Shown here: positions 1-64,000 of the stretch, one piece after another | How the letters are laid out: each line of letters starts with the position of its first letter | Position numbering within the stretch: the stretch's first letter is position 1 | Assembly: GCA_004431415.1 (NCBI GenBank) | Contig: QPMI01000633.1 | Location: 79,497 to 143,496, forward strand | Direction of reading: 5' to 3' | DNA from: Cyanophora paradoxa CCMP329 | Lineage: Eukaryota > Plantae > Glaucophyta | DNA: 64,000 nucleotides | The notes under the pieces: generated by a model | Told to the model about the DNA's origin: nothing | What the model saw: the letters and a program-made list of their open reading frames with translations, nothing else | The model's database searches: none | Translations under genes and position numbers: made by a program

Positions 1-1724
1 TCAACACGTAATTTATCATCTTGTTGGGCAATTTTGCGGAATATTCCATGTCCGCATTCATCCATGTGATCGACAACGATAGCTACTTTGGTTTGCTTTG
101 AGATTCGCCGGTGGAGGTTACAGTTTCGGCATGCCTTCCCGATGAAATTGCCGGATTGGTGACAATGATCGCGAACGGGGAAGTTTTCGTGGGTGAATCT
201 CTGAGAGCAAATATAACAGTTTTTTGTTATCTTGTATTCCGCCTTCTGATCGTCTGTGAGTGGATGCATCGAAATATTTCTAAACAGCGTCTCAACTATT
301 TCGGGTCTGATATCTTGGAGAGTAGCAAAGAGAGAACCGAGAGGATCGGCTCCCTCAAAATGGTATGCTCTCACTTCTTCTCCCATTACCACTCTCAGTG
401 AAACCGCTTTAATCTCACGTTTACTCCTCTGAGCATCGATAGCAACCGAATGATCTTCGACTTTGACATAACAGATCACAGGAAGCCAAACGGTTTTACG
501 TAGATGTTGCAGACCGAATTCAATTGCGCTTCCCGCTTTTGGGCATTTGCCTTTGCTCTCCCTCCAATCAATGCAGCGATTCGCTTCAACATGCAGGTCT
601 AATTTCTCCTGAGTTCTGAAACGCGATAAGCAGGTTTCACAGTAATAAATGCGACCATCACATGCTTTATCAAACGTAGTTTTCAGAAGACGACTAAAAG
701 ACATGATAGTAATGTAGTGTCCCCGATCATCTTCGGTGTTTTCAATAAGTAAAAGGTTAATTTTGGTCTTTCGTCTTGGATTACTTGATTGATGGAGAGG
801 ATAGAAACACTCTTTGGCGTTATCGGCTCCGTAAATGTTAATGGATAAATCGGGGTTTAGTTCTTCGAAACGATCGATTACCTCAGCATCACATGCAATG
901 GGAAACTGAATACCATCGAAATTGAGTTCATTTAACCATCGGCGGTATTGGCTTGGTTCATTGCTCTTGTGTTTGTTAATGTCCTTTCGATGCAGGTAAG
1001 CCAAAATCGCATACTTGAAGCAATCTTGACCGTCGATATTCTTAACGTTCACCGTTGCCTTCTTGGATGCAATCCATTCGGGAGTTGCGAAATAGCATCC
1101 TCCCACAGGTGCATAAGACATGATAATGCCTCTTAAAATTTCGATCTTCTCCAAACGGTAACTATCCACTTGCGTCATTTCCTCTTGCATTTTCTGTAAC
1201 GCTTTGCGAACTTCTGTGTCTATGTTGCGGGATCGGGTAATTACGAAATAATCGCTGTAAATGTATTTGGTGATATAGATGCGCGGATTACCTACTTTGG
1301 TAAATTTGCAAACGAAAGTCAGACGGACTTTAACCGCTCTCAGTTGATCTAAGCGGGTTCTAATGCGTTGCGGTAGACTTGGTGCGATTCTTTCGAGGAA
1401 TTCGATAGCATCCACGACAACTTCATTTCGGGCGCGATAGGTTAACCACGAATACGCTTGATTCATCGCTTGTCCATCTTCAATGTCCGGTTCAATTGCT
1501 CCTAATCTCTGTCCTTCACCCATAAATTCCTCCATTCGTTGCATGCGATCGTAGAGGTCATTTGCAATCTCAGTGAGTTGTCCTAATCGCGGTCGTCTAT
1601 CTAAGATGGTGGCTTCTCTATCGAATTCCGCTTCGGTTATCTCACCGGTAACTAAGAGAGTTCCTAACAATCCAAGTATTTCATTTTTCTTTTCTTTGAT
1701 CAGTCTGTTGGTTTGGCGGGGCAT
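1..1724 (-). CDS. Polinton-type protein-primed DNA polymerase B, N-terminal part (runs off window; not in the ORF track)
   Basis: Hand translation is open from ATG 1724 (MPRQTNRLIKEKKNEILGLLG): PEWIASKKATVNVKNIDGQDCFKYAILAYLH, C2H2-like YCETCL..H, EndoVII-like RDHCHQSGNFIGKACRNCNL; colinear with the PLV-B gene that carries the polymerase motifs. Confidence 0.9.
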   Translation of the reverse strand, partial: MPRQTNRLIKEKKNEILGLLGTLLVTGEITEAEFDREATILDRRPRLGQLTEIANDLYDRMQRMEEFMGEGQRLGAIEPDIEDGQAMNQAYSWLTYRARNEVVVDAIEFLERIAPSLPQRIRTRLDQLRAVKVRLTFVCKFTKVGNPRIYITKYIYSDYFVITRSRNIDTEVRKALQKMQEEMTQVDSYRLEKIEILRGIIMSYAPVGGCYFATPEWIASKKATVNVKNIDGQDCFKYAILAYLHRKDINKHKSNEPSQYRRWLNELNFDGIQFPIACDAEVIDRFEELNPDLSINIYGADNAKECFYPLHQSSNPRRKTKINLLLIENTEDDRGHYITIMSFSRLLKTTFDKACDGRIYYCETCLSRFRTQEKLDLHVEANRCIDWRESKGKCPKAGSAIEFGLQHLRKTVWLPVICYVKVEDHSVAIDAQRSKREIKAVSLRVVMGEEVRAYHFEGADPLGSLFATLQDIRPEIVETLFRNISMHPLTDDQKAEYKITKNCYICSQRFTHENFPVRDHCHQSGNFIGKACRNCNLHRRISKQTKVAIVVDHMDECGHGIFRKIAQQDDKLRV

Positions 1725-1745
1725 CTTTACTATAAAGGAACATTT

Positions 1746-2054
1746 TTATTTTGGATTTTGAACGCGTTTTGAAAGTTTATCTTGAAGTCGCTTTCGTGCA
1801 TGGTTCACATCATGGCGACCCTGTCCCGCTCTCATTTCCTCGAAATCATTTGCGCACTGGTGGCCTCTTCCATTTTCGCAGTATCTATCTAATTTCTTTC
1901 TGAAATGCCTGGGCATCTGATCATATTTACATCCTCCTTTCTCCAAGATCAACCGAAGCACTTTTTTTCTTTGCTCTGCATCTGTCAGAACTGGATCAGA
2001 TCCAAAGCATTCATGATTGAGTCGGGCGAAATCTTCTTTTGAGAATGTGGTCAT
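1746..2054 (-). CDS. Hypothetical viral protein (102 aa)
   Basis: ORF fills the gap between origin-like module and pPolB; preceded by CAAAAAATGAC motif. Confidence 0.65.
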   Translation of the reverse strand: MTTFSKEDFARLNHECFGSDPVLTDAEQRKKVLRLILEKGGCKYDQMPRHFRKKLDRYCENGRGHQCANDFEEMRAGQGRHDVNHARKRLQDKLSKRVQNPK

Positions 2055-2087
2055 TGTGGTGCTCTTGGATCACATCTCTGAAATCGC

Positions 2088-2098
2088 GTCATTTTTTG
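2088..2098 (-). promoter_or_regulatory. CAAAAAATGA putative early-promoter motif (also 4805-4815, 5267-5277, 11326-11336; CAAAAATTGAC at 61736-61746)
   Basis: Same 10-mer on the coding strand 30-100 bp upstream of four PLV-A start codons. Confidence 0.6.
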
Positions 2099-2312
2099 TA
2101 GGCGCTTGTAGGCAGTTAGGCACTTCTTAATCGAGAATTAAAAAGAAGTCCCAAATATATCAACTTGTGTTTTTCAAAACGTTGATTTTATTTTTTATAG
2201 AGAGTTTCCAGGAAAGGTGCCTAAGTGCCTAACGTCAATTAAAAGTGCCTAACCTCAATTGAAAAGTGCCTACTTCAATTATTCAAGTGCCTACTGTCCA
2301 TTTCCAGTAAGG
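2099..2312. repeat. Putative replication origin A: inverted iteron sets (TAGGC.. x3, GTGCCTA x5) around a ~90-bp AT-rich core
   Basis: GTGCCTA at 2217, 2225, 2245, 2266, 2287; TAGGC at 2099, 2109, 2117; directly 3' of the primase-helicase stop. Confidence 0.75.
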
Positions 2313-2358
2313 TATAAAAAAGAATGTATATAGAAATCAGAATCATAACAGAAGTATT

Positions 2359-4755
2359 TTACTCATCATCATCATCAAACTCAACAACAGTAGGTGTCTT
2401 ATCAATCTTCTTCACACCCTTGTAGCCACGATCATAACCAGTTCCAACCTTCTTGCGAACTGCATTCTTGTCATATTTCGCTCCAAGCAAACCCATCACA
2501 GTTTTAATGCGATTTGCAGACATATTCAGTCTCAGTTGCTTGATCTCTTGCTCAACCATCTTGGAAGTTACAGAGTCGGATGAATTTCGAGTGAATTCGA
2601 ACACTGATCTGATCAGAGACATTTCATCACCTGCATCTTCCCGGAATTCATTAATATCCTCAGCAACCTTCCCAGAAACCACGAATTTCTGAGATTTGTA
2701 GGCTTCAAACACCATCCATTCGAATGCTCTAATTATCTCAGGACTTTTTAGCAGAACACTCTTGATATCTTCCGAAGCCAATCTCACACAAGGAGAGTTC
2801 ATTTCCTCAACAGTCTTTTGATCAACGAATTTGTGGGGGTGCTTGAACAATACCATGGTTTGAAGGGTATCAGATGGGGAAATGGGTGGAACATCATTCA
2901 TGATCATCCACAAACGACTTTGGAGGCGAATATTGACCTCATTTTCATATAGAACACGCATGCATTGAACATCACCACCAGATTCCTTCTTTTTGATCAT
3001 TGCACCATTCACCTTAATATTTGTGTTTGAGACATCGAATTTCATCTCTTGGGTGAATGTCAGACGACGAAATTCACAAGGTTTCATCCACTTTAACTTG
3101 GAGGTATCGTTGTCATCTGAGTTCTTATTCAGCAAGAATGCCTCCCCACTGATGGTGTGCACATATCCACTTCCCCAGGTATTTTCATTGAGATTCACAT
3201 AAACCCCCTTACCACAATTGCGTTCACCAATTGATAATCCCCACTGTTTATCTTCGTATTTCCCAGCCATTGCACGAGCTGTAAATTCCAGAGCAGAAGA
3301 AATCGAATCATTTCCGAAAACGGGTTCCAGAATCTTGTCGAAAAGGGTTTGAATATCCGAATCAGATGGCTTGATCACATATCCATCTTTGTCAACAAGA
3401 AGATCCCTCTCGATTCGAGTGGTAGAATAGATCTTGTCACATTTGTCCCATGGTGTGAGCTTCTTTGTCTCGAAATCATACACACCATTTCGGTAGCACA
3501 ATTTTCCAATGGTCGATGACCACATAATATCATTGTAGAACACACGATTATTGGGCAGAAATGCTTTGGCTGTCTTGATAATTCGATCTGCCCCAGTAAG
3601 ATTGGTAGAATATGGCTTCAAGTTACCTTTGTCATCCTCCTTGAACATATAGCACTCCATGCACAATTTCAACATTATATTGTAGACCATTGTGGAATCA
3701 TCAGTCCACAGAAAATCGTCTGTCTGAGCGAATATACGACCATCAGACATGACCACTCGCCCCTCAATCGATTTAACAAATGTGAGAGCAGCTTCACGAT
3801 CATCCCGAACAATATTAAGAGGAGAGGATACACTTTTTGAATTTGTTGGAATCGTAAATCCTTGATCCATTGGTTTAATCATCAACTCAATCTTGTAGCC
3901 AGTGACATTCTCAATATACTTGGTAGCATCACAGAGAATATTGTGGAGACGAGTTTCGGGTAATTCAGGGGCTTTTTCAACCATGCAACCATCATAAACG
4001 AGAACGCCAACTTTTACAGCAAGTGAGGTTAAATACTGACAAAGCGCAATCAGACATTCATTCTCCAATTTGCAGAGAACCATATTAATGGTTGAACCAA
4101 AGATGTTATACTCCTTCTTTCGCTTGCAAATCAAGAAGAAGTTGTGGTTTTCGGGCATGCTTGCAATTTGAGCGTGAATTCCTGTGATTTCGTTCTTAAC
4201 TGCTTTGAACTTGGGGTGGTTCAGCAGTTCCTTGTTATCAATTGAGCCCCCACCCCCGTTTACAACAGAAAGAAACGCTTTCTTGATATCTTCGCGAGAA
4301 AGTCCCGATTTCTTGCTTATATCAGCAATGATACTATCACGATTGTCGACATAATCAGTAAGACCCTCACAAACGATTTCATTTTTTTCACAATACTGAA
4401 TGAGAAGTGTGGGATGCGCATTTTTCATATCGATATCGTAGTAGAAATCGCGAGCAAGAGTGTGGCGGAATTCTCTGGGCATTCCTTGCATTGATGCTTG
4501 CTTCTTCTTGATGTGTTCAAGATTCACGAAATAACGACCAGTATTATGCTTGCATTGATGATATTTAACTTCAATGCGCCCATCTCGCTTCAAATCCTTG
4601 AAATAACGTTGGAGAAGGGTGAGAGTAGCAGTTGCATCAATATCAGGTCGATACTCCAAAGTCTCGAAATTATCAATCAGGTATTTGAGAGTGGAGCGAT
4701 CCACCTTCTCAAAGAGAGCGATTTTAAGTCCGTTCGGTTGCTGAGAGTTGAACAT
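2359..4755 (-). CDS. TVpol (PolA-like primase-polymerase) fused to D5-like SF3 helicase
   Basis: YYDIDMKNAHPTLL, KKAFLSVVNGG and VLVYDGCMV (PolA-like motifs A/B/C); NGVYDF D5_N-like; Walker A GERNCGKG; C-terminal RGYKGVK winged-helix-like end. Confidence 0.88.
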   Translation of the reverse strand: MFNSQQPNGLKIALFEKVDRSTLKYLIDNFETLEYRPDIDATATLTLLQRYFKDLKRDGRIEVKYHQCKHNTGRYFVNLEHIKKKQASMQGMPREFRHTLARDFYYDIDMKNAHPTLLIQYCEKNEIVCEGLTDYVDNRDSIIADISKKSGLSREDIKKAFLSVVNGGGGSIDNKELLNHPKFKAVKNEITGIHAQIASMPENHNFFLICKRKKEYNIFGSTINMVLCKLENECLIALCQYLTSLAVKVGVLVYDGCMVEKAPELPETRLHNILCDATKYIENVTGYKIELMIKPMDQGFTIPTNSKSVSSPLNIVRDDREAALTFVKSIEGRVVMSDGRIFAQTDDFLWTDDSTMVYNIMLKLCMECYMFKEDDKGNLKPYSTNLTGADRIIKTAKAFLPNNRVFYNDIMWSSTIGKLCYRNGVYDFETKKLTPWDKCDKIYSTTRIERDLLVDKDGYVIKPSDSDIQTLFDKILEPVFGNDSISSALEFTARAMAGKYEDKQWGLSIGERNCGKGVYVNLNENTWGSGYVHTISGEAFLLNKNSDDNDTSKLKWMKPCEFRRLTFTQEMKFDVSNTNIKVNGAMIKKKESGGDVQCMRVLYENEVNIRLQSRLWMIMNDVPPISPSDTLQTMVLFKHPHKFVDQKTVEEMNSPCVRLASEDIKSVLLKSPEIIRAFEWMVFEAYKSQKFVVSGKVAEDINEFREDAGDEMSLIRSVFEFTRNSSDSVTSKMVEQEIKQLRLNMSANRIKTVMGLLGAKYDKNAVRKKVGTGYDRGYKGVKKIDKTPTVVEFDDDDE

Positions 4756-4954
4756 CTTGGGCTCTTCTTATACTTAATGGAGAAAAGAGTTTCTCCGGAT
4801 TCCTGTCATTTTTTGGCGGCTAACCTTTAAGTGCTTGATATCTCCTCAATTACCAAAAACGGCAATCGGGAGATGGTTACGGATCTATCGAAGAATATCG
4901 ATAGACCGCTCGAAAAATGAGTAATTGGGTTCAGCGGTCAAATGGGTGTTTTCC

Positions 4955-5191
4955 TTAATACTTTCGTGGACGTCCCCGCGACTTGTTTTCGATTCCCTCC
5001 CGCTCCTTACGACGATAATATGAAGCGAGTGATTGCGCCTTCTTATACTCCCGATAAACCGGGTCTTCGTTGTAAAGCGTTCGCTTCCTGAGAGCATCTC
5101 TCATCTTGTAATTGGCGCGGGTCTCATCTTCTTCATCGCCGAATTCGACAACGCTAATCATGTCTTCGGTTATATGAATTACAGTCGCCAT
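4955..5191 (-). CDS. Small basic protein with C-terminal AT-hook-like motif
   Basis: Ends KSRGRPRKY; upstream TATATATAA and CAAAAAATGAC. Confidence 0.65.
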   Translation of the reverse strand: MATVIHITEDMISVVEFGDEEDETRANYKMRDALRKRTLYNEDPVYREYKKAQSLASYYRRKEREGIENKSRGRPRKY

Positions 5192-5399
5192 GTTCCCCTT
5201 TATATATAGTTGAGAAAATCTTTTACCACTCTGTATTATGCGTTACGTCTTTAAGTAGTTTATGGTGTCATTTTTTGGTGACCAAAGCCAGTTGGTGTCT
5301 ACGTTCTTCAATTGCAGATTTAACAGCGTAAATCTTTCGTTTCGATAGTATGATGGAGTAGATCTTTTCGTATGACATTTGATACCATAACCAAAGATA

Positions 5400-5618
5400 T
5401 TATTTATGATCGTTTTGCGCAAACGATCGGCGACGGACAGTCTCTGTTTCTGTAACGGTGACTGTCTCAGTTGTTATCGAATCTTGTGATTGCCTTCGCC
5501 CTCCATCGCTTCCACCATCTGAGAAATCCATTTCGAATTTCGTATCGCAGCAATCATTGTGACAATCGGTTATGCAATGCATCTCAAACATCTCAATGAT
5601 CTTTTTCAGAAACTCCAT
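5400..5618 (-). CDS. Small hypothetical viral protein
   Basis: ATG at 5618 (MEFLKK), co-oriented with neighbours, Cys cluster HCITDCHNDCC. Confidence 0.45.
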   Translation of the reverse strand: MEFLKKIIEMFEMHCITDCHNDCCDTKFEMDFSDGGSDGGRRQSQDSITTETVTVTETETVRRRSFAQNDHK

Positions 5619-5644
5619 TGATTCCCTCTTTAAACAATATATAA

Positions 5645-6376
5645 TTAAAGCCAAACTCTCCGCTTGTATGCTGTGGGAGCTACACCTTTGTCGACTTCCG
5701 CTTTGGTAGCACCAGGTTCAACAGTTCCCTTTTGGGTCTTTGTCTTCAACTCATCTACCGCTTGTTCATCAATTTGAGTCTCCTTCTTACCAATAAACTG
5801 CTTATCGGGAAGACCGGTAATACCCATTCGGAATACTTCTTTGCGCAGCATTTCCTTGATTTTAGCGCGTTCTTTCTTCTCAGTTACATACTGTTCAAGA
5901 GCGCTTGATTTCGCTTCCAGATCCTTTAATTTAGCGGTCATCTCATCCCATTGCGCTTTCGGGATTCGGTGGATGTTTTGAGTTGGCGCAACCTTGTAAG
6001 TAACTTCACCAGCCATCGATTGAATTACCTTATCGGATTCTTTGGAAACACCTTCACCCTTGCGAGCGAGTGAAAGATCTTTTAGACCAAGTTCACGATC
6101 ATCGGCAGCACCGATAATCCGGCGCGCACCTTCACCGACCGCCTTCATCTTCGAGACTTCCGGCGTAATGTTCAGTTGCTCACTTTGGGAGGTTTGCGGC
6201 GCTTTATCACCGGGCGCTTCTTCATACGCCGCATTTAAGGGATCTTCTTCCTGTTGCGATGGTTTCACTTCGCTCATTCCGTTGAATTTCATGGGTGTAG
6301 TGTTGAGAGATCCGTGACTTTCACCGCCGGAATATGACATTGCACCAGCGGGAACACCTCTACGTTTCGGCGGCAT
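5645..6376 (-). CDS. Hypothetical charged protein (possible core protein)
   Basis: 243-aa ORF next to the ATPase; basic N-terminus MPPKRR. Confidence 0.75.
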   Translation of the reverse strand: MPPKRRGVPAGAMSYSGGESHGSLNTTPMKFNGMSEVKPSQQEEDPLNAAYEEAPGDKAPQTSQSEQLNITPEVSKMKAVGEGARRIIGAADDRELGLKDLSLARKGEGVSKESDKVIQSMAGEVTYKVAPTQNIHRIPKAQWDEMTAKLKDLEAKSSALEQYVTEKKERAKIKEMLRKEVFRMGITGLPDKQFIGKKETQIDEQAVDELKTKTQKGTVEPGATKAEVDKGVAPTAYKRRVWL

Positions 6377-6404
6377 TGTATATTTATAACATACAGAGAT
6401 AATT

Positions 6405-7187
6405 TTACAGTCCCCTCTTATATCGCATCAACTTATTCGTGTGAACAGCGCTTTTAATCTCTTTCGGCGCTTCCTCCTTCTCAGGCGGTTTTAATTCATC
6501 TTCTTTCTTTTTTGGCTTTCTGTGAAACCGAGGAAACTTAAAGTCTTTTACGAGTTCCGCTTTATCAACATAGTATTCCACCGAATAATTCGCAGAACTC
6601 CAAATGAGAAACTGATAGGAGTGAACGTATTCCTCAAACATCTTATAGAAAGCGTCTTTATCCCGCATGATATTGTATTCTTCTTCAATGGCTTCCAGTT
6701 CTTTGCGATTGGCGGCACTTAGGAACATTGCATAATCCGAGTTGACGCGAATGGTTGAAGAAACCTTACGCAATTTCTGAGTTATGCAAATAATCGAAAT
6801 TTTCGAATGGCGCCCACGACTGTAAAGAGAACCAATAATTTTATCGCGGGTTAGATCGACTATCTCATTATCTATAAGATCATCAAGAACGACACACAAT
6901 TGGTTAACAGGTTCTCCTTTCTCAATTTTCTCTTGTCGTTCATCGAGAAGTTTAGCGATGTAAGGCGCATCCCATTTACCAAGTTGTAATGTAGCGACAT
7001 TATCCCAAAAATGATTGAAACTCGTCCCACTTACAACAAGAATAACATCTAACTTTTTCGCATCGTGAAGTTGTTTTAGCCAATACTTCACCGCTTCTGA
7101 TTTACCAGTCGCAGATTTTCCAATTGCTAAGACACGGAATGGGGGTGTTATCATTTCAGCGGCATTAAACTCGGGAACGTCTGACAT
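6405..7187 (-). CDS. A32/FtsK-like genome packaging ATPase
   Basis: Walker A GKSATGKS, Walker B VVLDD, RGRH..ISIICITQ; likely start MSDVPEF at 7187. Confidence 0.93.
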   Translation of the reverse strand: MSDVPEFNAAEMITPPFRVLAIGKSATGKSEAVKYWLKQLHDAKKLDVILVVSGTSFNHFWDNVATLQLGKWDAPYIAKLLDERQEKIEKGEPVNQLCVVLDDLIDNEIVDLTRDKIIGSLYSRGRHSKISIICITQKLRKVSSTIRVNSDYAMFLSAANRKELEAIEEEYNIMRDKDAFYKMFEEYVHSYQFLIWSSANYSVEYYVDKAELVKDFKFPRFHRKPKKKEDELKPPEKEEAPKEIKSAVHTNKLMRYKRGL

Positions 7188-7248
7188 GGCGTAATAGATT
7201 CTTCTTAATAAAGACAGATAAAAATAACGAAATCTTACTGATAATGGT

Positions 7249-8646
7249 TTAGAGATTAATGCGGCGAATTCCGTCCTTATCGACAATAATGAACGAATGC
7301 ATGAGAGCGCGAACGTTAACAGTAATTGTGCGATCAGCAGGAAGATACAGAGTGAGGAACGATGACGACGAGTTCGTGAGATCAACATATCCAGATTGGG
7401 CAATGTTGCGAATCGCCTTCTCACCATCAACAGCGAATGGGAATCCGGTAAGGACGTAACGGTTTGCTTCCTTGTCCATATTCGAGCATTTGAAGGCATC
7501 GGCGATGAGTTCCGCACCTTTGAGTAGCGGGATTGGCTCAGTTGAATACAGACGCTGTCCGTTAATCTCACAGGTCATCGTGATATCCTTCGCATTCGCA
7601 AGCGTTTTAAGGACGCTGTGAGAACCGTTAGAAGAATCGACACCATCAGCATCACGAACAGAGACAAGAAGAGCATAAACCAGACCAGAGATTTGGCTAA
7701 GATTGATTCGGTTGGGTTGAGTGTTACCTTTCGCAGCAACACCAATAGCATCAACGAAACCGATATCGAGAGCAGGAATAGCCATCCCCGTGGTCTTAAC
7801 TTTCTCAATAACAGTAGCGAACAGTTCATCAGAAACGTTAATAGCATGCATGTAGAGACGAGGAGACTTAATGGAGATGTAATGGGTCATTGGTGGAACA
7901 GTTCCAGCAACTTCGAACCCAGTAATACCGCCAGTGGTAATGTTTTGACCGACATTAGCAAGAGTTACACCAGTAGCGCTTCCGAGACCGTCATTTGCGG
8001 TTTGATCCGCAGCGGTTGTCACAACTGGAAGAGCGCGACCGCCATAAGAAGTTTCAAGATATCCCTTGTTAGCTTCTTTGAACCAAACAGTGATAACAGC
8101 TTCGCCTGAGAGAGCGCCAAGTGGTAGGTAATGGTTCAACCACGGCACCGGAATTTCAACGAAGAAAGCGCCACCTTTACGGTTGGTTCCGTGAGCGGGA
8201 ATTCCATGAAGCATTCCCATTGAACGCTTCTTTTTCGCCAGCTGATCCTCAGAATAGTAGACCAGTGGGAAAATCGCAAGAAAATCGCTTGGGACGTGGT
8301 AAGTATACGAGCCATACGAGAATTCAAGACGCTCTACAAGCGCACCAACGGGACGGGTGTAACCATTTCGCACAAGGTCGTCATCACCAGTAAAAGCGGT
8401 TAGTTCGGGAAGATCAAAAGCGAGTTCGATTTTACCAACAAAGTTGTAGCGGGGAAGTTTGAAAGAAACGCGTTGACCAACGTTGTTGTCATAGGTTGTC
8501 GAGGGACTAACGGTTACCAGAACGGGTTTCGTCTTCGATTCGAGACCAAGCATAAGCGAGTTATCGAGGAAGAACGCTTTGGCTTCCTCGGGCGTTGTTA
8601 GCGCCTCTTTCAGAGAAAGACGTTGAAGGGTCGAGGTAACATCCAT
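7249..8646 (-). CDS. Major capsid protein (double jelly-roll, PLV-type)
   Basis: 465 aa, beta-rich (SFKLPRYNFVGKIELAFDLPEL, FFVEIPVPWL..YLPL); lies between ATPase and minor capsid genes. Confidence 0.8.
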   Translation of the reverse strand: MDVTSTLQRLSLKEALTTPEEAKAFFLDNSLMLGLESKTKPVLVTVSPSTTYDNNVGQRVSFKLPRYNFVGKIELAFDLPELTAFTGDDDLVRNGYTRPVGALVERLEFSYGSYTYHVPSDFLAIFPLVYYSEDQLAKKKRSMGMLHGIPAHGTNRKGGAFFVEIPVPWLNHYLPLGALSGEAVITVWFKEANKGYLETSYGGRALPVVTTAADQTANDGLGSATGVTLANVGQNITTGGITGFEVAGTVPPMTHYISIKSPRLYMHAINVSDELFATVIEKVKTTGMAIPALDIGFVDAIGVAAKGNTQPNRINLSQISGLVYALLVSVRDADGVDSSNGSHSVLKTLANAKDITMTCEINGQRLYSTEPIPLLKGAELIADAFKCSNMDKEANRYVLTGFPFAVDGEKAIRNIAQSGYVDLTNSSSSFLTLYLPADRTITVNVRALMHSFIIVDKDGIRRINL

Positions 8647-8700
8647 TCTGTTTTGCTTTTACTATACAAAAATATAAAAATTCTGTGAATGATCCTTAAT

Positions 8701-9705
8701 TTACGCGAATCCAGCAATATTTGGATAGAAGGGGTGGGTCTCTCTCATTCTCATTTTGAAATACTCATAAATCGGATCACCGGCGGGTTCATCACCATAA
8801 CGGATTTCGAATGTCAGATGCACAGGTTGCCCCTCGAAATCAATTAATTCATTTTGAGCATTCACTATATCTACCGAGAATTGCGATAGTGACATCTTCT
8901 TATTATAGTATTTATACAGCGGATTTGCTTCCGTCGAATTGTAAACAACGTGTTCCGCGAATTCTCTATCTTGAACCATAAGTTTATGGAAGTATCCAGT
9001 TAGGAGACCATCGGCACATTGGACGAGGTCACCCAGTTCTTTTACTCTCACGAAAAAGACGTTATCTTTGCAGGTCTCTGTGGGGAATGTTGAGATAATA
9101 CCATTTACGTTTGCACCTGTAAAAACGGAGCTTGTATCTGTTCCATAGACTTGTGATTTAATAAACTTGTTTCCCCAGCGTCCAGCATCCAAACCCAAGA
9201 TTCGAGCATGTCGTAGCGCTTTTTCGATTGCAGAAACAGAAGGATCTTTTGCATATGAGAAGCAAATATAGAACTCCACAGGAGCATAAAAGATTACTTT
9301 TTTTTGGGTTACATCCCAACCACAGCGAATTGCAGAAGGAGGCGAGAGATTCTCAAAACGGTTATTGATTCGGGCAACGAGTTGCTGATGAGTATTGATT
9401 GGGGTTTTTAGACCTGCACCAGGTCTAATAGAACGCCAACTATCATATAGAATCTCAGGAGCATTTGCACCGGTGGATGTGGACTTTTGGCTGAAATTGA
9501 TAATAAAGGCATCCTCTATTGTTGCATCCCCAGGTTCTGTTTCACCGCTAATGAGTGGGATGGAGTTATAGAATTCAGCGGAGACGAGGCGAACCGCTCT
9601 TACATTCTCATACGTCTTTGGAAGATCCGCAACAAATCGTGATGTTGGAGCATCCAGATTAGGTATTGTTTTGAAGGAAGACACTTCAACGTATTCCACA
9701 GGCAT
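8701..9705 (-). CDS. Minor capsid protein (penton) 1
   Basis: LPKTYENVRAVRLVSAEFYNS and C-terminal LSQFSVDIVN..ELIDFEG.PVHLTFEI pattern of single jelly-roll pentons. Confidence 0.8.
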   Translation of the reverse strand: MPVEYVEVSSFKTIPNLDAPTSRFVADLPKTYENVRAVRLVSAEFYNSIPLISGETEPGDATIEDAFIINFSQKSTSTGANAPEILYDSWRSIRPGAGLKTPINTHQQLVARINNRFENLSPPSAIRCGWDVTQKKVIFYAPVEFYICFSYAKDPSVSAIEKALRHARILGLDAGRWGNKFIKSQVYGTDTSSVFTGANVNGIISTFPTETCKDNVFFVRVKELGDLVQCADGLLTGYFHKLMVQDREFAEHVVYNSTEANPLYKYYNKKMSLSQFSVDIVNAQNELIDFEGQPVHLTFEIRYGDEPAGDPIYEYFKMRMRETHPFYPNIAGFA

Positions 9706-9733
9706 CTTCTTTTATCTATAACCATATAATAAA

Positions 9734-10636
9734 ATGATTCGGCTTGTCAATGTCGATAGTAGAGATCGATTAGATGGACAGAAAGAAAATGCTTACAAGG
9801 TCTCACTTACCACACCAATAACCAGACCGCGACAGTGTCGTATCTTATATGCAGAGATTCCCAACAGCATTTATAATTCGATTGGAACCGATTATATTAT
9901 AGTTCGTTATAACATTGGTGGTTTCATCCTTAATCAGCAAGTATTCCCATTACCAAGTGGTTACATAAACCAAGGACACTTTGGAGTTACTCAACCATAT
10001 AATTACGGTTTAAACTACGAAGTTCTTGAAAATACATTCTTTAAGATATACTACAACCCGACAACATACAAGTTAGAGTTTTATAGCAGCGTTCCATTCG
10101 AAATAGCAGCGTCAAACAATAGAATCGCCAAACTACTTGGTCTGAGTTCTGCATTATTGGTAAGCCAGCAACACAATTTAGAAGATAACAGGTCTGTATT
10201 CGCTCCTGAGAATTTCTTATCGTATGCAGGAAGACCAATAACACCTGATCACCCACAATGGGGAATTACGTTTGAAGGTGTAGATCCAGTGCCGTTGCAA
10301 CACAAAGCAACAAGTCCAAAGATGGCGGATATGAACGCTGAGCAATACTTGTATATGCACATCAAAGAACTCTCTTCTTTTGCATCCAACCACAATATAG
10401 TCCCGAAATCGCAACCGCAGAACCAAGGCGCGATCTTGCGATTACAATTGAGTCAGGACATCGGAAAGTATATCTACCATAGCGGAGAGCATGGTGAATA
10501 CATAAAAATAACAGACAAAAACCTTGTTATTCGTGAATTAACAGTTGAGTTTCGTGATTATTTTGGTGATCTTGTAGATATGAATGGTATCGATAATTCG
10601 TTTCAGTTGGAGTTTGTAGCTATTGGATACGATTAA
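9734..10636 (+). CDS. Minor capsid protein (penton) 2
   Basis: VDSRDR, AEIPNSIYN, YLYMHIKEL, LTVEFRDYFGDLVDMNG.DNSFQLEF. Confidence 0.82.
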   Translation: MIRLVNVDSRDRLDGQKENAYKVSLTTPITRPRQCRILYAEIPNSIYNSIGTDYIIVRYNIGGFILNQQVFPLPSGYINQGHFGVTQPYNYGLNYEVLENTFFKIYYNPTTYKLEFYSSVPFEIAASNNRIAKLLGLSSALLVSQQHNLEDNRSVFAPENFLSYAGRPITPDHPQWGITFEGVDPVPLQHKATSPKMADMNAEQYLYMHIKELSSFASNHNIVPKSQPQNQGAILRLQLSQDIGKYIYHSGEHGEYIKITDKNLVIRELTVEFRDYFGDLVDMNGIDNSFQLEFVAIGYD

Positions 10637-11237
10637 CTATTGGGATATATGGTTTGAAGATATCAGCGACAACACCATTCTGATCCTCTGTATACCATCT
10701 GTTGTTTTCGCGAACCCAACGAGCGCCATTTTGTTTAAGGTATTTACGTAGAGTCGCTCGGTTCACAATCTTCCATCCATGCTCTTCAAACTTAGCATGA
10801 TAAGCACGAAGATCTCTTGGAATGTGGAAATAGTAACGTTCACGATGTTCTTCTTGTCCATAGCATATCCCAATTGCATCAATTACGTCTTCGTGAGTCT
10901 TTGTAGTGTTGAAAAGAAGATCATGAAAATTAACAACAACGATGAAATCAAGTTCAGCATTACGCACTTGATTAAGATGGCTAAACTTACCATGATCGTT
11001 ATAATTCACATGATTATAGAAGAACCGATCATCGCGAGTTCTCGCACAAATCCGATCAGAATTTCTTGGAAAATAACCAAAACAAACCATTTGATCCATT
11101 CCAGGATAAGAGTATGTCCCAATCTTTTGATGCAATAACTCAATAGTTTCGGCAAGATCAAGGATATCCTTCACGCCAAATCGCATTTCAGCAATCGGAA
11201 CCGAGAAGATTGGCTCACCTTCGAAGAGATACGCCAT
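10620..11237 (-). CDS. Hypothetical viral protein (205 aa)
   Basis: Long ORF; upstream GAGAAAATCTTTTACC shared with the 5191 gene, plus CAAAAAATGA. Confidence 0.7.
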   Translation of the reverse strand: MAYLFEGEPIFSVPIAEMRFGVKDILDLAETIELLHQKIGTYSYPGMDQMVCFGYFPRNSDRICARTRDDRFFYNHVNYNDHGKFSHLNQVRNAELDFIVVVNFHDLLFNTTKTHEDVIDAIGICYGQEEHRERYYFHIPRDLRAYHAKFEEHGWKIVNRATLRKYLKQNGARWVRENNRWYTEDQNGVVADIFKPYIPIVNRIQ

Positions 11238-11460
11238 GACACTGAATTACGTCTGAGAAAATCTTTTACCCGTTTTACTCTATACTATCGCTTCTTCCTT
11301 AAATCATTTTGGGTTGCCCACAAGCATCATTTTTTGAAAGTAAGACCTCCGTAATATCTAAATTGATAGATGAGAGAATAACAGAGATCTTTTCAGGGTT
11401 GGAGAAAGCGGAGAAGCAGATAGCAGCGCGATTTCCGAGTTAATCACACTGTTAATGGTT

Positions 11461-11845
11461 TGGTAGGCACTTTATATTTCTCAGATAATGAAAGTGAATA
11501 TATCATATCTCTATGATTCATAGATGTCTTACTGAATATCGTTTGGTAGGCACTTTTTAATTGAAGTTAGGCACTTTTAATTGACGTTAGGCACTTTTAA
11601 TTGACGTTAGGCACTTAGGCACCTTTTCTGGAAACTCTCTATAAAAAATAAAATCAACGTTTTGAAAAACACAAGTTGATGTATTTGGGACTTCTTTTTA
11701 ATTCTCGATAAGGAAGTGCCTAACGCGCCTACGCTGCCTACCGCGATTAAAAAAAGTGCCTACTTCGATTAACCCGCTCCATTTCAGTAGCCCGTTTTAT
11801 ATCTAAATGATATCCGCCGATCACGATAAAAAAGTGCCTAACCGT
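11461..11845. repeat. Subterminal inverted copy of origin-like module A with extra iterons
   Basis: ~11559-11724 is a near-identical reverse complement of ~2116-2280; several TAGGCAC / GTGCCTA copies. Confidence 0.88.
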
Positions 11846-11860
11846 TTTCATCTCAGCGAA

Positions 11861-12273
11861 ATCTCATCGATTGTTTAATTGGACATAATGCTGTAACCAT
11901 CTCTTCCAACAAAATTACATCGATTAATTCAATTGAGATTGATACACCTAAGATACAATGTTTTTACAGTAAAAAACAGAATCCAATCTTATCAATTGTT
12001 TAATTGGACATAATGCAACTCTGGGGTCATTTTCGATACAGTAAAAAGCTTACCCGAATCTCATCGATTGTTTAATTGGACCTGATGCAGTAACCATCTC
12101 TTCCAACAAAATACGCCGCAATCTCAACGATTGTTTAATTGGACATAATGCAGTAACGAGTGAATTATTTTCATCCGATATTTCATCGATTGTTTAATTG
12201 GACATAATGCAGTAACCATCTCTTCCAACAAAATATGCCGCAATCTCATCGATTGTTTAATTGGACATAATGC
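11861..12273 (+). repeat. Subterminal array of six 31-bp repeats (ATCTCATCGATTGTTTAATTGGACATAATGC) with 28-94 bp spacers
   Basis: Copies at 11861, 11986, 12058, 12121, 12180, 12243. Confidence 0.9.
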
Positions 12274-12624
12274 AACTCTGTGTGAATTTTTGCGTTTTAC
12301 GATAGAATGGGCGGTGGACTACTTCAATCGTGATTATATCATAAATTTATGTTCCTTCAATCGAGATTATATCGAATTTGCATAAAATACATATTAATCG
12401 CGTTTATATCAATCGCAAAATACGTATTTTACATTTAAATACAAATTAATCGCGTTTATATCATTGAATCAATTGAGAAATACGTAATTTATCAAAACTT
12501 TATATAAATTTCATAAAATCATAATTTAATTGATATTATACCAATTAATTTAATCGAATTTATTTAAATTTAATTGATTTTATTAAACATTTTGATTTAT
12601 TTTTTAAATATTTTCGATTAATTT

Positions 12625-12709
12625 ACACATAAAGAAATACAAATTTAAATCCAGGAGCGAAGCGCGAAGCGCGAAGCGGAGGGATTTAAATTTGTATTTC
12701 TTTATGTGT
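12625..12709 (+). repeat. Terminal hairpin of PLV-A: 28-bp perfect stem, 29-nt loop with (GCGAAGC)x3
   Basis: 12625-12652 ACACATAAAGAAATACAAATTTAAATCC is the exact reverse complement of 12682-12709. Confidence 0.95.
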
Positions 12710-15700
12710 CCACAATCACAGCGTGCTCTCTTCATCAGAGCAGATCCTTGCGGGGCTCGGGAGGCGCCCTGGCCAGCGACGGCGGGTCAATTTCTCTCAG
12801 CTCCTCGGACCTGTCGCACTCGTCGGCTAGCGCTGGCTGGGGCGGCGCACTTCGCGCATCAAACGGCCTTCTCCAGGCGACGGATGTTCAGATGCAGTCC
12901 AGTTCGGCTGCCGCGGGCGGTGGTTCCCTGTTTCTCAGCAACACGACCGCTTTCCTTATCCGGTGCGTCTCGCCTGCAATTGCTACTGCTGTCGCGGTGG
13001 TTTACTAAAAGTACGCGTCGTCTAACCCCCAATCGCAAATAGCATCTCGGTGGCAAACAGCTCGGCTGACTATGGAGGATGCATCGCGATCGAAGGCGAA
13101 AAGGGCGAGCGAAACATGTGCAGCGTCGCAATCGCTGAAACATCGGGGGCGAAGTGCACGGCGCGCGCGGGGAGCGGCGGCGCTCTGAACGTCGTCCGCT
13201 GCAGCGTTGTTGTCGAAGACACAGACTTCTCAGGCGGTGTCGCATGGGGCCCGGGAGGCATCGCCCACGTAGACTCGAGCAAGGCGCACTTGCAGCGCTG
13301 CAAGCTTGACGGCGGCAGGGCAGGCGCCACGGGCGGCGCCATCATGGCATCCTCCTCGACCCTTCAGGTCGAGGGCGGCAGCATGGTCAGAGGGTCAGCA
13401 GAACTCGGAGGCGGGGCCGTTCACTTGCGCTCCACCGTTGCATCTTTCGCCAGGTACAGACATATGGGTAGAGTTTCTGTTCCTTCAGATCTGAGTGGTT
13501 TTGACACTGACGGCAGTCTTTCTATGGCTGAAGCTTCTGCCCAAGGAGGCTCTGGAGGCGCCGCTCTCGTTGAGGGTGGCTCAGCCCAATTCTCAGGTAT
13601 CAACATGCGGGACTCACGCTCGGCGGCTTTCGGGGGGGCCATTCGGGCTGTCAGTGCCGAGGTTTCCGTCGCCGACTCGACGCTCAATGCATGCTCTGCC
13701 AGTTTGAACGGGGGTGCGTTGTCAGCAGAAACCTCCATTGTGGCCGTTTCCAAGTACGTGCACGCGGCGCCAGCTTGGCTTTTTGGTTTTGTAGTTCGTG
13801 CTTTAACATTGTGTCTGATATAAACCATTGTCCAGCTCTGCGCTTGACAAATCTTCTTCGACGGGCGGCTCAGGAGGCTGCGTGTCAGCCACAAGCGGCT
13901 CTCTCAGCGTGAACGGGTCGACGTTGACGAGGTGCTCGGCGCCCAGCGGGGATGGTGGCGCCGTCCATGCAGTCACCACTCTCGTCTCGTTGCGACGTTG
14001 TAATCTCGATCACGGCTCTGCCGCTGGCACTGGCGGCTCCATCAGTGCACGTGATGGGAGCCTGACGCTGGACGACGTGTCGATCAGCGACGGCCGCTCC
14101 CGAACCGCTGGAGGCTGCCTCTATGCCCGCGGATCCTCGGTTTTTGCTGCCAACGTCGTCGCGGAGCGATGCCAGGCGGGTGCCGGAGGATGCTTAGCCT
14201 TCAATAGCGCGCCAGCGACCCTCTCAGGAGTATCACTGTCTGACTGCATGGCAACGGAGGGCGACGGGGGCTGCATCTGGTCCGTGAGCACAGCGATAGC
14301 GTTACAGGGTTCGGCGCTCACCCGCTGTCGGGCGGCCGGCTCGGGCGGCGGCGCTTTCCTCATCGCTGGCGACGCAACACTCGAAAGCTGCAATGTAACC
14401 AACTGCACAGCTGCAAACAATGGCGGAGGGTACGAAACTCGGCGTTCTTTAAACACCAAAACGTTTGCACTGACACATTTGCTTCTACGATCCGCAGTGT
14501 TTTTGCCGCAGGAGAGGGATCGACCGTTTCGAGCACCGGGAGCGCATGCCTCTTGCTCGCCAACCCGTTCCTTCCAGCTGCAGCTTCCCGCCGGCTGCTT
14601 GGCGCCGCGACCCGCAAAGTTCAACTCGTCCTGCGGCTCACCAGTCTTGAAGGGAACCAGGCCAAGCTGGACGGTGGCGCACTCTACGCCGACGGGCCTA
14701 TCGCCACCACATTGACCAATGTTTCCATCACCCGCTCTCAAGCTGGGGCGAGGGGAGGAGGTCAGCTGCAACGTTTTGAGGCGGGGTGATAATGATTTTT
14801 GAAGAGCTGCTCTTTTCTTTCCGCAGGTCTCTACGTCACCACGGCGTCGCTCTCGATGACCGGCACCATCGTCAGCGCGAACGCCGCGAGCATCGGTGGC
14901 GGCGGGTTCATCGATCTGACAACACAGGTCCTTAGGCTTATCTTTCGTGGCCAACTGCGACCCCGGGTAATCACAGACGTCTCTTCAGACCGGAGAACCC
15001 ATGGACTGCGGGGATGTGTCTCTGTCGAACTCTGCCATTCAAGCCAACTCTGCAGGGAAGGGTGCGCGGGATGTCATGTCTTTTCGAAGAAACCGGCACG
15101 TTTAGATAATCTTGCGCGCACCAGGCGCCGCGCTCGTTGTTCAAGACGCCGACCCGACCCGCTGCTCTGCCTTCGCGGACCCGACCGCTTTCTCCGACCC
15201 GAGTGGCGACGGCTCCTCGCGATCGGCGGGGCTAGCCGCCGGTCCCGGGGCCATCCTTGTGTCTCTCCTCACGCCCGAGGCGGAGAGGCAGTCTGGAGGA
15301 CTGCTCTCTTTCCGCGTTCTTCTCACTGACTCGTTCGGAACGCCCGTGAGAGACGTGCCTACGGATATATCTGTAACAGCGAAGGCTCCAGACACCGTCA
15401 CAATCAGAGGTACGCCTTTGCTATTGCCCTTGCAATAAAAAATACTCCGCATCTTTGCGAACGAAGGTACTTTGCATTTGCCGTTTACTGCCGGGCGGGG
15501 GCGGCGCAGGGACGCGAGCGGTTACCACGTCCGACGGCGAGGCTCGTATGGATGGCGTCCAAGTAATCGCACAGCCGGGCGAGATGCATGTGCTGCTTTT
15601 CGTAGCCAGCATCCCGTTTCGCCCATACACGCTCCAAGTACCCCTCACGCTGCGCGCCTGTGTTTCTGGAGAAGTTCAGCTGCCGAACACTTTGGTCTGC

Positions 15701-18700
15701 CAGCGCTGCCCGCCAAGTACGGTGGCGCCTCGCAACATGTCGACCAGGGGCGCCGAGTGCCTGCCCTGCAGCGAGGTGCTTTTTATTGAATATTAAACGT
15801 ATATGAGAGCAGAGCTGCCCTAAATCTTTCGCATCGCCATTTTAACCCATCATGCAATCAATATTAGGGAGCGATCTGTCCTGGAGGGGACGTCATCTAT
15901 CCGAAGGACGGTCATTGGAACTTTCCCGGCGCCTACCGACTGATGCTGCCTTGTCCGGAGGCTGGAAATTGTGTCGGAGGCCCTGATCGCGGCAGCGAGT
16001 GCAAAGCTGGCCACTCGGGCCCTTTGTGCACAATCTGCGCCCCAGGCTACGGGAGGATCAGCAAGTACGGCTGTGCCAAGTGCCCCAGCCCAGCCGTCAA
16101 TTACGTGAGTTTGAGTGCCGCATGCTTCGCGTGCCTCCATTGCAACCGCTGCTAATGCACTGCAGACGCTGATGGGACTTGCCTGCACGATCGCAATCGC
16201 TATTACGGGCATTCTTGTGGCATTCAACGCGCGTTCCATCAAGCGGGGCTCCTCTAGAAAGCCTTCGCGCCTTACATCGATCGCGAAAGTGTTCATGAGC
16301 TACGCACAAGTGCTCGCAGTGGCTAGGTGACTTCTGAAACCTTGTTTATACAGGACTTCGAAAGGCCGCGGTTCCCTAATGCCGCGGCCGGGTCGCAGGG
16401 ACTTCAACCTTCGCTGGCCCACACAGCTTCTTTCGATCTTCAATGCCCAGGTTTGTATCCATCATAATTATCTCAATGCCCAGCTACGTATACCCCTGCC
16501 GCTTCTAAAGAGCATACCGACGCTGCCTCCAGACTGTTATCTCTTCTCCAACCGATCTGATCGTCTCCGTCGAGTGCTTTACTATCGACAAGATTCATTG
16601 GAGTCCTTTCATCGCTCGCATAGTTGGGTGCGTGTCGCAGTGTTCTGCCGTCGGTCGTCTGCTGCTTTCAATGTCTTGACGAGGATTAAATCTAAACCAG
16701 CTACGCGAGCCTCCCCATCGTCTCCGTTGCTGTCGCGGCCTTCGTGTTTGCCATCTGGCATTTTGTGTGGCGGTTCGTCTCTGTACGACAGACAGAATTG
16801 TGGGGATAATTTTCAATACAGGTGGAGAAACGGGGGGAAGGTGAACGCCGAAGCTCCTGCGCGGCCGCGGCAAGCCTCGCTTCAGGGCCTGAAACGAGAG
16901 ACCCCGTACCACGGACACTACGATGACCCCGATATCGATCTCGGTCGAGCATCCCCGGCGCCGCCGCCGAAGGTCGCTCGGGCATGGGAGGCCAACGTTG
17001 CCGCGGCCTTCGCAGCCGCGGCCGCCGGCGACAGCGGCGGCAGTAAATTCGACGATGATATTTACGATCGCCTGAGCGACGTCCACTCGGTTGCATTTCC
17101 CCCGCTCTCGCAGAAGGGCTCTGTAGTCGGCGTCTCCGAGGTCGCCTTGAGCACCAAAGTTCGTCTCTCTCTTGATTCGCATCGCGCCTTCCATGCAACC
17201 CTGACGCGTCTTCTGTGCAGACATCTGTGGCCCGGGGCGAGTCTCACGGTCTCGTGGAGACCTTCTCGCAATCGGCGGCGTTCGACCGGGAGGAAGACGC
17301 CGACGCCGACGCGCTCTCCGCAGTCGCGTCCTCGGCCTTCCTCGCCACGCGCCGCGCGCGCTTCGGGGAGGCCGCGGCCGGTGCTCGGCGCGGCGCCCCC
17401 TCGATCGTCGAGGAGGAATTCGAAGAGGAAGAGGATCCAGAGGACGCGGACGAGGATCTCGTGGCGGTGGACGAGCGCCGGCGGCCCGGCGGCCGCGGCG
17501 CGCGCGCGAGGCGCGACGAGGCCGGCGACGGCGACGGCGACGAGGACGTGTGCTCGCAGGCCGACACGGGCGCAACGATCTCCGACCTCCCCCACGCGCA
17601 CCACCTCCGCGACCTTTTCATTCTCACCTGCATCGTCGCCCTCTTCCTCGTGCGCCCTTCGAGATCGATATCGCTCTGCTCCCGATCGTCGCGCTTGCAG
17701 GACTGATTCCTCTCTTTCGCTCGCGCAGGCGCACCCCATCATCTCGCGGCAAATCTTCCTTCTGTACGCCTGCACGTGAGTTCTCACAGACCTGGCCCGC
17801 CATACACATGCATCAAGGCGTGGGCTTGAGATTGCAGTTGCATCCACACTGACATGAACACAGAGACCTGGGTCCGACTCGGGTTCTGGACCAGGAGATG
17901 TGCGTGCACATGCCGAGCGCCTGCACGCGTACGGCGCCGTACCGCGTGCCTCGTTGCTGACAGACTCTGCGCCAGGCGGATGCAGTGCTGGAGTGGCGAG
18001 CACGCGCTCTGGAGCGCAACGCTGGGCGCTGCCGCGACGGCCCTCTGGGTCTTCGGGATCCCCCTCGTCGCCTTTCTTCTCCTCGTGAGCCTGCGGCGCC
18101 TATGGCCGACACGCGCTGGCCGCGCGCGCGACCCCCGCTGACGTGTAAAGCAGACGCGCAACCGACACAGCCTGAGCGACCGACGCGTCCTTCTTCGCTA
18201 CGGGTTCTTGCTTCGGTGAATACAAGACCCGCCGGGCCGTAACGCCGATGGGCGAATTCGTCGTGGATTTTTATCTTCTCACTTGTTCGTCACGCGCAGA
18301 GGCTACAAGCGCTCTCGGTACTACTGGGAGGAGGTTCGAGTTCAACTCCACGGGCATCTCGAGCTCTGTTCTTCGCTGATTCCCTCGTCCGATTCTAGGT
18401 CATCATCCTACGGAAACTCGCCTTCATTTTCGTCGCGTCGTTTTTTGCCTCGCGTCCCGTGGTGCAGGGCCTTTTGGGAACGGGTGTCCTTGTTATCGGT
18501 ACGCCGTGTCAGCTTGCGGATGCGATCTCAAGCGCTGCCGCCAATATTTGATCGCAGCGCTTGTTGCCAACGTGGCGCTGAGGCCTTACACAATTCACCT
18601 CTTGGTGACGATCCTTTGTTTCTTGTTTGGGTGCTCGGAAGCGGGCGAAATGTAAGCTTACACTGCGTCGTCTCAGAACGTGCTCGACTCTGCGGCGCTG

Positions 18701-20038
18701 GTCGCCTCCGTCCTGACGGCGAGCGTCCCCCCCGCGTGCGCGTACCGCTTGCGATCGCTGAGGCGGGGCGCAGCTGTACGCGGGCCTGCTGCTCTACACG
18801 GGCGTCAGCGAGACGGACTCGGCGGCGACGACCTGGATCATCATCCTCGCCAACGCCGCCTTCCTCCTCTTCTGGCTCGCCGCCATCCTCTGGGAGATCT
18901 TCCGCACCGCCCTCTCCCACACCCGCCGCCGCTACTCCCACCTCCCCGTCATGCGCCTCGCCGACCGCCTCAACGAGCGCATCCAGAACATCTCCGCCGT
19001 CCGCGCCTGGGTCCGTGCACGCTTTGATCTGTTCAATTAGAATTCCGGTCGCGGCGGCGACGTCGTTGACTTCCCGCGCCTTGCAAATTGCAGCTCGAGG
19101 CGGCCGATGACGGAGAGGTCGAGAAGCCGCGCAGAGCGGCGGACGCGGATCGGGAGACCGACGTCGATGCTTCGGATCCCGACCGCGATCGCCCGCCGCC
19201 GCCTGCAGCTCGGACAGCAGCGGCGGACGGCACGACGGCGGGCGGCGGCGCCCCTCTGAATTCGGACGCACATGCGCAGCGCCTTCCCCTCGCTGTCGAT
19301 CCCAAGGACTACCTTCAGCAGGGGTACGACGTCACCGAGCATTCGGATGAGCCGAACAGCGGATGGCCAAGCAGGCGGGGCGGCCGCGGGTCCATCCCCG
19401 AGGCCGATCGGGATGTCGATCAAGCCACCTTCAAGCTGGCAATGCACCGCGCGGGGTCTGGAGGGGCTCGCGACCGCGATCGCCTGCCGCGAGAACAGAA
19501 CCCCCCGCACTTCATATCTCTCACGGCACGCGCGGATCCGCCGCTAACGGCACTCCCGCGATCCATCTCGGGGGCCGACCGGCCGCACTCGGCCGGCGCG
19601 CTCTCTTCTTGCCGGCGGACCTCGTCCCCGCTCATCGGCGTGCGCGTGGGGCCGTCGCGATCGGGGCACTCTCCAAGCGCACTGGCGCGCACGGACCAGG
19701 AGGCGGGACGCAGGGACGGCGTCGGCGGCTCGAGCTGGGCGCACCGCCGCGCCTCCCTCCCCTCGGACGCCCCTTGGGCCAGCAAGGGCCTAGACATCGA
19801 CCTGCCACGGCCGATCGCGAGCACCATGGCTGCATTTGCAGCGCAGCGCCACCAACACTCGGGCTCCCCGCGGGCCCCTGCCTCGCCCCTCCCTCTCGGC
19901 CACGACCCCCGCGACGACCCTTGCGAGATCAGTCGGTCCTCGAGCCCCGACCGGTCTGTCGTCATCACGTCCCCTCCGAATGCTCAGCTGCAGGCGACGC
20001 GCGACGACCTGAGCCCAGTGAAAGTAGTGGAGATATAG
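12710..20038 (+). CDS. Host multi-exon membrane protein: PbH1/polymorphic-membrane-protein-like GGA repeats, Cys-rich linker, multi-pass C-terminal region; 5' part cut off by PLV-A
   Basis: Repeated GGA(L/I/V) motifs in successive ORFs; CKAGHSGPLCTICAPGY; hydrophobic exons; GYKRSRYYWEE; separated by short introns. Confidence 0.75.
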
Positions 20039-21260
20039 TTCACGAAATAAATTTAGTGAAATCGATGTTCATTGCGACTATTACAGGCCAGCTAGCTATA
20101 TATATAGGCCTTTGCGATCGCTGTATCCGCACTACTACTGCAGTCGTCGCTCTTCTTTTCAATTTTCGATCAAGTTAGGTCTAGGTCTAGCTATAGGCCT
20201 TGGAGTCCTAGGCCGCCCGGGCCTAGCAATGTGCGACGGTGTCGCTTAGCTCCAGGATTGAGAAAAGTTGTTGTTGTTGTTTTTTCTTCAATTTTTGGCA
20301 CGTATCAGCTGGGCCGCTGCAGCTGGCCATGGCCATGGGGGCCAAGCTTTTTTAAGGGCCCGTTATGATTTTCGTCAACCGTCCTGCTATTTCGATTCGT
20401 TAAGTTAAAGAGCTAGCTACAACATCCCACACATCGATACCCTTTCGATACGTATACCCAAACATCCCACGCAGCATGTCACCATATGCGCATGCATGGC
20501 CTCGTGCACCTTGGCCGCTCAGATCTAGCTCCGAGGCTCTAGATCTAAATAAACCAGGCCTAGGTCTTCGAATTCGACTCGCCCCCGCGCCGGCGCCCGC
20601 GCCCTGCTCGTCTCAGGATATCGATGTGCAAGGCGGAGTCTTAGCAAACAGAAACGGCAGCTGCACGCGCAGGCTGCAGCCAGTGCTCGCTAGGCGTAGG
20701 CGCAGGCCCGCGGCCGCCACGAAATCGAGCTCGAATTTGAAAAGAACACAAAGGCCCGCGAGCCTCGCCGCCACCTGCCGCGCCCCCCGCCCCGCCCCGC
20801 GAGCCGCGCCGGGGCCGCCGCCCACCGCGCCCATGGCCAGGCCTCCGCCCGCCCGGCGAGCTGCCAGGCTGCGGCGCCGCCCGCCGCGCCCAGGCCTCCG
20901 CCCCGCCCGGCGAGCCGCCCCGCCGCCCACCGCGCGCGCCTCCGCCCGGCGAGACGTGCCGCCGCCCGCCGCGTCCCCGCCACGGCCGGATAGCCGCGCC
21001 GCCGCCCTCCGCGCTGCCGCTCTGTGCGGCGATCGCGAGCCTCGCCGCCCGCCGCGTCTTCGGATCCGTCCCGCGCGACCCAGTCGCGTCGCGTCGCGTG
21101 CCCGCGCGCCGCGGCAGCTGTCAATATTACTGAGCTTGTTGCCGGCTGCATAGCGTCCTCGCTCTCGCTGGATCGCAGGCTTGATTGCAGCTGGCGGCCG
21201 CCGCGTGGCGCGTAGGGCTATTTAATTTCTATAGCTAGCGCTAGCGGATGCGCTCGGTTA

Positions 21261-21602
21261 ACGGAAAGGCAGGCCGAGAAAGTTCAGCTCGTGGCCCTGA
21301 CGCACCGGGTGGAGATTCGCATCAAAAAGATCCTCGAATGATGAGTGGTAGGAGGGCTGGAAGAGGGACCTGCGTGCGCGGTCAGAACCTCGGAATCAGA
21401 AGCAGAGAGCGCGGCGATCCGACAGACCTGATTTCGTCTGGATCAAGATTCGCGGCGAGCCTGGCCTTAAGCAACTCCTCATTAAGGAACCTCTGGAAGC
21501 GTCTGCAGGGCGTCAGCGTGCCCAGCGCGCGGGGCCCGCAACCGCGCACCGGCTCCCTGGACGCCCTGCGGCTCGGAGATCAGGAAATCAAGAAGAATGT
21601 GA
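21261..21602. repeat. 342-bp direct duplicate of 24658-24999 (exon/intron fragment of a minus-strand gene)
   Basis: Near-identical sequence; one mismatch seen. Confidence 0.92.
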
Positions 21603-22157
21603 CGCTGCAAGCCAGCAGGATTTCTCGCGGTGGGCGGCGGCGCGGCTCGCCGGGCGTCACGGCGTGGCGCGCGGCGCCCGGCGGGGCCTATAGCTATAGC
21701 TAGCGAGAGCAGCTAGGCCTCGATCGCGAGAAACCTGCGCAGCGTGAATTTGGTTTAATTTGGCTGCCGGCACCGACGCCGGGGGCCGCGCCGCACCGCG
21801 ATGGCCATGGACCCTCGAGCTCCGCATGCGCACCTGCGCATGCGCTGAACCCTCCGCACCACGCACTCGGTGCACGGTGCAAATGCGCACTCCTGCTCCC
21901 CAATCTAACCCATCTGAGCCCGAGGATCAGCGAGCGTCGTGCGAAGCTTGAGCGTGCGATTAGAGTCGTGGGTCGATTTCGTGGAACAGGTACCCCTGTG
22001 GCGGCAAGTGAACCCGCCGGGCCGGCTTTTCGCGGATCTGCGGGCTTCTCTCGCTGTTTTCATAGCACGAGAGGTGCGTCGCGGGCTTCATGCACCGCAC
22101 TCGCCGCGTCAATCCCTCGACTCGCCGAATGAGCGAACCTCGCCGGCCGCGCGCAGG

Positions 22158-23598
22158 ATGTCGCAGGACGAAAAGGGGAATGATCTGCTGAAGCAGGCGG
22201 AGAAGCGCCTGAAGGCCTTCTCGCTGTTCGGCAGCGGCAGCAAGTACGAGGACGCCGCGGACCTCTTCGCGAAAGCCGCAAATGTGTTCAAGGCCGGCAA
22301 GAACTGTGCGACCGCCTGGCGCCGCATTCTTAGCTAGCCTCGAGCGCCGAGCGCGCAGGGAAGGCGGCCGGCGACGCCTTCACACGCCAAGCGGAGATGT
22401 TCACGAAGACGGGGAGCAAGCACGAGGCCGCGAGCGCATACACTGACGCCGCGAGCTGCTTCAAGAAAGTCTCCGTGAATGGTGCGCGGCCCGCGCGGCC
22501 CGAAACCAGTCGTGGCCGCCGCCGCTCCGCGCCCGCCGCCCCGCGCCCGCCGCCCCGCGCCCGCGGCCGACGCCGACGCGGCGCGGCGTAGACGCGGTGA
22601 ACTGCCTGAAGCAGGCTGTGGACATCTTCATAGACATGGGCAGCTGGACGCAGGCGGCCAAGTTCCAGAAGGAGATCGGCGAGCTCTACGAGTCTGAGGA
22701 ACAGCTCGAGAACGCCATCGACGCCTTCCAGGCGTGCCCCGTAGCGCCGCCGCCGCCGTCGCCGCGCGTCGGACGCGGGCGCTGAGGGCGGCGCGCAGGT
22801 CGCCGCGGACTACTACAGCGGCGAGGACCAGATGAGGTGCGGGCGTGGCGCCTCTGCGCGTGCCGCCTCTCGCCGGCCCCGCCTTCCCATGCACCAGCGT
22901 CCTCTGACGCGGCCGGCACGCAGCGCGGCGAACCAGTGCCTCCTGAAGATCGCGCAGTACTCGGCCCAGCTCGAGAACTACAAGAAGGCCATCCAGGTCT
23001 ACGAGCAGGTGCGGGCCGCCTGCCTGCGCGACGCGTGCACCCCGGGCCAGGCTCGAGCAAGGCGTACCCCGCGCAGGTAGCGAAGCAGGCGCTGGACAAC
23101 AACCTGCTCAAGTGGTCCGCCAAGGACTACTTCTTCCGCGCCGGCCTCTGCCACCTCGCCTCCGGGGCGCGCGCCTGCCCGGCTCCCGCGCGCTCCCGCG
23201 CGCTCCCCCGCCTCGGCGGGCTGAGGGGCGGGCGCGCAGGAGCTGGAGGCGGCGAAGCGGGCGGTGGAGCGGTACGAGCAGATGGACATGGGCTTCTCGG
23301 GCACCCGCGAGCAGGAGCTCCTCAACGCGCGCCCCCGCCCGCCCCCGCCGCGCCGGCCCCCGCTGAGGCGGGGCGGGGCCGGGCAGCACCTGGCGGAGGC
23401 GGTGGAGCAGCGGGACCTCGAGGAGTTCACCAACCGCGTCTACGACTACGACCAGGCCCGCCCTGCCCGCCCCCCGCCCCCGCCCCGGGCCCCGCCCCCC
23501 GGCGCGACGCGCGCGCGCAGATCTCGAAGCTGGACGCGTGGAAGACGACCATCCTCCTCCGCATCAAGGAGGGCATGACCAAGGACACCGTCCTCTAG
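22158..23598 (+). CDS. NAPA: Alpha-soluble NSF attachment protein (9 coding exons)
   Basis: AEKRLKAFSLFGSGSKYEDAADLF, SKHEAASAYTDAASCFKK, AAKFQKEIGELYE, ANQCLLKIAQYSAQLENY, NNLLKWSAKDYFFRAGLCHL, ISKLDAWKTTILLRIK. Confidence 0.95.
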
Positions 23599-23854
23599 CC
23601 CCGCCCCCGCCCCGCCCCGCCCCAGCCGCCCCCCGGCCCCGCGCTCCAGCCCTCTCCCCACGTCCAGCTTCCCTCCCTCTCGCCCTTCATTTCTGTCCCG
23701 GGCCGCACCGGCCGGCCTCCGCCCCGGCCCCGGCCGCCTCCGCCCCCCGTCCCCCATGTACGTATTCTCTCCATTCAAGCAGCGCATGCGGGATCAAGGC
23801 CCGCGGCGCGAATCGTTGCCTTTATACAGAATTGTTACACGCTTCAAAGAGCGG

Positions 23855-25096
23855 TGGTTGAAAGAAGGGGCGGGGCAGGGCTATTTACAGGGGAATGTGC
23901 GTACAGGGGCATGCGGGCGCCTCGGACGCGGACGCCCCTCAGAGTTGGGAGAGGAGTACGGCGAGGGGGACGGCGGGGGGCGGCCAGTTCAGCTTGGCGC
24001 GCACTCTGCACGCGCGGGACGGGGGCCTTCAGCGCGCGCGCCCTGGCGAGCGCCCGGGGGCGATGCGCGCACCGTATCAAGCGCGCCTGGCCCTCGCCCT
24101 CGCTCTTCGACTGCAGGCCATAGTACGTCGCGCTGCGCGGCCGTCAGCGCGCGGACCAAGCGCCGGCCCGCCCGACGCGGCGCACGCGGCGTGGGTGATC
24201 AGCCGCTGGAAGTCGTCGTCTGGGGGGCGGCGTCACGCGCGGACGGCGCGCGGGGGCGCAAGAACGGGGCGGGGCGGGGCCGAGGCGTACAGGGGCCGAG
24301 GACGAGCTCGGGGCCACCTGCGACCGTGAACGCCTGCAGCTCGCCTTCCACCATCTCGAGGAACTGCGCCGGGTCGGCGGCGGGCAGGCGGGCAGGCGAC
24401 GGAGGGGCGGACCTGGGTCGGAATGGATCGCCGGAACACTGTTTCGAAAATGAAGAGCGTGAGGTGGCAGCTCACGCAGGACCGCGTCAAGGGGCGGCGA
24501 ACCAGCGCGCTCGGGGCGCGGGATGCTGAGGTAACGCTTGAAGCAGTCGGAGGGGTCGACCGTCCGGTTCTCGCCGCGCATGCGACGCGAACGGTCCTCC
24601 TCTGCACACATACCGCGACGAATTGCTCGGAGCAGATCCTGTTGCGCATGCGCGGTCACGGAAAGGCAGGCCGAGAAAGTTCAGCTCGTGGCCCTGGCGC
24701 ACCGGGTGGAGATTCGCATCAAAAAGATCCTCGAATGATGAGTGGTAGGAGGGCTGGAAGAGGGACCTGCGTGCGCGGTCAGAACCTCGGAATCAGAAGC
24801 AGAGAGCGCGGCGATCCGACAGACCTGATTTCGTCTGGATCAAGATTCGCGGCGAGCCTGGCCTTAAGCAACTCCTCATTAAGGAACCTCTGGAAGCGTC
24901 TGCAGGGCGTCAGCGTGCCCAGCGCGCGGGGCCCGCAACCGCGCACCGGCTCCCTGGACGCCCTGCGGCTCGGAGATCAGGAAATCAAGAAGAATGTGAT
25001 TCTGCAAGGAGGTCCTGGCGCACCGGGACTGATGCGGCTGGCCTGTGAGGTACGGTCGAGCTTCTTCTCGCTTTGGAGGGCCGCGGGAGTGGCCAT
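23855..25096 (-). CDS. Hypothetical spliced host gene (bounds approximate)
   Basis: Exon-like ILLDFLISEPQ, FQRFLNEELLKARLAANLDPDEIR, SLFQPSYHSSFEDLFDANLHP bounded by gt..cag. Confidence 0.45.
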
Positions 25097-25559
25097 CCTC
25101 TCAGATTGCGCTCAGTACTCGCTGTTAGGACAGCCGGTGGCGCTGGAGAGACTTCGATTGTCGCAGCGCGGCCGACTTCGCGCTTAAAAGTTCACACGCT
25201 CAGTCCAGGGTACGTGTTCGGATCGAATCTGACATTGAACCGCGCCGGCACCGCGCCGCGGCATTAGGACAGATAGCTAGCGATAGGGGGCACGCGCACA
25301 CGTGCCCCCACTGGTAGGCTAGCTAGCGCCACACGTGCCCCCACTGGTAGGCTAGCTAGCTGCATGTCACCATATCTTTCCAAACCGCCTGTGGCGATGT
25401 TGATAGTTGTTAATGGCGCAGGGTGCTCTAGCTGCAAAACGACATGCATAATGTACAAGCTCGCGATCGACCGGCCGCGGGAGGCAAGTCTGGGGCAGAG
25501 GGCGAGGCCGGCGCCGCGCGCGCGGGTCACGTCCCGATCGATATCACTGTCGACGTCAA

Positions 25560-27217
25560 GATCACCAGCGGGAGAGGGAGCCAAAGTCTGAGTGGAGGGC
25601 CCGCTCCCGGGCCTCCCCCTTCATCTCGACGAGCTCCTCCCGCGAGAACGACGCCGGCACCTGCGCTCGCGTGAGCTCCAGCCCCGGGGGGCGCGCTGGC
25701 CAGTTGGTTCAGCGCGCCTGGTCGTAGACGGTGAGGAAGTGCCTCTCGTCGCCCGACTTCAGCGCCTCCACCAGCTTCCACACCCTGCCCCCACGCCTCA
25801 GCGCTCCCCAGCGTTCCTCGCCGTCGCAGGCCGCCGGCGCGCACCACTCCTTGCGGAGCTTGGCGCGGGCCTTGGCGGCCGCCGACGCCTTCTCGGGGTC
25901 CTCCTCCTCCTCCGTCCGCTGTGCCGCCCGCCGCGCCTGCGCGCGCGCGCACGGGCGCCCTGAGCCTCGGGCAAAGGGCCCGCTTGAGGGGCGGGGCGGG
26001 GCGCGGCCTCGGACCTCGGCCCGCTTCGCGAGCAGCCGCGCCAGCATGCGATCCTCGTACGTGTCGCCGCCCCCGCCGGACTGGCCTCGCCAGCGTCACG
26101 TGGCGGGCGCCGGCGCGGGCGAGGCCTGCGCACGGCCTGCTCGGGCTTGGGCCGGCGCTGGAGCTTGGCGATGAGGATGTCCTCGAGGCGGGCCTCCCGC
26201 GCCGCCCGCTCCTCCGCCTCCAGCCTCGCCCGCTCCGCCGACTCCTGCAGCGCCCGGCCGCGTGAGCGGGGCGGGGCGGGGAGGGCGGAGGCTGGGGCGG
26301 TCACGAGAAGTGTTTGGTGTATGTGGTAGAAGTGGTCGAGGAAGGTCACGTTCCTGCGCCCGCTCGCTCAGCCCCCGGCCCGCCCGCCCCCGTCCCCGGC
26401 CCCGCCCCCCGCACCGTGAGGGCGAGGGCGGGCCCGGAGACGCCGGGCCCGGCGCCGGCGCGTTCGGCGAGGGGCCGGGGGACGCCGGCGAGGAGGGGGA
26501 GGGCTTGAGGGGGCCGGGGCCGGCGCCGGGGGTGGCGGGCGGGGAGGAGGGCCCCGGGCGGGAAGGTTGAGGGGGGACCGGGCGGAGACGCGGGAGGGCG
26601 CGCCGTGGCGGGAGGGCGAGGGCGAGGGGGCGAGGGGGCGACGCCGCCCCGCGGCGCTGCGCAGGGGCGAGGCCACGGCCGCGAGGGGGGGCGGGAGGAG
26701 CGGCGCCGATGCGACGCGGGAGGGCCGGCGGGCCGGGATGGCGGGGAGCGCGGCGGTATCCCCCGTCTGCGGTCGCTTCGCGTGCCCCACGCGGGTGGCC
26801 CCGCTCAGGTCCGCCGCGCCGGGGGCGGCCGGGGCTCCGCCCCGAAGCATCTGCCTGCGCGCGGGCTTCAGCGGGCGCAGCGGCCCAGCGGGCCGCATGC
26901 GCGCACCGCCTTGCCGCATCGGCGGTGATCCGCGACTTGGAGTAGATTGGGACGGGAAGTGCCTTCGAATTCGGCGAGCTGGCCGTCCGCCGCGGGCGGG
27001 CGCGGTCGCCCCACGGATCTCGATCGTATAAGTGAAGGTCATAGAGCACCTGCGCAGCTCCCCCGATTGAGCGGCGCGGGGCGCGGCGAGGGCGCGCGTG
27101 AGCAGGCCGCACCTCCGACCGCTCGCCCTGCGCTGTCTCCGCCGGCTCCAGCTTCTGCAAAACCAAGTCGGCGAGGCTGCTCGTCGACGCGATCTGTGTC
27201 TGCCGGCCGACAGGCAT
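25560..27217 (-). CDS. Hypothetical spliced host gene with Pro-rich and coiled-coil segments (bounds approximate)
   Basis: Exon-like ESAERARLEAEERAAREARLEDILIAKLQ and VWKLVEALKSGDERHFLTVYDQ between GC-rich introns. Confidence 0.5.
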
Positions 27218-27763
27218 GTTTGTCTGCCGGCTCGACAGGTGTCAAGCCCAGCGAGGTTACACTGATGCCTCCAGCTTGGCACCAGCGCTGCAGCCGAGTT
27301 TCGCGCGCCCCGGATTGTCACTGTGTGCGCATGCCGCCCAGAAGCCTGAGGATGCGCGGTCGGGCTGGGCCGCGGTTCAACGCGGACGGGCTCGGAGCAA
27401 TCTGCAACTGGCAGCGCTGCAGTCAAGTACAAATCTACCACTCGGCTGATCCAGCAGCTAAGCTTCGCCGTGTCCGGCTCGGAGGCAAACCTCAATTGCG
27501 AACGAAGTGCGCAACAGCACCCTAGTGGCAGGCTAGTGCGACGCAGTACTTAATTGTGCCGCCGATCGGGGCATCGGGCACCAGCGAAGTCCAGCTTCTG
27601 CAGCTCAGCGCACGGCGAGCGCTCCGGCGGCGGTTAGCTCAGAGTCCCAAAGTTTAGATCCGTCTAGCTTGTAGACGTTCTGTCTGCAGCCTGCATGTTT
27701 CTCGAAGTACACTAGTACTCGAGCTTCGAAGCGAGTACTAGTGGGAGGCAGTGTGCAGGAGTG

Positions 27764-29353
27764 ATGGCGGACGCCGACGAGGAGGAGCTCTTCGTGGCAG
27801 TCGACTGCGAGACCACCGGCGTCGATCTGCGCAGGGACGCCATCGTCGAGCTCGCCGCCGTGCGCTTCGTCGGCGCTTTGCAGGCCGACAGCTTCCGCAC
27901 GTACGTCGCGCTCCCCGACGGCGTGGAGCTCCCCAAGGAGGCATCCGACGTGCACGGGATTACCCCGGAGCAGCTGCGCGGCGCCCCGTCCACCGGCGAG
28001 GCGTTGCGCGGCTTGCTCTTGTTCATCGGCGGCGCGCGCCACGTCGTCGGACACAACCTGCTCGCCTTCGACAAGCCCATGCTGGAGTCGAACGCGCGGC
28101 GGGCGGGGCTGGAGGCGCCCCTGCAGGAGGCGCTGGAGCGGTGGGCGGGCATCGACACGCTGCGCCTCGCGCGCGCGCGGCGGCCCGAGGACCCGGGCTT
28201 CAAGCTCGTGGACCTCTGCGCGCGCATCGGCATCCCCCTCACCAACGCGCACAGTGCGCCCTGCCATCGCGCCCCCTCCCGCCCGGCCCGGCCCCTCAGG
28301 CGGCCCCAGGCGCGCTGGACGACGCGCGCGCCTCTGGGCTCCTCCTCCTTGCCCTCCGCCAGCCGGGCGAGTCCCTCGCGTCCCTCGCCGACGCGTGTAT
28401 CCCCCGCGTGCTCGCCTCCATGCCCTGGGGTGCGTCCGCCGTGTCGCTCCCTCGCGCCGCCCCGGCCCCGGCCCCTCGAGCGGCTCGCGCCAGGCAAGCA
28501 CAAGGGGAAGTCTTTCGCCGACATCCCCCCCGACTACCTTGCGTGGCTCTCGGATCGGGTCCGCTGGCCGAACCCCTCCACCCCTCCACCCCCCCCCCCC
28601 CCCCCCCCGGCGCCCGGCCCCGCCCGCCCCCCCTGACGTACGAGGCGCGCGTTGCCGGTCGGCGTCAGACCACGGACGCGGACGTCAACCTCAGCGCGCG
28701 GCAGGCGCTCGCGGCCGCGCGCGAGTCCTCTGTCGTGCGCGCCCGCCCCCCTCCGGTTCCTCGCGGCCCCCGTTCCCGTCTTAGGAGCGCAGGCCGCGGC
28801 GCTCGAGGCGATGGCGAGGGGCCAGCGCTGGGTGCGCGTCTCCGGCCCGGACTACGTCGGAGAGGGCGCGCGGGCGGCGGCGACGACGCCGGAAGCGGGG
28901 GCGGAGGGGGAGGAGAAGGGCGAGCCGGGGGCGGGGCGGGGGCCCTCGGTCGGCCGGCCCGGCGCTGGGGCCCCCGCCCTCCCCGAGGGCCCCCTGTACC
29001 GCTCCTTCATGGGCGGCGCCCCCGCGCGCCCCGCCGCTGAGGCCGACCCCGCTCCACCCCGCCGCCTCCTCTGCACTCTCCCGGCCGCCACGGCCCTCTG
29101 CAGGCGCGCCCCGCCCCGCCCGCGGCCCCTCGCCGCCGCTACTCACCCTTGCGCGTGCGGCAGGGAACCGGCGCTCCACATGTGTACCCCGCCGCCGACC
29201 CTGAGGCCTCCCTGCCGCCCCGCACCCGCGGTGCCGCCCGGCTCTGGGCGGGAGGAGGCGGGCGCGGCGGTGCGCCCCAGGGCGAGGCTGCACCCCCTGC
29301 CCTACACACGGCTCGCGCGGCTCTTTAGGACGATGTGCCCTTGGATACGATGA
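27764..29353 (+). CDS. DEDDh 3'-5' exonuclease (DnaQ/ExoX-like) with GKHKG C-terminal motif; 3' end uncertain
   Basis: VDCETTG, GHNLLAFD, spliced NAHRALDDA, GKHKGKSFADIPPDYLAWL. Confidence 0.85.
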
Positions 29354-29600
29354 GAACAGGACTTGGTGAGGTGCGCGATTGCTGCACTGGCTAGGGCCCG
29401 GGTCAGCGGCGCCCAGCCGCCCGGCGAGCGAAGAAGGCCCGTATGAGGGTCGACAGGAAGCGGTGCGAGTGCGCGTCGCACTGCGGGGCAGCGGGTAGCA
29501 ATGAGCGACGAAGGGGGCTACGGCGGGAAGGAGGGGTACCATGTCCGGGGCGACGAGCCGCTCCTGGAGGCCGGAGGCGGCCATGCGCTCGCCCTCGGGC

Positions 29601-31074
29601 CTAAACGGCGGCGGGGGTCAGCGAGGGGGCGACGGTCGGGGCGGGGCGGATGACCGACCGCCCGCGGAAGAAGCTCCGGTCCGGCCCGACGGCGAGCAGG
29701 CGGGCGCAGAGGGGGCACGCCCCGGGAGCTGGCGGCTGCGCGGCGGCGTCGGCGCGGGCGCGGGAGGGGAGCGCGAGGGGGGCGGGGCGGGCCTCGGGGC
29801 GGCCGGGGACGCGCCGGGCGAGCTGCTCCTGGGAGCGCCGGCCCTCCTCCTCCGTCAGGATGCCGTTCGCTGCCGGGCGCTCTCGGAAGGGCGCGGGGCG
29901 CTCGGAGAGGCGAGGGCACCGACGAGGGCGGGGAGGATGAGGTCGTTGACGTGCCCCGCAGCGAGCTCGGGGTGCCCCTGGAAGGTGAGGAGGCCGTCGC
30001 CGATGGCGAAGGCCTCGTTCCGGCACGAGGGGGACGAGGCGACGACGACCGCCCCGGAGCCCGGCGGCAGCTTCGCCACCTCGTCCCCGTGGCTCTCTGC
30101 GTCCCATCAGACCCAGCTCGCCCTCCCCCCCCAAGCGTGCCGGCGCGCGCCAAGGATGCGGATGCTGGACGGGACGGCGCCCCCCAGCGCCTCGACGGCC
30201 TCCTGGACGTACGGCAGGCGGTAGAAGCTGCAGCGCGGCTCGGAACTAGAGGCGCGCTTGGGGGCGGCGCGGAGCGCGCGGGGGCCCCCGCACTCTTCGT
30301 TGGGTTCGACGTTCTCTGCACCGAAGCAGAAGCCGGGCCCGCGGGCCGTGAGGCCGCCCAGCGCATGCGCGATGACCTGTCGGTCGTCCACGATCAGCCT
30401 CGAAGGCAGCGGCGTTGGCCGGGATAGATCATGTAGAGTGGCTTGCCTGGTGCCCGAAACAGACGCCGAGCAAGCGCGGGCCGTGCCCGTCGACGCGCCC
30501 GTCCAAGTACCGCCTGTAAAACTCCCGGATCCACTCGCGTAGGTTCGCGACCCAGACGGCCTCCGAGTACGCCGAGCTCGGGCTCCCGCTTATGACCTGC
30601 CGGCTTGCGTGTTAGGACGCGAGACATGCAGAACGGCTCAGGAGAAGCGTCTCACCACTCCTTCAAGCGCGCTAAGCGCGTCAGCCGTGGGGAGCTGCCC
30701 GTCAGGTGCCGAGAATACGATCTGGCCGCCGTCAGACAGCGAGCAGCGCTGACTGAGCCAAGTTCTCAGCCAACACGCGCGCAGCGCTAGCGACTCACGT
30801 ATTCGTCACCACTCCAGCGCTCAGTCGTCGGATCGTGCGGGTACTCCTCGGGATCGCTGCCGTCCGACGCGGGCTTGCAGGCTGAAGACTGGACAAGCTC
30901 GAGGAGTGCCGGATCGACCTCGCGCGCGCTGGGTGCGCGGATGCGGAACTCTCTGGCGTCCGATATCAAGCACGCGTAGACAACAGCCGACCGTTTCCAC
31001 TTGCTCGCATTTGCACAGCTTATGACCGCTATGCGAAGCCCCCGTCCGCTGCCTGCAGGCCCGGAAGGCGCCAT
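29601..31074 (-). CDS. Class I glutamine amidotransferase-like protein (spliced)
   Basis: LLGVCFGHQ|VIAHALGG nucleophile elbow, SHGDEV, FQGHPE (Cys-His-Glu triad). Confidence 0.85.
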
Positions 31075-31610
31075 TCGTGCTTCGGGGCCCTTTCCGCTGC
31101 CTAGGCCTGCGCCAAGCCTCGCCCGCTGGAGGCCGCTGCCGACGCGTACGCGTGCAATATCTCTCGCGACACAGCGCGGCCGCAGACGCAAGAAGCTTTA
31201 GGCCGACGTTTCTTGCGCACGTCGACGTTCGCGGCGGCGGAGACGCTGCTTCAAAGCTCCAGATTTTGCGCCAGAGAGCTCGCTAGCGCTAGCGCTATAA
31301 CCCTTCGCCGAATGCGACACGCGGACACGTACCCCTTAGGCCGTCCTTCTGACTCCTTCACGGTGCCTGCTGCGCATGCTAGCTGTTGGCCAGTGCTACG
31401 CTGCGCAAGCGCCTGTCGGCCCATTGAAGCAGTCAAGCCTTGGTTGCTAGCTCTAACGTCCCAGTTGAACAGCCCGCCCCCCCCCCCTCCCCTCCCCCCC
31501 CTCCCCCCCCCCCCCCGGCGCCCCCTCGTGCCATCGGCCGAGCTGAAAAGGCTTCCTCGTGCAACAGACGAAAGGACCCCTGCTGTACAAGGCGGTGGGG
31601 GGCCCGCCGC

Positions 31611-33679
31611 TCAGACGCGCTTGCTGACGGTGGTGGTCCGCGCAATGCCGCCCTTGTTCGAGAGGGTCGCGTCCTCGCTCGGGGTCTCCCGCCCGCCGCT
31701 GCCAGCCCGCGCCGTGGCGCCGGCGGGGGCGGAGCCGGGGGGCGCGGGGGCGGCGTTGGCGGCGGCGCGCTTCTTCCTCTTGGTCTTCTTGGTGGCCTTC
31801 TCGAGCATCATGGAGGCGAGGCGCTTCATCTGGTCCCGGTCCGGCACGTCCTCCTCCGCGTCCTCGTCCCCCTCGTCGTCCGACAGCTCCTCCTGCGCCG
31901 CCCCCGCGCGTCAGAGCGGCCGCCGTGGCGTCGCGAGGCGAGGCGCCGGGCGCGGCTCGCCTGCGTCCGGTCGGGGAGCTTGACGCGGATGTTGTTCTCC
32001 TGGCGCGCGAGGTCCTCACCGCCCTGCGCCAGCGCGACGTGCCTGCCCGACTTGGTGTACTGCTCCTTCTCCTTCTCGGGGTCAATCTTGAGCACGTCCA
32101 TCAAATGCATCAGCTTCTTCTCGCAGTGCTGCAGCACCGGCACCACCGTATCGTCCGACATCGGCACCTGCGCGCCCCCGCACTCGGCGGCCGCCCCAGC
32201 GACGGGAGTGCCCCGCAGGGCGGGGCGGCGCGGACCGGCGGCTCGTCGATCTTGACGCCGTCGAGCTTGTCGCCAAGGTGGGCGATGCCCGCCTTCACGT
32301 TGATCAGGATCTTCGCGATGCGCTCGTACCTGCGCGGCGGGCGCCGCTCAGGCACGACGGGCGGGGCGGGGGCGGGGCGGGGCAGGGGCGGGGCGCACTT
32401 CTGGCGGTTGCGCTCGCACTTGGCGTTGGAGGTGGTGAGGTGCGACTCGAACTGGTCGACGACGGTGCGGCTGCCGAAGTTGCCGGCGCCGCTGTACTTG
32501 ACCTCCTCGACCTTGGCCTTGAGCGCGTTCTTTTCCTCGTTGAGCGCGTCGATGCGCTTCTGGGCGTCCTTCGTCATCTCGATGAGGTTGTTGTGCGTGT
32601 CCTCCTGCGTCAGGAACTTCTGGATGACCTCGTTCACGTCGCCCACGCCCGTCGCGTCCTTGATCTTCCGGAACGCCTCCTCGAAGGTCGTGATCCGCTC
32701 CGCCTCCTCCTCCAGCTTCTGCTCGTTCATCGCGTGGTGGAAGACGTTCGTCACGACGCTCTTCTTCAGCGCCCGCTCGCCCTCCTCGCCCAGGTCGCCC
32801 GCCGCCTCCGCCTGGATCTCCCGCCGCATCTTCTCCCGCTTCTCCAGCCGCTGCGCCATCTCCATCTTCTGCTGCACCACCGCCCGCCGCTCCGCCAGCT
32901 CCTTTTCCCTCTGTTTCCTCTCATCCGCTATCTGCTGCTCCAGCTTCGCTAGCTCCGCCTGCGGGCGCGTGGTGCGTCGGCTCCTGTGCATGCAGGAAGG
33001 CGGACTGGGGTGCGCGTCCCCGCGTACCTTGGCAACTTCCTTGGCGTGGTTGGCGTCGTGCGACATGAGCATGAGCTCCTCCAGATCGTGCTCCTTCGCC
33101 TTCAGCGTGCGCTCGATCGCTTGGAGCTGGTTGTCGAAGCCAATGCGCTCCTCCTGCTCGAGCGAGGGGGGCTGATCAGCGTGCGCTGAAGCGGGGCAAG
33201 GGCGGGGCGCCGACCTTCAGTCGCTTCACAATCTGCTCGTAGGTTTTGCGGATGCTCTGTGCCTCATTGTACTTGATCATGGCCTTGTCCAGGCGATTCT
33301 CTAGTGTTCTTATTTGCTGTGGCGCCCGGCGTTAGACACAAGTGCAGAGGTTGAGCGGCAGGCCAGCTAAGACGCACCCGTGTGAGCGGCGAGTCCTCTG
33401 AGTTTGGCCTAATGGACTCCCGCTCCAGGTCCTTGAGCTTATCGGTCATCGCCTTGACCTCCTTCTCCTTGGCTAGTGCGCCATGCCGCAGGTCGTCGTA
33501 CTCCTTGCGAAGCTTGACGACCTGGTCTTCTAGCTTAATAGTCTCTCCTTCCAGGCCCTCGGATCCGCCGCCCATCTCGGGCTGCGGAGGCGCCACGCAT
33601 CAGCAAGCGGCAGCATAGCTAGGCGCAAGGCGGCCACCTTCTGGCTCACGACGAGCGCCCCGGCGCTCTTCGTCGTCAT
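31611..33679 (-). CDS. CCDC151: Outer dynein arm docking complex coiled-coil protein, CCDC151/ODAD3 family
   Basis: IRTLENRLDKAMIKYNEAQSIRKTYEQIVKRLK, EERIGFDNQL, SHDANHAKEVAK, FEEAFRKIKDATGV. Confidence 0.8.
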
Positions 33680-33804
33680 CTTGCTGCTTGCTGGGCGCCG
33701 CCGGGCGCAGCAAAAGCTCTGGTTGGAAAATAGGTTTCTGACTGGGGTACGCAAATCACGCAAGCGATCCAAACTTGAGCCGGCGATCCGCAGCAGACGC
33801 GAAG

Positions 33805-35985
33805 ATGACACTCAGCGCGCTAAGGTTCGCAGCCGCCGCCAGCTCCTTCTCCCGCCTACCGCCGCCCGTGCTCTGCGCTCACCGGCCGCGCCTGCCCGCA
33901 GCACTCCGAAGGTGCCCCAGCCCCGCCTCGACGCCTTAGTGTGCACTCGATATCGGAGATGGGCTCTGACCGCCGCGGCGGACACGGCATTCGACGGCAG
34001 CTAACAGCTGCGCCGAGCTAACGAGCTAACACCTGCCCCCTCAGGGAGTGAAGTACGAGTGCGAAGTGTGCGGGAGGCAGGCCATGGTGCAATGCCAGAT
34101 GTGCAGAGTGACGTACTACTGGTTCGCGGCGCCAGGACGCGTCGGCTAGGCGTCCGCTTGGCTCACTCGAGCGTGCAGCAACAAAGACCACCAGCGGCTG
34201 GACTGGGAGGGCATCCACGAGAAGATATGTCAGCTGCTGATCCCGCTACGAACGCCGCCGCTCATCATCGGGAGCGAGGAGGAGCGCATTCGGCGGCAGA
34301 TCTCCATCCAGATGCACCAGGCGCGCCGCGCCGCGCCGCGCGCCCCCGGGCCGCCCCTGACGCGGCGTGGGCAGCGGGCGATGATCGAGATGACGCGGGC
34401 CGAGTCCATCAAGTTCCTGGCGCACGAGAAGTTCGAGCTGGCTATCCCGGCAGCCATCCAGGCGCCCGCCGCCGGCCCCGCTGAGCGCCCCGCGCCGCGC
34501 TGAGCGGCTGGGGCGGGGCAGGCGCTGAGGCTGTCGGTGGACGTGTACGGCGCGGGGGCCATCGAGCTCGTCCCCGCCTACCTGCTCCTCGCGGAGGCCA
34601 ACCTCGGTGCGCCCCCGCCCCCCGCTCTTCGGCGCCGCCGCGGCCGCTGAGGGCGCCGCAGGCCTGCAACGGTACAAGCAGGCCGAGGAGTACCTCTCCC
34701 TGGCCAACTGGAGCATAGTGAAGAACCCGGGTGCGCGCTGTGCTCGCGCCCCGCCGCTTCGCGCGGCGCCCCGCGCTGACGGGGAGCCCCACGGGGGGCG
34801 GCAGACTGCTCGCACGCCGTCCGGTCGCAGCTGCACAGGAACTTCGGCAAGCTGTACGCCTCGCAGGTTCGAGCCCGATCCGGCCGGGCCGCACGGCGCT
34901 CGGCGCTCCGGCGGGGGCGGGGGCGTGAGGCGTGCGGGGGCGCAGGGGAAGGGCGACGACGCGCTGAAGCAGCTCGCCCACGACGTGCGCCTGCCCGCCC
35001 CCCAGGCCCCCTTGTTGCTCACCCTCCACCCCCCCTTCGCCCCAGGTCTACTACTCGAGCCTCATGTTCGGGCCGGAGCACGGTGCGGGGCGTGCGGGCG
35101 GCGCGGGGCCCGGCGGCGGGGCGCGGGCGGCTGAGCGGGGCCCCTGGGCGGGCGGGGCCGGCAGTGGTGACGGCGGGCGGGCTCTTCCAGATGGCGCAGG
35201 TCTTCATGCAGCAGGAGCGCAGCGAGGAGGGCCACGCCGTCTTCGACAAGGCCCGCCCGCCCCGCCCCGCCCGCCCCCGCCCCGCCCGCCCGCCCCTGAC
35301 GCGCACGGGCCGGCGCAGGTGCACAGCGTCTGGCACAGGCACGTCCACGCGCTCCTCAACCCCGCCACCGTCGCCCCCGACGCCGCCCCCGCCGAGCCCC
35401 TCAGTGCGCGCCTGTCCCCCCCCCTCCCCCCCCCCTCGTCCGGGCGGGGCGGGAGCGGGGCGGGGCGGGAGCTGACGGCGGCGGCGCGCGCAGGCGAGTC
35501 GCAGGTGACCGAGGGCATCGAGATGCTCAACAAGATCCAGAAGGTGCGGGCAGAGGGGGGCGCGGTCGGGCCCGGCTCGAGGCGCCCGCCCCGCGCAGGT
35601 CCGGGAAGACACGATGGGCACAGAGCACGCCACCGTCGGCGAGGCGCGCTTCCCCCCAACTCCCCCACCGACCCCGGGGCCGGGGGGCCCGGCCGCTGAC
35701 AGAGGCGCAGATCGCGTACACGGTGGGCCTCCTGTGGGAGTACATGGGCGACAAGGAGCGCGCCCTGGAGCTCTACTCCCGCGTGCGCCCCCCGCCCGGC
35801 CCCGGCCCCGCGCGCCCCCCGCCCGCCCCTCACGCGCCCTCTCTCCCCGGCAGGCGCTGCGGATATACCAGGAGCAGCTGGGGCTGGAGGCGGCGCAGAC
35901 GCTGGACCTGCGGCGGGCGATCACGCGGCTCACGGGGCAGGACCCCATCGCCCGCCAGGCCATGTCCGGCGGCATCCTCGGCTAG
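33805..35985 (+). CDS. ZMYND12: Zinc finger MYND domain protein 12 (ciliary)
   Basis: PKGVKYECEVCGRQAMVQCQMCRVTYYC..HQRLDWEGIHEKICQLLIPLR; IELVPAYLLLAEANLG; AEEYLSLANW; LHRNFGKLY. Confidence 0.93.
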
Positions 35986-38885
35986 ACCCCCCTGCCCCGG
36001 GCCCCCCCTCTCCCCCCCGCCTTCCATCCTGCTCCCAACACACCGGTCGCCTTCCCCGCCCCCACCCCCTCCCCCGCACCCGCCCCGTCCCCTCCCCCTC
36101 CCGTCCCTTTGCGCCGTCAATCTCCATTGGACTCTCGTCGGGGTCGACCGCGATCGCCACAGCGCAGATCATCGCACCGCGCGTGCCTTCCGTGCTGCGC
36201 TCCGTGCGCTCAACGTCTCTGGGGCGGCGCCACGGTGGGGGGGCGGGGGGGGGGCACCCCGTGACGTTCTAGCCCTGAGGTGAGCCTCTGGCTCGTCGAA
36301 TTAGTGACGTCGACGGTGCCTGTCGCATCGCAATTACTCGCAGGCTTAAGCAGCAGGAGCAGGCGCAGAGCTTGAGCTCGAGCATCGGCTCGGGCCTGCA
36401 AAAGCAGAGCTCCCCCAGTGGTGCCGCGGGGCCGCGGCTCTACTGGAAGGGAGAGAGGGGGACTCGGGAGGGGGCAACTGGCACTGGCCATGGCCAGTCC
36501 CATGCATACCGCCAGTGTACATCATGGCATGTCGGTGATTATCGGATAAATGCCTGAAATGATCATGACCTTTACTAGCCAGTAAAGGCTTTCAAGTTTA
36601 AACTTGAAAGGCTTCGATTCTAGGCTTCATTCGCAACTCAAGTTCGTTGGTTAGCAAACAAGGCTTGCAAGGCTTCAACTTTGGCAAGGCTTGAAAAAGA
36701 CAAGCGCAGCACTGCGGCCGGGCCCCGGCGGCAGTTCGCCAATTCGTGCATTTTCCCGTGCGCATGCTACCTGTCGGATAGGAAGTATTCCCACCCGATT
36801 GGGCGCCCGCGCGGTCCAGCGCGGGGCCGGCTCCCTGTGCTGGAGCAGCTGTGGATGCAGGCTGGTGTATTCTCTGTGTACCCGGAAGACTACTGACACT
36901 GTACCCCTAGGACAGGTAGAGGCAGGCCGGCGTAGGCTACCGCGAGGTAAACCTACAGGAAGAGAGACTATGCTAAGGCACTCGGACAGCGTCAGGCACC
37001 AACTAGCTCTAGTCACTAAGTCACCGCAAGGCCAGGGAATCGCGCCATGCGACAACTCCTCTTCCGCTGACGTCGCGTCCGCGCGACGTAGCCAGTCAAA
37101 CCGCGACTCGAGTCGGCATAACCGCAAGAGGGCGTCCCCAACACCGCCAATGGGTGCGCCGCTCGAGGGCACCGACAGGCCCCAAGACGAGGAACCTGAG
37201 CCACAGCCCGGGGGGCAGGAATGCAGACAGCTGCAGGCCAGGTAGAAGGCCAGGTAGATCCCGTCCAGGTCGATCCCGTCCAGGTCGTCCAGGTCGAGTG
37301 CGGGGCAAGGCAGGGTGAGGATGAGCATGCATATGCATGCGTGCGATAAAGCTCGAAATGGCTGAAAAGCATAAAAACCGCAGAAAGTGACACTGGCCCG
37401 AAACTCGCTCCGTACGGCGAGCACCGCAGGAGAGGGGCACGGATGGGAAGTTTCACCGCCTCGGAAGAAAACAACGAGGAGGTATCCGGGCCACCCATCA
37501 GGCCCAACGAAAGAGCGGGGCACGATAGAGTGAGCCGCCGACTACACGCCTTTCTGGGGCCGTGCACCAACGAAGCCCCACTCTACCACTCCTCTGAGCT
37601 CTAGGGCCCACGCTCCAGAAAAGGGAACGAAAGTCGTCAAGGAGCCAACACGCCACCGACCCACACTTGGCCCGACAAGACAGCGCAAGTGTGATCGGCC
37701 GGCGTCTCCAAGAGAGGACAAGGCTGAGGCAAAGCTGGCAAAGAAATCTGCCCCCGCACCACATCTCACCACGATCACAGCGTCGCCCTCGGCATCCCCT
37801 CCTGGGATCCTCGGCGCCGACAGTAGGGGCGAAGTATGGGTTTTGTTCAGGATGGTTGGTAGAGGTTCGCGCGTACTCCGAGTACTCCAGTCCTCCGTCT
37901 TGACTCGCGATTGTTGACTTGAGCCTCCGATCTCGATCCAAGGGCGGCCAATTGTCGAGCGGCGGCCGAGGCCACGGGTGCACGCTCAGACAGCCGACCC
38001 TTGAGCCGCGCGGCGGTTAAGGGTAGCAACGTTAACGCTTCAACGATATCGATCCCGTGACTTCACGCGCGCTAGCGTCAACGTTCCCATAGGGAATTGC
38101 GTAGGAAGCGCAGGAAGCGTAGGGAATGCATATATCTATGGCCTTGGACGAGATGGGGCGAGGACCCGAGACCGAGCCCTCGTTCTCGCGGTGTGCATGG
38201 CAGCGCTTGCGCTAGCGCTAGCGCTCGGCTGCTGGCGATGAAGCCAGACGACGATGCTCAAGCTGGACGCGGCCATCGTCAAGACATGGCACGCGTGCTG
38301 GCCGCGAAACCCATCGGTCGTTCCTTAGGCCTGGTCTTCCTGTGATCTGGCTCTAGCCAGGCTCGTTGGCGAGCTTGGCGGACCATGATCGCAGGAAGGG
38401 CCGGGGTGCTGCAGCGATCCGTGAGACTGCATGTTCACGGTGCCGAGACCCTCGAGATATTGGGAGTCCTGTTTGCGCGTGGCCGCATCGTTACACGGCA
38501 TGCAGTCGGCCGCTGAGATCCGATTCCGTTCCTTAGAATGCCGCATCAGTGAGTAGTGAGAACGGTGCACTGGCCGTAGCTGGGCTCTCAAGCTCTGTCG
38601 AAACAGCACTTGCCAGTCCGTTCCGGACACGGTCACCGGCAGTGCGCGTAACAACAGGGCCTGAGGGCCGTCAGCCCCAGTAGCACCGCCACCGATGGGT
38701 TTCTGAGGCGGAGGGTGGTTCGCCAAGGGCGAGACCCGGATCCCGGCAAGCCGCCGTGTGAGAAGGCCTCAGGGCGGTTGCAGTTTGGCTAGGTTCAGTC
38801 GATGTCGCTCAGCCTACGGACGGCAGCTCCAATCCGTAGCCGGCGCGACCGTGCATGCACGCTCGAGTCTGACTCAGTGATCCCG

Positions 38886-39075
38886 ACTCCTCTTCCGCTG
38901 AAGAGGGAAAGTCGGGGCGTGCCATGGTGGCAGGCACGCGCCAATCGGGGAGGTGCTCTGGCGTCTGGCCAGGGGGCAGCCTTCTGCTGGGGCGCCGGTG
39001 TACGTACTCCTCTTCCGCTGAAGAGCGGAAGCGGGTGTCTGTGCACGTACACGTACTCCTCTTCCGCTGAAGAGC
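38886..39075 (+). repeat. Three copies of ACTCCTCTTCCGCTGAAGAG (partial fourth at 37055)
   Basis: Copies at 38886, 39006, 39055; internal CTCTTC/GAAGAG inverted repeat. Confidence 0.75.
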
Positions 39076-42000
39076 GGAAGCCGTAGCACAGCGAACTGCT
39101 CTCGATACCACTCCCCCTTCGGTGAAGCACCGTCCCCGGTGCTCCACCTTCGAGGTTTCATTTGAATTTGCGAAAACTCTGGCCCTCTGGAGCCACGAGG
39201 GTCCGTGCACGTGAATGGATCGGGGCGGAGTGATTCGCCGAAGAAATTCGCGAATGCAGCTCGAAAGTACGGTGCCATGGCGTGGCAATGCACAACCATG
39301 ACCGTCTCTCTTTCCCGATCGCGAGCTGCAGCTGCTTTCTTCTCGATCCAAGCTCGCGTGACCCACGGATACGGGGTCTTCGGTTTGAATTGGGCCCAGG
39401 GCGTGGCCGATCGCGATTGCGGAGGCCGGTTACGTATATGTATATGTATACGTAAACACCAGGCGCATCGAAGGGCTCGTCGTTTCGCCAAGTTGCGATT
39501 AAATCGAGTGCCGCTCTGTCGGGCTCGAACACGGCGAGCGTCGAGCTCGAGGGGATCGAGGCTTGAGCGTACGTACGTCAGTCAAGCTTTCGGAACACGG
39601 CTTAAAAGCTTTGCATAGCATAGCGCTTGCAATCGGCTGCATGTGCCAGTGTGACTGCGGCTTGTGGCGTTGGTCATGACTGTGCCAGCGACAGCGCTTC
39701 CACGTTTCGCGGCTGCGGGCTAGGCGTCGCGGGCTAAACCTTCCGGGGCGCGCCACTGCCGGGGATAAGATCCTGGGTCGCCGCCGTCGGGTGCGAAATC
39801 GATAACTGTATCGAGTTCGGTCCCACGCTTATTTGTGTGCGCAAATGGCCGAGCTGCGGGGCAGAATTTAAGGTCCGCCGCGCCACTGCCGGGAATAAGA
39901 TCCCGGGCCGGCCGCAGGAGCGAAATCGCTCAGTAGTGTATCGAACTCAAGGATCACGTGCACCGAGACGGAACCCGGGCCTGTCCGCGCGACACTGTGA
40001 CGGGGCAGGCGCCGCGTCTGCGCCGTGGCGCGAAACTGCGTGCGCCGAGGCACCGGGCAGAATGCGAGCTTCACCGCCACCCGAGCACGAAAGTTACGGT
40101 CGAGTTTGTAGGCTATAGCTTCACCTCGTTTCCATGCCGCGGCGTTGCAGTGTGATCGCGAGCCTCGGAGATTGGATCGCAGGATCGCCGTAGCGCGATC
40201 GCGAGATTGGGCCGTAGCCACGTGCACTTCGCGTCAGAGCCACACTACGCTGAAGGCACGCGTGGTGCATTGCCGAACTTGGGGGCCGTGCAGGGCTGCT
40301 GGCCCCGTGGGCAGGCTGGACATGGTCGCGAAATCGCCACGCTCGAGCTCTGCAAAATTCGCCGCGCTCTGCTTGCAGGCAATGCGAGGCGAATCGCGTC
40401 TCGACGCGGTCGAGGTCCGTCGGTCGCTGGGCCTGCGCCGCGCCGGCGTGCGCATGCGCGCGTGCTTTCGAGTTCAACGATTCGAATTCCGAAAAGTTCG
40501 AATTCGAATTTCGGAATCCTTTGAATGTAGTCGGACGGCCTAGGCCGGAGCAGGCTTGAGTTTTGACTCGCGATCGCTCGGTATAAGTAGCGAGTTTCCG
40601 AGCCTCGCTGCGCATGCGACCGCGCGCGTTCAATTTTCGCGCACGTGGACCATGATCGGTGTGATGGCATGCGCGTGCCGCAGTGCCACGGCACGTGAAC
40701 GCCAGCTCAGGGCGGGTTGGACCCCATGCTGGCTGCTTCATAATCATGATCATGGCATGCGCCGGTCGACCGCCTCGCCACAGTGCGATCGCGTTTCGCG
40801 GGCCGCTGGGCAGGCTGCGAGGGCCATGTCGTGGTGCGAAAATCCAACTTTCGGCACTGCGGCAAGGCTAGCGCCACAGCTGGCGCTAGTGCAGCGAGGC
40901 CGGGCGCTGGGAGCCGCTGAGTTTGCCGCGGCCGGGCGAGCCGGTGCTCAGGGTTCCAATCGGAACGGCAGCACTGCTCTTGCAATGGACGGGCTATAGC
41001 TACAGCGCTGCCAGCGCCGCTCAGCCACCCTCGCCGCGGCGTTGCAGTGCGCCGCGGCGCGCGGCTCGGCGCGGATGCGTATGCCTAGGCCTGTCTCGGC
41101 GCTTTCGAATTCACAGCCCGGCTGCACGGCAGCAGCTGGACGGGTATCCAAGTGCCATGCGCGGTTCTGCGAGTGCCTGGCCGGGGCCCCGAGCGCCTGT
41201 CCAACGGTCCGCGCTACAGCTGGACGGGGTCCGGCTCGATCGCGAGGCTCAGGGCTGCGGCGCAGCCTCGCAGGGGACTGCAGGCTCGAGCTCGCGCTGC
41301 GGCCCGACGTTTTCGCGGTGCTCAAGGCCTGAACTCACGGCCGCGCTGCGTGCGTCTTTGAAAATTTCAATCTTCGAATTCCGGCCCGCGCGCGGGGCCA
41401 GGTGCTCAATCAGTGAGAGCAGTGTCCCGGCGGGCTCAGCGAGCTCGTGGCCGGGGCGGTTTTCGCCGCTTCCAGCTCATAGCTGCGAGCCGCTGAGCTG
41501 CTCGCGCGCCACCTTCCCCAACCTGGAGCGCCAGGCTCCAAGTTTGAGCTCGGACGCGGCGCTGCAGCTGCAGCTGGCAAGGCGCTGGCAAGAGCTTAGG
41601 CTCGAGGAGACGTCGACGTCGACAAGCTCAGTGCCGCAGTGCAACACTCGCCGAGTCGACGTCGGCCGTGACCAGATCGGGGGCCTTAAAGCTCGACGAT
41701 CTCATCGCGAGTGTGAAGTCAAGGCTCGGTTTTCGCGACGCCGATCGCAATCATCGTCCCGGCCGCGGGCTGGCGACGGGTTTTCGCGAGGCCGAGGCTC
41801 GCCGCGCGCGAATTCGCTGGGCTCCGGCGAAACGCAAGCTCTGCAGCTGACAGGCGAGCTATGACCTGCGCCCAGGCCGCCTCGGGGCTCGCGGGGGCCG
41901 TACGCCTACGACCACTGGGCCAGGACGCCCGTCAGGCGAAGGCTGAGGGCCTTACGCGTCGGCCGTTTCGCCCATATTGCCGAGTCGGTTGTCTTGGATG

Positions 42001-44638
42001 CACGCGAAAATTGAACGCGGATCCGCTAGCCTAGCAGCGCGGGGCGCCAGCCGCGCTGAGCTCAAGAGATCTAGAGGGGCGGCGGTACCGGTTGCAACTG
42101 CATTGCCATCGGCAAGCCCTCGAGCTCGGGAAGCCTGGCACCGCGGGGTGCCAGCCCAAGAGAGGGCGCGCGGCGGTAAATGCAATTCAAATGATTGCGT
42201 TCGAGGCGAGCGGTTTCATTGCGTGCTGGCGCAGCCTTTTGCGCCCGGCGTCCGCTGGGGCACTAGCGCTGCTCGCGGCCGAGCGCCGATCGGATAACGG
42301 CGTGAAGTTCACGGATCCGGGTCTGAGTTCGGAATTTTGGAGCCAGGTGCACGTGGCGCTCATGATCAGGCCTGGGACTGGGGGCGCCAGTTGCAGGCTG
42401 GGCCGCGAGGCCTCATGATCAGCTGGCCCGTACGCTTGGCCAGTGGGGCCGTGGACTCGCTGGGTCCTGCGGGCCGGGCAGGAGTGCCAGGCCTCGTGAT
42501 TGAGACCGCGACCGCGTCTAGCGAGTGCCGAAGTGCTAGCTATAGGCGTCGGCGGCTGAATCAGGGCCGCGGTTTGAGTTCGAAACAGGCACTCGCGGGG
42601 CCGCGTGATCGCGAGTTTCGGCGCCCGCTGGCCTGGGGTTGGGACCTAGTTTTGCGCTCGGTCGCGAAAATATGCCGCTGGGGCGGCGGGGCGCATGCTT
42701 AAGAGGACGGCGTTCGAGGAGGCTCAGGGCGCCGGCGCCGGCGGTTACGCCCGGCGGTCGGCTTGTGCAGCCTCGCGCGCCCCGAACCCGGCGGCCACTC
42801 AACGGCCGGGTCATCAGCGCCGCCGCAGTGCTCGCAGCCAAGTGCTCGCCGATTCGGCGATGATGATGGCGCAGAGCCCCCGCAGGCTCTGAGCCTAGCT
42901 CCGAGGCTCTGTGGGTGCCAGCGCTCAGCCCGACAGGCTGACCATATACAGGCCTCAGCTGAAATTCTCGAATTGGAGCCGGAGCGCCGGCCGCGGGCCT
43001 CGAGCATGCGCATGCACGGTGCTCTAGATCATCGGATCTAGACCTCCGAGGCTCATGACCAGCCGCTGAGCCCCAGGCCGCGCCACTGGGCCGGGACCGC
43101 GGGTTGCAGGAGCTCGAGCGGCAGCTTGGGGGTCCGAGGAGGCTTTCCGCTTCGAACTAGCTGCCACGGGTGCCGCGGCGCGGGGTAGTCAGCTGCAGTT
43201 GCGATCTGGGTCCGTGCCCAGCTGCATGTGCAGCTGCCAGGCTGCAGCCGCTGAGCTGCAGCCGAGTTCGGTTTGCGAATGCAAAGCGATTTGCAGACCG
43301 CGAAGCGCGTGGCCGCTGGATTGTGGGGCCCTGGCTAGGGAGCCGTAGGGGACAGGCTTGGCGCGCAAGGCGCCGCCAGCGGCTGGGCCTTAAGCTTGTA
43401 GGGCTCGAGCCCAACCGCAATTGCGGCTTGCAACGCCGATCGGCAGCTGGCCCAGTGGGCATGCAGCGGCAGGCGACGCCAGCACGGCGCCGTCGGAGTC
43501 GTTCGAATTTCGCTTGCTTCGCCGCGAGAAAACTCGGGGGTCGAAGGCAAGGGGCCTCCGCGGCCGAGCTCGAGGCTCGTGCGGGGTGAATTTCCCGGTT
43601 TCGCGGGCAGGATCATCGGACCCCGGAAGGGCCCTGCTGCGAAAACGGTATACGGGGCACGCCGGGGGCGAGCCGTGTGCCTCGCTATAGACCCTCAGGG
43701 CCTGCCGGCTGCTGCTGCCCGGGATAGGCCGGGCCATGCCGTGCGGGGGCACTGGCGTCAGCTCTGGCACCTCCCGCACGTGCACGCGCAACTTGGCAAG
43801 CCATTGAGTCTAAGTTCAAAGCCATCATGGCATGGGGGCGAGAGAGGCGTCTCGCTCGCGCGCAACGTCGCAACGTCGCGCAACCTCTAGATCGATATCT
43901 AGATCATCGGATCCGATGATCTGAGACTCGAGATCCGGGCCGGTCACATGCTCAGCTGCAACGCGGCTTGCAGCCTCAAGGCTTCGGGACCTATAGCTTG
44001 GCCCGGCGGCTGAGCCTGGGCCACAGCTTATATCATCCGATGATCAGCTTCCGGAGTTCCGAATCCAACTGGGCAAGGTCCGATCCCGGCCTGCGGCTCG
44101 AGCTTGCAGCCGATCCGTACGGAGCTGGCCATGGATTCGGATTCGCACACAATATTGCTGGCTTGGCGACTCTCTCAGCAAGCTTAAGCCGGCCGGATCC
44201 GCCGCGGCCGGCGCTGACGCTCGTAGCCAGAAGCGTGAGCGGGCCCTGGGCTGGTGTTCGAGCTCACGAGGAAGCAGCCGCAGCCTGCCGGCAGGTGCTG
44301 TCCCGGGGCCAGAACCAGAGCTTCTGAAAAGCCTTTGAAGCTCAGCGGCTCGTGCGAACAGCAAGCTCAGATGGGCTTCAGGCTAGGGTCCGCTTTCCGA
44401 GGGCCCAGGCCCTGAGGGCTCGGGGGACTGAGCTGTGCCTACAGTAGCATGTGCAGTGTAATTAAGGCTAGCACTGGAGCCGGGGTCGCCCCGTAGCTAG
44501 AGCCTTGAATTCGAAGGCACGCCGCTGGGCCGCGCGCGTGGCCGGGCCACGAGCTCGAGCTCGCAATCGAGCCTTTGATTTTGCGGCTTGCCCTGTTTGC
44601 CCTCACGGCGTCCACTCCCCCTTCTCGCTAGCACCGTC

Positions 44639-44733
44639 ACACATATGTATAAACTTATTTAAATCCCTCGTTCATCTCGATCGCTTCGCGATCTCGATTC
44701 ACTCAGGATTTAAATAAGTTTATACATATGTGT
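44639..44733 (-). repeat. Terminal hairpin of PLV-B: 28-bp perfect stem, 39-nt loop containing GATCGC-GAA-GCGATC on the minus strand
   Basis: 44639-44666 ACACATATGTATAAACTTATTTAAATCC is the exact reverse complement of 44706-44733. Confidence 0.95.
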
Positions 44734-45006
44734 CAAAATTAATACTAAAATACGTATTTATCGATTAAATTCTTTAACTTTTTATGCAAACTTTGTATAA
44801 ATTAATGCAAACTTTGTATTAAAAAATGAAAAACGCGTTTAACTTTATGCATATTTACGATTGCATCAATTGATCTTATATCGATTGATTATGTTATTTG
44901 TCGATTACATATAAAACTGCGATTAATTTGCATTAAACTACTTAAAGATCGATATAATCGCGATTAAATTGCATAAATTCGCATAAACTCGATATATCTC
45001 TCTTGT

Positions 45007-45308
45007 ATTGAAGTAGACCACCGCCCATTCTGTATCGAAAAACGCAAAAAGTGTCACAGAGTTGCATTGTGTCCAATTGAACAATCGATGAGATTGCTGA
45101 TTTGCATTTTTGCACCCAAAAACTGTCACAGAGTTGCATTATCTCCAATTAAACAATCGATTATAATGGGGATGGGCACTTTTGCACCCAAAAAGTGACA
45201 CATAGTTGCATGGTCTCCAATTAAACAATCGATGAGATTGCGGATGTATATTTTAGATCGAAAAGTGTCACAGAGGTGCATGGTCTCCAATTGAACAATC
45301 GATTAGAT
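45007..45308 (-). repeat. Conserved 25-bp box plus four copies of the same 31-bp subterminal repeat
   Basis: Box 45007-45031 matches reverse complement of 12304-12328 at 24/25; repeats at 45064, 45136, 45208, 45278. Confidence 0.9.
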
Positions 45309-45420
45309 TGCATATGTTCTATAAAACAGAATAATTGAGATCAAGTGTGACAGGTAGTATTCAAATGATATTCAGTAAGAGATATTTTTGTTTTTGAGAC
45401 AAGCAGTAAGAGGGGTAGAA

Positions 45421-45890
45421 TGTCTGTGACGCCTGTGACGGCTGTGACGCCTGTTTTCAGAAGTCTGTCATTTTTGAAAATTTTAAAAAGTTTGAAAATA
45501 GGCGTCACAGGCGTCACAGGCGTCACACACAATTAAATTAGGTGTCACAGCGAAATTGCAGACCATTTCCAGTAAGACAACTTCGCATTTTCAAAAAGGT
45601 TGATTAATGGATAGTGTTTTGGAGGTGTCAGAGGTGTCACAAGACGGATTTCAGTAAGACAAGAATATATTCTCGAAAATCTCAGTAAGAGAAAGAGATT
45701 CCATTTTTAATTGGGTGTGACGCCTGTGACGGCTGTGACGGCTGTTTTCAGAAGTATGTAGATTTTTGAAATTTTAAAAAGTTTGAAAGTAGGCGTCACA
45801 GGCGTCACAGGCGTCACAGTCAATTAAAGAGGCGTCACAGTCAATTAAAAAGTTGTCACACCCGATTATCTGACCATTTTCAGTAAGACC
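45421..45890. repeat. Two subterminal copies of origin-like module B: (TGTGACGCC)x3 - AT core - (GGCGTCACA)x3+
   Basis: ~45425-45550 and ~45716-45860, both near-identical to 61840-61972. Confidence 0.88.
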
Positions 45891-45919
45891 ATCTGAAATT
45901 CTGAATTTCTCAGTGTCAA

Positions 45920-46321
45920 CTAACTCGGAAATCGCAATACTCTATGTTTCTCCAATTTCTCCAACCCTGAAAACACACCTGTTATTCTCTCATCTATCTC
46001 ATGAGATACTCTCGTGGTTTTTCTCTCTGCTTCTAATCCACAACTGAATATATCAATCGCCAGCATACCTTCATTTGAGTAACAATGAGCAGTGCAGTGG
46101 CTCTCATCCAGCAGAAGAACCATTGCAAAACCAGGAGGAGAAATACCACCATCGAAAATCTCGCAATGCTTGTGAACTACTCGAATACCTTGCTCTTGAA
46201 TAATAGTTTGTAAGAACTGCATTAACCACCTGGTTGTTGTCTTCAAGTCCTCCACTCCTATTGCTAATTGGTTTTTGAACTTGTAATCCAGCATTACATG
46301 GAAGCCTCGATGAGTATTCAT
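45920..46321 (-). CDS. speD: Prokaryotic-type S-adenosylmethionine decarboxylase proenzyme (SpeD/SpeH family)
   Basis: G.HVMLD, PPGFAMVLLLDESHCTAHCYSNEGMLAIDIFSCG with the ES self-cleavage site. Confidence 0.88.
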   Translation of the reverse strand: MNTHRGFHVMLDYKFKNQLAIGVEDLKTTTRWLMQFLQTIIQEQGIRVVHKHCEIFDGGISPPGFAMVLLLDESHCTAHCYSNEGMLAIDIFSCGLEAERKTTRVSHEIDERITGVFSGLEKLEKHRVLRFPS

Positions 46322-46507
46322 TTATGAATAATTTAGAAAAATTAAAAACGCGATTGGTAGAATGCGAACCATCTTAGCAAGAGTGCTACCTTATGAGTTG
46401 GTGGATATCATTCTTCTGCACTACCACAAGACCTGTCCAAACTGCTTTGACACATGCATAATCACAAAGGGAAAATGGGGAATGATCCTCATTTCTCTCT
46501 CAAAGAT

Positions 46508-46780
46508 CTAATCAAAGTACAGTACCACTGGTTTATCATCTATCACAATTCCTGATGTAGTCTTTTTTCTGTAAGCATGAGAGGATTTCTTGTTGCACTC
46601 TCTGCATCCACTTCCCCTTACATGATTAAATGGGTAGGTTTGGAGGATCTTGTTGCATTTAAGGCATCTAACAGATACCTTCTCTTGTGCTTTCTTATAG
46701 ACTGTCGCACTATAATCGAATTTAGTATCACCATGAACCATCATTGCAGATTCTATGAATTTCTTCGTTTTATCATCCAT
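46508..46780 (-). CDS. Small zinc-ribbon protein (DUF723-like repeat of viral endonucleases)
   Basis: FIESAMMVHGD.KFDYS.TVY....KV.VRC..C.....P.NH..GSGC.EC. Confidence 0.75.
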   Translation of the reverse strand: MDDKTKKFIESAMMVHGDTKFDYSATVYKKAQEKVSVRCLKCNKILQTYPFNHVRGSGCRECNKKSSHAYRKKTTSGIVIDDKPVVLYFD

Positions 46781-46807
46781 CCCTCTCTCTATATATACCT
46801 GAGATTT

Positions 46808-47641
46808 CTATGGAGCAGTATCCTGCCCGAAAATGGGGAAGTAGCGATTTGTGCCGTAATATTCTGCATATGTATTCTGTTTTGCAATAGCATCGGTTCT
46901 CTCAGCATAGAGAATGCATTTGTAGATACCAAATCTGGTGGCTCTCACCAAGAATTGGTAATCTTCAAGACCGAAATTCACTCCATGATAAGCAATTCCG
47001 AAATTATCATATGGAGTGATCACAACTGCAATATTTGGGGTTCCACCCTCTACTTGACAGACAGCATAAACATCTGGTGGAATATCCACGACCACCTTGT
47101 AGTGGTCACCAATCTCAACAAGAGAATCTACTACTGATGTCTGTTCGTTTACCACAATTGGGAATATCTTAATAATATATGGTGCATTCATACTGGGGAC
47201 ATAGGTGCGAATTCTGGTGTTGGGATCAATGGGATTGGGTTGATCATTTACGAAAAGAGGCGCACCAACAGCTCCACCAATCCGAAGACCATCACCAATA
47301 TATGCTCCCCCCGTTTTGCAGTTAATAGCTCCCGACCGAGATTCAAAAGAATAAGTAGAAAGAGGATCACCATAACTGTCTGGGTCTCCATAATGGGCAG
47401 AAAAGTTCGCATTTGTGACAAGGAGTTTCGTTGTCTTAACTATACCATTATTTTTATCACATCTGAGTTCCTGCAATCTCAGTTTATGGGTGGAACCAAA
47501 GGTATTCATTGTAGGTTGTACTTCTGTGGATTGGAGACCTTCGACATCATCAAAGGTAGCATGCTGTAAAACGTGATTTGCAGGTGCTGCTAATGATAGC
47601 TGGGGTGTAATAATTCGCTCTACTGGTGCTGGGGCAGCCAT
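46808..47641 (-). CDS. Putative fibre/spike paralog 4
   Basis: Shared N-domain ELRCDKNNGIVKTTKLLVTN...TGGAYIGDG. Confidence 0.7.
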   Translation of the reverse strand: MAAPAPVERIITPQLSLAAPANHVLQHATFDDVEGLQSTEVQPTMNTFGSTHKLRLQELRCDKNNGIVKTTKLLVTNANFSAHYGDPDSYGDPLSTYSFESRSGAINCKTGGAYIGDGLRIGGAVGAPLFVNDQPNPIDPNTRIRTYVPSMNAPYIIKIFPIVVNEQTSVVDSLVEIGDHYKVVVDIPPDVYAVCQVEGGTPNIAVVITPYDNFGIAYHGVNFGLEDYQFLVRATRFGIYKCILYAERTDAIAKQNTYAEYYGTNRYFPIFGQDTAP

Positions 47642-47664
47642 TTTATATTAAACAGATATATCTT

Positions 47665-48519
47665 TTATGGGGTGGGGTCGTCTATAATATCTGGCTCCGC
47701 ATAGAATCCGGTTGTGAATATATCTGCAACATTTACCCCACGAAGTGCTGAAACAGCTGCTATATCTGTTCTCAGTCCCATAATCATAGTATTGTAAACT
47801 CCAACCTCAGTGACAAACAAATCATAAGTAAATGTCAGATTGTTATAAACACAATATCCCCGACCGAAATGATTTGATGCTTGAACAAAGAATAGGTAAT
47901 TGTGACCCTGTTGGTTATTATTTGCTCTGCACATTGAGAGCATTGCTGTGGGAAGAGGAATATTCCTTCTCACTCGATCAGTTCCTGTAATGGAAACCAA
48001 TTCTGAATTTTCAAGAGTGACAGATGATGCAATATAGAAATGCAGAAAAGGTTGCTGTGCAACTGGGGTATAGAACCGAATTCGTTGTGGGTTCTCTACA
48101 TTTTGTTCAAGAGTATCTGGGACATCATTATACGAAATTGAGGATGAAAGCTGACCTGAAACTCTGCAACCACCACCAATAAATGCTCCTCCTGATCTCA
48201 CAGTTACAGCAGCAGTGTTTTTATCATAATCAAGGGCTTTCAGATCAACACTGTAAGCATCAGGACCTCCATTGGTAGGTTGGAAGAAATTCGCATTTGA
48301 GACAAGGAGTCGAGTTGTTTTAACCACACCCGAATTCTTGTCTGCTCTCAGTTCTTTAACTCGAATAATCGAATTTTTATCAAAGGAGTTACCATTGGAG
48401 TTGGGTCTCTCTGTGGATTCTAAACCACGAACCTCATCATTAACTTCATGCTGGCGAAAGTGCATAGCAGGGGATCCAAGGGAATATATTGGAAGTTGAA
48501 CTCGATTATATTCACCCAT
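47665..48519 (-). CDS. Putative fibre/spike paralog 3
   Basis: KELRADKNSGVVKTTRLLVSN...SGGAFIGGG; likely start MGEYNR at 48519. Confidence 0.7.
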   Translation of the reverse strand: MGEYNRVQLPIYSLGSPAMHFRQHEVNDEVRGLESTERPNSNGNSFDKNSIIRVKELRADKNSGVVKTTRLLVSNANFFQPTNGGPDAYSVDLKALDYDKNTAAVTVRSGGAFIGGGCRVSGQLSSSISYNDVPDTLEQNVENPQRIRFYTPVAQQPFLHFYIASSVTLENSELVSITGTDRVRRNIPLPTAMLSMCRANNNQQGHNYLFFVQASNHFGRGYCVYNNLTFTYDLFVTEVGVYNTMIMGLRTDIAAVSALRGVNVADIFTTGFYAEPDIIDDPTP

Positions 48520-48557
48520 TGCTTCTTTTACTAAGAAGGAAAGAAAAATAATGTTCA

Positions 48558-48821
48558 CTACTCTTCTGTGACATTGTTATACTCGATGCCTTTCTTTACA
48601 GTTCCCCTTTGGAATGCCTGTAACACAATGGCTTCCTTTGAGGTTGGTATTTGAACTCCTGATGAGATGCAAGATTGAATTTCTTTCTGAACAATCTCAT
48701 CAATTGCAATTCTTGCCCTGTTATGAACAACATTATCAATCCAATCCTGAACAGAGGCAGCACAGTATTCCATTCCCAACTTCTCAGTATCTGATAGAAC
48801 TACTTGGTAGATATTTGACAT
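48558..48821 (-). CDS. Small phage-like protein, possible fibre chaperone
   Basis: LSDTEK.GMEY.A.SVQDWIDN..HNRARIAIDEIV resembles small ORFs recalled next to phage C1q-type fibre genes. Confidence 0.6.
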   Translation of the reverse strand: MSNIYQVVLSDTEKLGMEYCAASVQDWIDNVVHNRARIAIDEIVQKEIQSCISSGVQIPTSKEAIVLQAFQRGTVKKGIEYNNVTEE

Positions 48822-48842
48822 TCCTACTTAATAGAAAGAAAA

Positions 48843-49868
48843 TTATGTGATACTTAGAAGTTCAGCTGTAAACATGGTTCGACTTGAATAACCACCTGTG
48901 GTTCCTGTGACAAGTGTTACATATTCTCCCGCAGCAAGATTGAGTATAACATTAATATATAGAGGTTTTACACCAATTGTAGTTGAAGATCCAGAGGTGA
49001 AGATGGATATACCCCCAGGGTTAGTGTCATTCACTTGCATTGTGAGACTTACAGCAGATGAGGTTGTTGATTGAGAGTTTGCTGTAAGTCTGTAATGACC
49101 AGCGACAGGGGCTGTAAATCTTCCATTACCTGTATTGAATGCACCTCTGTTATCAATAAAAACGGTTGTCCAATTGATTAGAACAGCAGCACTTGTTGCA
49201 GTGTGTATGTAACCCAGTTGCGCACAGAATCGAGGTTGAAAATCATACTTTAAATAACAACCTGTATTCAGGGTCAAACTATTGGCTTCCAGGGTCGCCA
49301 TGACATCACTATTGCGTTTAAAAACCAGATTTGCGCTTGATCCTGTGTCTATTTCAGGTGTAACTATTTTGGTAGTTGCTGTGACAATAGATTGCTGTGC
49401 ACCAGGAACATAAACACCTCCATTGGCTGTTACCAAATCATTAAATGTAGTTGTTCCTGTTACAGTGATTTGTTCAGTTGTGAGATTCCCATTTATTCTT
49501 GCTCCATCTCCAATGTAGGCACCTCCACTTTTTACCACAAGAGCAGAGTTATTACTTGTGTTATCAAAAGTAACAATCTTGGGTGTGGTGAACCCTCCCA
49601 CATCATCATAAATTGCAGAATCCGAAACGATTTGACCTGATTGAACTTGGTTCTTATTCGAAACTATGAGACCTGTGGTTCTCACCTTGCCCCCATTTCG
49701 ATCACATCGAATTTCTTTGCATCTTATCACAGAGTTTTGCGAAAATGAATCTGCTCCTGTTGTTTCTGTGCAAATAAAACCAGGGGTAGCATCTGTTACA
49801 GCATGGTTAAGTTGATGTATTTTTGGGGCGGCATAACAGAAAACAGGGACTGCTATTTGAGTAGCCAT
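48843..49868 (-). CDS. Fibre paralog 2 with C-terminal C1q-like head
   Basis: Shared N-domain; FNTGNGRFTAPVAGHYRLT, LNLAAGEYVTL. Confidence 0.8.
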   Translation of the reverse strand: MATQIAVPVFCYAAPKIHQLNHAVTDATPGFICTETTGADSFSQNSVIRCKEIRCDRNGGKVRTTGLIVSNKNQVQSGQIVSDSAIYDDVGGFTTPKIVTFDNTSNNSALVVKSGGAYIGDGARINGNLTTEQITVTGTTTFNDLVTANGGVYVPGAQQSIVTATTKIVTPEIDTGSSANLVFKRNSDVMATLEANSLTLNTGCYLKYDFQPRFCAQLGYIHTATSAAVLINWTTVFIDNRGAFNTGNGRFTAPVAGHYRLTANSQSTTSSAVSLTMQVNDTNPGGISIFTSGSSTTIGVKPLYINVILNLAAGEYVTLVTGTTGGYSSRTMFTAELLSIT

Positions 49869-49890
49869 TCTTTATATTACATAGACAATA

Positions 49891-50964
49891 TTATATGGTG
49901 CTTACCAGATAACAACCCAAGAAAGATCGTGTGTCCAGTGTGATAGTAACACCAGATGAGTTCACCACTGAAACATAGTCCCCAGTATTTAGAGTTATTA
50001 ATGTTTCATATGTGATTGCTGGCGAGACATATCCATTATGTGAACAACTAAATTCGTAATTGGATGCAACTCCATTTATGTGTAGCCGAAAGACAGTTAC
50101 ATAAGAAGTCTGATTATCTGTTCTCATAGTTGTAAAGAAAAACCGGTAAACACCTGCAACAGGTGCAGTAAATCGTGAGGATCCAAAGTTGCCTTCATTG
50201 TTGATAAGATAAGTGCCGTAAGTAGGTGGTGAAATGAAGACAGATTGACCATTTGAACATGTTGAAGTTCCTGTCTGATTAGGAACCTGTCTTGCAACAC
50301 ACAGTCGTGGGCAATAAGTTCTTTTCAAATAGCAAGTAGGAGAAAGTGTAAATGATTTTATCTCTGTCTGTGCAACTGTTGTTTTTTCAAGAGTGACAAT
50401 TGTGTTACCATTTCGTTTGTAGGTCGAATTCGAATCTGTCCCATTACCAATTTCGGGTGCTTGAACTCTCAGAAATGCTTGAAGAGTCCCATAAATTATG
50501 TTTCCTAAAAGACCAGAGTTAATATTCATCAACTGAGTGAAAACACTTGTCCCATTCACAGTCAACTGATTTGCTGTGACAGTCCCCACCACAATTGCCC
50601 CATCACCAATGTAGGCTCCTCCACTTCTGACTACAAGAGCCGAATTATTTATTGTGTTATCGAAATTAACTATCTTTGCTGTGCTGAATCCACCCACATT
50701 ATCATATACTGCTGAATCGGGGACTACTTGACCTGCTTGAACTTGATTTTTATTCGAGATAATAATGCCTGTGGTTCTAATCTTGCCTCCATTTCGATCA
50801 CATCGAATTTCTTTGAATCTGAGTATATTATTCTCTGTGAAAGAGGTATTACTTGATGTTTCAGTGCAGATATTCCCAGGTGTTGAATCAACTACTCCAT
50901 GAGAGGTGCTGTGCAGTGATTTTGCTGCAAGTTCGTAGTTTGGGATTTCTAATAGAGAGGTCAT
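49891..50964 (-). CDS. Fibre paralog 1 with C-terminal C1q-like head
   Basis: Shared N-domain; SRFTAPVAGVYRFFF, ITLNTGDYVSV. Confidence 0.8.
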   Translation of the reverse strand: MTSLLEIPNYELAAKSLHSTSHGVVDSTPGNICTETSSNTSFTENNILRFKEIRCDRNGGKIRTTGIIISNKNQVQAGQVVPDSAVYDNVGGFSTAKIVNFDNTINNSALVVRSGGAYIGDGAIVVGTVTANQLTVNGTSVFTQLMNINSGLLGNIIYGTLQAFLRVQAPEIGNGTDSNSTYKRNGNTIVTLEKTTVAQTEIKSFTLSPTCYLKRTYCPRLCVARQVPNQTGTSTCSNGQSVFISPPTYGTYLINNEGNFGSSRFTAPVAGVYRFFFTTMRTDNQTSYVTVFRLHINGVASNYEFSCSHNGYVSPAITYETLITLNTGDYVSVVNSSGVTITLDTRSFLGCYLVSTI

Positions 50965-50988
50965 CTTTATAATAGTAAAAGATTGAAA

Positions 50989-53313
50989 TCAAGCAGTTGC
51001 TATCCAATGCACTGTAACCATGAAGGTTTGGGGTTGTATGTTTATATATCCTGCTGCCCAAACAACAAGATTTATGGTGGTTGAGGTGGTTGAGTTGCTT
51101 GATATTCCCATTTTGTAGTCGATCTCTACATTAGTTGCAGGCAGTCCCTCCAATGTTGCAACAACAGATGGGGTTGATGCAAAAGCAGGACTCCAACTTA
51201 ATGTAATGGTATGATTTTGCCTTGCTGAACTACCACCAATTTGGGGATTGTTTATGACGAAATTGTATGTCCCCTTCCTTATTCCAGTAGTAGTGTAATT
51301 ATCAAAAACATATTGGGGCATCAACTTGGTAACAGCAGCATTATTGCGAGGATCCCTGACCCACATTTCTCTTGCATATGCATTACCGCGAACAAGAAGT
51401 GTTTTATCCTGGTAGTATGATATTGTGTTAGTAGAAAGAGTTGAATTGTGGAAATTCCAAATCACAGGAGGATTGGGCATAATGTAGGGGTCGTAGTCAA
51501 GAAAGTAACCTGATCCAACAAGAAGGTTTGCATTTGCTGTGATGTTATTGGCTGTAAAGGGATCAAGAGTTGGTCTATTGGTCAAATCGAGGTAGTTGCC
51601 TGAGAAAATCGCTGGTTTGTTATAAATATCTGTATTCCAATCATGAGTGTGTGCAAAATCTGTAATCTCCGCCTTAGTGTGATTGTGTGCAAAATCTGTA
51701 ATCTCTGCCTTCGTATGGGTGTGACCAACATATGCAACATTTCCAAGATCTGTTATCTCTGATTTAACATGAGTGTGAGCGAAATTCGTAATATCTGCTC
51801 TGGTGTGGGTGTGTGCAAAATCTGTTATCTGGGATTTTGTGTGAGTGTGAGTATTGAAATCTGTGATCTCTGCTCTTGTGTGGGTGTGTGCTCTATTATT
51901 AAGATCAAGGAAGCTTCCAGAAAATGCAACAGGGTGTAGATTTGCAGCTGTTGGTTTGTTTAGGAGATCATTATAGTCTCCTGTAAAAGCGATTATTTTC
52001 AGTTCACCCCTTCCCACATAATCAGAAGGGAGATCAATCTTAATGGGCATAATAGCTGGATCATCTGGGATCTCATATTCACCTCCTGGGTGAACCACAG
52101 GAAAGGTTTGATTGCTTTCAGTATGGACAAAGAAGTTGCATGCTGTTACTGTTCCATCAATAATCCCTCCTGTGAGAGGAAGGTAATCCCCTGTCACACC
52201 AATATTAATACCTGCAATAATTGTATTCAGTTCTGTTTCATCTATGTAGTTCTGGGCTTGCAGGTAATCCTCTGTTACCACTCTGGATATGGTCTCATTG
52301 TGAATATTCTTTGCTGCTGCCCTCTGATTGATTTCTAAGAGACCCTCACCCACTCCACCATTATAATTCGTTTTTATCCATGAGATTTCGCATCTCTTGT
52401 AGTCATCTCGATTTCCAATGAGAGCATTGGGTAACAATCTTTCTCTGGTGAATATTAATTTGGGTCTTGAACTATCTAAATCACTCACATCAGTTACATT
52501 AATTTGGATTGCTGCATCTTTGTCATCATAGTTTGCTGGATCAGATGGTAGAGAGATCAATCCTCCTGTCATTGGGATGTCATCTGCATAGTAACTGGTT
52601 AAATAGATACCTGGTTTGGTGTCCATCAAACCGAAATTTCCGCCTGCTGCAATTATCTGCATCCTTGTAGGGGGTCTGATGTATAATTCACCCTGCATTT
52701 TGGTTCCTGCATCTATTCCTTTGAGATTCAGGTAATATTCATCTAATCTTAATCTCTCTGGTATGATATTACTTTGGTAGAGAGTAACACCATGTAAGGT
52801 GTCGAAATCATCACCTGCTGATGCGAATTTTGGTTGTTCATCTATTTCGCTCCATTTATGTCTGTGATCTTCTGGTGGAAACTCTTCTGGTTTTCCATCA
52901 ATATCACCCCAGTCATGCCTGTGATCCTCTGGTGGGAATTTGTCTGGTTTACCTAATATCTCATCCCAGTCATGGTTGTGATCCTCTGGTGGAAATCTGG
53001 CTGGTTTATTGTTGATCTGCTCCCAATCTGGGAAGAATTCCCAAATCTCTGGGCGAAATCCATCTGGTAATAATTCTTCATGGGGTTCATATGGTTGCTC
53101 ATAATCAACAACTGGTGGTTGGAGACCATCTGCTAAATATTCCTCATGGGGTTCATAATTCTGTTCATACTCATACTCTTGTGGATCTAAACCATCTGGT
53201 AGATACTCTTCCTCATTGGGGTCATACTGATCATATTCATACTCTTGTGGGTCGAAACCATCTGGTAAATATTCTTCCTCATCTGGGACGAATTGGTATT
53301 CATCAAGCTCCAA
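50989..53313 (-). CDS. Long tail-fibre-like protein with acidic repeats, HxH repeats and a lectin/gp53-like C-terminus (may begin upstream at 53878 via frameshifts)
   Basis: EEYLPDG repeats; FPPEDHxHDW x3; HTHTKAEITDF-type repeats; FASTPSVVAT...VHWIAT. Confidence 0.75.
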   Translation of the reverse strand: MELDEYQFVPDEEEYLPDGFDPQEYEYDQYDPNEEEYLPDGLDPQEYEYEQNYEPHEEYLADGLQPPVVDYEQPYEPHEELLPDGFRPEIWEFFPDWEQINNKPARFPPEDHNHDWDEILGKPDKFPPEDHRHDWGDIDGKPEEFPPEDHRHKWSEIDEQPKFASAGDDFDTLHGVTLYQSNIIPERLRLDEYYLNLKGIDAGTKMQGELYIRPPTRMQIIAAGGNFGLMDTKPGIYLTSYYADDIPMTGGLISLPSDPANYDDKDAAIQINVTDVSDLDSSRPKLIFTRERLLPNALIGNRDDYKRCEISWIKTNYNGGVGEGLLEINQRAAAKNIHNETISRVVTEDYLQAQNYIDETELNTIIAGINIGVTGDYLPLTGGIIDGTVTACNFFVHTESNQTFPVVHPGGEYEIPDDPAIMPIKIDLPSDYVGRGELKIIAFTGDYNDLLNKPTAANLHPVAFSGSFLDLNNRAHTHTRAEITDFNTHTHTKSQITDFAHTHTRADITNFAHTHVKSEITDLGNVAYVGHTHTKAEITDFAHNHTKAEITDFAHTHDWNTDIYNKPAIFSGNYLDLTNRPTLDPFTANNITANANLLVGSGYFLDYDPYIMPNPPVIWNFHNSTLSTNTISYYQDKTLLVRGNAYAREMWVRDPRNNAAVTKLMPQYVFDNYTTTGIRKGTYNFVINNPQIGGSSARQNHTITLSWSPAFASTPSVVATLEGLPATNVEIDYKMGISSNSTTSTTINLVVWAAGYINIQPQTFMVTVHWIATA

Positions 53314-53345
53314 AATATCGATTTCAGGAGGTAAATATTACTTGA

Positions 53346-53878
53346 TTAATCTCTGATGTGAGTGATTCGAACTCTCTGCGCTTCAGTGATTCGAACTTCA
53401 GTGTTAGTGAACTCGATTTTGTTGGTTTCTGCATGGGGTGCTATCTGTAATATTTCGGGAATTTGTGCAATTGCATTTGATCCTTCATTATAGATTCTTA
53501 AACCACTCTGATGCCCACCCTTCTCATTTTGAACATTGAATATCAACCTTCCACTATCGAATCGAGTTGGAATATCTGGATGGGTTGCACTGGTTTTCAG
53601 TTTTCTTGGTCTGCTCCTGGTTGCTTTAATCTGGGCTACCTGATTCGATTTCACATTCCCCATGCTGAAAGCAACACTCACATCCTCTTTTTCAGGATCC
53701 ATTTCGTTTATTGAAAGTGCATGCATTCTTGGGTGAGTCTTTGAGGGTTCATCTGCACTATGTCGATTGAGATTGACCCTCTGGCTGTCAAGTTATCGAA
53801 ATTTACATGTTTGTTATCTGCCTTCCCTCTTCCTGATGAAGGAATGGTTTGCAGGTTTGCTGGATAATTGAAACTCAT
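53346..53878 (-). CDS. Frameshifted ORF, either the N-terminus of the long fibre or a separate gene
   Basis: ATG 53878 (MSFNYPANLQ) shifts into the 53346-53726 frame. Confidence 0.45.
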
Positions 53879-53927
53879 CCCAATTTACTCTACTTATAGA
53901 GATTTATTAAATTTGAGTTAAGTAAAG

Positions 53928-55466
53928 ATGCCCCTTCGTGTAATTCTCTCATTATCAGGTGGGGGAGCTCGTGGTATAATTATTACGAGATTGCTAAAAG
54001 AAATCGAAACTCGAACAGGAAAAAGAGTAATAGATCTTGTTGACCTGGTGAGTGGAACATCCACTGGTGGGATAATTGCGATTGGTCTCAATGTGAAAAA
54101 CCCCGAATTTCCAAACGAACCTAAACTCACTGCAACCGATTTGCATTCCACTTATCTCAACCAACTGCCTTTAATCTTTGCAAATCCCCGAAATATTATA
54201 GATAATGCCCTCTTCAACACCAAGTATGATGTGACCCCATTGGAGACAGCCATTCTCACTGTTACTGGTGAGTCTCTCATCCAAGACTCTCTAAAAGATG
54301 TGGTGATCACAAGTTTTGATACTGTGAGTATGAAGCCCATCTTTATCACCAATGATAACTCCTACAAATCTATCCCAGCAAGATTGCTGCAAGATCCACC
54401 TCTGCTGCACCTACTTACTTCTCACCTGTGAACTATGATGGGATGTCTCTAATTGATGGTGCAATATCAGGTTACAACAATCCCAGTGTATGTGGTTACA
54501 GCCATGCTAAAAAGATCTATGATGATGATGATGATATAATTGTGATCAGTATATCCTGTGGTGAGGTCAATGAAACAGATGCCCCAAATGTGGATATTCC
54601 TATGAAGATGTCAACAGCTGGGGCATTCTCTCATGGATTGCTTCGACCTCTGGGAGTCCATTAATTAATATGTTGATGGCTGCAAGTGAACTCTCAGCCC
54701 TGGAAAAGATGCAAGAGTTTCTCCCATATAATGATGACCAAGGATATGCAAGATATTATAGACTCTCTGTTCCACTTCCAAAGACCATAGTAAACTCTCT
54801 GGATGATACCTCTAAGATACCAGATATGATAGATGCAACCGAAATGTATATAGCAGCAAACACTGTGATGATTGATAGACTCTGTGATTTACTGGTTGCA
54901 AATTATGAAATCAAGAACCCTGCAAGGTTCTATATATCATCCACTCTGAATAACATACCTCCCATTGATGCTAACTGGTATCTTCTATCAGATGGTGCAT
55001 TCACTGCTTCATCATCAAAAATTGGAAGGGAGGCATTTAAAGCAAGACCTTCATTAACTGGTTGGGAGGCAAATGCATCTGCTCCTGATGGGATATGGAG
55101 TGTTCCCACTGAGTATCTCCAAGTATCCTTCCCATATATATTTGAGGTTGCATCTATAATTGCATATGGTTCTGGTGTGACCAATGCCTTTATTAAGACC
55201 TTCAATGTTGCAACATCACAAGATGGTGTTTCCTGGTCATTTATCAAGTATGAAGGTGTCAACAGAGTGTTCATGTGTGAAACTATTAATAATGCCCATA
55301 ACAGTGGTGATGTCTCATACAGTTCTGGGTTTCCCACCTCTATTAGAGACGTTTTCTATGTTGGCTACCCTGTGAGGACAAGGTATATTCGTATTTATCC
55401 AATTGTATATATAAATGCCCAACTATGAGAGTGGATGTTACAGGTGCATTTATTCGAAGTGTATAG
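53928..55466 (+). CDS. Patatin-like phospholipase fused to an F5/8 type C (discoidin)-like domain; split by apparent frameshifts
   Basis: GGGARG, GTSTG, IDGA; EYLQVSF, TFNVATSQDGVSW, PVRTRYIRIYP. Confidence 0.82.
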
Positions 55467-55889
55467 AAATTCAGGACTTCTGATGTATGGTGCGCCAGAT
55501 TATGGCGATTTTTTACAGTAGCTACTGTATCGTCGTATACATTGTAGAGATTTTTAACAGTAGCTACTGTATTTTCGCATTATTTTACTGTATGTAATAT
55601 ATACGTATATATACTTGATACCTATATCGTCGTGTAGATCTTTTCAAGCGCTTTCTAACGCTATTTTAGCGGGTGCGAGCGGATGATCTGGTGAGGAGAT
55701 ACAAGCGTTGAAGATGGCGAAATCGCCACAGCAGCAACGCGATGCCCACAGTAGTAACGCGAACCGTCAAGTATATATATGCATATATATACACTTTTTT
55801 ACCAGAAATTCCGTCTGAGTCAACCGGTCATGCGGAGGTTTTGTGTATATCTGCAATATATATGTTTTCATATGCATCATAGTTTTATT

Positions 55890-56090
55890 TGTCACCTGTG
55901 ACATAATTAATGTGGTCACCGGTGACTTAATTTGTCACCGGTGACATAATTTCTTATGTGAATGTGGTCAACAATGACTTAATTTGTCACCGGTGACATA
56001 ATTTCTTTTGGTGAATTCGGTCATCGACGACATAATTTTGTCACCGATGACATAATTTGTCACCGGTGACATAATTTGTCACTGGTGACA
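55890..56090. repeat. Array of ~9 copies (some degenerate) of palindrome TGTCACCGGTGACA, often at 19-bp period
   Basis: Copies at 55890, 55914, 55933, 55985, 56039, 56058, 56077 plus degenerate ones. Confidence 0.9.
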
Positions 56091-56121
56091 AATTAATTTA
56101 TTTCGTCAAATTATCCTATTG

Positions 56122-56222
56122 ACCGAAACTTCACCGAAACTTCACCGAAACTTCACCGAAACTTCTTTGAAACTTCGCTCCGAAACTTCATTGAAACTTC
56201 ACCGAAACTTCACCGAAACTTC
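56122..56222 (+). repeat. Tandem 11-mer ACCGAAACTTC, ~9 copies
   Basis: Directly visible. Confidence 0.92.
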
Positions 56223-56382
56223 AATATCGGTCATATATATGTATTTATCACCAACTGCTCCGTTTTTAATACTAAAAACAGATTCAAAATCCTCTCACCA
56301 GCGGCTATCAGGTTTCGGTGAGATCGGGCACTAACAAAATAAAGAATTGACAAGGATTTCCTGGATTCTCTCAACTTCTGCT

Positions 56383-56625
56383 ATGGATCCCATCTACCAA
56401 GACCCTGCTATCATCCATGCTGCCCAATCAGACTGGATCCATGATTTCAAAACTGCTTTCTATTACAATTTCTTCATGTCACAGCCAGAGCATGTGAGAC
56501 TGTTCTTTGTTTATAATTACCAGCTGGTTTCAAACCTTGAAACTTTCTTCTTGGAAATTATTGAAAAAGATAGACAAATGAGGAAAATTCGCCAGAGGTC
56601 TAAGAGATTCCGAAAGCGTTGTTAA
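56383..56625 (+). CDS. Small hypothetical protein with basic C-terminus
   Basis: MDPIYQDP...RKIRQRSKRFRKRC; upstream AAAGAATTGAC. Confidence 0.5.
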   Translation: MDPIYQDPAIIHAAQSDWIHDFKTAFYYNFFMSQPEHVRLFFVYNYQLVSNLETFFLEIIEKDRQMRKIRQRSKRFRKRC

Positions 56626-58014
56626 TCTATTTCCTCTGACCACTCCGTAAATTAAATCGAGTTTGGGTGCAGTATATGTTCCTTGTGGTTGAAAAGTCAT
56701 TATACATCTCTGACTGTTAACTTCTGATAATTTCTGGGTTCCTGCTATGGTCAACTTCTTTAATTCTTTCTCTACTCTACCCTTCTTTTGTGCTCTTGCT
56801 TCTGTAAGGGTTCTTTTGGAACTTCACTTGCTTTTCTATGCCCTCCTTTCTGATTGCTGAATCAACCCTGGCTTCCTCTTTTGCCTGTTCAAGGGCATCC
56901 ACTGTGGGAGTTTCATGATACTCAACACTTTAATGGGCAGCAGTTCATGAAAAGCGAATCTACCATCAACTATCTCACCACTGGACTTCTGATTCTGAAC
57001 TTGAAGCCCTCTCTGCCCTCCACACTATAAACAATTCGAGACCAATTAACTCCCTGCTTTGCAAATGGGTTCTTTTCAACTTTCACTCTCACAAACATTC
57101 CAGGTTTCAGGCATCAAGATACTCAATCGATTTCTTGAATCTCTGATCCTCCATATTCACTATCTCTTTGTAGTGGGCTTCTGTGTCTCTGCTGGTTTTC
57201 TCTTGGTTGCAGAGTGAATGGTATTATTATAATTAAACTCATATCACCCAACACATCAAAAAATCGTGCAGTATTATTTGCAATGCAGTAGTTTGTGATC
57301 AATCTCTTGATCTGTCTGTTAAAGGCTTCAATTCGACCTTGGTTCTGTGATCTGCAACATCACTTAGTTGATGCTCAATGAATTTCGTTCCCAAATAATC
57401 TGTGAATAACACATTGTAAATTCGCTTCCACTATCACTCTGAATGCGAACAATAGGTCTGGGGACTCTCTGTTCAAGTTGCTTGAATGCTGCAAGTGTAG
57501 TAAGAGCACTTTTGTCTCTCATTGGAATAATGAACCCTGTTCTCAGGGTTGACTCCATTGCACTCATAAATGTATCATAACCATCATTCTGCTTTTTGTA
57601 TGCAGGAAAGAAGAGCAGATCAATCACATAGGTATCAAGGGGTTGCCTAATTGGAATCATGGGATCTCTCTTTCGAGATAGGGTGGGTGCATTAATTTGG
57701 ACAACCTCCTGCTTATCATACCATTCTCTCATCTTCTTGTAGTTCTCCTCTGGTAGTTCCTGTCTCATTGCAGTAAATCCCTTGTAGCCTGTCCTGGGAT
57801 CATAGAACTTCTTAGCAATCTTTGACTCTTTTGGTGCTGTCTCAGCTGGGAGTGTCTCTGGGATTAATTGCTTGACCATCTCTGATCTTTTTAATATTCG
57901 ACTGCTCTTCTCCTCCACTGGAACTGTGATGGGCAGGATATTCCCTCGATCTTCAATTGCCTCTTTTCTCACAATTCTTGGTGGTTGTCTCAATCCTATT
58001 TGTGTAGAAGGCAT
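56620..58014 (-). CDS. Retroviral-like (rve, DDE) integrase, Polinton type; several apparent frameshifts, 3' end approximate
   Basis: FYDPRTGY, YVIDL, IQSDSGSEF, then in shifted frames QGRIEAFNRQIK and YNNTIHSATKRKP. Confidence 0.88.
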
Positions 58015-58197
58015 CTTTACCTTATCTCTCATATAATAAATGCAAGAGTCTGTGTGGAAGGAGAACACAATTCCAAACTACTTTGCAATTGAGCCCAATG
58101 ATCCAGGATTAAGATGTATATGGCTGCTGCATTTAATTCGCGGTTTGTTACTTCTTGGAGAGCGAAACCAAAGAAAAAGAAAGATCAATGAAGTAGA

Positions 58198-61100
58198 TTA
58201 GAGCCCAAATGGAATGCTGTGAATTCCATCGTCTAATATCTTCCTTTTGCTATCGAGTTGGTTTAGAGCCACCCTTCTGCTCTCCAAATCATATAGGTTG
58301 TGGTCTTGCCTTCGCTTGTTTACTACTGCTACTGTTTTGGTGATGCCTTCAAACAGGCATCTTTTGAAATCATCAAAGTGAACCTCTTTTGAGGAAGTCC
58401 CAGACATCTTTATTTTATCAAAGGTCTCAGTTCTGAAAGCATAGAGTTTCGATCTCAGACCTACATACTCCACAATCTTTGCATTGGGAAACTCGTTTTT
58501 ATATTTACCTGGAATCAAACGATTGCTCCTATCAAAGAGAGGGTGGGAGGGATCATAATTACTGCAATCCAGGTGTTCAGAAATTCGCTTCATCTCATTA
58601 TTTAGATCATTGGTATGCAGCAGTAGGCAGAAAGAATCTGTATCATGGAATAGTAGCTCTGCTGTTTCCCAAGTTCTCCTCACCACATCAAAAAAGAACC
58701 TGCTATTATGGAGTTTCGCAAAATCCAGCACGAAAGCACCAATTGCAACAGGTTTATCTAAGTGAACATGCTTGGAATACATCTCAAAGGCAACAGCATT
58801 TTCGTTTAATACATTGGTTGCCTTGATGAGTGGACTTGCAGCATATTTCTTGCAGAGTTTCTCACTGTTGCAATCTTTACCACAGAGCGACCCCTGCATG
58901 ATTCGAGGCATTTACCATAGATTGCATTGTTCATTAATTTAAAGAAGTCACTCTCGAATCTGGACATAGATTGGCGCCTCAATTTCGTATTTAGATCAAT
59001 ATAACTATTCATAAATGCAGAGGTTGCAAATGAGAGAACCCTGTGAACCTTCGTGATTATAATACCTTTGCTCACAAGATAGACCAAGAGAGGTTGGGAA
59101 ATCACATAGTTGTTTTTGGGTGAGAATGTTGCTGTGAGTTTGGGGTCTTTGCTTATCTTCTCACCTGTGATATCCAGTAACTTTCTTTGATACCCACCCA
59201 GCATTTCGGTGTGACATGCTCTTTATTCACTACAAGTGGAAAATCGTAATGATCTGTGAGAGTTTGTGGGTATTCCAGGTCAACTTCAATGAAGGCACTT
59301 CGTCCTGGGGTCTCTTTAAGTGCCTCTGAGACATCTTCCCATCGAAAATCGCCAATGGCAGTTCTGACTGAGAGCAAACCATACAGATTATTTGCATCCA
59401 AGAGAACTATATGTCATCTGGGTTTTCCACCTTTGCATATCGAGTAGGCATTGTAGCAAACCCACCTCGAATTGCCCTCTCAATAAATTCGTATTGCCCT
59501 ACATCACTGATCTGCTCAATCTTTGCTCTGGTATAAATTAGCATTGCATCCCAGGATAATCCAGGAGCCGAAACATAATGGGCAGGATCTAATCCATATT
59601 GGGAAAACGCCAATTCTCGGAAAGTCTGGAATTTACCCATTAGATCACTTGCATCCACTGCCTGGAAGTCCATGAAATGCGAAGCATCAATGAATTTCCA
59701 CATGCCCCATTGCAGGGAGAGTATTGGTCGAAATTCTTGCTCAGAATCTCAACACGAAGTCTATCATCTTGCTGTGCAATTTTGCGGAATATTTCGTGTC
59801 CACATTCATCCATGTGATCCACACAATTGCTACCTTGGTTTGCTTTGAGATTCTCTGTGGAGGTTGCAGTTTCGGCATGCTTTCCCAATAAATGCTCCTG
59901 ATTGATGAACAAGGTCTCTCACTGGGAAATTCTCATGGGTAAATCGTTCGGCACAGATATAACAGTGTTTAGTGATCTTGTATTGTGCTTTCTGCTCTTC
60001 TGTGAGTGGGTGCATTGGATATTGGTGAATAGAGTGCGGATTACTTGGGGTCTGATCTCTGTGAGAGTGGTAAACAGAGCACCAAGTGGATCTGATCCTC
60101 GAAATGATGAGAGATCACCTCATCCCCCATCACAACTGTTAGAGAAACCGATTTTACCTCTCTTTTACTGCGGTTCTCATCAATTGAACCGAGTGACTAT
60201 CCATTTTTACATAGCAGATAGTGGGAAGCCACACAGTTTTGCGAAGGTGTTGAAGCCCAATGCAATTTGACTTCCAGATTTCGGGCATTTACCTTTGCTC
60301 TCCCTCCAATCAATGCAGCGATTGGCTTCTAAGTGAATGTCCAGCTTCTCCTGAGTTCTGAAACGAGACAGGCAGGTCTCACAGTAATAAATGCGACCAT
60401 CATGGCTTTATCAAAGGTGGTTTTCAGAGTCTACTCAGAGACATGATGGTGATATAATGCCCTCTATCATCCTCTTCGTTTTCGATTAATAAAAGGTTAA
60501 TCTTGGTCTTTCTCCTGGGTTGCTGGATTGATGGAGAGGATAGAAACACTGTGCTTGATTATCTGCACCATAAATGTTGATACTCAGTTCAGGGTTCTGC
60601 TCCTCAAATCGATCAATAACCTCTGCATCACAGGCAACTGGAAACTGGATCCTTCGAAATTGAGTTCGTTTAACCATCTTCTATACTGGCTGGGTTCATT
60701 GCTCTTGTGTTTATTAATATCATTTCGGTGCAGGTAAGCAAGATGCATACTTGAAGCAGTCTTGACCATCAATATTCTTCACATTCACAGTTGCTCTCTT
60801 TGATCCAAATCCACTCAGGTGTTGAGAAGAAGCAACCACCCACAGGAGCATAAGACATTATAACCACTCTCAGCATCTCAATGCGATCCAGTCTGTAACT
60901 GTCCACTTGCATCATCTGCTCCTGCATGGATTGAAGGCATTTCGCAGTTCAACAAATATTTTCGTGATCTTGTGATGACAAAGTAATCACTATAAATGAA
61001 TTTGGTGATCCACAACCCTTGATCACTCACTTGGTGAATTTACAAATGAAGGTCAACCGAGTCTTAATTGCTCTCAGGTCTTGGAGTTTCTGTCTGAGTC

Positions 61101-61451
61101 TCTGAGGTAGAGTGGTGCAATTCTCTCCAAGAATTCAATCCATCTTGATAACCTCCCCTCTTGCTCGATAGGTTAACCAAGAATATGCTTTGTTCATGGC
61201 TTCCCATCCTCAATCTCGGGTTCAATGTTCCCAACCTTAACCTTCATCCCTGATTCCTCCATTTTCTCAAAACGATCATAGAGGCGATTTGTAATTTCTG
61301 TGAGTTGAGATAATCTTGGTCTCCTATCCAAGATTGCTGCCTGGCGATCATATTCGAATTCTGTAATATCACCAGTGACTAAAAGGGTTCCTAAAAGACC
61401 GAGTATTTCGTTTTTCTTTTCTTTGATGATTCTATTGGATTGGCGGGGCAT
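58198..61451 (-). CDS. Protein-primed DNA polymerase B, fragmented by many small indels
   Basis: YGLDPAHYVSAPGLSWDAML, DANNLYG, FFKLMNNAIYGK, HDTDS, GLRSKLY; N-terminus colinear with 1-1724. Confidence 0.92.
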
Positions 61452-61830
61452 CTTTTACTTTAAGGGAACATATTATTTTTGGGCGTTTTAAACGCATTTC
61501 GCATTTTTCAGGTTCTAATGATTCGCACATTCGTGCCTTTGGGGACATATACATTTACTGTGTCGAGTCTGCTTGCATAAACGCTTCTTTTGATAGGTCT
61601 ACCATTAATGCTCTGATCTTTGCAATATATCCGCCACCTCTGCAATATCATTCTTTTCGACAAGCTGCCCGCTGAATTTCATCGAAATAATCCATTTTCT
61701 GTCAGTCAAGGAAAACGCAATCCCTTAAATCGCCAGTCAATTTTTGTCAAAACACACCGATTTCGATACGTTTTTATATTGTCCAATTATTATTCGCGAA
61801 AGTGATCGACCCACAGGGGGGAGTCTGTGG

Positions 61831-61991
61831 TTAATTGGGTGTGACGCCTGTGACGCCTGTGACACCTGTTTTCAGAGGTTTGTAGATTTTTGAAATTTTA
61901 AAAAGTTTGAAAGTAGGCGTCACAGGCGTCACAGGCGTCACACTCAATTAAAAAGGTGTCACAGCTGTCACACAAACCATTTACAGTAAGG
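61831..61991. repeat. Putative replication origin B directly 3' of the primase-helicase
   Basis: TGTGAC(G/A)CC x3 (61840-61866), 49-bp AT core, GGCGTCACA x3 (61916-61942), two further TGTCACA. Confidence 0.78.
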
Positions 61992-62041
61992 TTTTTAAAA
62001 AATAAGAAATTCAATCAGTATTAGAATCGATTCTGTTTTGT

Positions 62042-64000
62042 TTACTCATCCCCACCTTCAACATCACTGTCATCCACCAACTTGCGACTATGCTTCTTTT
62101 TGATCCCAAAGTAGCCACGAGCAAGAACACCATTGACTCGCTTTCTCTCAGCCTTCACATTAAAGACTTCGCGAAGTCTCTTCAAGATAGTGCATTCTGT
62201 GATTTTCTCATCAGATTTGCCCATGTGATCCATCTTAAAGTGACTGATAATGGACTCACTTGTGGCGAAATCCCCTTGACTCTTGGTGAGTTCATAACTC
62301 TCACGAATCCATTCTCCAATCTTGTCATTCTCATTGAAATATTCAACACCTTGATCAACAATGGACTGGGGTGGTTTGGTGACGAATTCATTGAGAGAAT
62401 GGGTTCTCCACATTTCCAGGAGAATGGACATATGCGCCATTTTATAATCGTCATCATTCTTCATTAGGCGCATTAGAGTGGTGTCTGCTTTCTTCTCACC
62501 AGGCTGAGGATCGACCTTGAAGACATTTTCGAATCGGTAGTAGATAATTCGCCTTTGGATTGCTGCATCTGGTTTACTGATTCCCAGGTTGTCATTTGTG
62601 GACAAGAACAACTGGAACATGGGAATGAATGTAACAAGATCTTTGAAAAGAGCTCGAACCTTCATCTCATTCCCACCAGTAACCTGTTTGATTTTGTTCA
62701 GTTGAAGCATATCACCATCTTCTGCTTCATTACTGAAAACAATTCGTTTACCAAGAATGCAAGCGAGTTCTGGGGAAGCCTCTGACGAACTCTTCTTGGG
62801 TTTAGTCCAATATGTCATGTCCAGTGACCCATAATACTCACCAAATGTGTCTTTCACCAACTCTTGGAGCAGTGATTTCCCATTTGCTCCAATTCCAGTC
62901 CAGCAAGTGTATCTCTGATTTTCTGTCAAACCACTCAGGGCATAGGCGATTAATCCCAGCATGAATTCGCGGTCTGTATCCGATTCAATAATATCTGCAT
63001 AGATGGATTTAATCTTTGCAACCTTCTCTTGGTCAATTTCTGTGGTGTAATCGTAGCCAACAGTCTTACTCACCATATCATATGGGAGTCCCTGTCGAAA
63101 AGTCATGGAGTTCAAGTCAAATACACCATTTGTGAACCCAATGATGTTGGGAACAGTATCAAGTCTCTCGAAAAAGGTCTTGTCACTGAACAGAACTGAA
63201 AGATCAGACATAAGTGCAGTTCTGTATGTAGTCTGTTTGAGGCTCTTAGCAATTCCCAGCAGAATCTTTGACCTTTCCTCCAAGGAATTGCGGTTCTCTT
63301 CATCACGAAGAGCTCTCTGTGCGAGTTGAACAGAACGTTGAAGATAAACTGGACAGACCTTGCAGCTCAAACAGAGAAAGATTCGCTTCCCAGTTTCATC
63401 CATCTCCCAAATCCCACATACATCATTGAACTTGAACCAGGTCTTGTTGGAATACTTGTATTTGTCTTGCAGAACAAGATAGGCAACCTGTGCAACATCA
63501 TAATGGGCACCATCAGATCCAGCAGACCGATCAATCAGATTTTCGATATTCGCATCTGTCTCTTCCTTCACACGAATTGTGATAAGTCGCTTCTTGCAGT
63601 TTGCACTGTAACTCGAAACAATATATTTGTCCTTCTCCTTCCCTTGAACAATATACCAATTGTTCGAGTCATGGCTTCCCTTGCAGCAGGGACAGACCAG
63701 ACCTTTGTTCTCAGCAGTGAAATTGTATCCCATCTTGGTCTCATTGATGATTGTGGGCAAGATGAAACCGAATTCTTCGAGTTTAGAAAGAATATGTTTC
63801 TGCAAATTCTCCTCAGCGCACCTTGCATAATAAGAATGTGCACCTTTGGGGAATTCGTAGTTTTCAACAATCCACTTTTGCAACTCAGCAGTGGGTTCAT
63901 TTAACTCACACTCAGATGCCCATGGCTCTCTGATCCATGTTTTGTTGGGACTGGGGCAAACATTAATCACCCCAGCAGTCCCAGTGGATGCAATCGTTTT
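62042..64000 (-). CDS. D5-like primase-helicase (probable Prim-Pol/AEP N-terminus off window, Zn finger, D5_N, SF3, winged helix)
   Basis: Frame open to the window edge; GVINVCPS..KTW, CPCCKGSHDSNN, IGFTNGVFDL, GIGANGKS, IKQVTGG, RGYFGIK. Confidence 0.9.
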   Translation of the reverse strand, partial: KTIASTGTAGVINVCPSPNKTWIREPWASECELNEPTAELQKWIVENYEFPKGAHSYYARCAEENLQKHILSKLEEFGFILPTIINETKMGYNFTAENKGLVCPCCKGSHDSNNWYIVQGKEKDKYIVSSYSANCKKRLITIRVKEETDANIENLIDRSAGSDGAHYDVAQVAYLVLQDKYKYSNKTWFKFNDVCGIWEMDETGKRIFLCLSCKVCPVYLQRSVQLAQRALRDEENRNSLEERSKILLGIAKSLKQTTYRTALMSDLSVLFSDKTFFERLDTVPNIIGFTNGVFDLNSMTFRQGLPYDMVSKTVGYDYTTEIDQEKVAKIKSIYADIIESDTDREFMLGLIAYALSGLTENQRYTCWTGIGANGKSLLQELVKDTFGEYYGSLDMTYWTKPKKSSSEASPELACILGKRIVFSNEAEDGDMLQLNKIKQVTGGNEMKVRALFKDLVTFIPMFQLFLSTNDNLGISKPDAAIQRRIIYYRFENVFKVDPQPGEKKADTTLMRLMKNDDDYKMAHMSILLEMWRTHSLNEFVTKPPQSIVDQGVEYFNENDKIGEWIRESYELTKSQGDFATSESIISHFKMDHMGKSDEKITECTILKRLREVFNVKAERKRVNGVLARGYFGIKKKHSRKLVDDSDVEGGDE

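Follow-up and report, generated by a model that had tools for sequence, protein, structure and literature searches.

The window analysed here, a stretch of 64,000 nucleotides, consists of host DNA of 67% GC and holds two low-GC elements (40-41%), designated A and B, each lying partly inside it (Table 1). On their sequences, these are related polinton-like elements, small DNA viruses inserted into the genome of a single host, presumably a eukaryote and probably unicellular. Element A encodes the two proteins by which polinton-like viruses (PLVs) are recognized, a packaging ATPase and, probably, a double jelly-roll major capsid protein (MCP). The lead to the latter is of moderate strength, Capsid_N being present in 18% of the viral cluster that it matches, a share of low recognition value; two relatives of this MCP were found. 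Viral-contig scans with either helicase, the MCP alignment or the terminal-repeat pattern returned no other family member outside the window. Inward of both visible palindromes lies AT-rich DNA, followed by 59-72 bp repeats about 70% alike in A and B, and the right end of A is homologous to the left end of B in inverted orientation. We read the palindromes and the shared repeats as putative terminal inverted repeats, of which one end per element is visible in the window. A piece of an open reading frame in B contains a DSGSEF motif, seen by eye, and is presumably an rve-type integrase.

Table 1. Features of elements A and B, with positions counted from the first nucleotide of the window
Feature	Position	Strand	Remarks
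Element A, right part	1-12709		41% GC
A pPolB gene, 5' part	3..1724	(-)	runs off window; 75% nt identity to B 59749-61499
A-specific 102-aa ORF	1746..2054	(-)	within swapped segment; no family
A gene-adjacent cassette	2099..2311	.	3+5 opposed GTGCCTA-type iterons; 93-bp core, 73% AT; CAATT(A/G)AAA linkers; CCATTTCCAGTAAG flank
A TVpol(PolA)-SF3 primase-helicase	2359..4755	(-)	798 aa; predicted C-terminal winged helix
A A32-type packaging ATPase	6405..7499	(-)	Pox_A32 E 1.9e-10
A double jelly-roll MCP, likely	7249..8646	(-)	ESM Atlas 0.98 to viral cluster
A terminal-region cassette	11464..11840	.	11 GTGCCTA-type iterons; inverted copy of gene-adjacent cassette
A terminal-region 59-72 bp repeats	11857..12300	.	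common to B; 70% over 417 columns to B 44895-45309
A right-end terminal palindrome	12625..12709	.	ACACAT...ATGTGT; -31.5 kcal/mol; as stable in 0/200 shuffles
Element B, left part	44639-64000		40% GC; cut by window end
B left-end terminal palindrome	44639..44733	.	begins ACACAT; -30.8 kcal/mol; 0/200 shuffles
B terminal-region 72-bp repeats	45030..45330	.	TGTCACA in 3/4 units; neither word in A counterparts
B terminal-region block	45346..45887	.	two full cassettes (45425-45576, 45716-45887); 17 YGTCACA iterons
Third B array	55891..56089	.	13 GTCAC words, mostly GTCACCGGTGAC palindromes; near integrase piece
B probable rve-type integrase piece, weak	57364..58032	(-)	PHROG transposase match, E 0.098 only
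B pPolB gene	58198..61453	(-)	frameshifted in window
B gene-adjacent cassette	61840..61990	.	3+5 opposed GGCGTCACA-type iterons; 49-bp core, 78% AT; CCATTTACAGTAAG flank; doubles as long imperfect palindrome
B D5-like SF3 helicase	62042..64000	(-)	D5_N + DUF5906; predicted C-terminal winged helix; N-terminus outside window

The helicases of A and B are 22% identical over 440 residues. Among viral proteins, the Zamilon replication protein matches the A helicase best (E 1e-50). The A protein joins a family A polymerase-like N-terminal domain to an SF3 helicase, the combination that defines TVpol-S3H, and is of the same kind as the TVpol-S3H of Sputnik, Zamilon and PLVs, the B protein being of the AEP-S3H/D5 kind (PMC4642659, PMC12220804, in the text available). 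In the predicted model of A (mean pLDDT 81), residues 6-298 match the Klenow fragment (Z 15.5, rmsd 4.1, 278 aligned), the SF3 part matches vaccinia D5 (Z 28.5) and SaPI5 PriRep (Z 23.3), and residues 705-786 match RFX winged helices (Z 8.3-8.5, rmsd 2.2-2.8). Six residues of the TVpol domain (D107, D109, N112, K158, D255 and G256) are invariant across 101 aligned rows; the primase activity of PolA-type domains of this sort is a prediction of the literature. Scores in an Atlas search with this domain all remained below 0.9, and tblastn of the A helicase against phage records gave no match. The model of B (mean pLDDT 74.7, with the first 140 residues poor) matches ASFV C962R (Z 34.8), residues 318-765 of SaPI5 PriRep (Z 28.0) and RFX5 (Z 10.3, 81 aligned). 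A C-terminal winged helix is thus predicted for both helicases. Both models match SaPI5 PriRep (7ola/7om0) to residue 765, and the alignments extend into the C-terminal domain of PriRep. The N-terminus of B itself lies beyond the window; among its closest relatives, Prim-Pol (PF09250) is found in P0030 and weakly in P0029. A C-x-C-C...H motif of the B protein, putatively zinc-binding, recurs in its two closest relatives.

Replacement of the helicase gene and the adjacent repeat block

Over 1779 columns, the 5' regions of the two pPolB genes are identical at 75% of nucleotides; their alignment ends at A 1769 and B 61499, just upstream of the start codon. A reading of the locus from its letters alone (hereafter the sequence-only reading) had placed a TVpol-SF3 protein in A and a very different D5-like protein in B at the same position upstream of pPolB, each gene being followed by two opposed iteron sets around an AT-rich core, an arrangement that we call a cassette. 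It had also held that the iteron, or word, differs between the two and that linkers and a flank are shared. All of this was borne out. GTGCCTA is present in 15 copies in A against 0.26 expected and in one copy in B against 0.69 expected, and GGCGTCACA in 15 copies in B against 0.01 expected and in none in A, which amounts to nearly no cross-occurrence. The two cassettes have in common the CAATT(A/G)AAA linkers as well as the CCATTT.CAGTAAG flank. The distance of about 50 bp after the stop codon given in the same reading holds for the end of the flank and not for the first iteron, which lies 65 bp (A) or 69 bp (B) from the stop.

Between the shared flanks, the helicase gene and the word block have been replaced by non-homologous counterparts. 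The stop-side flanks of the A and B cassettes align (0/1000 shuffles score as well); homology of the AT cores was rejected, 850/1000 shuffles scoring as well as the real alignment. Because the words differ on a partly common scaffold, a simple foreign block is argued against. A helicase swap at the same pPolB position, as originally proposed, is upheld by the A/B comparison and by contig depth, and its arrival as one foreign block is not, since the scaffold and the stop-side flank are shared.

The swapped segment of A also includes the 102-aa ORF, for which Pfam and PHROG gave no match and tblastn none elsewhere in the window; its homology to the corresponding region of B was rejected on this negative tblastn. 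The downstream piece of the B pPolB gene matches DNA_pol_B_2 with E 2e-4, below the curated cut-off. Single-base indels separate the read contigs from B pPolB at many places, and since the contigs mostly lack its frameshifts, these reflect copy-specific decay or assembly error.

Contigs of four read runs were placed on A, and of four on the pPolB-helicase stretch of B; summed contig depth is no copy number, and ratios alone were used. On A, depth in run X5 was 5,298-10,533 over pPolB but 751-1,306 over 1721-4730; between 5591 and 9030 it mostly exceeded 6,000. The dip over 1721-4730 is repeated in runs X4 and X1. As its depth is far below that of pPolB, this segment represents a minority allele at a shared locus. 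The contigs that carry exactly the A and the B helicase had depths of 718 and 3,374 (X5), 158 and 644 (X4) and 13.5 and 60.7 (X1), and diverged alleles of both the A-like and the B-like kind are present among the read contigs; both types are thus found in one host. The bin of the B cassette reached 27,704 in X5 against 3,660-8,081 over the helicase, with similar ratios in X4, X1 and X3. These ratios agree with a family present in multiple copies, in which the helicase has alternative alleles and each element has several cassettes. An assembly artefact as the source of the cassettes was rejected, contigs from several read runs covering the cassettes and breaking there.

Matching cassettes in the terminal regions

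The A cassette recurs in inverted orientation at 11546-11732, with 177/189 columns identical (94%), and the inner terminal copy of B is identical to its gene-adjacent cassette in 126/134 columns (94%). Terminal regions hold about half of the word copies in A and two thirds in B. The terminal blocks of the two elements occupy the same position, between the shared outer repeats and the shared AdoMetDC 3' end, and blastn of the A block against the B block gave no match. Since each element has its own cassettes at this equivalent position, the word has changed beside the gene and also 9-16 kb away, the distance between gene-adjacent and terminal-region cassettes. These matching copies, which the sequence-only reading had overlooked, are the best evidence for a functional coupling of helicase and word, in two elements with one end each. 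They also lend support to the proposed origin role.

The match could also be passive: gene conversion would have carried a helicase-linked intergenic repeat into the terminal repeats, and its sequence would have no specific role at present. The 94% identity speaks for such recent copying, kin share words by linkage and most TVpol genes are without a strict cassette. We nevertheless hold this explanation to be very improbable, because the enrichment described below is position-specific in unrelated viruses and prokaryotes, because the outer shared repeats of B carry the B word and their A counterparts do not, and because differences from copy to copy fall mostly outside the words.

Cassettes beside other helicase genes

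A profile of relatives of the A helicase yielded 160 loci, 80 of 243 from viral contigs and 80 of 564 from a partial metagenome scan. Clustering at 85% and the removal of open genes and of those with <500 aa or <300 bp downstream left 100 TVpol-SF3 genes, 60 of which have an A32-like ATPase in their locus; none of the surveyed helicase loci was matched by a profile for pPolB, for the MCP, for the integrase or for the small ORF. Cassettes were sought with a word-blind detector (an exact 6-mer in two clusters of opposite orientation, at least five copies, gap 25-170), which under-calls them because it requires exact words.

Strict cassettes were found downstream of 20/100 TVpol-SF3 genes and upstream of 9/89, against 3/626 downstream of other genes. 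Counted by non-coding gap, the figures are 18/80 downstream, 10/66 upstream and 6/221 elsewhere, with 0/1000 shuffles reaching this. Cassettes are therefore enriched beside TVpol-SF3 genes, strongly and non-randomly across viruses, and chance repeats were rejected on this shuffle result and on copy numbers far above expectation. The core is AT-richer than its own locus in 17 of the 20 downstream cassettes, and a second cluster of the own word was met in 5/29 loci against 13/808 tests with foreign words. The other 80 TVpol-SF3 genes, including L027, among the closest relatives of A, are without a strict downstream cassette. A D5-like set of 80 loci out of 517 (partial scan), reduced to 52 dereplicated genes mostly on large-virus contigs, contained a single strict cassette, at L108, a locus with an A32 gene, so that a D5 fold does not imply iterons.

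Three surveyed helicase genes (L050, L056 and L067) have cassettes of the same word on both sides. This would suit cassettes that are not origins but mark the boundaries of a mobile helicase unit or serve in its recombination, or that are sites for another protein of the element, such as the product of the small A ORF or the integrase. Repeats bracketing replicases have been taken as signs of mobility (10.64898/2026.10.13.758929 and PMC11296320, in the parts available). The small ORF lies inside the swapped segment of A and the third GTCAC array of B is near the integrase piece, which points the same way. On the other side, no second cassette was found at the 5' end of the A helicase, phages and prokaryotic genomes that have no small ORF carry the same words after helicase genes, and an AT-rich core between opposed arms suits melting better than it does recombination; we consider a boundary or recombination role improbable.

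The words of A and B do follow helicase genes of phages and prokaryotic genomes. In a blind scan with the A word, 15/18 loci were at helicase 3' ends (VapE 10, AAA_25 3, DUF3987 1, DUF5906 1), from about five unrelated groups. With the B word, 3/8 viral loci were at helicase 3' ends and one more at a 5' end, as were, at 3' ends, 21/39 genome loci (AAA_25 8, DUF927 6, D5/DUF5906 6, VapE 1), six of the 39 having no ORF that ends nearby. The B word hence adjoins DUF927, AAA_25, VapE and D5/P4 helicases, and the A word VapE, DUF3987, DUF5906 and AAA_25 proteins. These scans support an origin role in general, and the word is no clade marker: its use as a marker of helicase family was rejected, one word going with four families.

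The sequence-only reading had further tied the word to the helicase clade or to the C-terminal domain, an expectation that the correlations did not sustain, since the C-terminal domain predicts the word no better than the N-terminal one. The 32 cassettes yielded 30 distinct 6-mers. Whichever of the three domains is taken, nearest tree neighbours share words more often than by chance (p about 0.0005, same polarity), as kin do anyway through linkage. Over the whole tree, word correlations are near zero and global Mantel tests with tree distance are not significant (p 0.05-0.33). Similarity of words correlates slightly better with the N-terminal domain (rho 0.14) than with the others (0.02 and 0.05, the latter for the C-terminal domain). 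Its mean is 2.79 for pairs akin in the N-terminal domain only, 2.60 for those akin in SF3 only and 1.75 for unrelated pairs. GTAGGA is common to L034 and L235, whose SF3 and C-terminal parts are unrelated.

Such figures would also suit an origin that is recognized not by the winged helix but by the primase/polymerase domain at the N-terminus, or through a stem-loop of the pRN1 type. ORF904 of pRN1 is likewise a primase-SF3-winged helix protein with its origin just downstream of the gene; pRN1 requires a stem-loop downstream of orf904, and its priming takes place at GTG, a triplet contained in the words of A and B; unlike in A and B, its origin is a stem-loop without iterons (PMC4234260, available text). 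For the B cassette, folding gives a single long hairpin (-45.8 kcal/mol, 0/200 shuffles). The A cassette, however, folds weakly (-19 kcal/mol, 2/200 shuffles), GTG or CAC is contained in only 11/34 word cores, and the chimeric pairs (7 and 6) are non-independent and do not separate the N-terminal from the C-terminal domain. Recognition by the N-terminal domain or as a stem-loop therefore seems to us unlikely.

A candidate replication origin

The sources compared in this section were available in part, and statements about them apply to that text. In SaPIs the origin directly follows rep and consists of 6-12 iterons, of which two or more lie to either side of an AT-rich centre, in opposite directions (PMC9371898), and in SaPI5 PriRep the C-terminal wing binds the iterons and the helicase loads itself (10.64898/2026.10.17.759575; PMC9371898). 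A and B share with this Rep-ori system, in which Reps and words vary between islands, an SF3 helicase with a predicted winged helix and, just after its gene, 3+5 opposed iterons around an AT-rich core; a putative primase domain is fused to the helicase in A and in the closest relatives of B. They differ from it as eukaryotic linear elements with pPolB, terminal repeats, palindromic ends and additional terminal cassettes. The putative primase of A is moreover PolA-type, and recognition of the iterons by the A and B proteins is putative. With an A32 ATPase, a capsid-like protein of the jelly-roll type, pPolB and ends that are palindromes, the elements themselves stand outside the SaPIs and PICIs, which are phage-inducible islands of bacterial chromosomes. 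The cassettes had been called SaPI/P4-like, and the SaPI half of this label agrees with the layout and with the structural match to PriRep. The P4 alpha origin serves less well as a model than SaPI5 or pRN1 does, since the P4 primase is of the Toprim type (PMC4234260), unlike the PolA fold of A and the Prim-Pol of the relatives of B.

By analogy, an SaPI-type origin role of the cassettes is likely. We judge it fairly probable, as a whole, that the cassettes are SaPI-type replication origins on which each element's own helicase loads itself, and that the terminal copies keep helicase and ends matched. Helicase hexamers would bind the opposed iterons on either side of the AT-rich core and melt it; priming would fall to the PolA-type or Prim-Pol domain fused to the helicase, alone or ahead of pPolB. 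On a change of helicase allele, the gene-adjacent cassette would be copied into the terminal repeats, so that, in this proposal, helicase and ends stay matched. As a counterpoint to an internal origin, pPolB or the palindromic ends could each start replication without a cassette. In vitro, moreover, SaPI Rep1 discriminated poorly between origins (PMC9371898).

Swapping of replicases is well represented in the literature (PMC4642659, PMC8547959, PMC12220804, 10.1101/2025.10.09.676808, 10.64898/2026.10.13.758929, 10.64898/2026.07.28.741278). The mosaicism described for PLVs and virophages is of the same kind, PolA- and AEP-helicases interchanging beside shared modules and pPolB co-occurring in some cases (10.64898/2026.10.13.758929; PMC8547959; 10.64898/2026.07.28.741278). 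Unlike in those accounts, the A/B swap is seen together with its cis sequence, the word changing both next to the gene and within the terminal region; terminal copies matched to each helicase allele are the new element. Terminal palindromes are on record for PLVs and virophages (10.64898/2026.07.28.741278), and the 'small repeat arrays' and palindromes in Figure 6 of 10.64898/2026.10.13.758929 may include cassettes of this type. The end-module model proposes inverted repeats as the origin for a primase-helicase, and in Gezel-14T a repeat of >300 bp is located in the TIR and also downstream of the end module, on its far side (PMC11296320). In contrast to that model, the helicases of A and B are internal and not beside the TIR, and the term 'iteron' is absent from the available text of PMC11296320. 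The accessible parts of PMC4642659 and PMC12220804 do not describe an iteron origin, and searches of the text of the available, largely open-access literature gave no description of one in a PLV or virophage; one paper returned by them concerns a Vibrio satellite.

More tentatively, PLVs and virophages with primase-SF3 fusions might generally use iteron origins in the style of bacterial satellites, in which the word is a fast-changing password, rewritten on a shared scaffold at the gene and at both ends with each helicase swap and barring types that co-reside in one nucleus or virus factory from the use of each other's replication proteins; we put this forward as a possibility that is rather doubtful at present. 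The incompatibility-like groups among co-resident PLVs that the sequence-only reading had suggested are not supported, and both types coexist in the host. If the origin reading is true, the self-loading SaPI-type origin would extend to eukaryotic viruses, and it would be explained how frequent replicase swaps leave the replicon intact. For the start of replication in PLVs and virophages, published work offers terminal repeats as a guess, and A and B supply a defined candidate of 150-210 bp. The two elements form a natural allele pair with different words, to which the survey adds about 30 further helicase-word pairs.

Motifs at cassettes and in terminal repeats

Every cassette, of A type or B type, is adjoined by CAGTAAG, which in the window is found at 2305, 11534, 61984 and 45373-45887, the last being the B terminal block with six copies. 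The motif CAATT(A/G)AA occurs doubly, in the cassette linker and as the core of the terminal repeats common to the two polinton-like elements A and B. Both motifs are candidate sites for a family-wide factor.

Cassettes at loci outside the window

At three surveyed loci (L050, L056 and L067), the TVpol-SF3 gene is bracketed on both sides by cassettes carrying the same iteron word, and in L067 the contig ends some 470 bp from yet another, third, cassette copy. The B-type pattern was encountered at six loci of one Paludibacteraceae genome (L267, L275, L278, L280, L293 and L305), where the adjoining genes, in the cases in which a gene was identified, encode proteins other than helicases. These six loci are possibly the ends of a mobile element.

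Ends, arrays and possible gene decay in A and B

The window contains one end of each element, terminated by a palindrome of 85-95 bp. Similar palindromes are described in Halocafeteria elements, whose replicases are mostly non-pPolB (10.64898/2026.07.28.741278); A and B have palindromic visible ends despite both encoding pPolB. The two B arrays are located in a long non-coding stretch with the probable integrase piece nearby.

Features of A, B and the intervening host DNA (window positions)
Feature	Position	Remark
Direct repeat, host DNA	21261-21560 and 24658-24957	300 bp; two identical copies 3.4 kb apart
Palindrome, A visible end	12625-12709	GCGAAGC-type apex
Palindrome, B visible end	44639-44733	GCGAAGC-type apex
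S-adenosylmethionine decarboxylase gene, B	45920-46321	Inner edge of terminal region
Fibre-like gene run, B	46808-55428	C1q, phage tail repeat, H-lectin
Patatin-like phospholipase, B	within 46808-55428	In pieces
F5/8 type C domain, B	within 46808-55428	
GTCACCGGTGAC palindrome array, B	55891-56089	Contains core of B word
CCGAAACTTCA tandem array, B	56112-56233	11-bp unit; follows GTCACCGGTGAC array

Only the 3' end of the decarboxylase gene is retained in A (11336-11440; 63% identity to B, 35 residues). The B pPolB gene (58198-61453) carries numerous single-base indels that are absent from read contigs: either this copy has decayed or the assembly is in error.

What the first reader, a model, noticed from the sequence alone, without database searches (positions are those of the whole stretch)
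12625..12709. Compensatorily diverged, potentially self-priming terminal hairpins with GCGAAGC mini-hairpin loops (partner at 44639-44733)
Seen: both elements end exactly at a 28-bp perfect stem. The stems share ACACATA and ATTTAAATCC but differ through the middle (AAGAAATACAA vs TGTATAAACTT), yet each is perfectly self-complementary, so structure and length are conserved rather than sequence. On the strand whose 3' end is terminal, both loops contain GCGAAGC (x3 in A; GATCGC-GAA-GCGATC in B). Known: d(GCGAAGC) is an unusually stable GNA-loop mini-hairpin, and parvoviruses self-prime from 3' hairpins, whereas Polinton ends are modelled as protein-primed TIRs. Inference: the folded 3' end offers a paired 3'-OH pointing inward, giving a hairpin telomere/primer or an integrase substrate. 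I do not recall this being described for Polinton-like viruses.
Basis: partly seen in the sequence, partly recalled or inferred. Interest (0 to 1): 0.9.

Follow-up and report, generated by a model that had tools for sequence, protein, structure and literature searches.

The report
Purine-zippered hairpin ends of algal viruses
Two virus-like elements inserted in a microbial eukaryote's genome each end in a perfect 28-base-pair palindrome whose middle is predicted to zip up through unusual G·A pairs on one strand only, likely forming a folded DNA tip used to start copying the virus; simpler tips of this kind were reported in 2026.

Summary
Confirmed. Two Polinton-like viruses (double jelly-roll capsid, A32 ATPase, retroviral-type integrase, pPolB plus a primase-helicase) end in perfect 28-bp stems, 21/28 identical between them, with all 7 differences mirrored. 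Short-read contigs of 4 runs place element B's terminus at the first stem base and show a third arm variant, so this is no fold-back artefact. On the 3'-terminal strand B forms three tandem sheared G·A pairs, all in pyrimidine-GA-purine context, capped by GAA (16/500,000 in a null). A shows a weaker version. So the 3' end likely folds as DNA. Self-priming is inferred, not shown (about 50%). The pPolB keeps a terminal-protein fold and vOTU dyad under purifying selection, and Streptomyces telomeres use the same GNA hairpins with protein priming (rival, 30%). The concept is not new: a July 2026 preprint reports terminal palindromes and hairpin priming for Halocafeteria virophages and PLVs, and this scan noted similar tips in two other genomes. 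New here: the purine-zippered, strand-specific cap and its coexistence with a pPolB whose priming loop is five residues short. TSDs, opposite ends and flip/flop were untestable.

The parts
12625..12652 (+). Element A inner arm (28 bp): box ACACATA, 11-nt spacer, box ATTTAAATCC
12653..12681 (+). Element A cap (29 nt, no T): three tandem GCGAAGC. Symmetric fold gives 6 Watson-Crick pairs, 7 purine-purine positions in (GGA)2- and (GAA)2-type motifs and a GAA triloop; alternatively three mini-hairpins
12682..12709 (+). Element A outer arm; its last base is the likely element terminus (G+C jump; no read test)
44639..44666 (-). Element B outer arm; 44639 is the terminus (host-flank contigs stop matching at 44638 in 4 of 4 runs)
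44667..44705 (-). Element B cap (39 nt): on the - strand 11 Watson-Crick pairs, one T·G, three tandem GA/GA sheared pairs (6 of 6 GA steps in pyrimidine-GA-purine context), GAA triloop
44706..44733 (-). Element B inner arm; exact match in a 94-nt contig of run X6 (44706-44799, 0 differences)
11365..12624 (.). Element A terminal (TIR-like) region: AT-rich stretch and about 60-70-nt subterminal repeats, homologous in inverted orientation to B's terminal region (70% over 417 nt; 83% over 88 nt)
44734..45998 (.). Element B terminal (TIR-like) region with 72-nt repeats and two palindromic repeats (45416-45550, 45707-45840)
3..1724 (-). Element A pPolB, N-terminal half (cut by the window edge): LF/PAD-like terminal-protein fold (res 88-204) with a shortened priming loop, vOTU (212-345, C235/H336), degenerate exonuclease, EndoVII-like zinc finger
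2359..4755 (-). Element A primase/polymerase-SF3 helicase, likely TVpol (PolA-like motif by eye; Atlas lead DNA_pol_A at 0.82 only; D5_N E 0.043)
6405..7499 (-). A32-type packaging ATPase
   Evidence: E 1.9e-10
7249..8646 (-). [quoted passage not shown]
   Evidence: PBCV-1 MCP, E 2e-12; nearest homolog 57-60% is a named EukProt Cyanophora paradoxa model
56662..58068 (-). Element B RVE-type integrase, with 1-nt frameshifts
   Evidence: full-length homolog P0002, rve E 0.015, below the curated cut-off
58198..61451 (-). Element B pPolB, palm motifs A, B and C present. 22 one-base deletions, 1 insertion and 0 in-frame stops in 548 codons compared with A: likely long-read errors
62042..64000 (-). 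Element B D5-like primase-helicase (5' end outside the window)
46808..55428 (.). Element B fibre and accessory genes (C1q-like, PTR plus H-lectin, patatin, discoidin)
   Evidence: same domain sets reported for glaucophyte PLVs in PMC12220804

Best explanation
The palindromes are the termini of two integrated Polinton-like viruses, and their 3'-terminal strand is predicted to fold into a 41-46-bp rod (28 perfect pairs, a G·A-zippered cap, a GAA loop) whose paired 3' end likely primes DNA synthesis, so that the free genome would have hairpin-closed ends. Shown: position at the terminus (B by reads, A by composition), perfect and concerted arms, a cap that pairs non-canonically on one strand only, and the same polarity at two ends that are opposite ends by gene order. 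Inferred: after excision or strand displacement the 3' end snaps back and is extended by the element's polymerase (pPolB or TVpol) or a host or helper polymerase. The two arms are then the two strands of a single duplex, which explains why every change is mirrored. On integration the RVE integrase would bind the two boxes, which lie one helical turn apart, and nick after TGTGT. It would join that 3'-OH to host DNA, and host fill-in would unfold the hairpin into the palindrome seen here.
For: 7 of 7 arm differences mirrored; stem fixed at 28 bp and spacer at 11 nt. A third inner-arm variant keeps both boxes and the 11-nt spacer (loose end in X10, shorter forms in X1 and X17). A 94-nt contig spans B's whole hairpin with 11 differences and no gaps, consistent with 5+5+1, though the positions were not listed. 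Cap of B: 17 of 18 positions paired on the 3'-terminal strand against 11 on the other; 0 of 200,000 shuffles reach it. Three tandem sheared motifs occur in 16 of 500,000 draws under a loop-composition null and 86 of 500,000 permutations. Tandem pyrimidine-GA-purine steps form sheared G·A pairs in DNA hairpins (PMC10085684, passages). GCGAAGC melts at 76.5 C and resists exonuclease (PMC13037366, passages). The predicted priming loop of the terminal-protein domain is about 5 residues shorter than in 6 of 6 homologs and lacks the Gly/Pro said to flank all linking residues. Each element also has a primase-helicase, the replicase class linked to terminal palindromes in Halocafeteria.
Against: No free genome, read-through hairpin or priming was observed. 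The pPolB keeps the terminal-protein fold, a Ser/Tyr at the loop and the vOTU Cys/His, and pN is far below pS in all four regions (terminal-protein region 0.19 vs 0.78). One of the 6 homologs also lacks Gly in the loop. The ACACA terminus would suit slide-back protein priming (established knowledge). GNA sheared hairpins occur on protein-primed Streptomyces 3' overhangs. A's non-canonical signal is modest (6,221 of 500,000 under loop composition; 28,736 of 500,000 by permutation), and the motif tests were defined after seeing the sequences. No nickase that would resolve closed hairpins during replication was identified in the visible parts. Polarity rests on 2 copies.
Confidence: 0.5

Rival explanations
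1. Protein-primed ends with a folded 3' overhang, working like Streptomyces/Rhodococcus invertron telomeres. The primase-helicase replicates from an internal origin and leaves 3' overhangs. These fold into the nuclease-resistant G·A rod, which recreates a duplex origin locally. The terminal-protein domain of pPolB primes end patching, and the inner arm templates repair of the outer arm.
For: Terminal-protein (LF/PAD, Z 7.4, rmsd 3.1, 97 residues) and vOTU (Z 6.7) folds present, catalytic C235/H336 invariant, purifying selection. Two replicases per element. Streptomyces overhangs fold into GNA-loop hairpins with sheared pairs, the 3' end pairs back, and fold-back extension repairs truncated ends (PMC5449611, passages). 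Rhodococcus telomeres carry the central GCTXCGC motif, the complement of GCGNAGC (PMC7276702, passages). Terminal ACACA dinucleotide repeat.
Against: The priming loop is shortened and lacks Gly/Pro in both copies. A perfect 28-bp fold-back with a flush 3'-OH would be readily extended by a displacement polymerase, which is a dead end for a purely protein-primed replicon unless blocked (inference). No Tap-like protein is known here (not searched).
Confidence: 0.3
2. A duplex protein-binding palindrome (two integrase or origin-binding sites head to head, possibly a cruciform), kept symmetric by template-switch mutation, with no single-strand priming role.
For: The conservation pattern is two fixed boxes one helical turn apart, typical of protein contacts. 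Template switching can create and repair perfect stems in single events (bioRxiv 10.1101/2021.04.15.439925, abstract). The Halocafeteria authors also offer accidental annealing as an alternative.
Against: It does not explain why the non-Watson-Crick positions in the caps are 13 of 14 purine-purine on one strand and arranged as sheared motifs. Template switching would make Watson-Crick, not G·A, pairs.
Confidence: 0.15
3. Sequencing or assembly fold-back artefact.
For: Element B's region is rich in uncorrected one-base deletions, so the assembly there is unpolished.
Against: Contigs from 4 runs cover the hairpin, one spans it whole and one matches the inner arm exactly. The two hairpins differ in sequence yet share length, boxes and polarity. 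The middles are imperfect and structured.
Confidence: 0.02

Closest known systems
Terminal palindromes of endogenous virophage subtypes 1, 2, 5, 6 and PLV subtype 4 of Halocafeteria seosinensis (bioRxiv 10.64898/2026.07.28.741278; sections 7 and 10, abstract and passages read; supplement not seen)
   Same: Palindrome at the TIR tip of RVE-integrated small DNA viruses of a protist; hairpin-priming model proposed; non-pPolB replicases present.
   Different: There a 52-nt palindrome (subtype 5), found with a gap limit of 10 nt, and linked preferentially to non-pPolB elements. Here 85-95 nt with a 29-39-nt cap of sheared purine pairs that is strand-specific, in elements that also keep a TP-vOTU pPolB under selection. 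The read text mentions no G·A caps.
Polintons/PLVs with TP-vOTU-pPolB (bioRxiv 10.1101/2024.03.18.585575; sections 6 and 7 and passages read)
   Same: DJR capsid, A32 ATPase, RVE integrase, pPolB with LF/PAD-like TP and vOTU dyad.
   Different: Ends are modelled as protein-primed TIRs (0 hits for 'hairpin' in that text). Here the linking loop is shorter and lacks Gly/Pro, the exonuclease motif I Asp is Lys, and a second replicase is present.
Streptomyces/Rhodococcus invertron telomeres (PMC5449611, PMC7276702; passages read)
   Same: 3' strand folds back on itself; GNA loops closed by sheared G·A; GCGNAGC/GCTXCGC motif; fold-back repair of the tip.
   Different: Bacterial, several short palindromes, Tap/Tpg priming, non-integrating. 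No homology is claimed: a convergent design.
Parvovirus/AAV rolling-hairpin telomeres (established knowledge; PMC11575299 seen only as a search listing)
   Same: Terminal palindrome with a paired 3'-OH pointing inward.
   Different: ssDNA genome and an HUH Rep nickase, usually with flip/flop isomers. No HUH gene was found in the visible parts; both copies have the same polarity.
Covalently closed telomeres of poxviruses, phage N15 and Ectocarpus EVEc (PMC13236599, passages read; poxvirus from established knowledge)
   Same: Incompletely paired hairpin ends; palindrome in the opened form.
   Different: Resolved by telomere resolvase or Holliday-junction resolvase at the palindrome centre. Here the palindrome is at an integration junction and no resolvase gene was seen.

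Membership tests
Polinton-like virus (Polisuviricotina) | [quoted passage not shown] | tested here: met
   Model pLDDT 53 only, but Foldseek to PBCV-1 MCP E 2e-12, 121 matches at E<=0.001
Polinton-like virus (Polisuviricotina) | A32-type packaging ATPase | tested here: met
   Pfam Pox_A32 E 1.9e-10
Polinton-like virus (Polisuviricotina) | Integrase (RVE or tyrosine recombinase) | tested here: inconclusive
   B ORF matches P0002 (71% over 85% of the query); P0002 hits rve at E 0.015, below the curated cut-off; D-D-E motifs by eye; A's integrase would lie outside the window
Polinton-like virus (Polisuviricotina) | Own replicase (pPolB, PolA/TVpol or AEP-D5 helicase) | tested here: met
   pPolB in both, D5-like helicase in B, TVpol-like in A
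Polinton-like virus (Polisuviricotina) | TIRs at both ends of one element and a 5-6-bp TSD | not testable with these tools
   Only one end of each element is in the window and no whole genome is held. The two ends are homologous in inverted orientation and are opposite ends by gene order
Halocafeteria-type palindrome-ended virophages/PLVs | Palindrome at the very tip of the TIR | tested here: met
   B: host flank stops at 44638 in 4 of 4 runs; A: G+C jump only
Halocafeteria-type palindrome-ended virophages/PLVs | Adjacent TSD | not testable with these tools
   Partner ends are outside the window
Halocafeteria-type palindrome-ended virophages/PLVs | Preferential link to non-pPolB replicases | tested here: inconclusive
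   Both elements carry a non-pPolB primase-helicase and a conserved pPolB
Protein-primed Polinton ends | PRD1-like terminal-protein domain followed by an active vOTU | tested here: met
   LF/PAD Z 7.4 and OTU Z 6.7 (both below 8, trusted because they agree in order with the published architecture); Foldseek best hits are Y-family polymerases at E 4e-3; C235/H336 invariant in 7 of 7
Protein-primed Polinton ends | Ser/Tyr linking residue in an unstructured loop with a nearby Gly or Pro | tested here: inconclusive
   Ser188/Tyr189 kept in A and B; loop 4 residues, about 5 shorter than in 6 of 6 homologs; no Gly/Pro in 179-196
Protein-primed Polinton ends | Protein covalently bound to 5' ends | not testable with these tools
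   Needs free viral DNA
Parvovirus-type rolling hairpin replicon | HUH Rep/NS1 nickase | tested here: inconclusive
   No HUH family among 29 ORFs scanned, but both elements are cut by the window
Parvovirus-type rolling hairpin replicon | Flip and flop isomers of the hairpin | tested here: inconclusive
   2 of 2 copies have the same polarity; no strand-changing joint in contigs, but contigs break at the arms
Actinobacterial invertron telomere | 3' strand palindromes with GNA loops and sheared purine pairs | tested here: met
   against PMC5449611
Actinobacterial invertron telomere | Tap and Tpg proteins | not tested
   No search for Tap/Tpg was run; the element's TP is of the unrelated PRD1-like fold, so only 'works like' is considered

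The most novel reading that the evidence does not exclude
A lineage of Polinton-like viruses has switched from protein priming to DNA self-priming: the terminal-protein domain of its pPolB has lost the priming loop and serves again as a little-finger DNA clamp, the genome is packaged with hairpin-closed ends of a single polarity zipped by sheared G·A pairs, and a retroviral-type integrase opens these hairpins 28 bp from the cap to integrate them.
Probability: 0.2. Interest if true: 0.85.

Novelty: new variant of a known kind. Interest (0 to 1): 0.52.

Why it matters
How Polinton-like viruses and virophages replicate and integrate their ends is untested, and a 2026 preprint asks for exactly this kind of characterisation. 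These ends give a defined 85-95-nt substrate with a strand-specific, mutable signature (the G·A steps) and a candidate polymerase with an altered priming loop, so hairpin priming against protein priming can be decided in vitro. They also show that palindrome screens limited to short gaps would miss such ends. If folding is confirmed, eukaryotic DNA viruses and actinobacterial linear replicons have converged on the same GNA/sheared-pair end design.

Tried and rejected
No whole genome is held, so other copies, opposite ends and TSDs could not be collected. Full end pattern in IMG/VR viral contigs: 0 matches. Relatives by MCP, MCP alignment and integrase in viral contigs: none confirmed (1, 155 and 9 candidate stretches). 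A relaxed loop-centred pattern in JGI metagenomes gave 5 hits, all rejected: 3 intergenic palindromic repeats among genes that look like those of giant viruses, 1 bacterial region, 1 short repeat contig, none with the ACACATA box or sheared cap (ORFs listed for 4 of the 5). Hairpin B against GenBank phages: no match. No Rfam family or tRNA in the window. No further arm-like site or solo palindrome in the window at up to 3 substitutions. The position-by-position view of hairpin variants, and any read test of A's junction, were not obtained. One search listed only 40 of 73 difference rows, 24 of 106 loose ends and 32 of 1,241 pieces, and its depths are not copy numbers. The window's own flank-to-hairpin junction was not among the listed pieces. 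The supplement of PMC12220804 gave no TSD data under 'Cyanophora' (2 tRNA rows). The 798-aa helicase has no PDB sequence match. An RNA role (terminator, ncRNA) was considered unlikely: the motif's stability is DNA-specific (the RNA octamer melts at 39 C). Literature searches for prior description: polinton+hairpin+TIR (30 papers), polinton-like+palindrom+termini (4), virophage+endogenous+hairpin+integrase+palindrom (5), GCGAAGC+hairpin (93, 25 listed), Cyanophora+polinton (5), mavirus/hairpin/genome ends (138, 20 listed). Of those opened, only the Halocafeteria preprint describes such ends. bioRxiv supplements were closed and may hold more.

Full report
Observation. The window holds two A+T-rich elements (about 40% G+C; 1-12709 and 44639-64000) separated by 32 kb of host DNA at 56-80% G+C. 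Each ends in a perfect 28-bp stem, the two longest of 23 perfect stems of 12 bp or more in the window. Fold z-scores are -11.6 to -13.8 with 0 of 200 shuffles as stable; shuffled terminal 400-mers reach at most 13 bp. The arms of A and B differ at 7 of 28 positions, all in an 11-nt spacer between two invariant boxes, and each difference is mirrored. GCGAAGC lies on the strand whose 3' end is terminal in both.

Terminus and reality. Contigs of 4 public runs (X1, X6, X10, X17; 4 of the 20 listed runs that hold part of B) were laid on 44200-45700. In all 4, a 239-nt host-flank contig (a paralog, 5 differences) matches up to 44638 and its last 4 letters do not continue into the stem, so B begins at the first stem base. 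Hundreds of variant contigs lie on the element side (217-410 laid per run), showing a multi-copy family, though depth is not copy number. X6 holds the inner arm and 66 interior bases exactly. X10 holds a 94-nt contig over 44640-44733 with 11 differences and no gap. A loose end in X10, with shorter forms in X1 and X17, shows a third inner arm with both boxes and another 11-nt spacer, 5 positions from B; 5+5+1 would give the 11 differences, but the positions were not listed, so this is only consistent with mirrored change. No strand-changing joint was reported, a weak test of flip/flop. A's junction rests on composition alone. TSDs could not be tested.

What the elements are. A encodes a double jelly-roll MCP, an A32 ATPase, a likely TVpol-SF3 helicase (lead only) and a pPolB. 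B encodes fibres, patatin, discoidin, an RVE-type integrase, a pPolB and a D5-like helicase. The nearest MCP (57-60%) is a named Cyanophora paradoxa gene model, and the PTR/H-lectin and discoidin/patatin genes match what PMC12220804 reports for glaucophyte PLVs (passages), so the host is likely such an alga. With pPolB on the same strand, A's hairpin is on the helicase/capsid side and B's on the integrase/fibre side. The two terminal regions are homologous in inverted orientation, so the hairpin likely caps both ends of this architecture.

The caps. Written on the 3'-terminal strand and folded symmetrically, B's 39-nt middle gives 11 Watson-Crick pairs, one T·G pair, three tandem GA/GA pairs and a GAA triloop. 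All 6 GA steps of those pairs are pyrimidine-GA-purine, the context known to form sheared G·A pairs (PMC10085684, passages). 17 of 18 positions pair against 11 on the other strand, and 0 of 200,000 shuffles reach 17. Holding the Watson-Crick pairs fixed, three sheared motifs arise in 0, 16 and 86 of 500,000 draws under three nulls. A's 29-nt middle gives 6 Watson-Crick pairs and 7 purine-purine positions in (GGA)2- and (GAA)2-type motifs (motif names recalled) with a GAA loop. Its significance is weaker: 3 of 200,000 shuffles, but 432, 6,221 and 28,736 of 500,000 in the conditional nulls. It may instead form three mini-hairpins. These tests were designed after seeing the sequences. GCGAAGC melts at 76.5 C and resists exonuclease (PMC13037366, passages). 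The complementary strands would carry pyrimidine mismatches. I infer selection on a single-stranded DNA fold of the 3' end.

The polymerase. Modelling of A's pPolB residues 1-400 (pLDDT 72.6, 7 sequences) gives an LF/PAD-like domain at 88-204 (Z 7.4) and an OTU domain at 212-345 (Z 6.7). This is the terminal protein-vOTU architecture of polintons (bioRxiv 10.1101/2024.03.18.585575, sections 6-7). The vOTU Cys and His are invariant in 7 of 7 sequences. Between A and B, pN is 0.07-0.19 against pS 0.63-0.78 in four regions. B's breaks are 22 one-base deletions and 1 insertion with no in-frame stop in 548 codons, likely read errors. So protein-priming machinery is present and maintained. But the predicted linking loop has 4 residues, about 5 fewer than in 6 of 6 homologs, and no Gly or Pro, while keeping Ser and Tyr; exonuclease motif I has Lys for Asp. 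This is a hint, not proof, of altered priming.

Mechanism. Best (0.5): the 3' end snaps back and primes, giving hairpin-closed free genomes. The arms are then two strands of one duplex, hence the mirrored changes, and integrase nicks after TGTGT, with host fill-in laying the hairpin out as a palindrome. Rival (0.3): internal replication by the primase-helicase with terminal-protein-primed end patching on a folded overhang, as in Streptomyces, whose overhangs use GNA sheared hairpins and fold-back repair (PMC5449611, passages); Rhodococcus telomeres carry the complement of GCGNAGC (PMC7276702, passages). Rival (0.15): a duplex binding palindrome symmetrised by template switching (abstract), which leaves the G·A caps unexplained. 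Artefact (0.02).

Comparison and novelty. This scan's notes list similar tips in two other genomes and a subterminal hairpin in Giardia Polintons (unchecked). I found no description of long, strand-specific, sheared-pair caps, nor of such ends beside a conserved TP-vOTU pPolB, in the papers opened from searches; subscription papers and preprint supplements were not visible. No relatives with ends were found in viral or metagenome contigs, so generality rests on 2 full hairpins and 1 partial variant. Verdict: real, a new variant of a recently described kind, interest 0.52.

Noticed in passing
window 2108-2294 vs 11546-11732; 45416-45840 vs 61831-61990: In both elements a copy of a subterminal repeat recurs between the pPolB and the primase-helicase gene (A: 187-nt inverted pair, 94%; B: palindromic 134-nt repeat, 94% direct). 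This brackets the pPolB/integrase module from the helicase/capsid module, as described for two-replicase polisuviruses in bioRxiv 10.64898/2026.10.13.758929 (section 13). The A and B repeats are unrelated in sequence.
   Followed up: partly
window 45416-45550, 45707-45840, 61831-61964: These internal repeats are themselves long imperfect palindromes built of 9-nt TGTGACGCC units; candidate origins or promoters.
   Followed up: no
window 55900-56233: Cluster of GTCACCGGTGAC palindromic units followed by an 11-nt tandem array, downstream of the integrase.
   Followed up: no
window 45920-46321: S-adenosylmethionine decarboxylase-like gene next to B's terminal region (Pfam E 5.6e-11).
   Followed up: no
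window 53928-55428: Patatin-like phospholipase and discoidin domains in consecutive frames, probably one gene split by one-base errors.
   Followed up: no
window 44200-44638: Element B sits in a host repeat: the flank is covered by paralogous contigs in all four runs.
   Followed up: partly
window 56300-61800: Dense one-base deletions without nonsense changes indicate an unpolished long-read assembly inside element B; apparent pseudogenes there should not be taken as decay.
   Followed up: yes
L001 2980-3080, L002 2990-3070, L004 2927-3132: Family of long intergenic palindromic repeats containing GCGAAGC, with stems up to 84 bp, in freshwater-type metagenome contigs whose genes look like those of giant viruses; unrelated to the window's ends.
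   Followed up: no
window 8701-9705 and 9734-10636: Two divergent ORFs after the MCP that resemble each other at their termini; likely minor capsid proteins (not tested).
   Followed up: no
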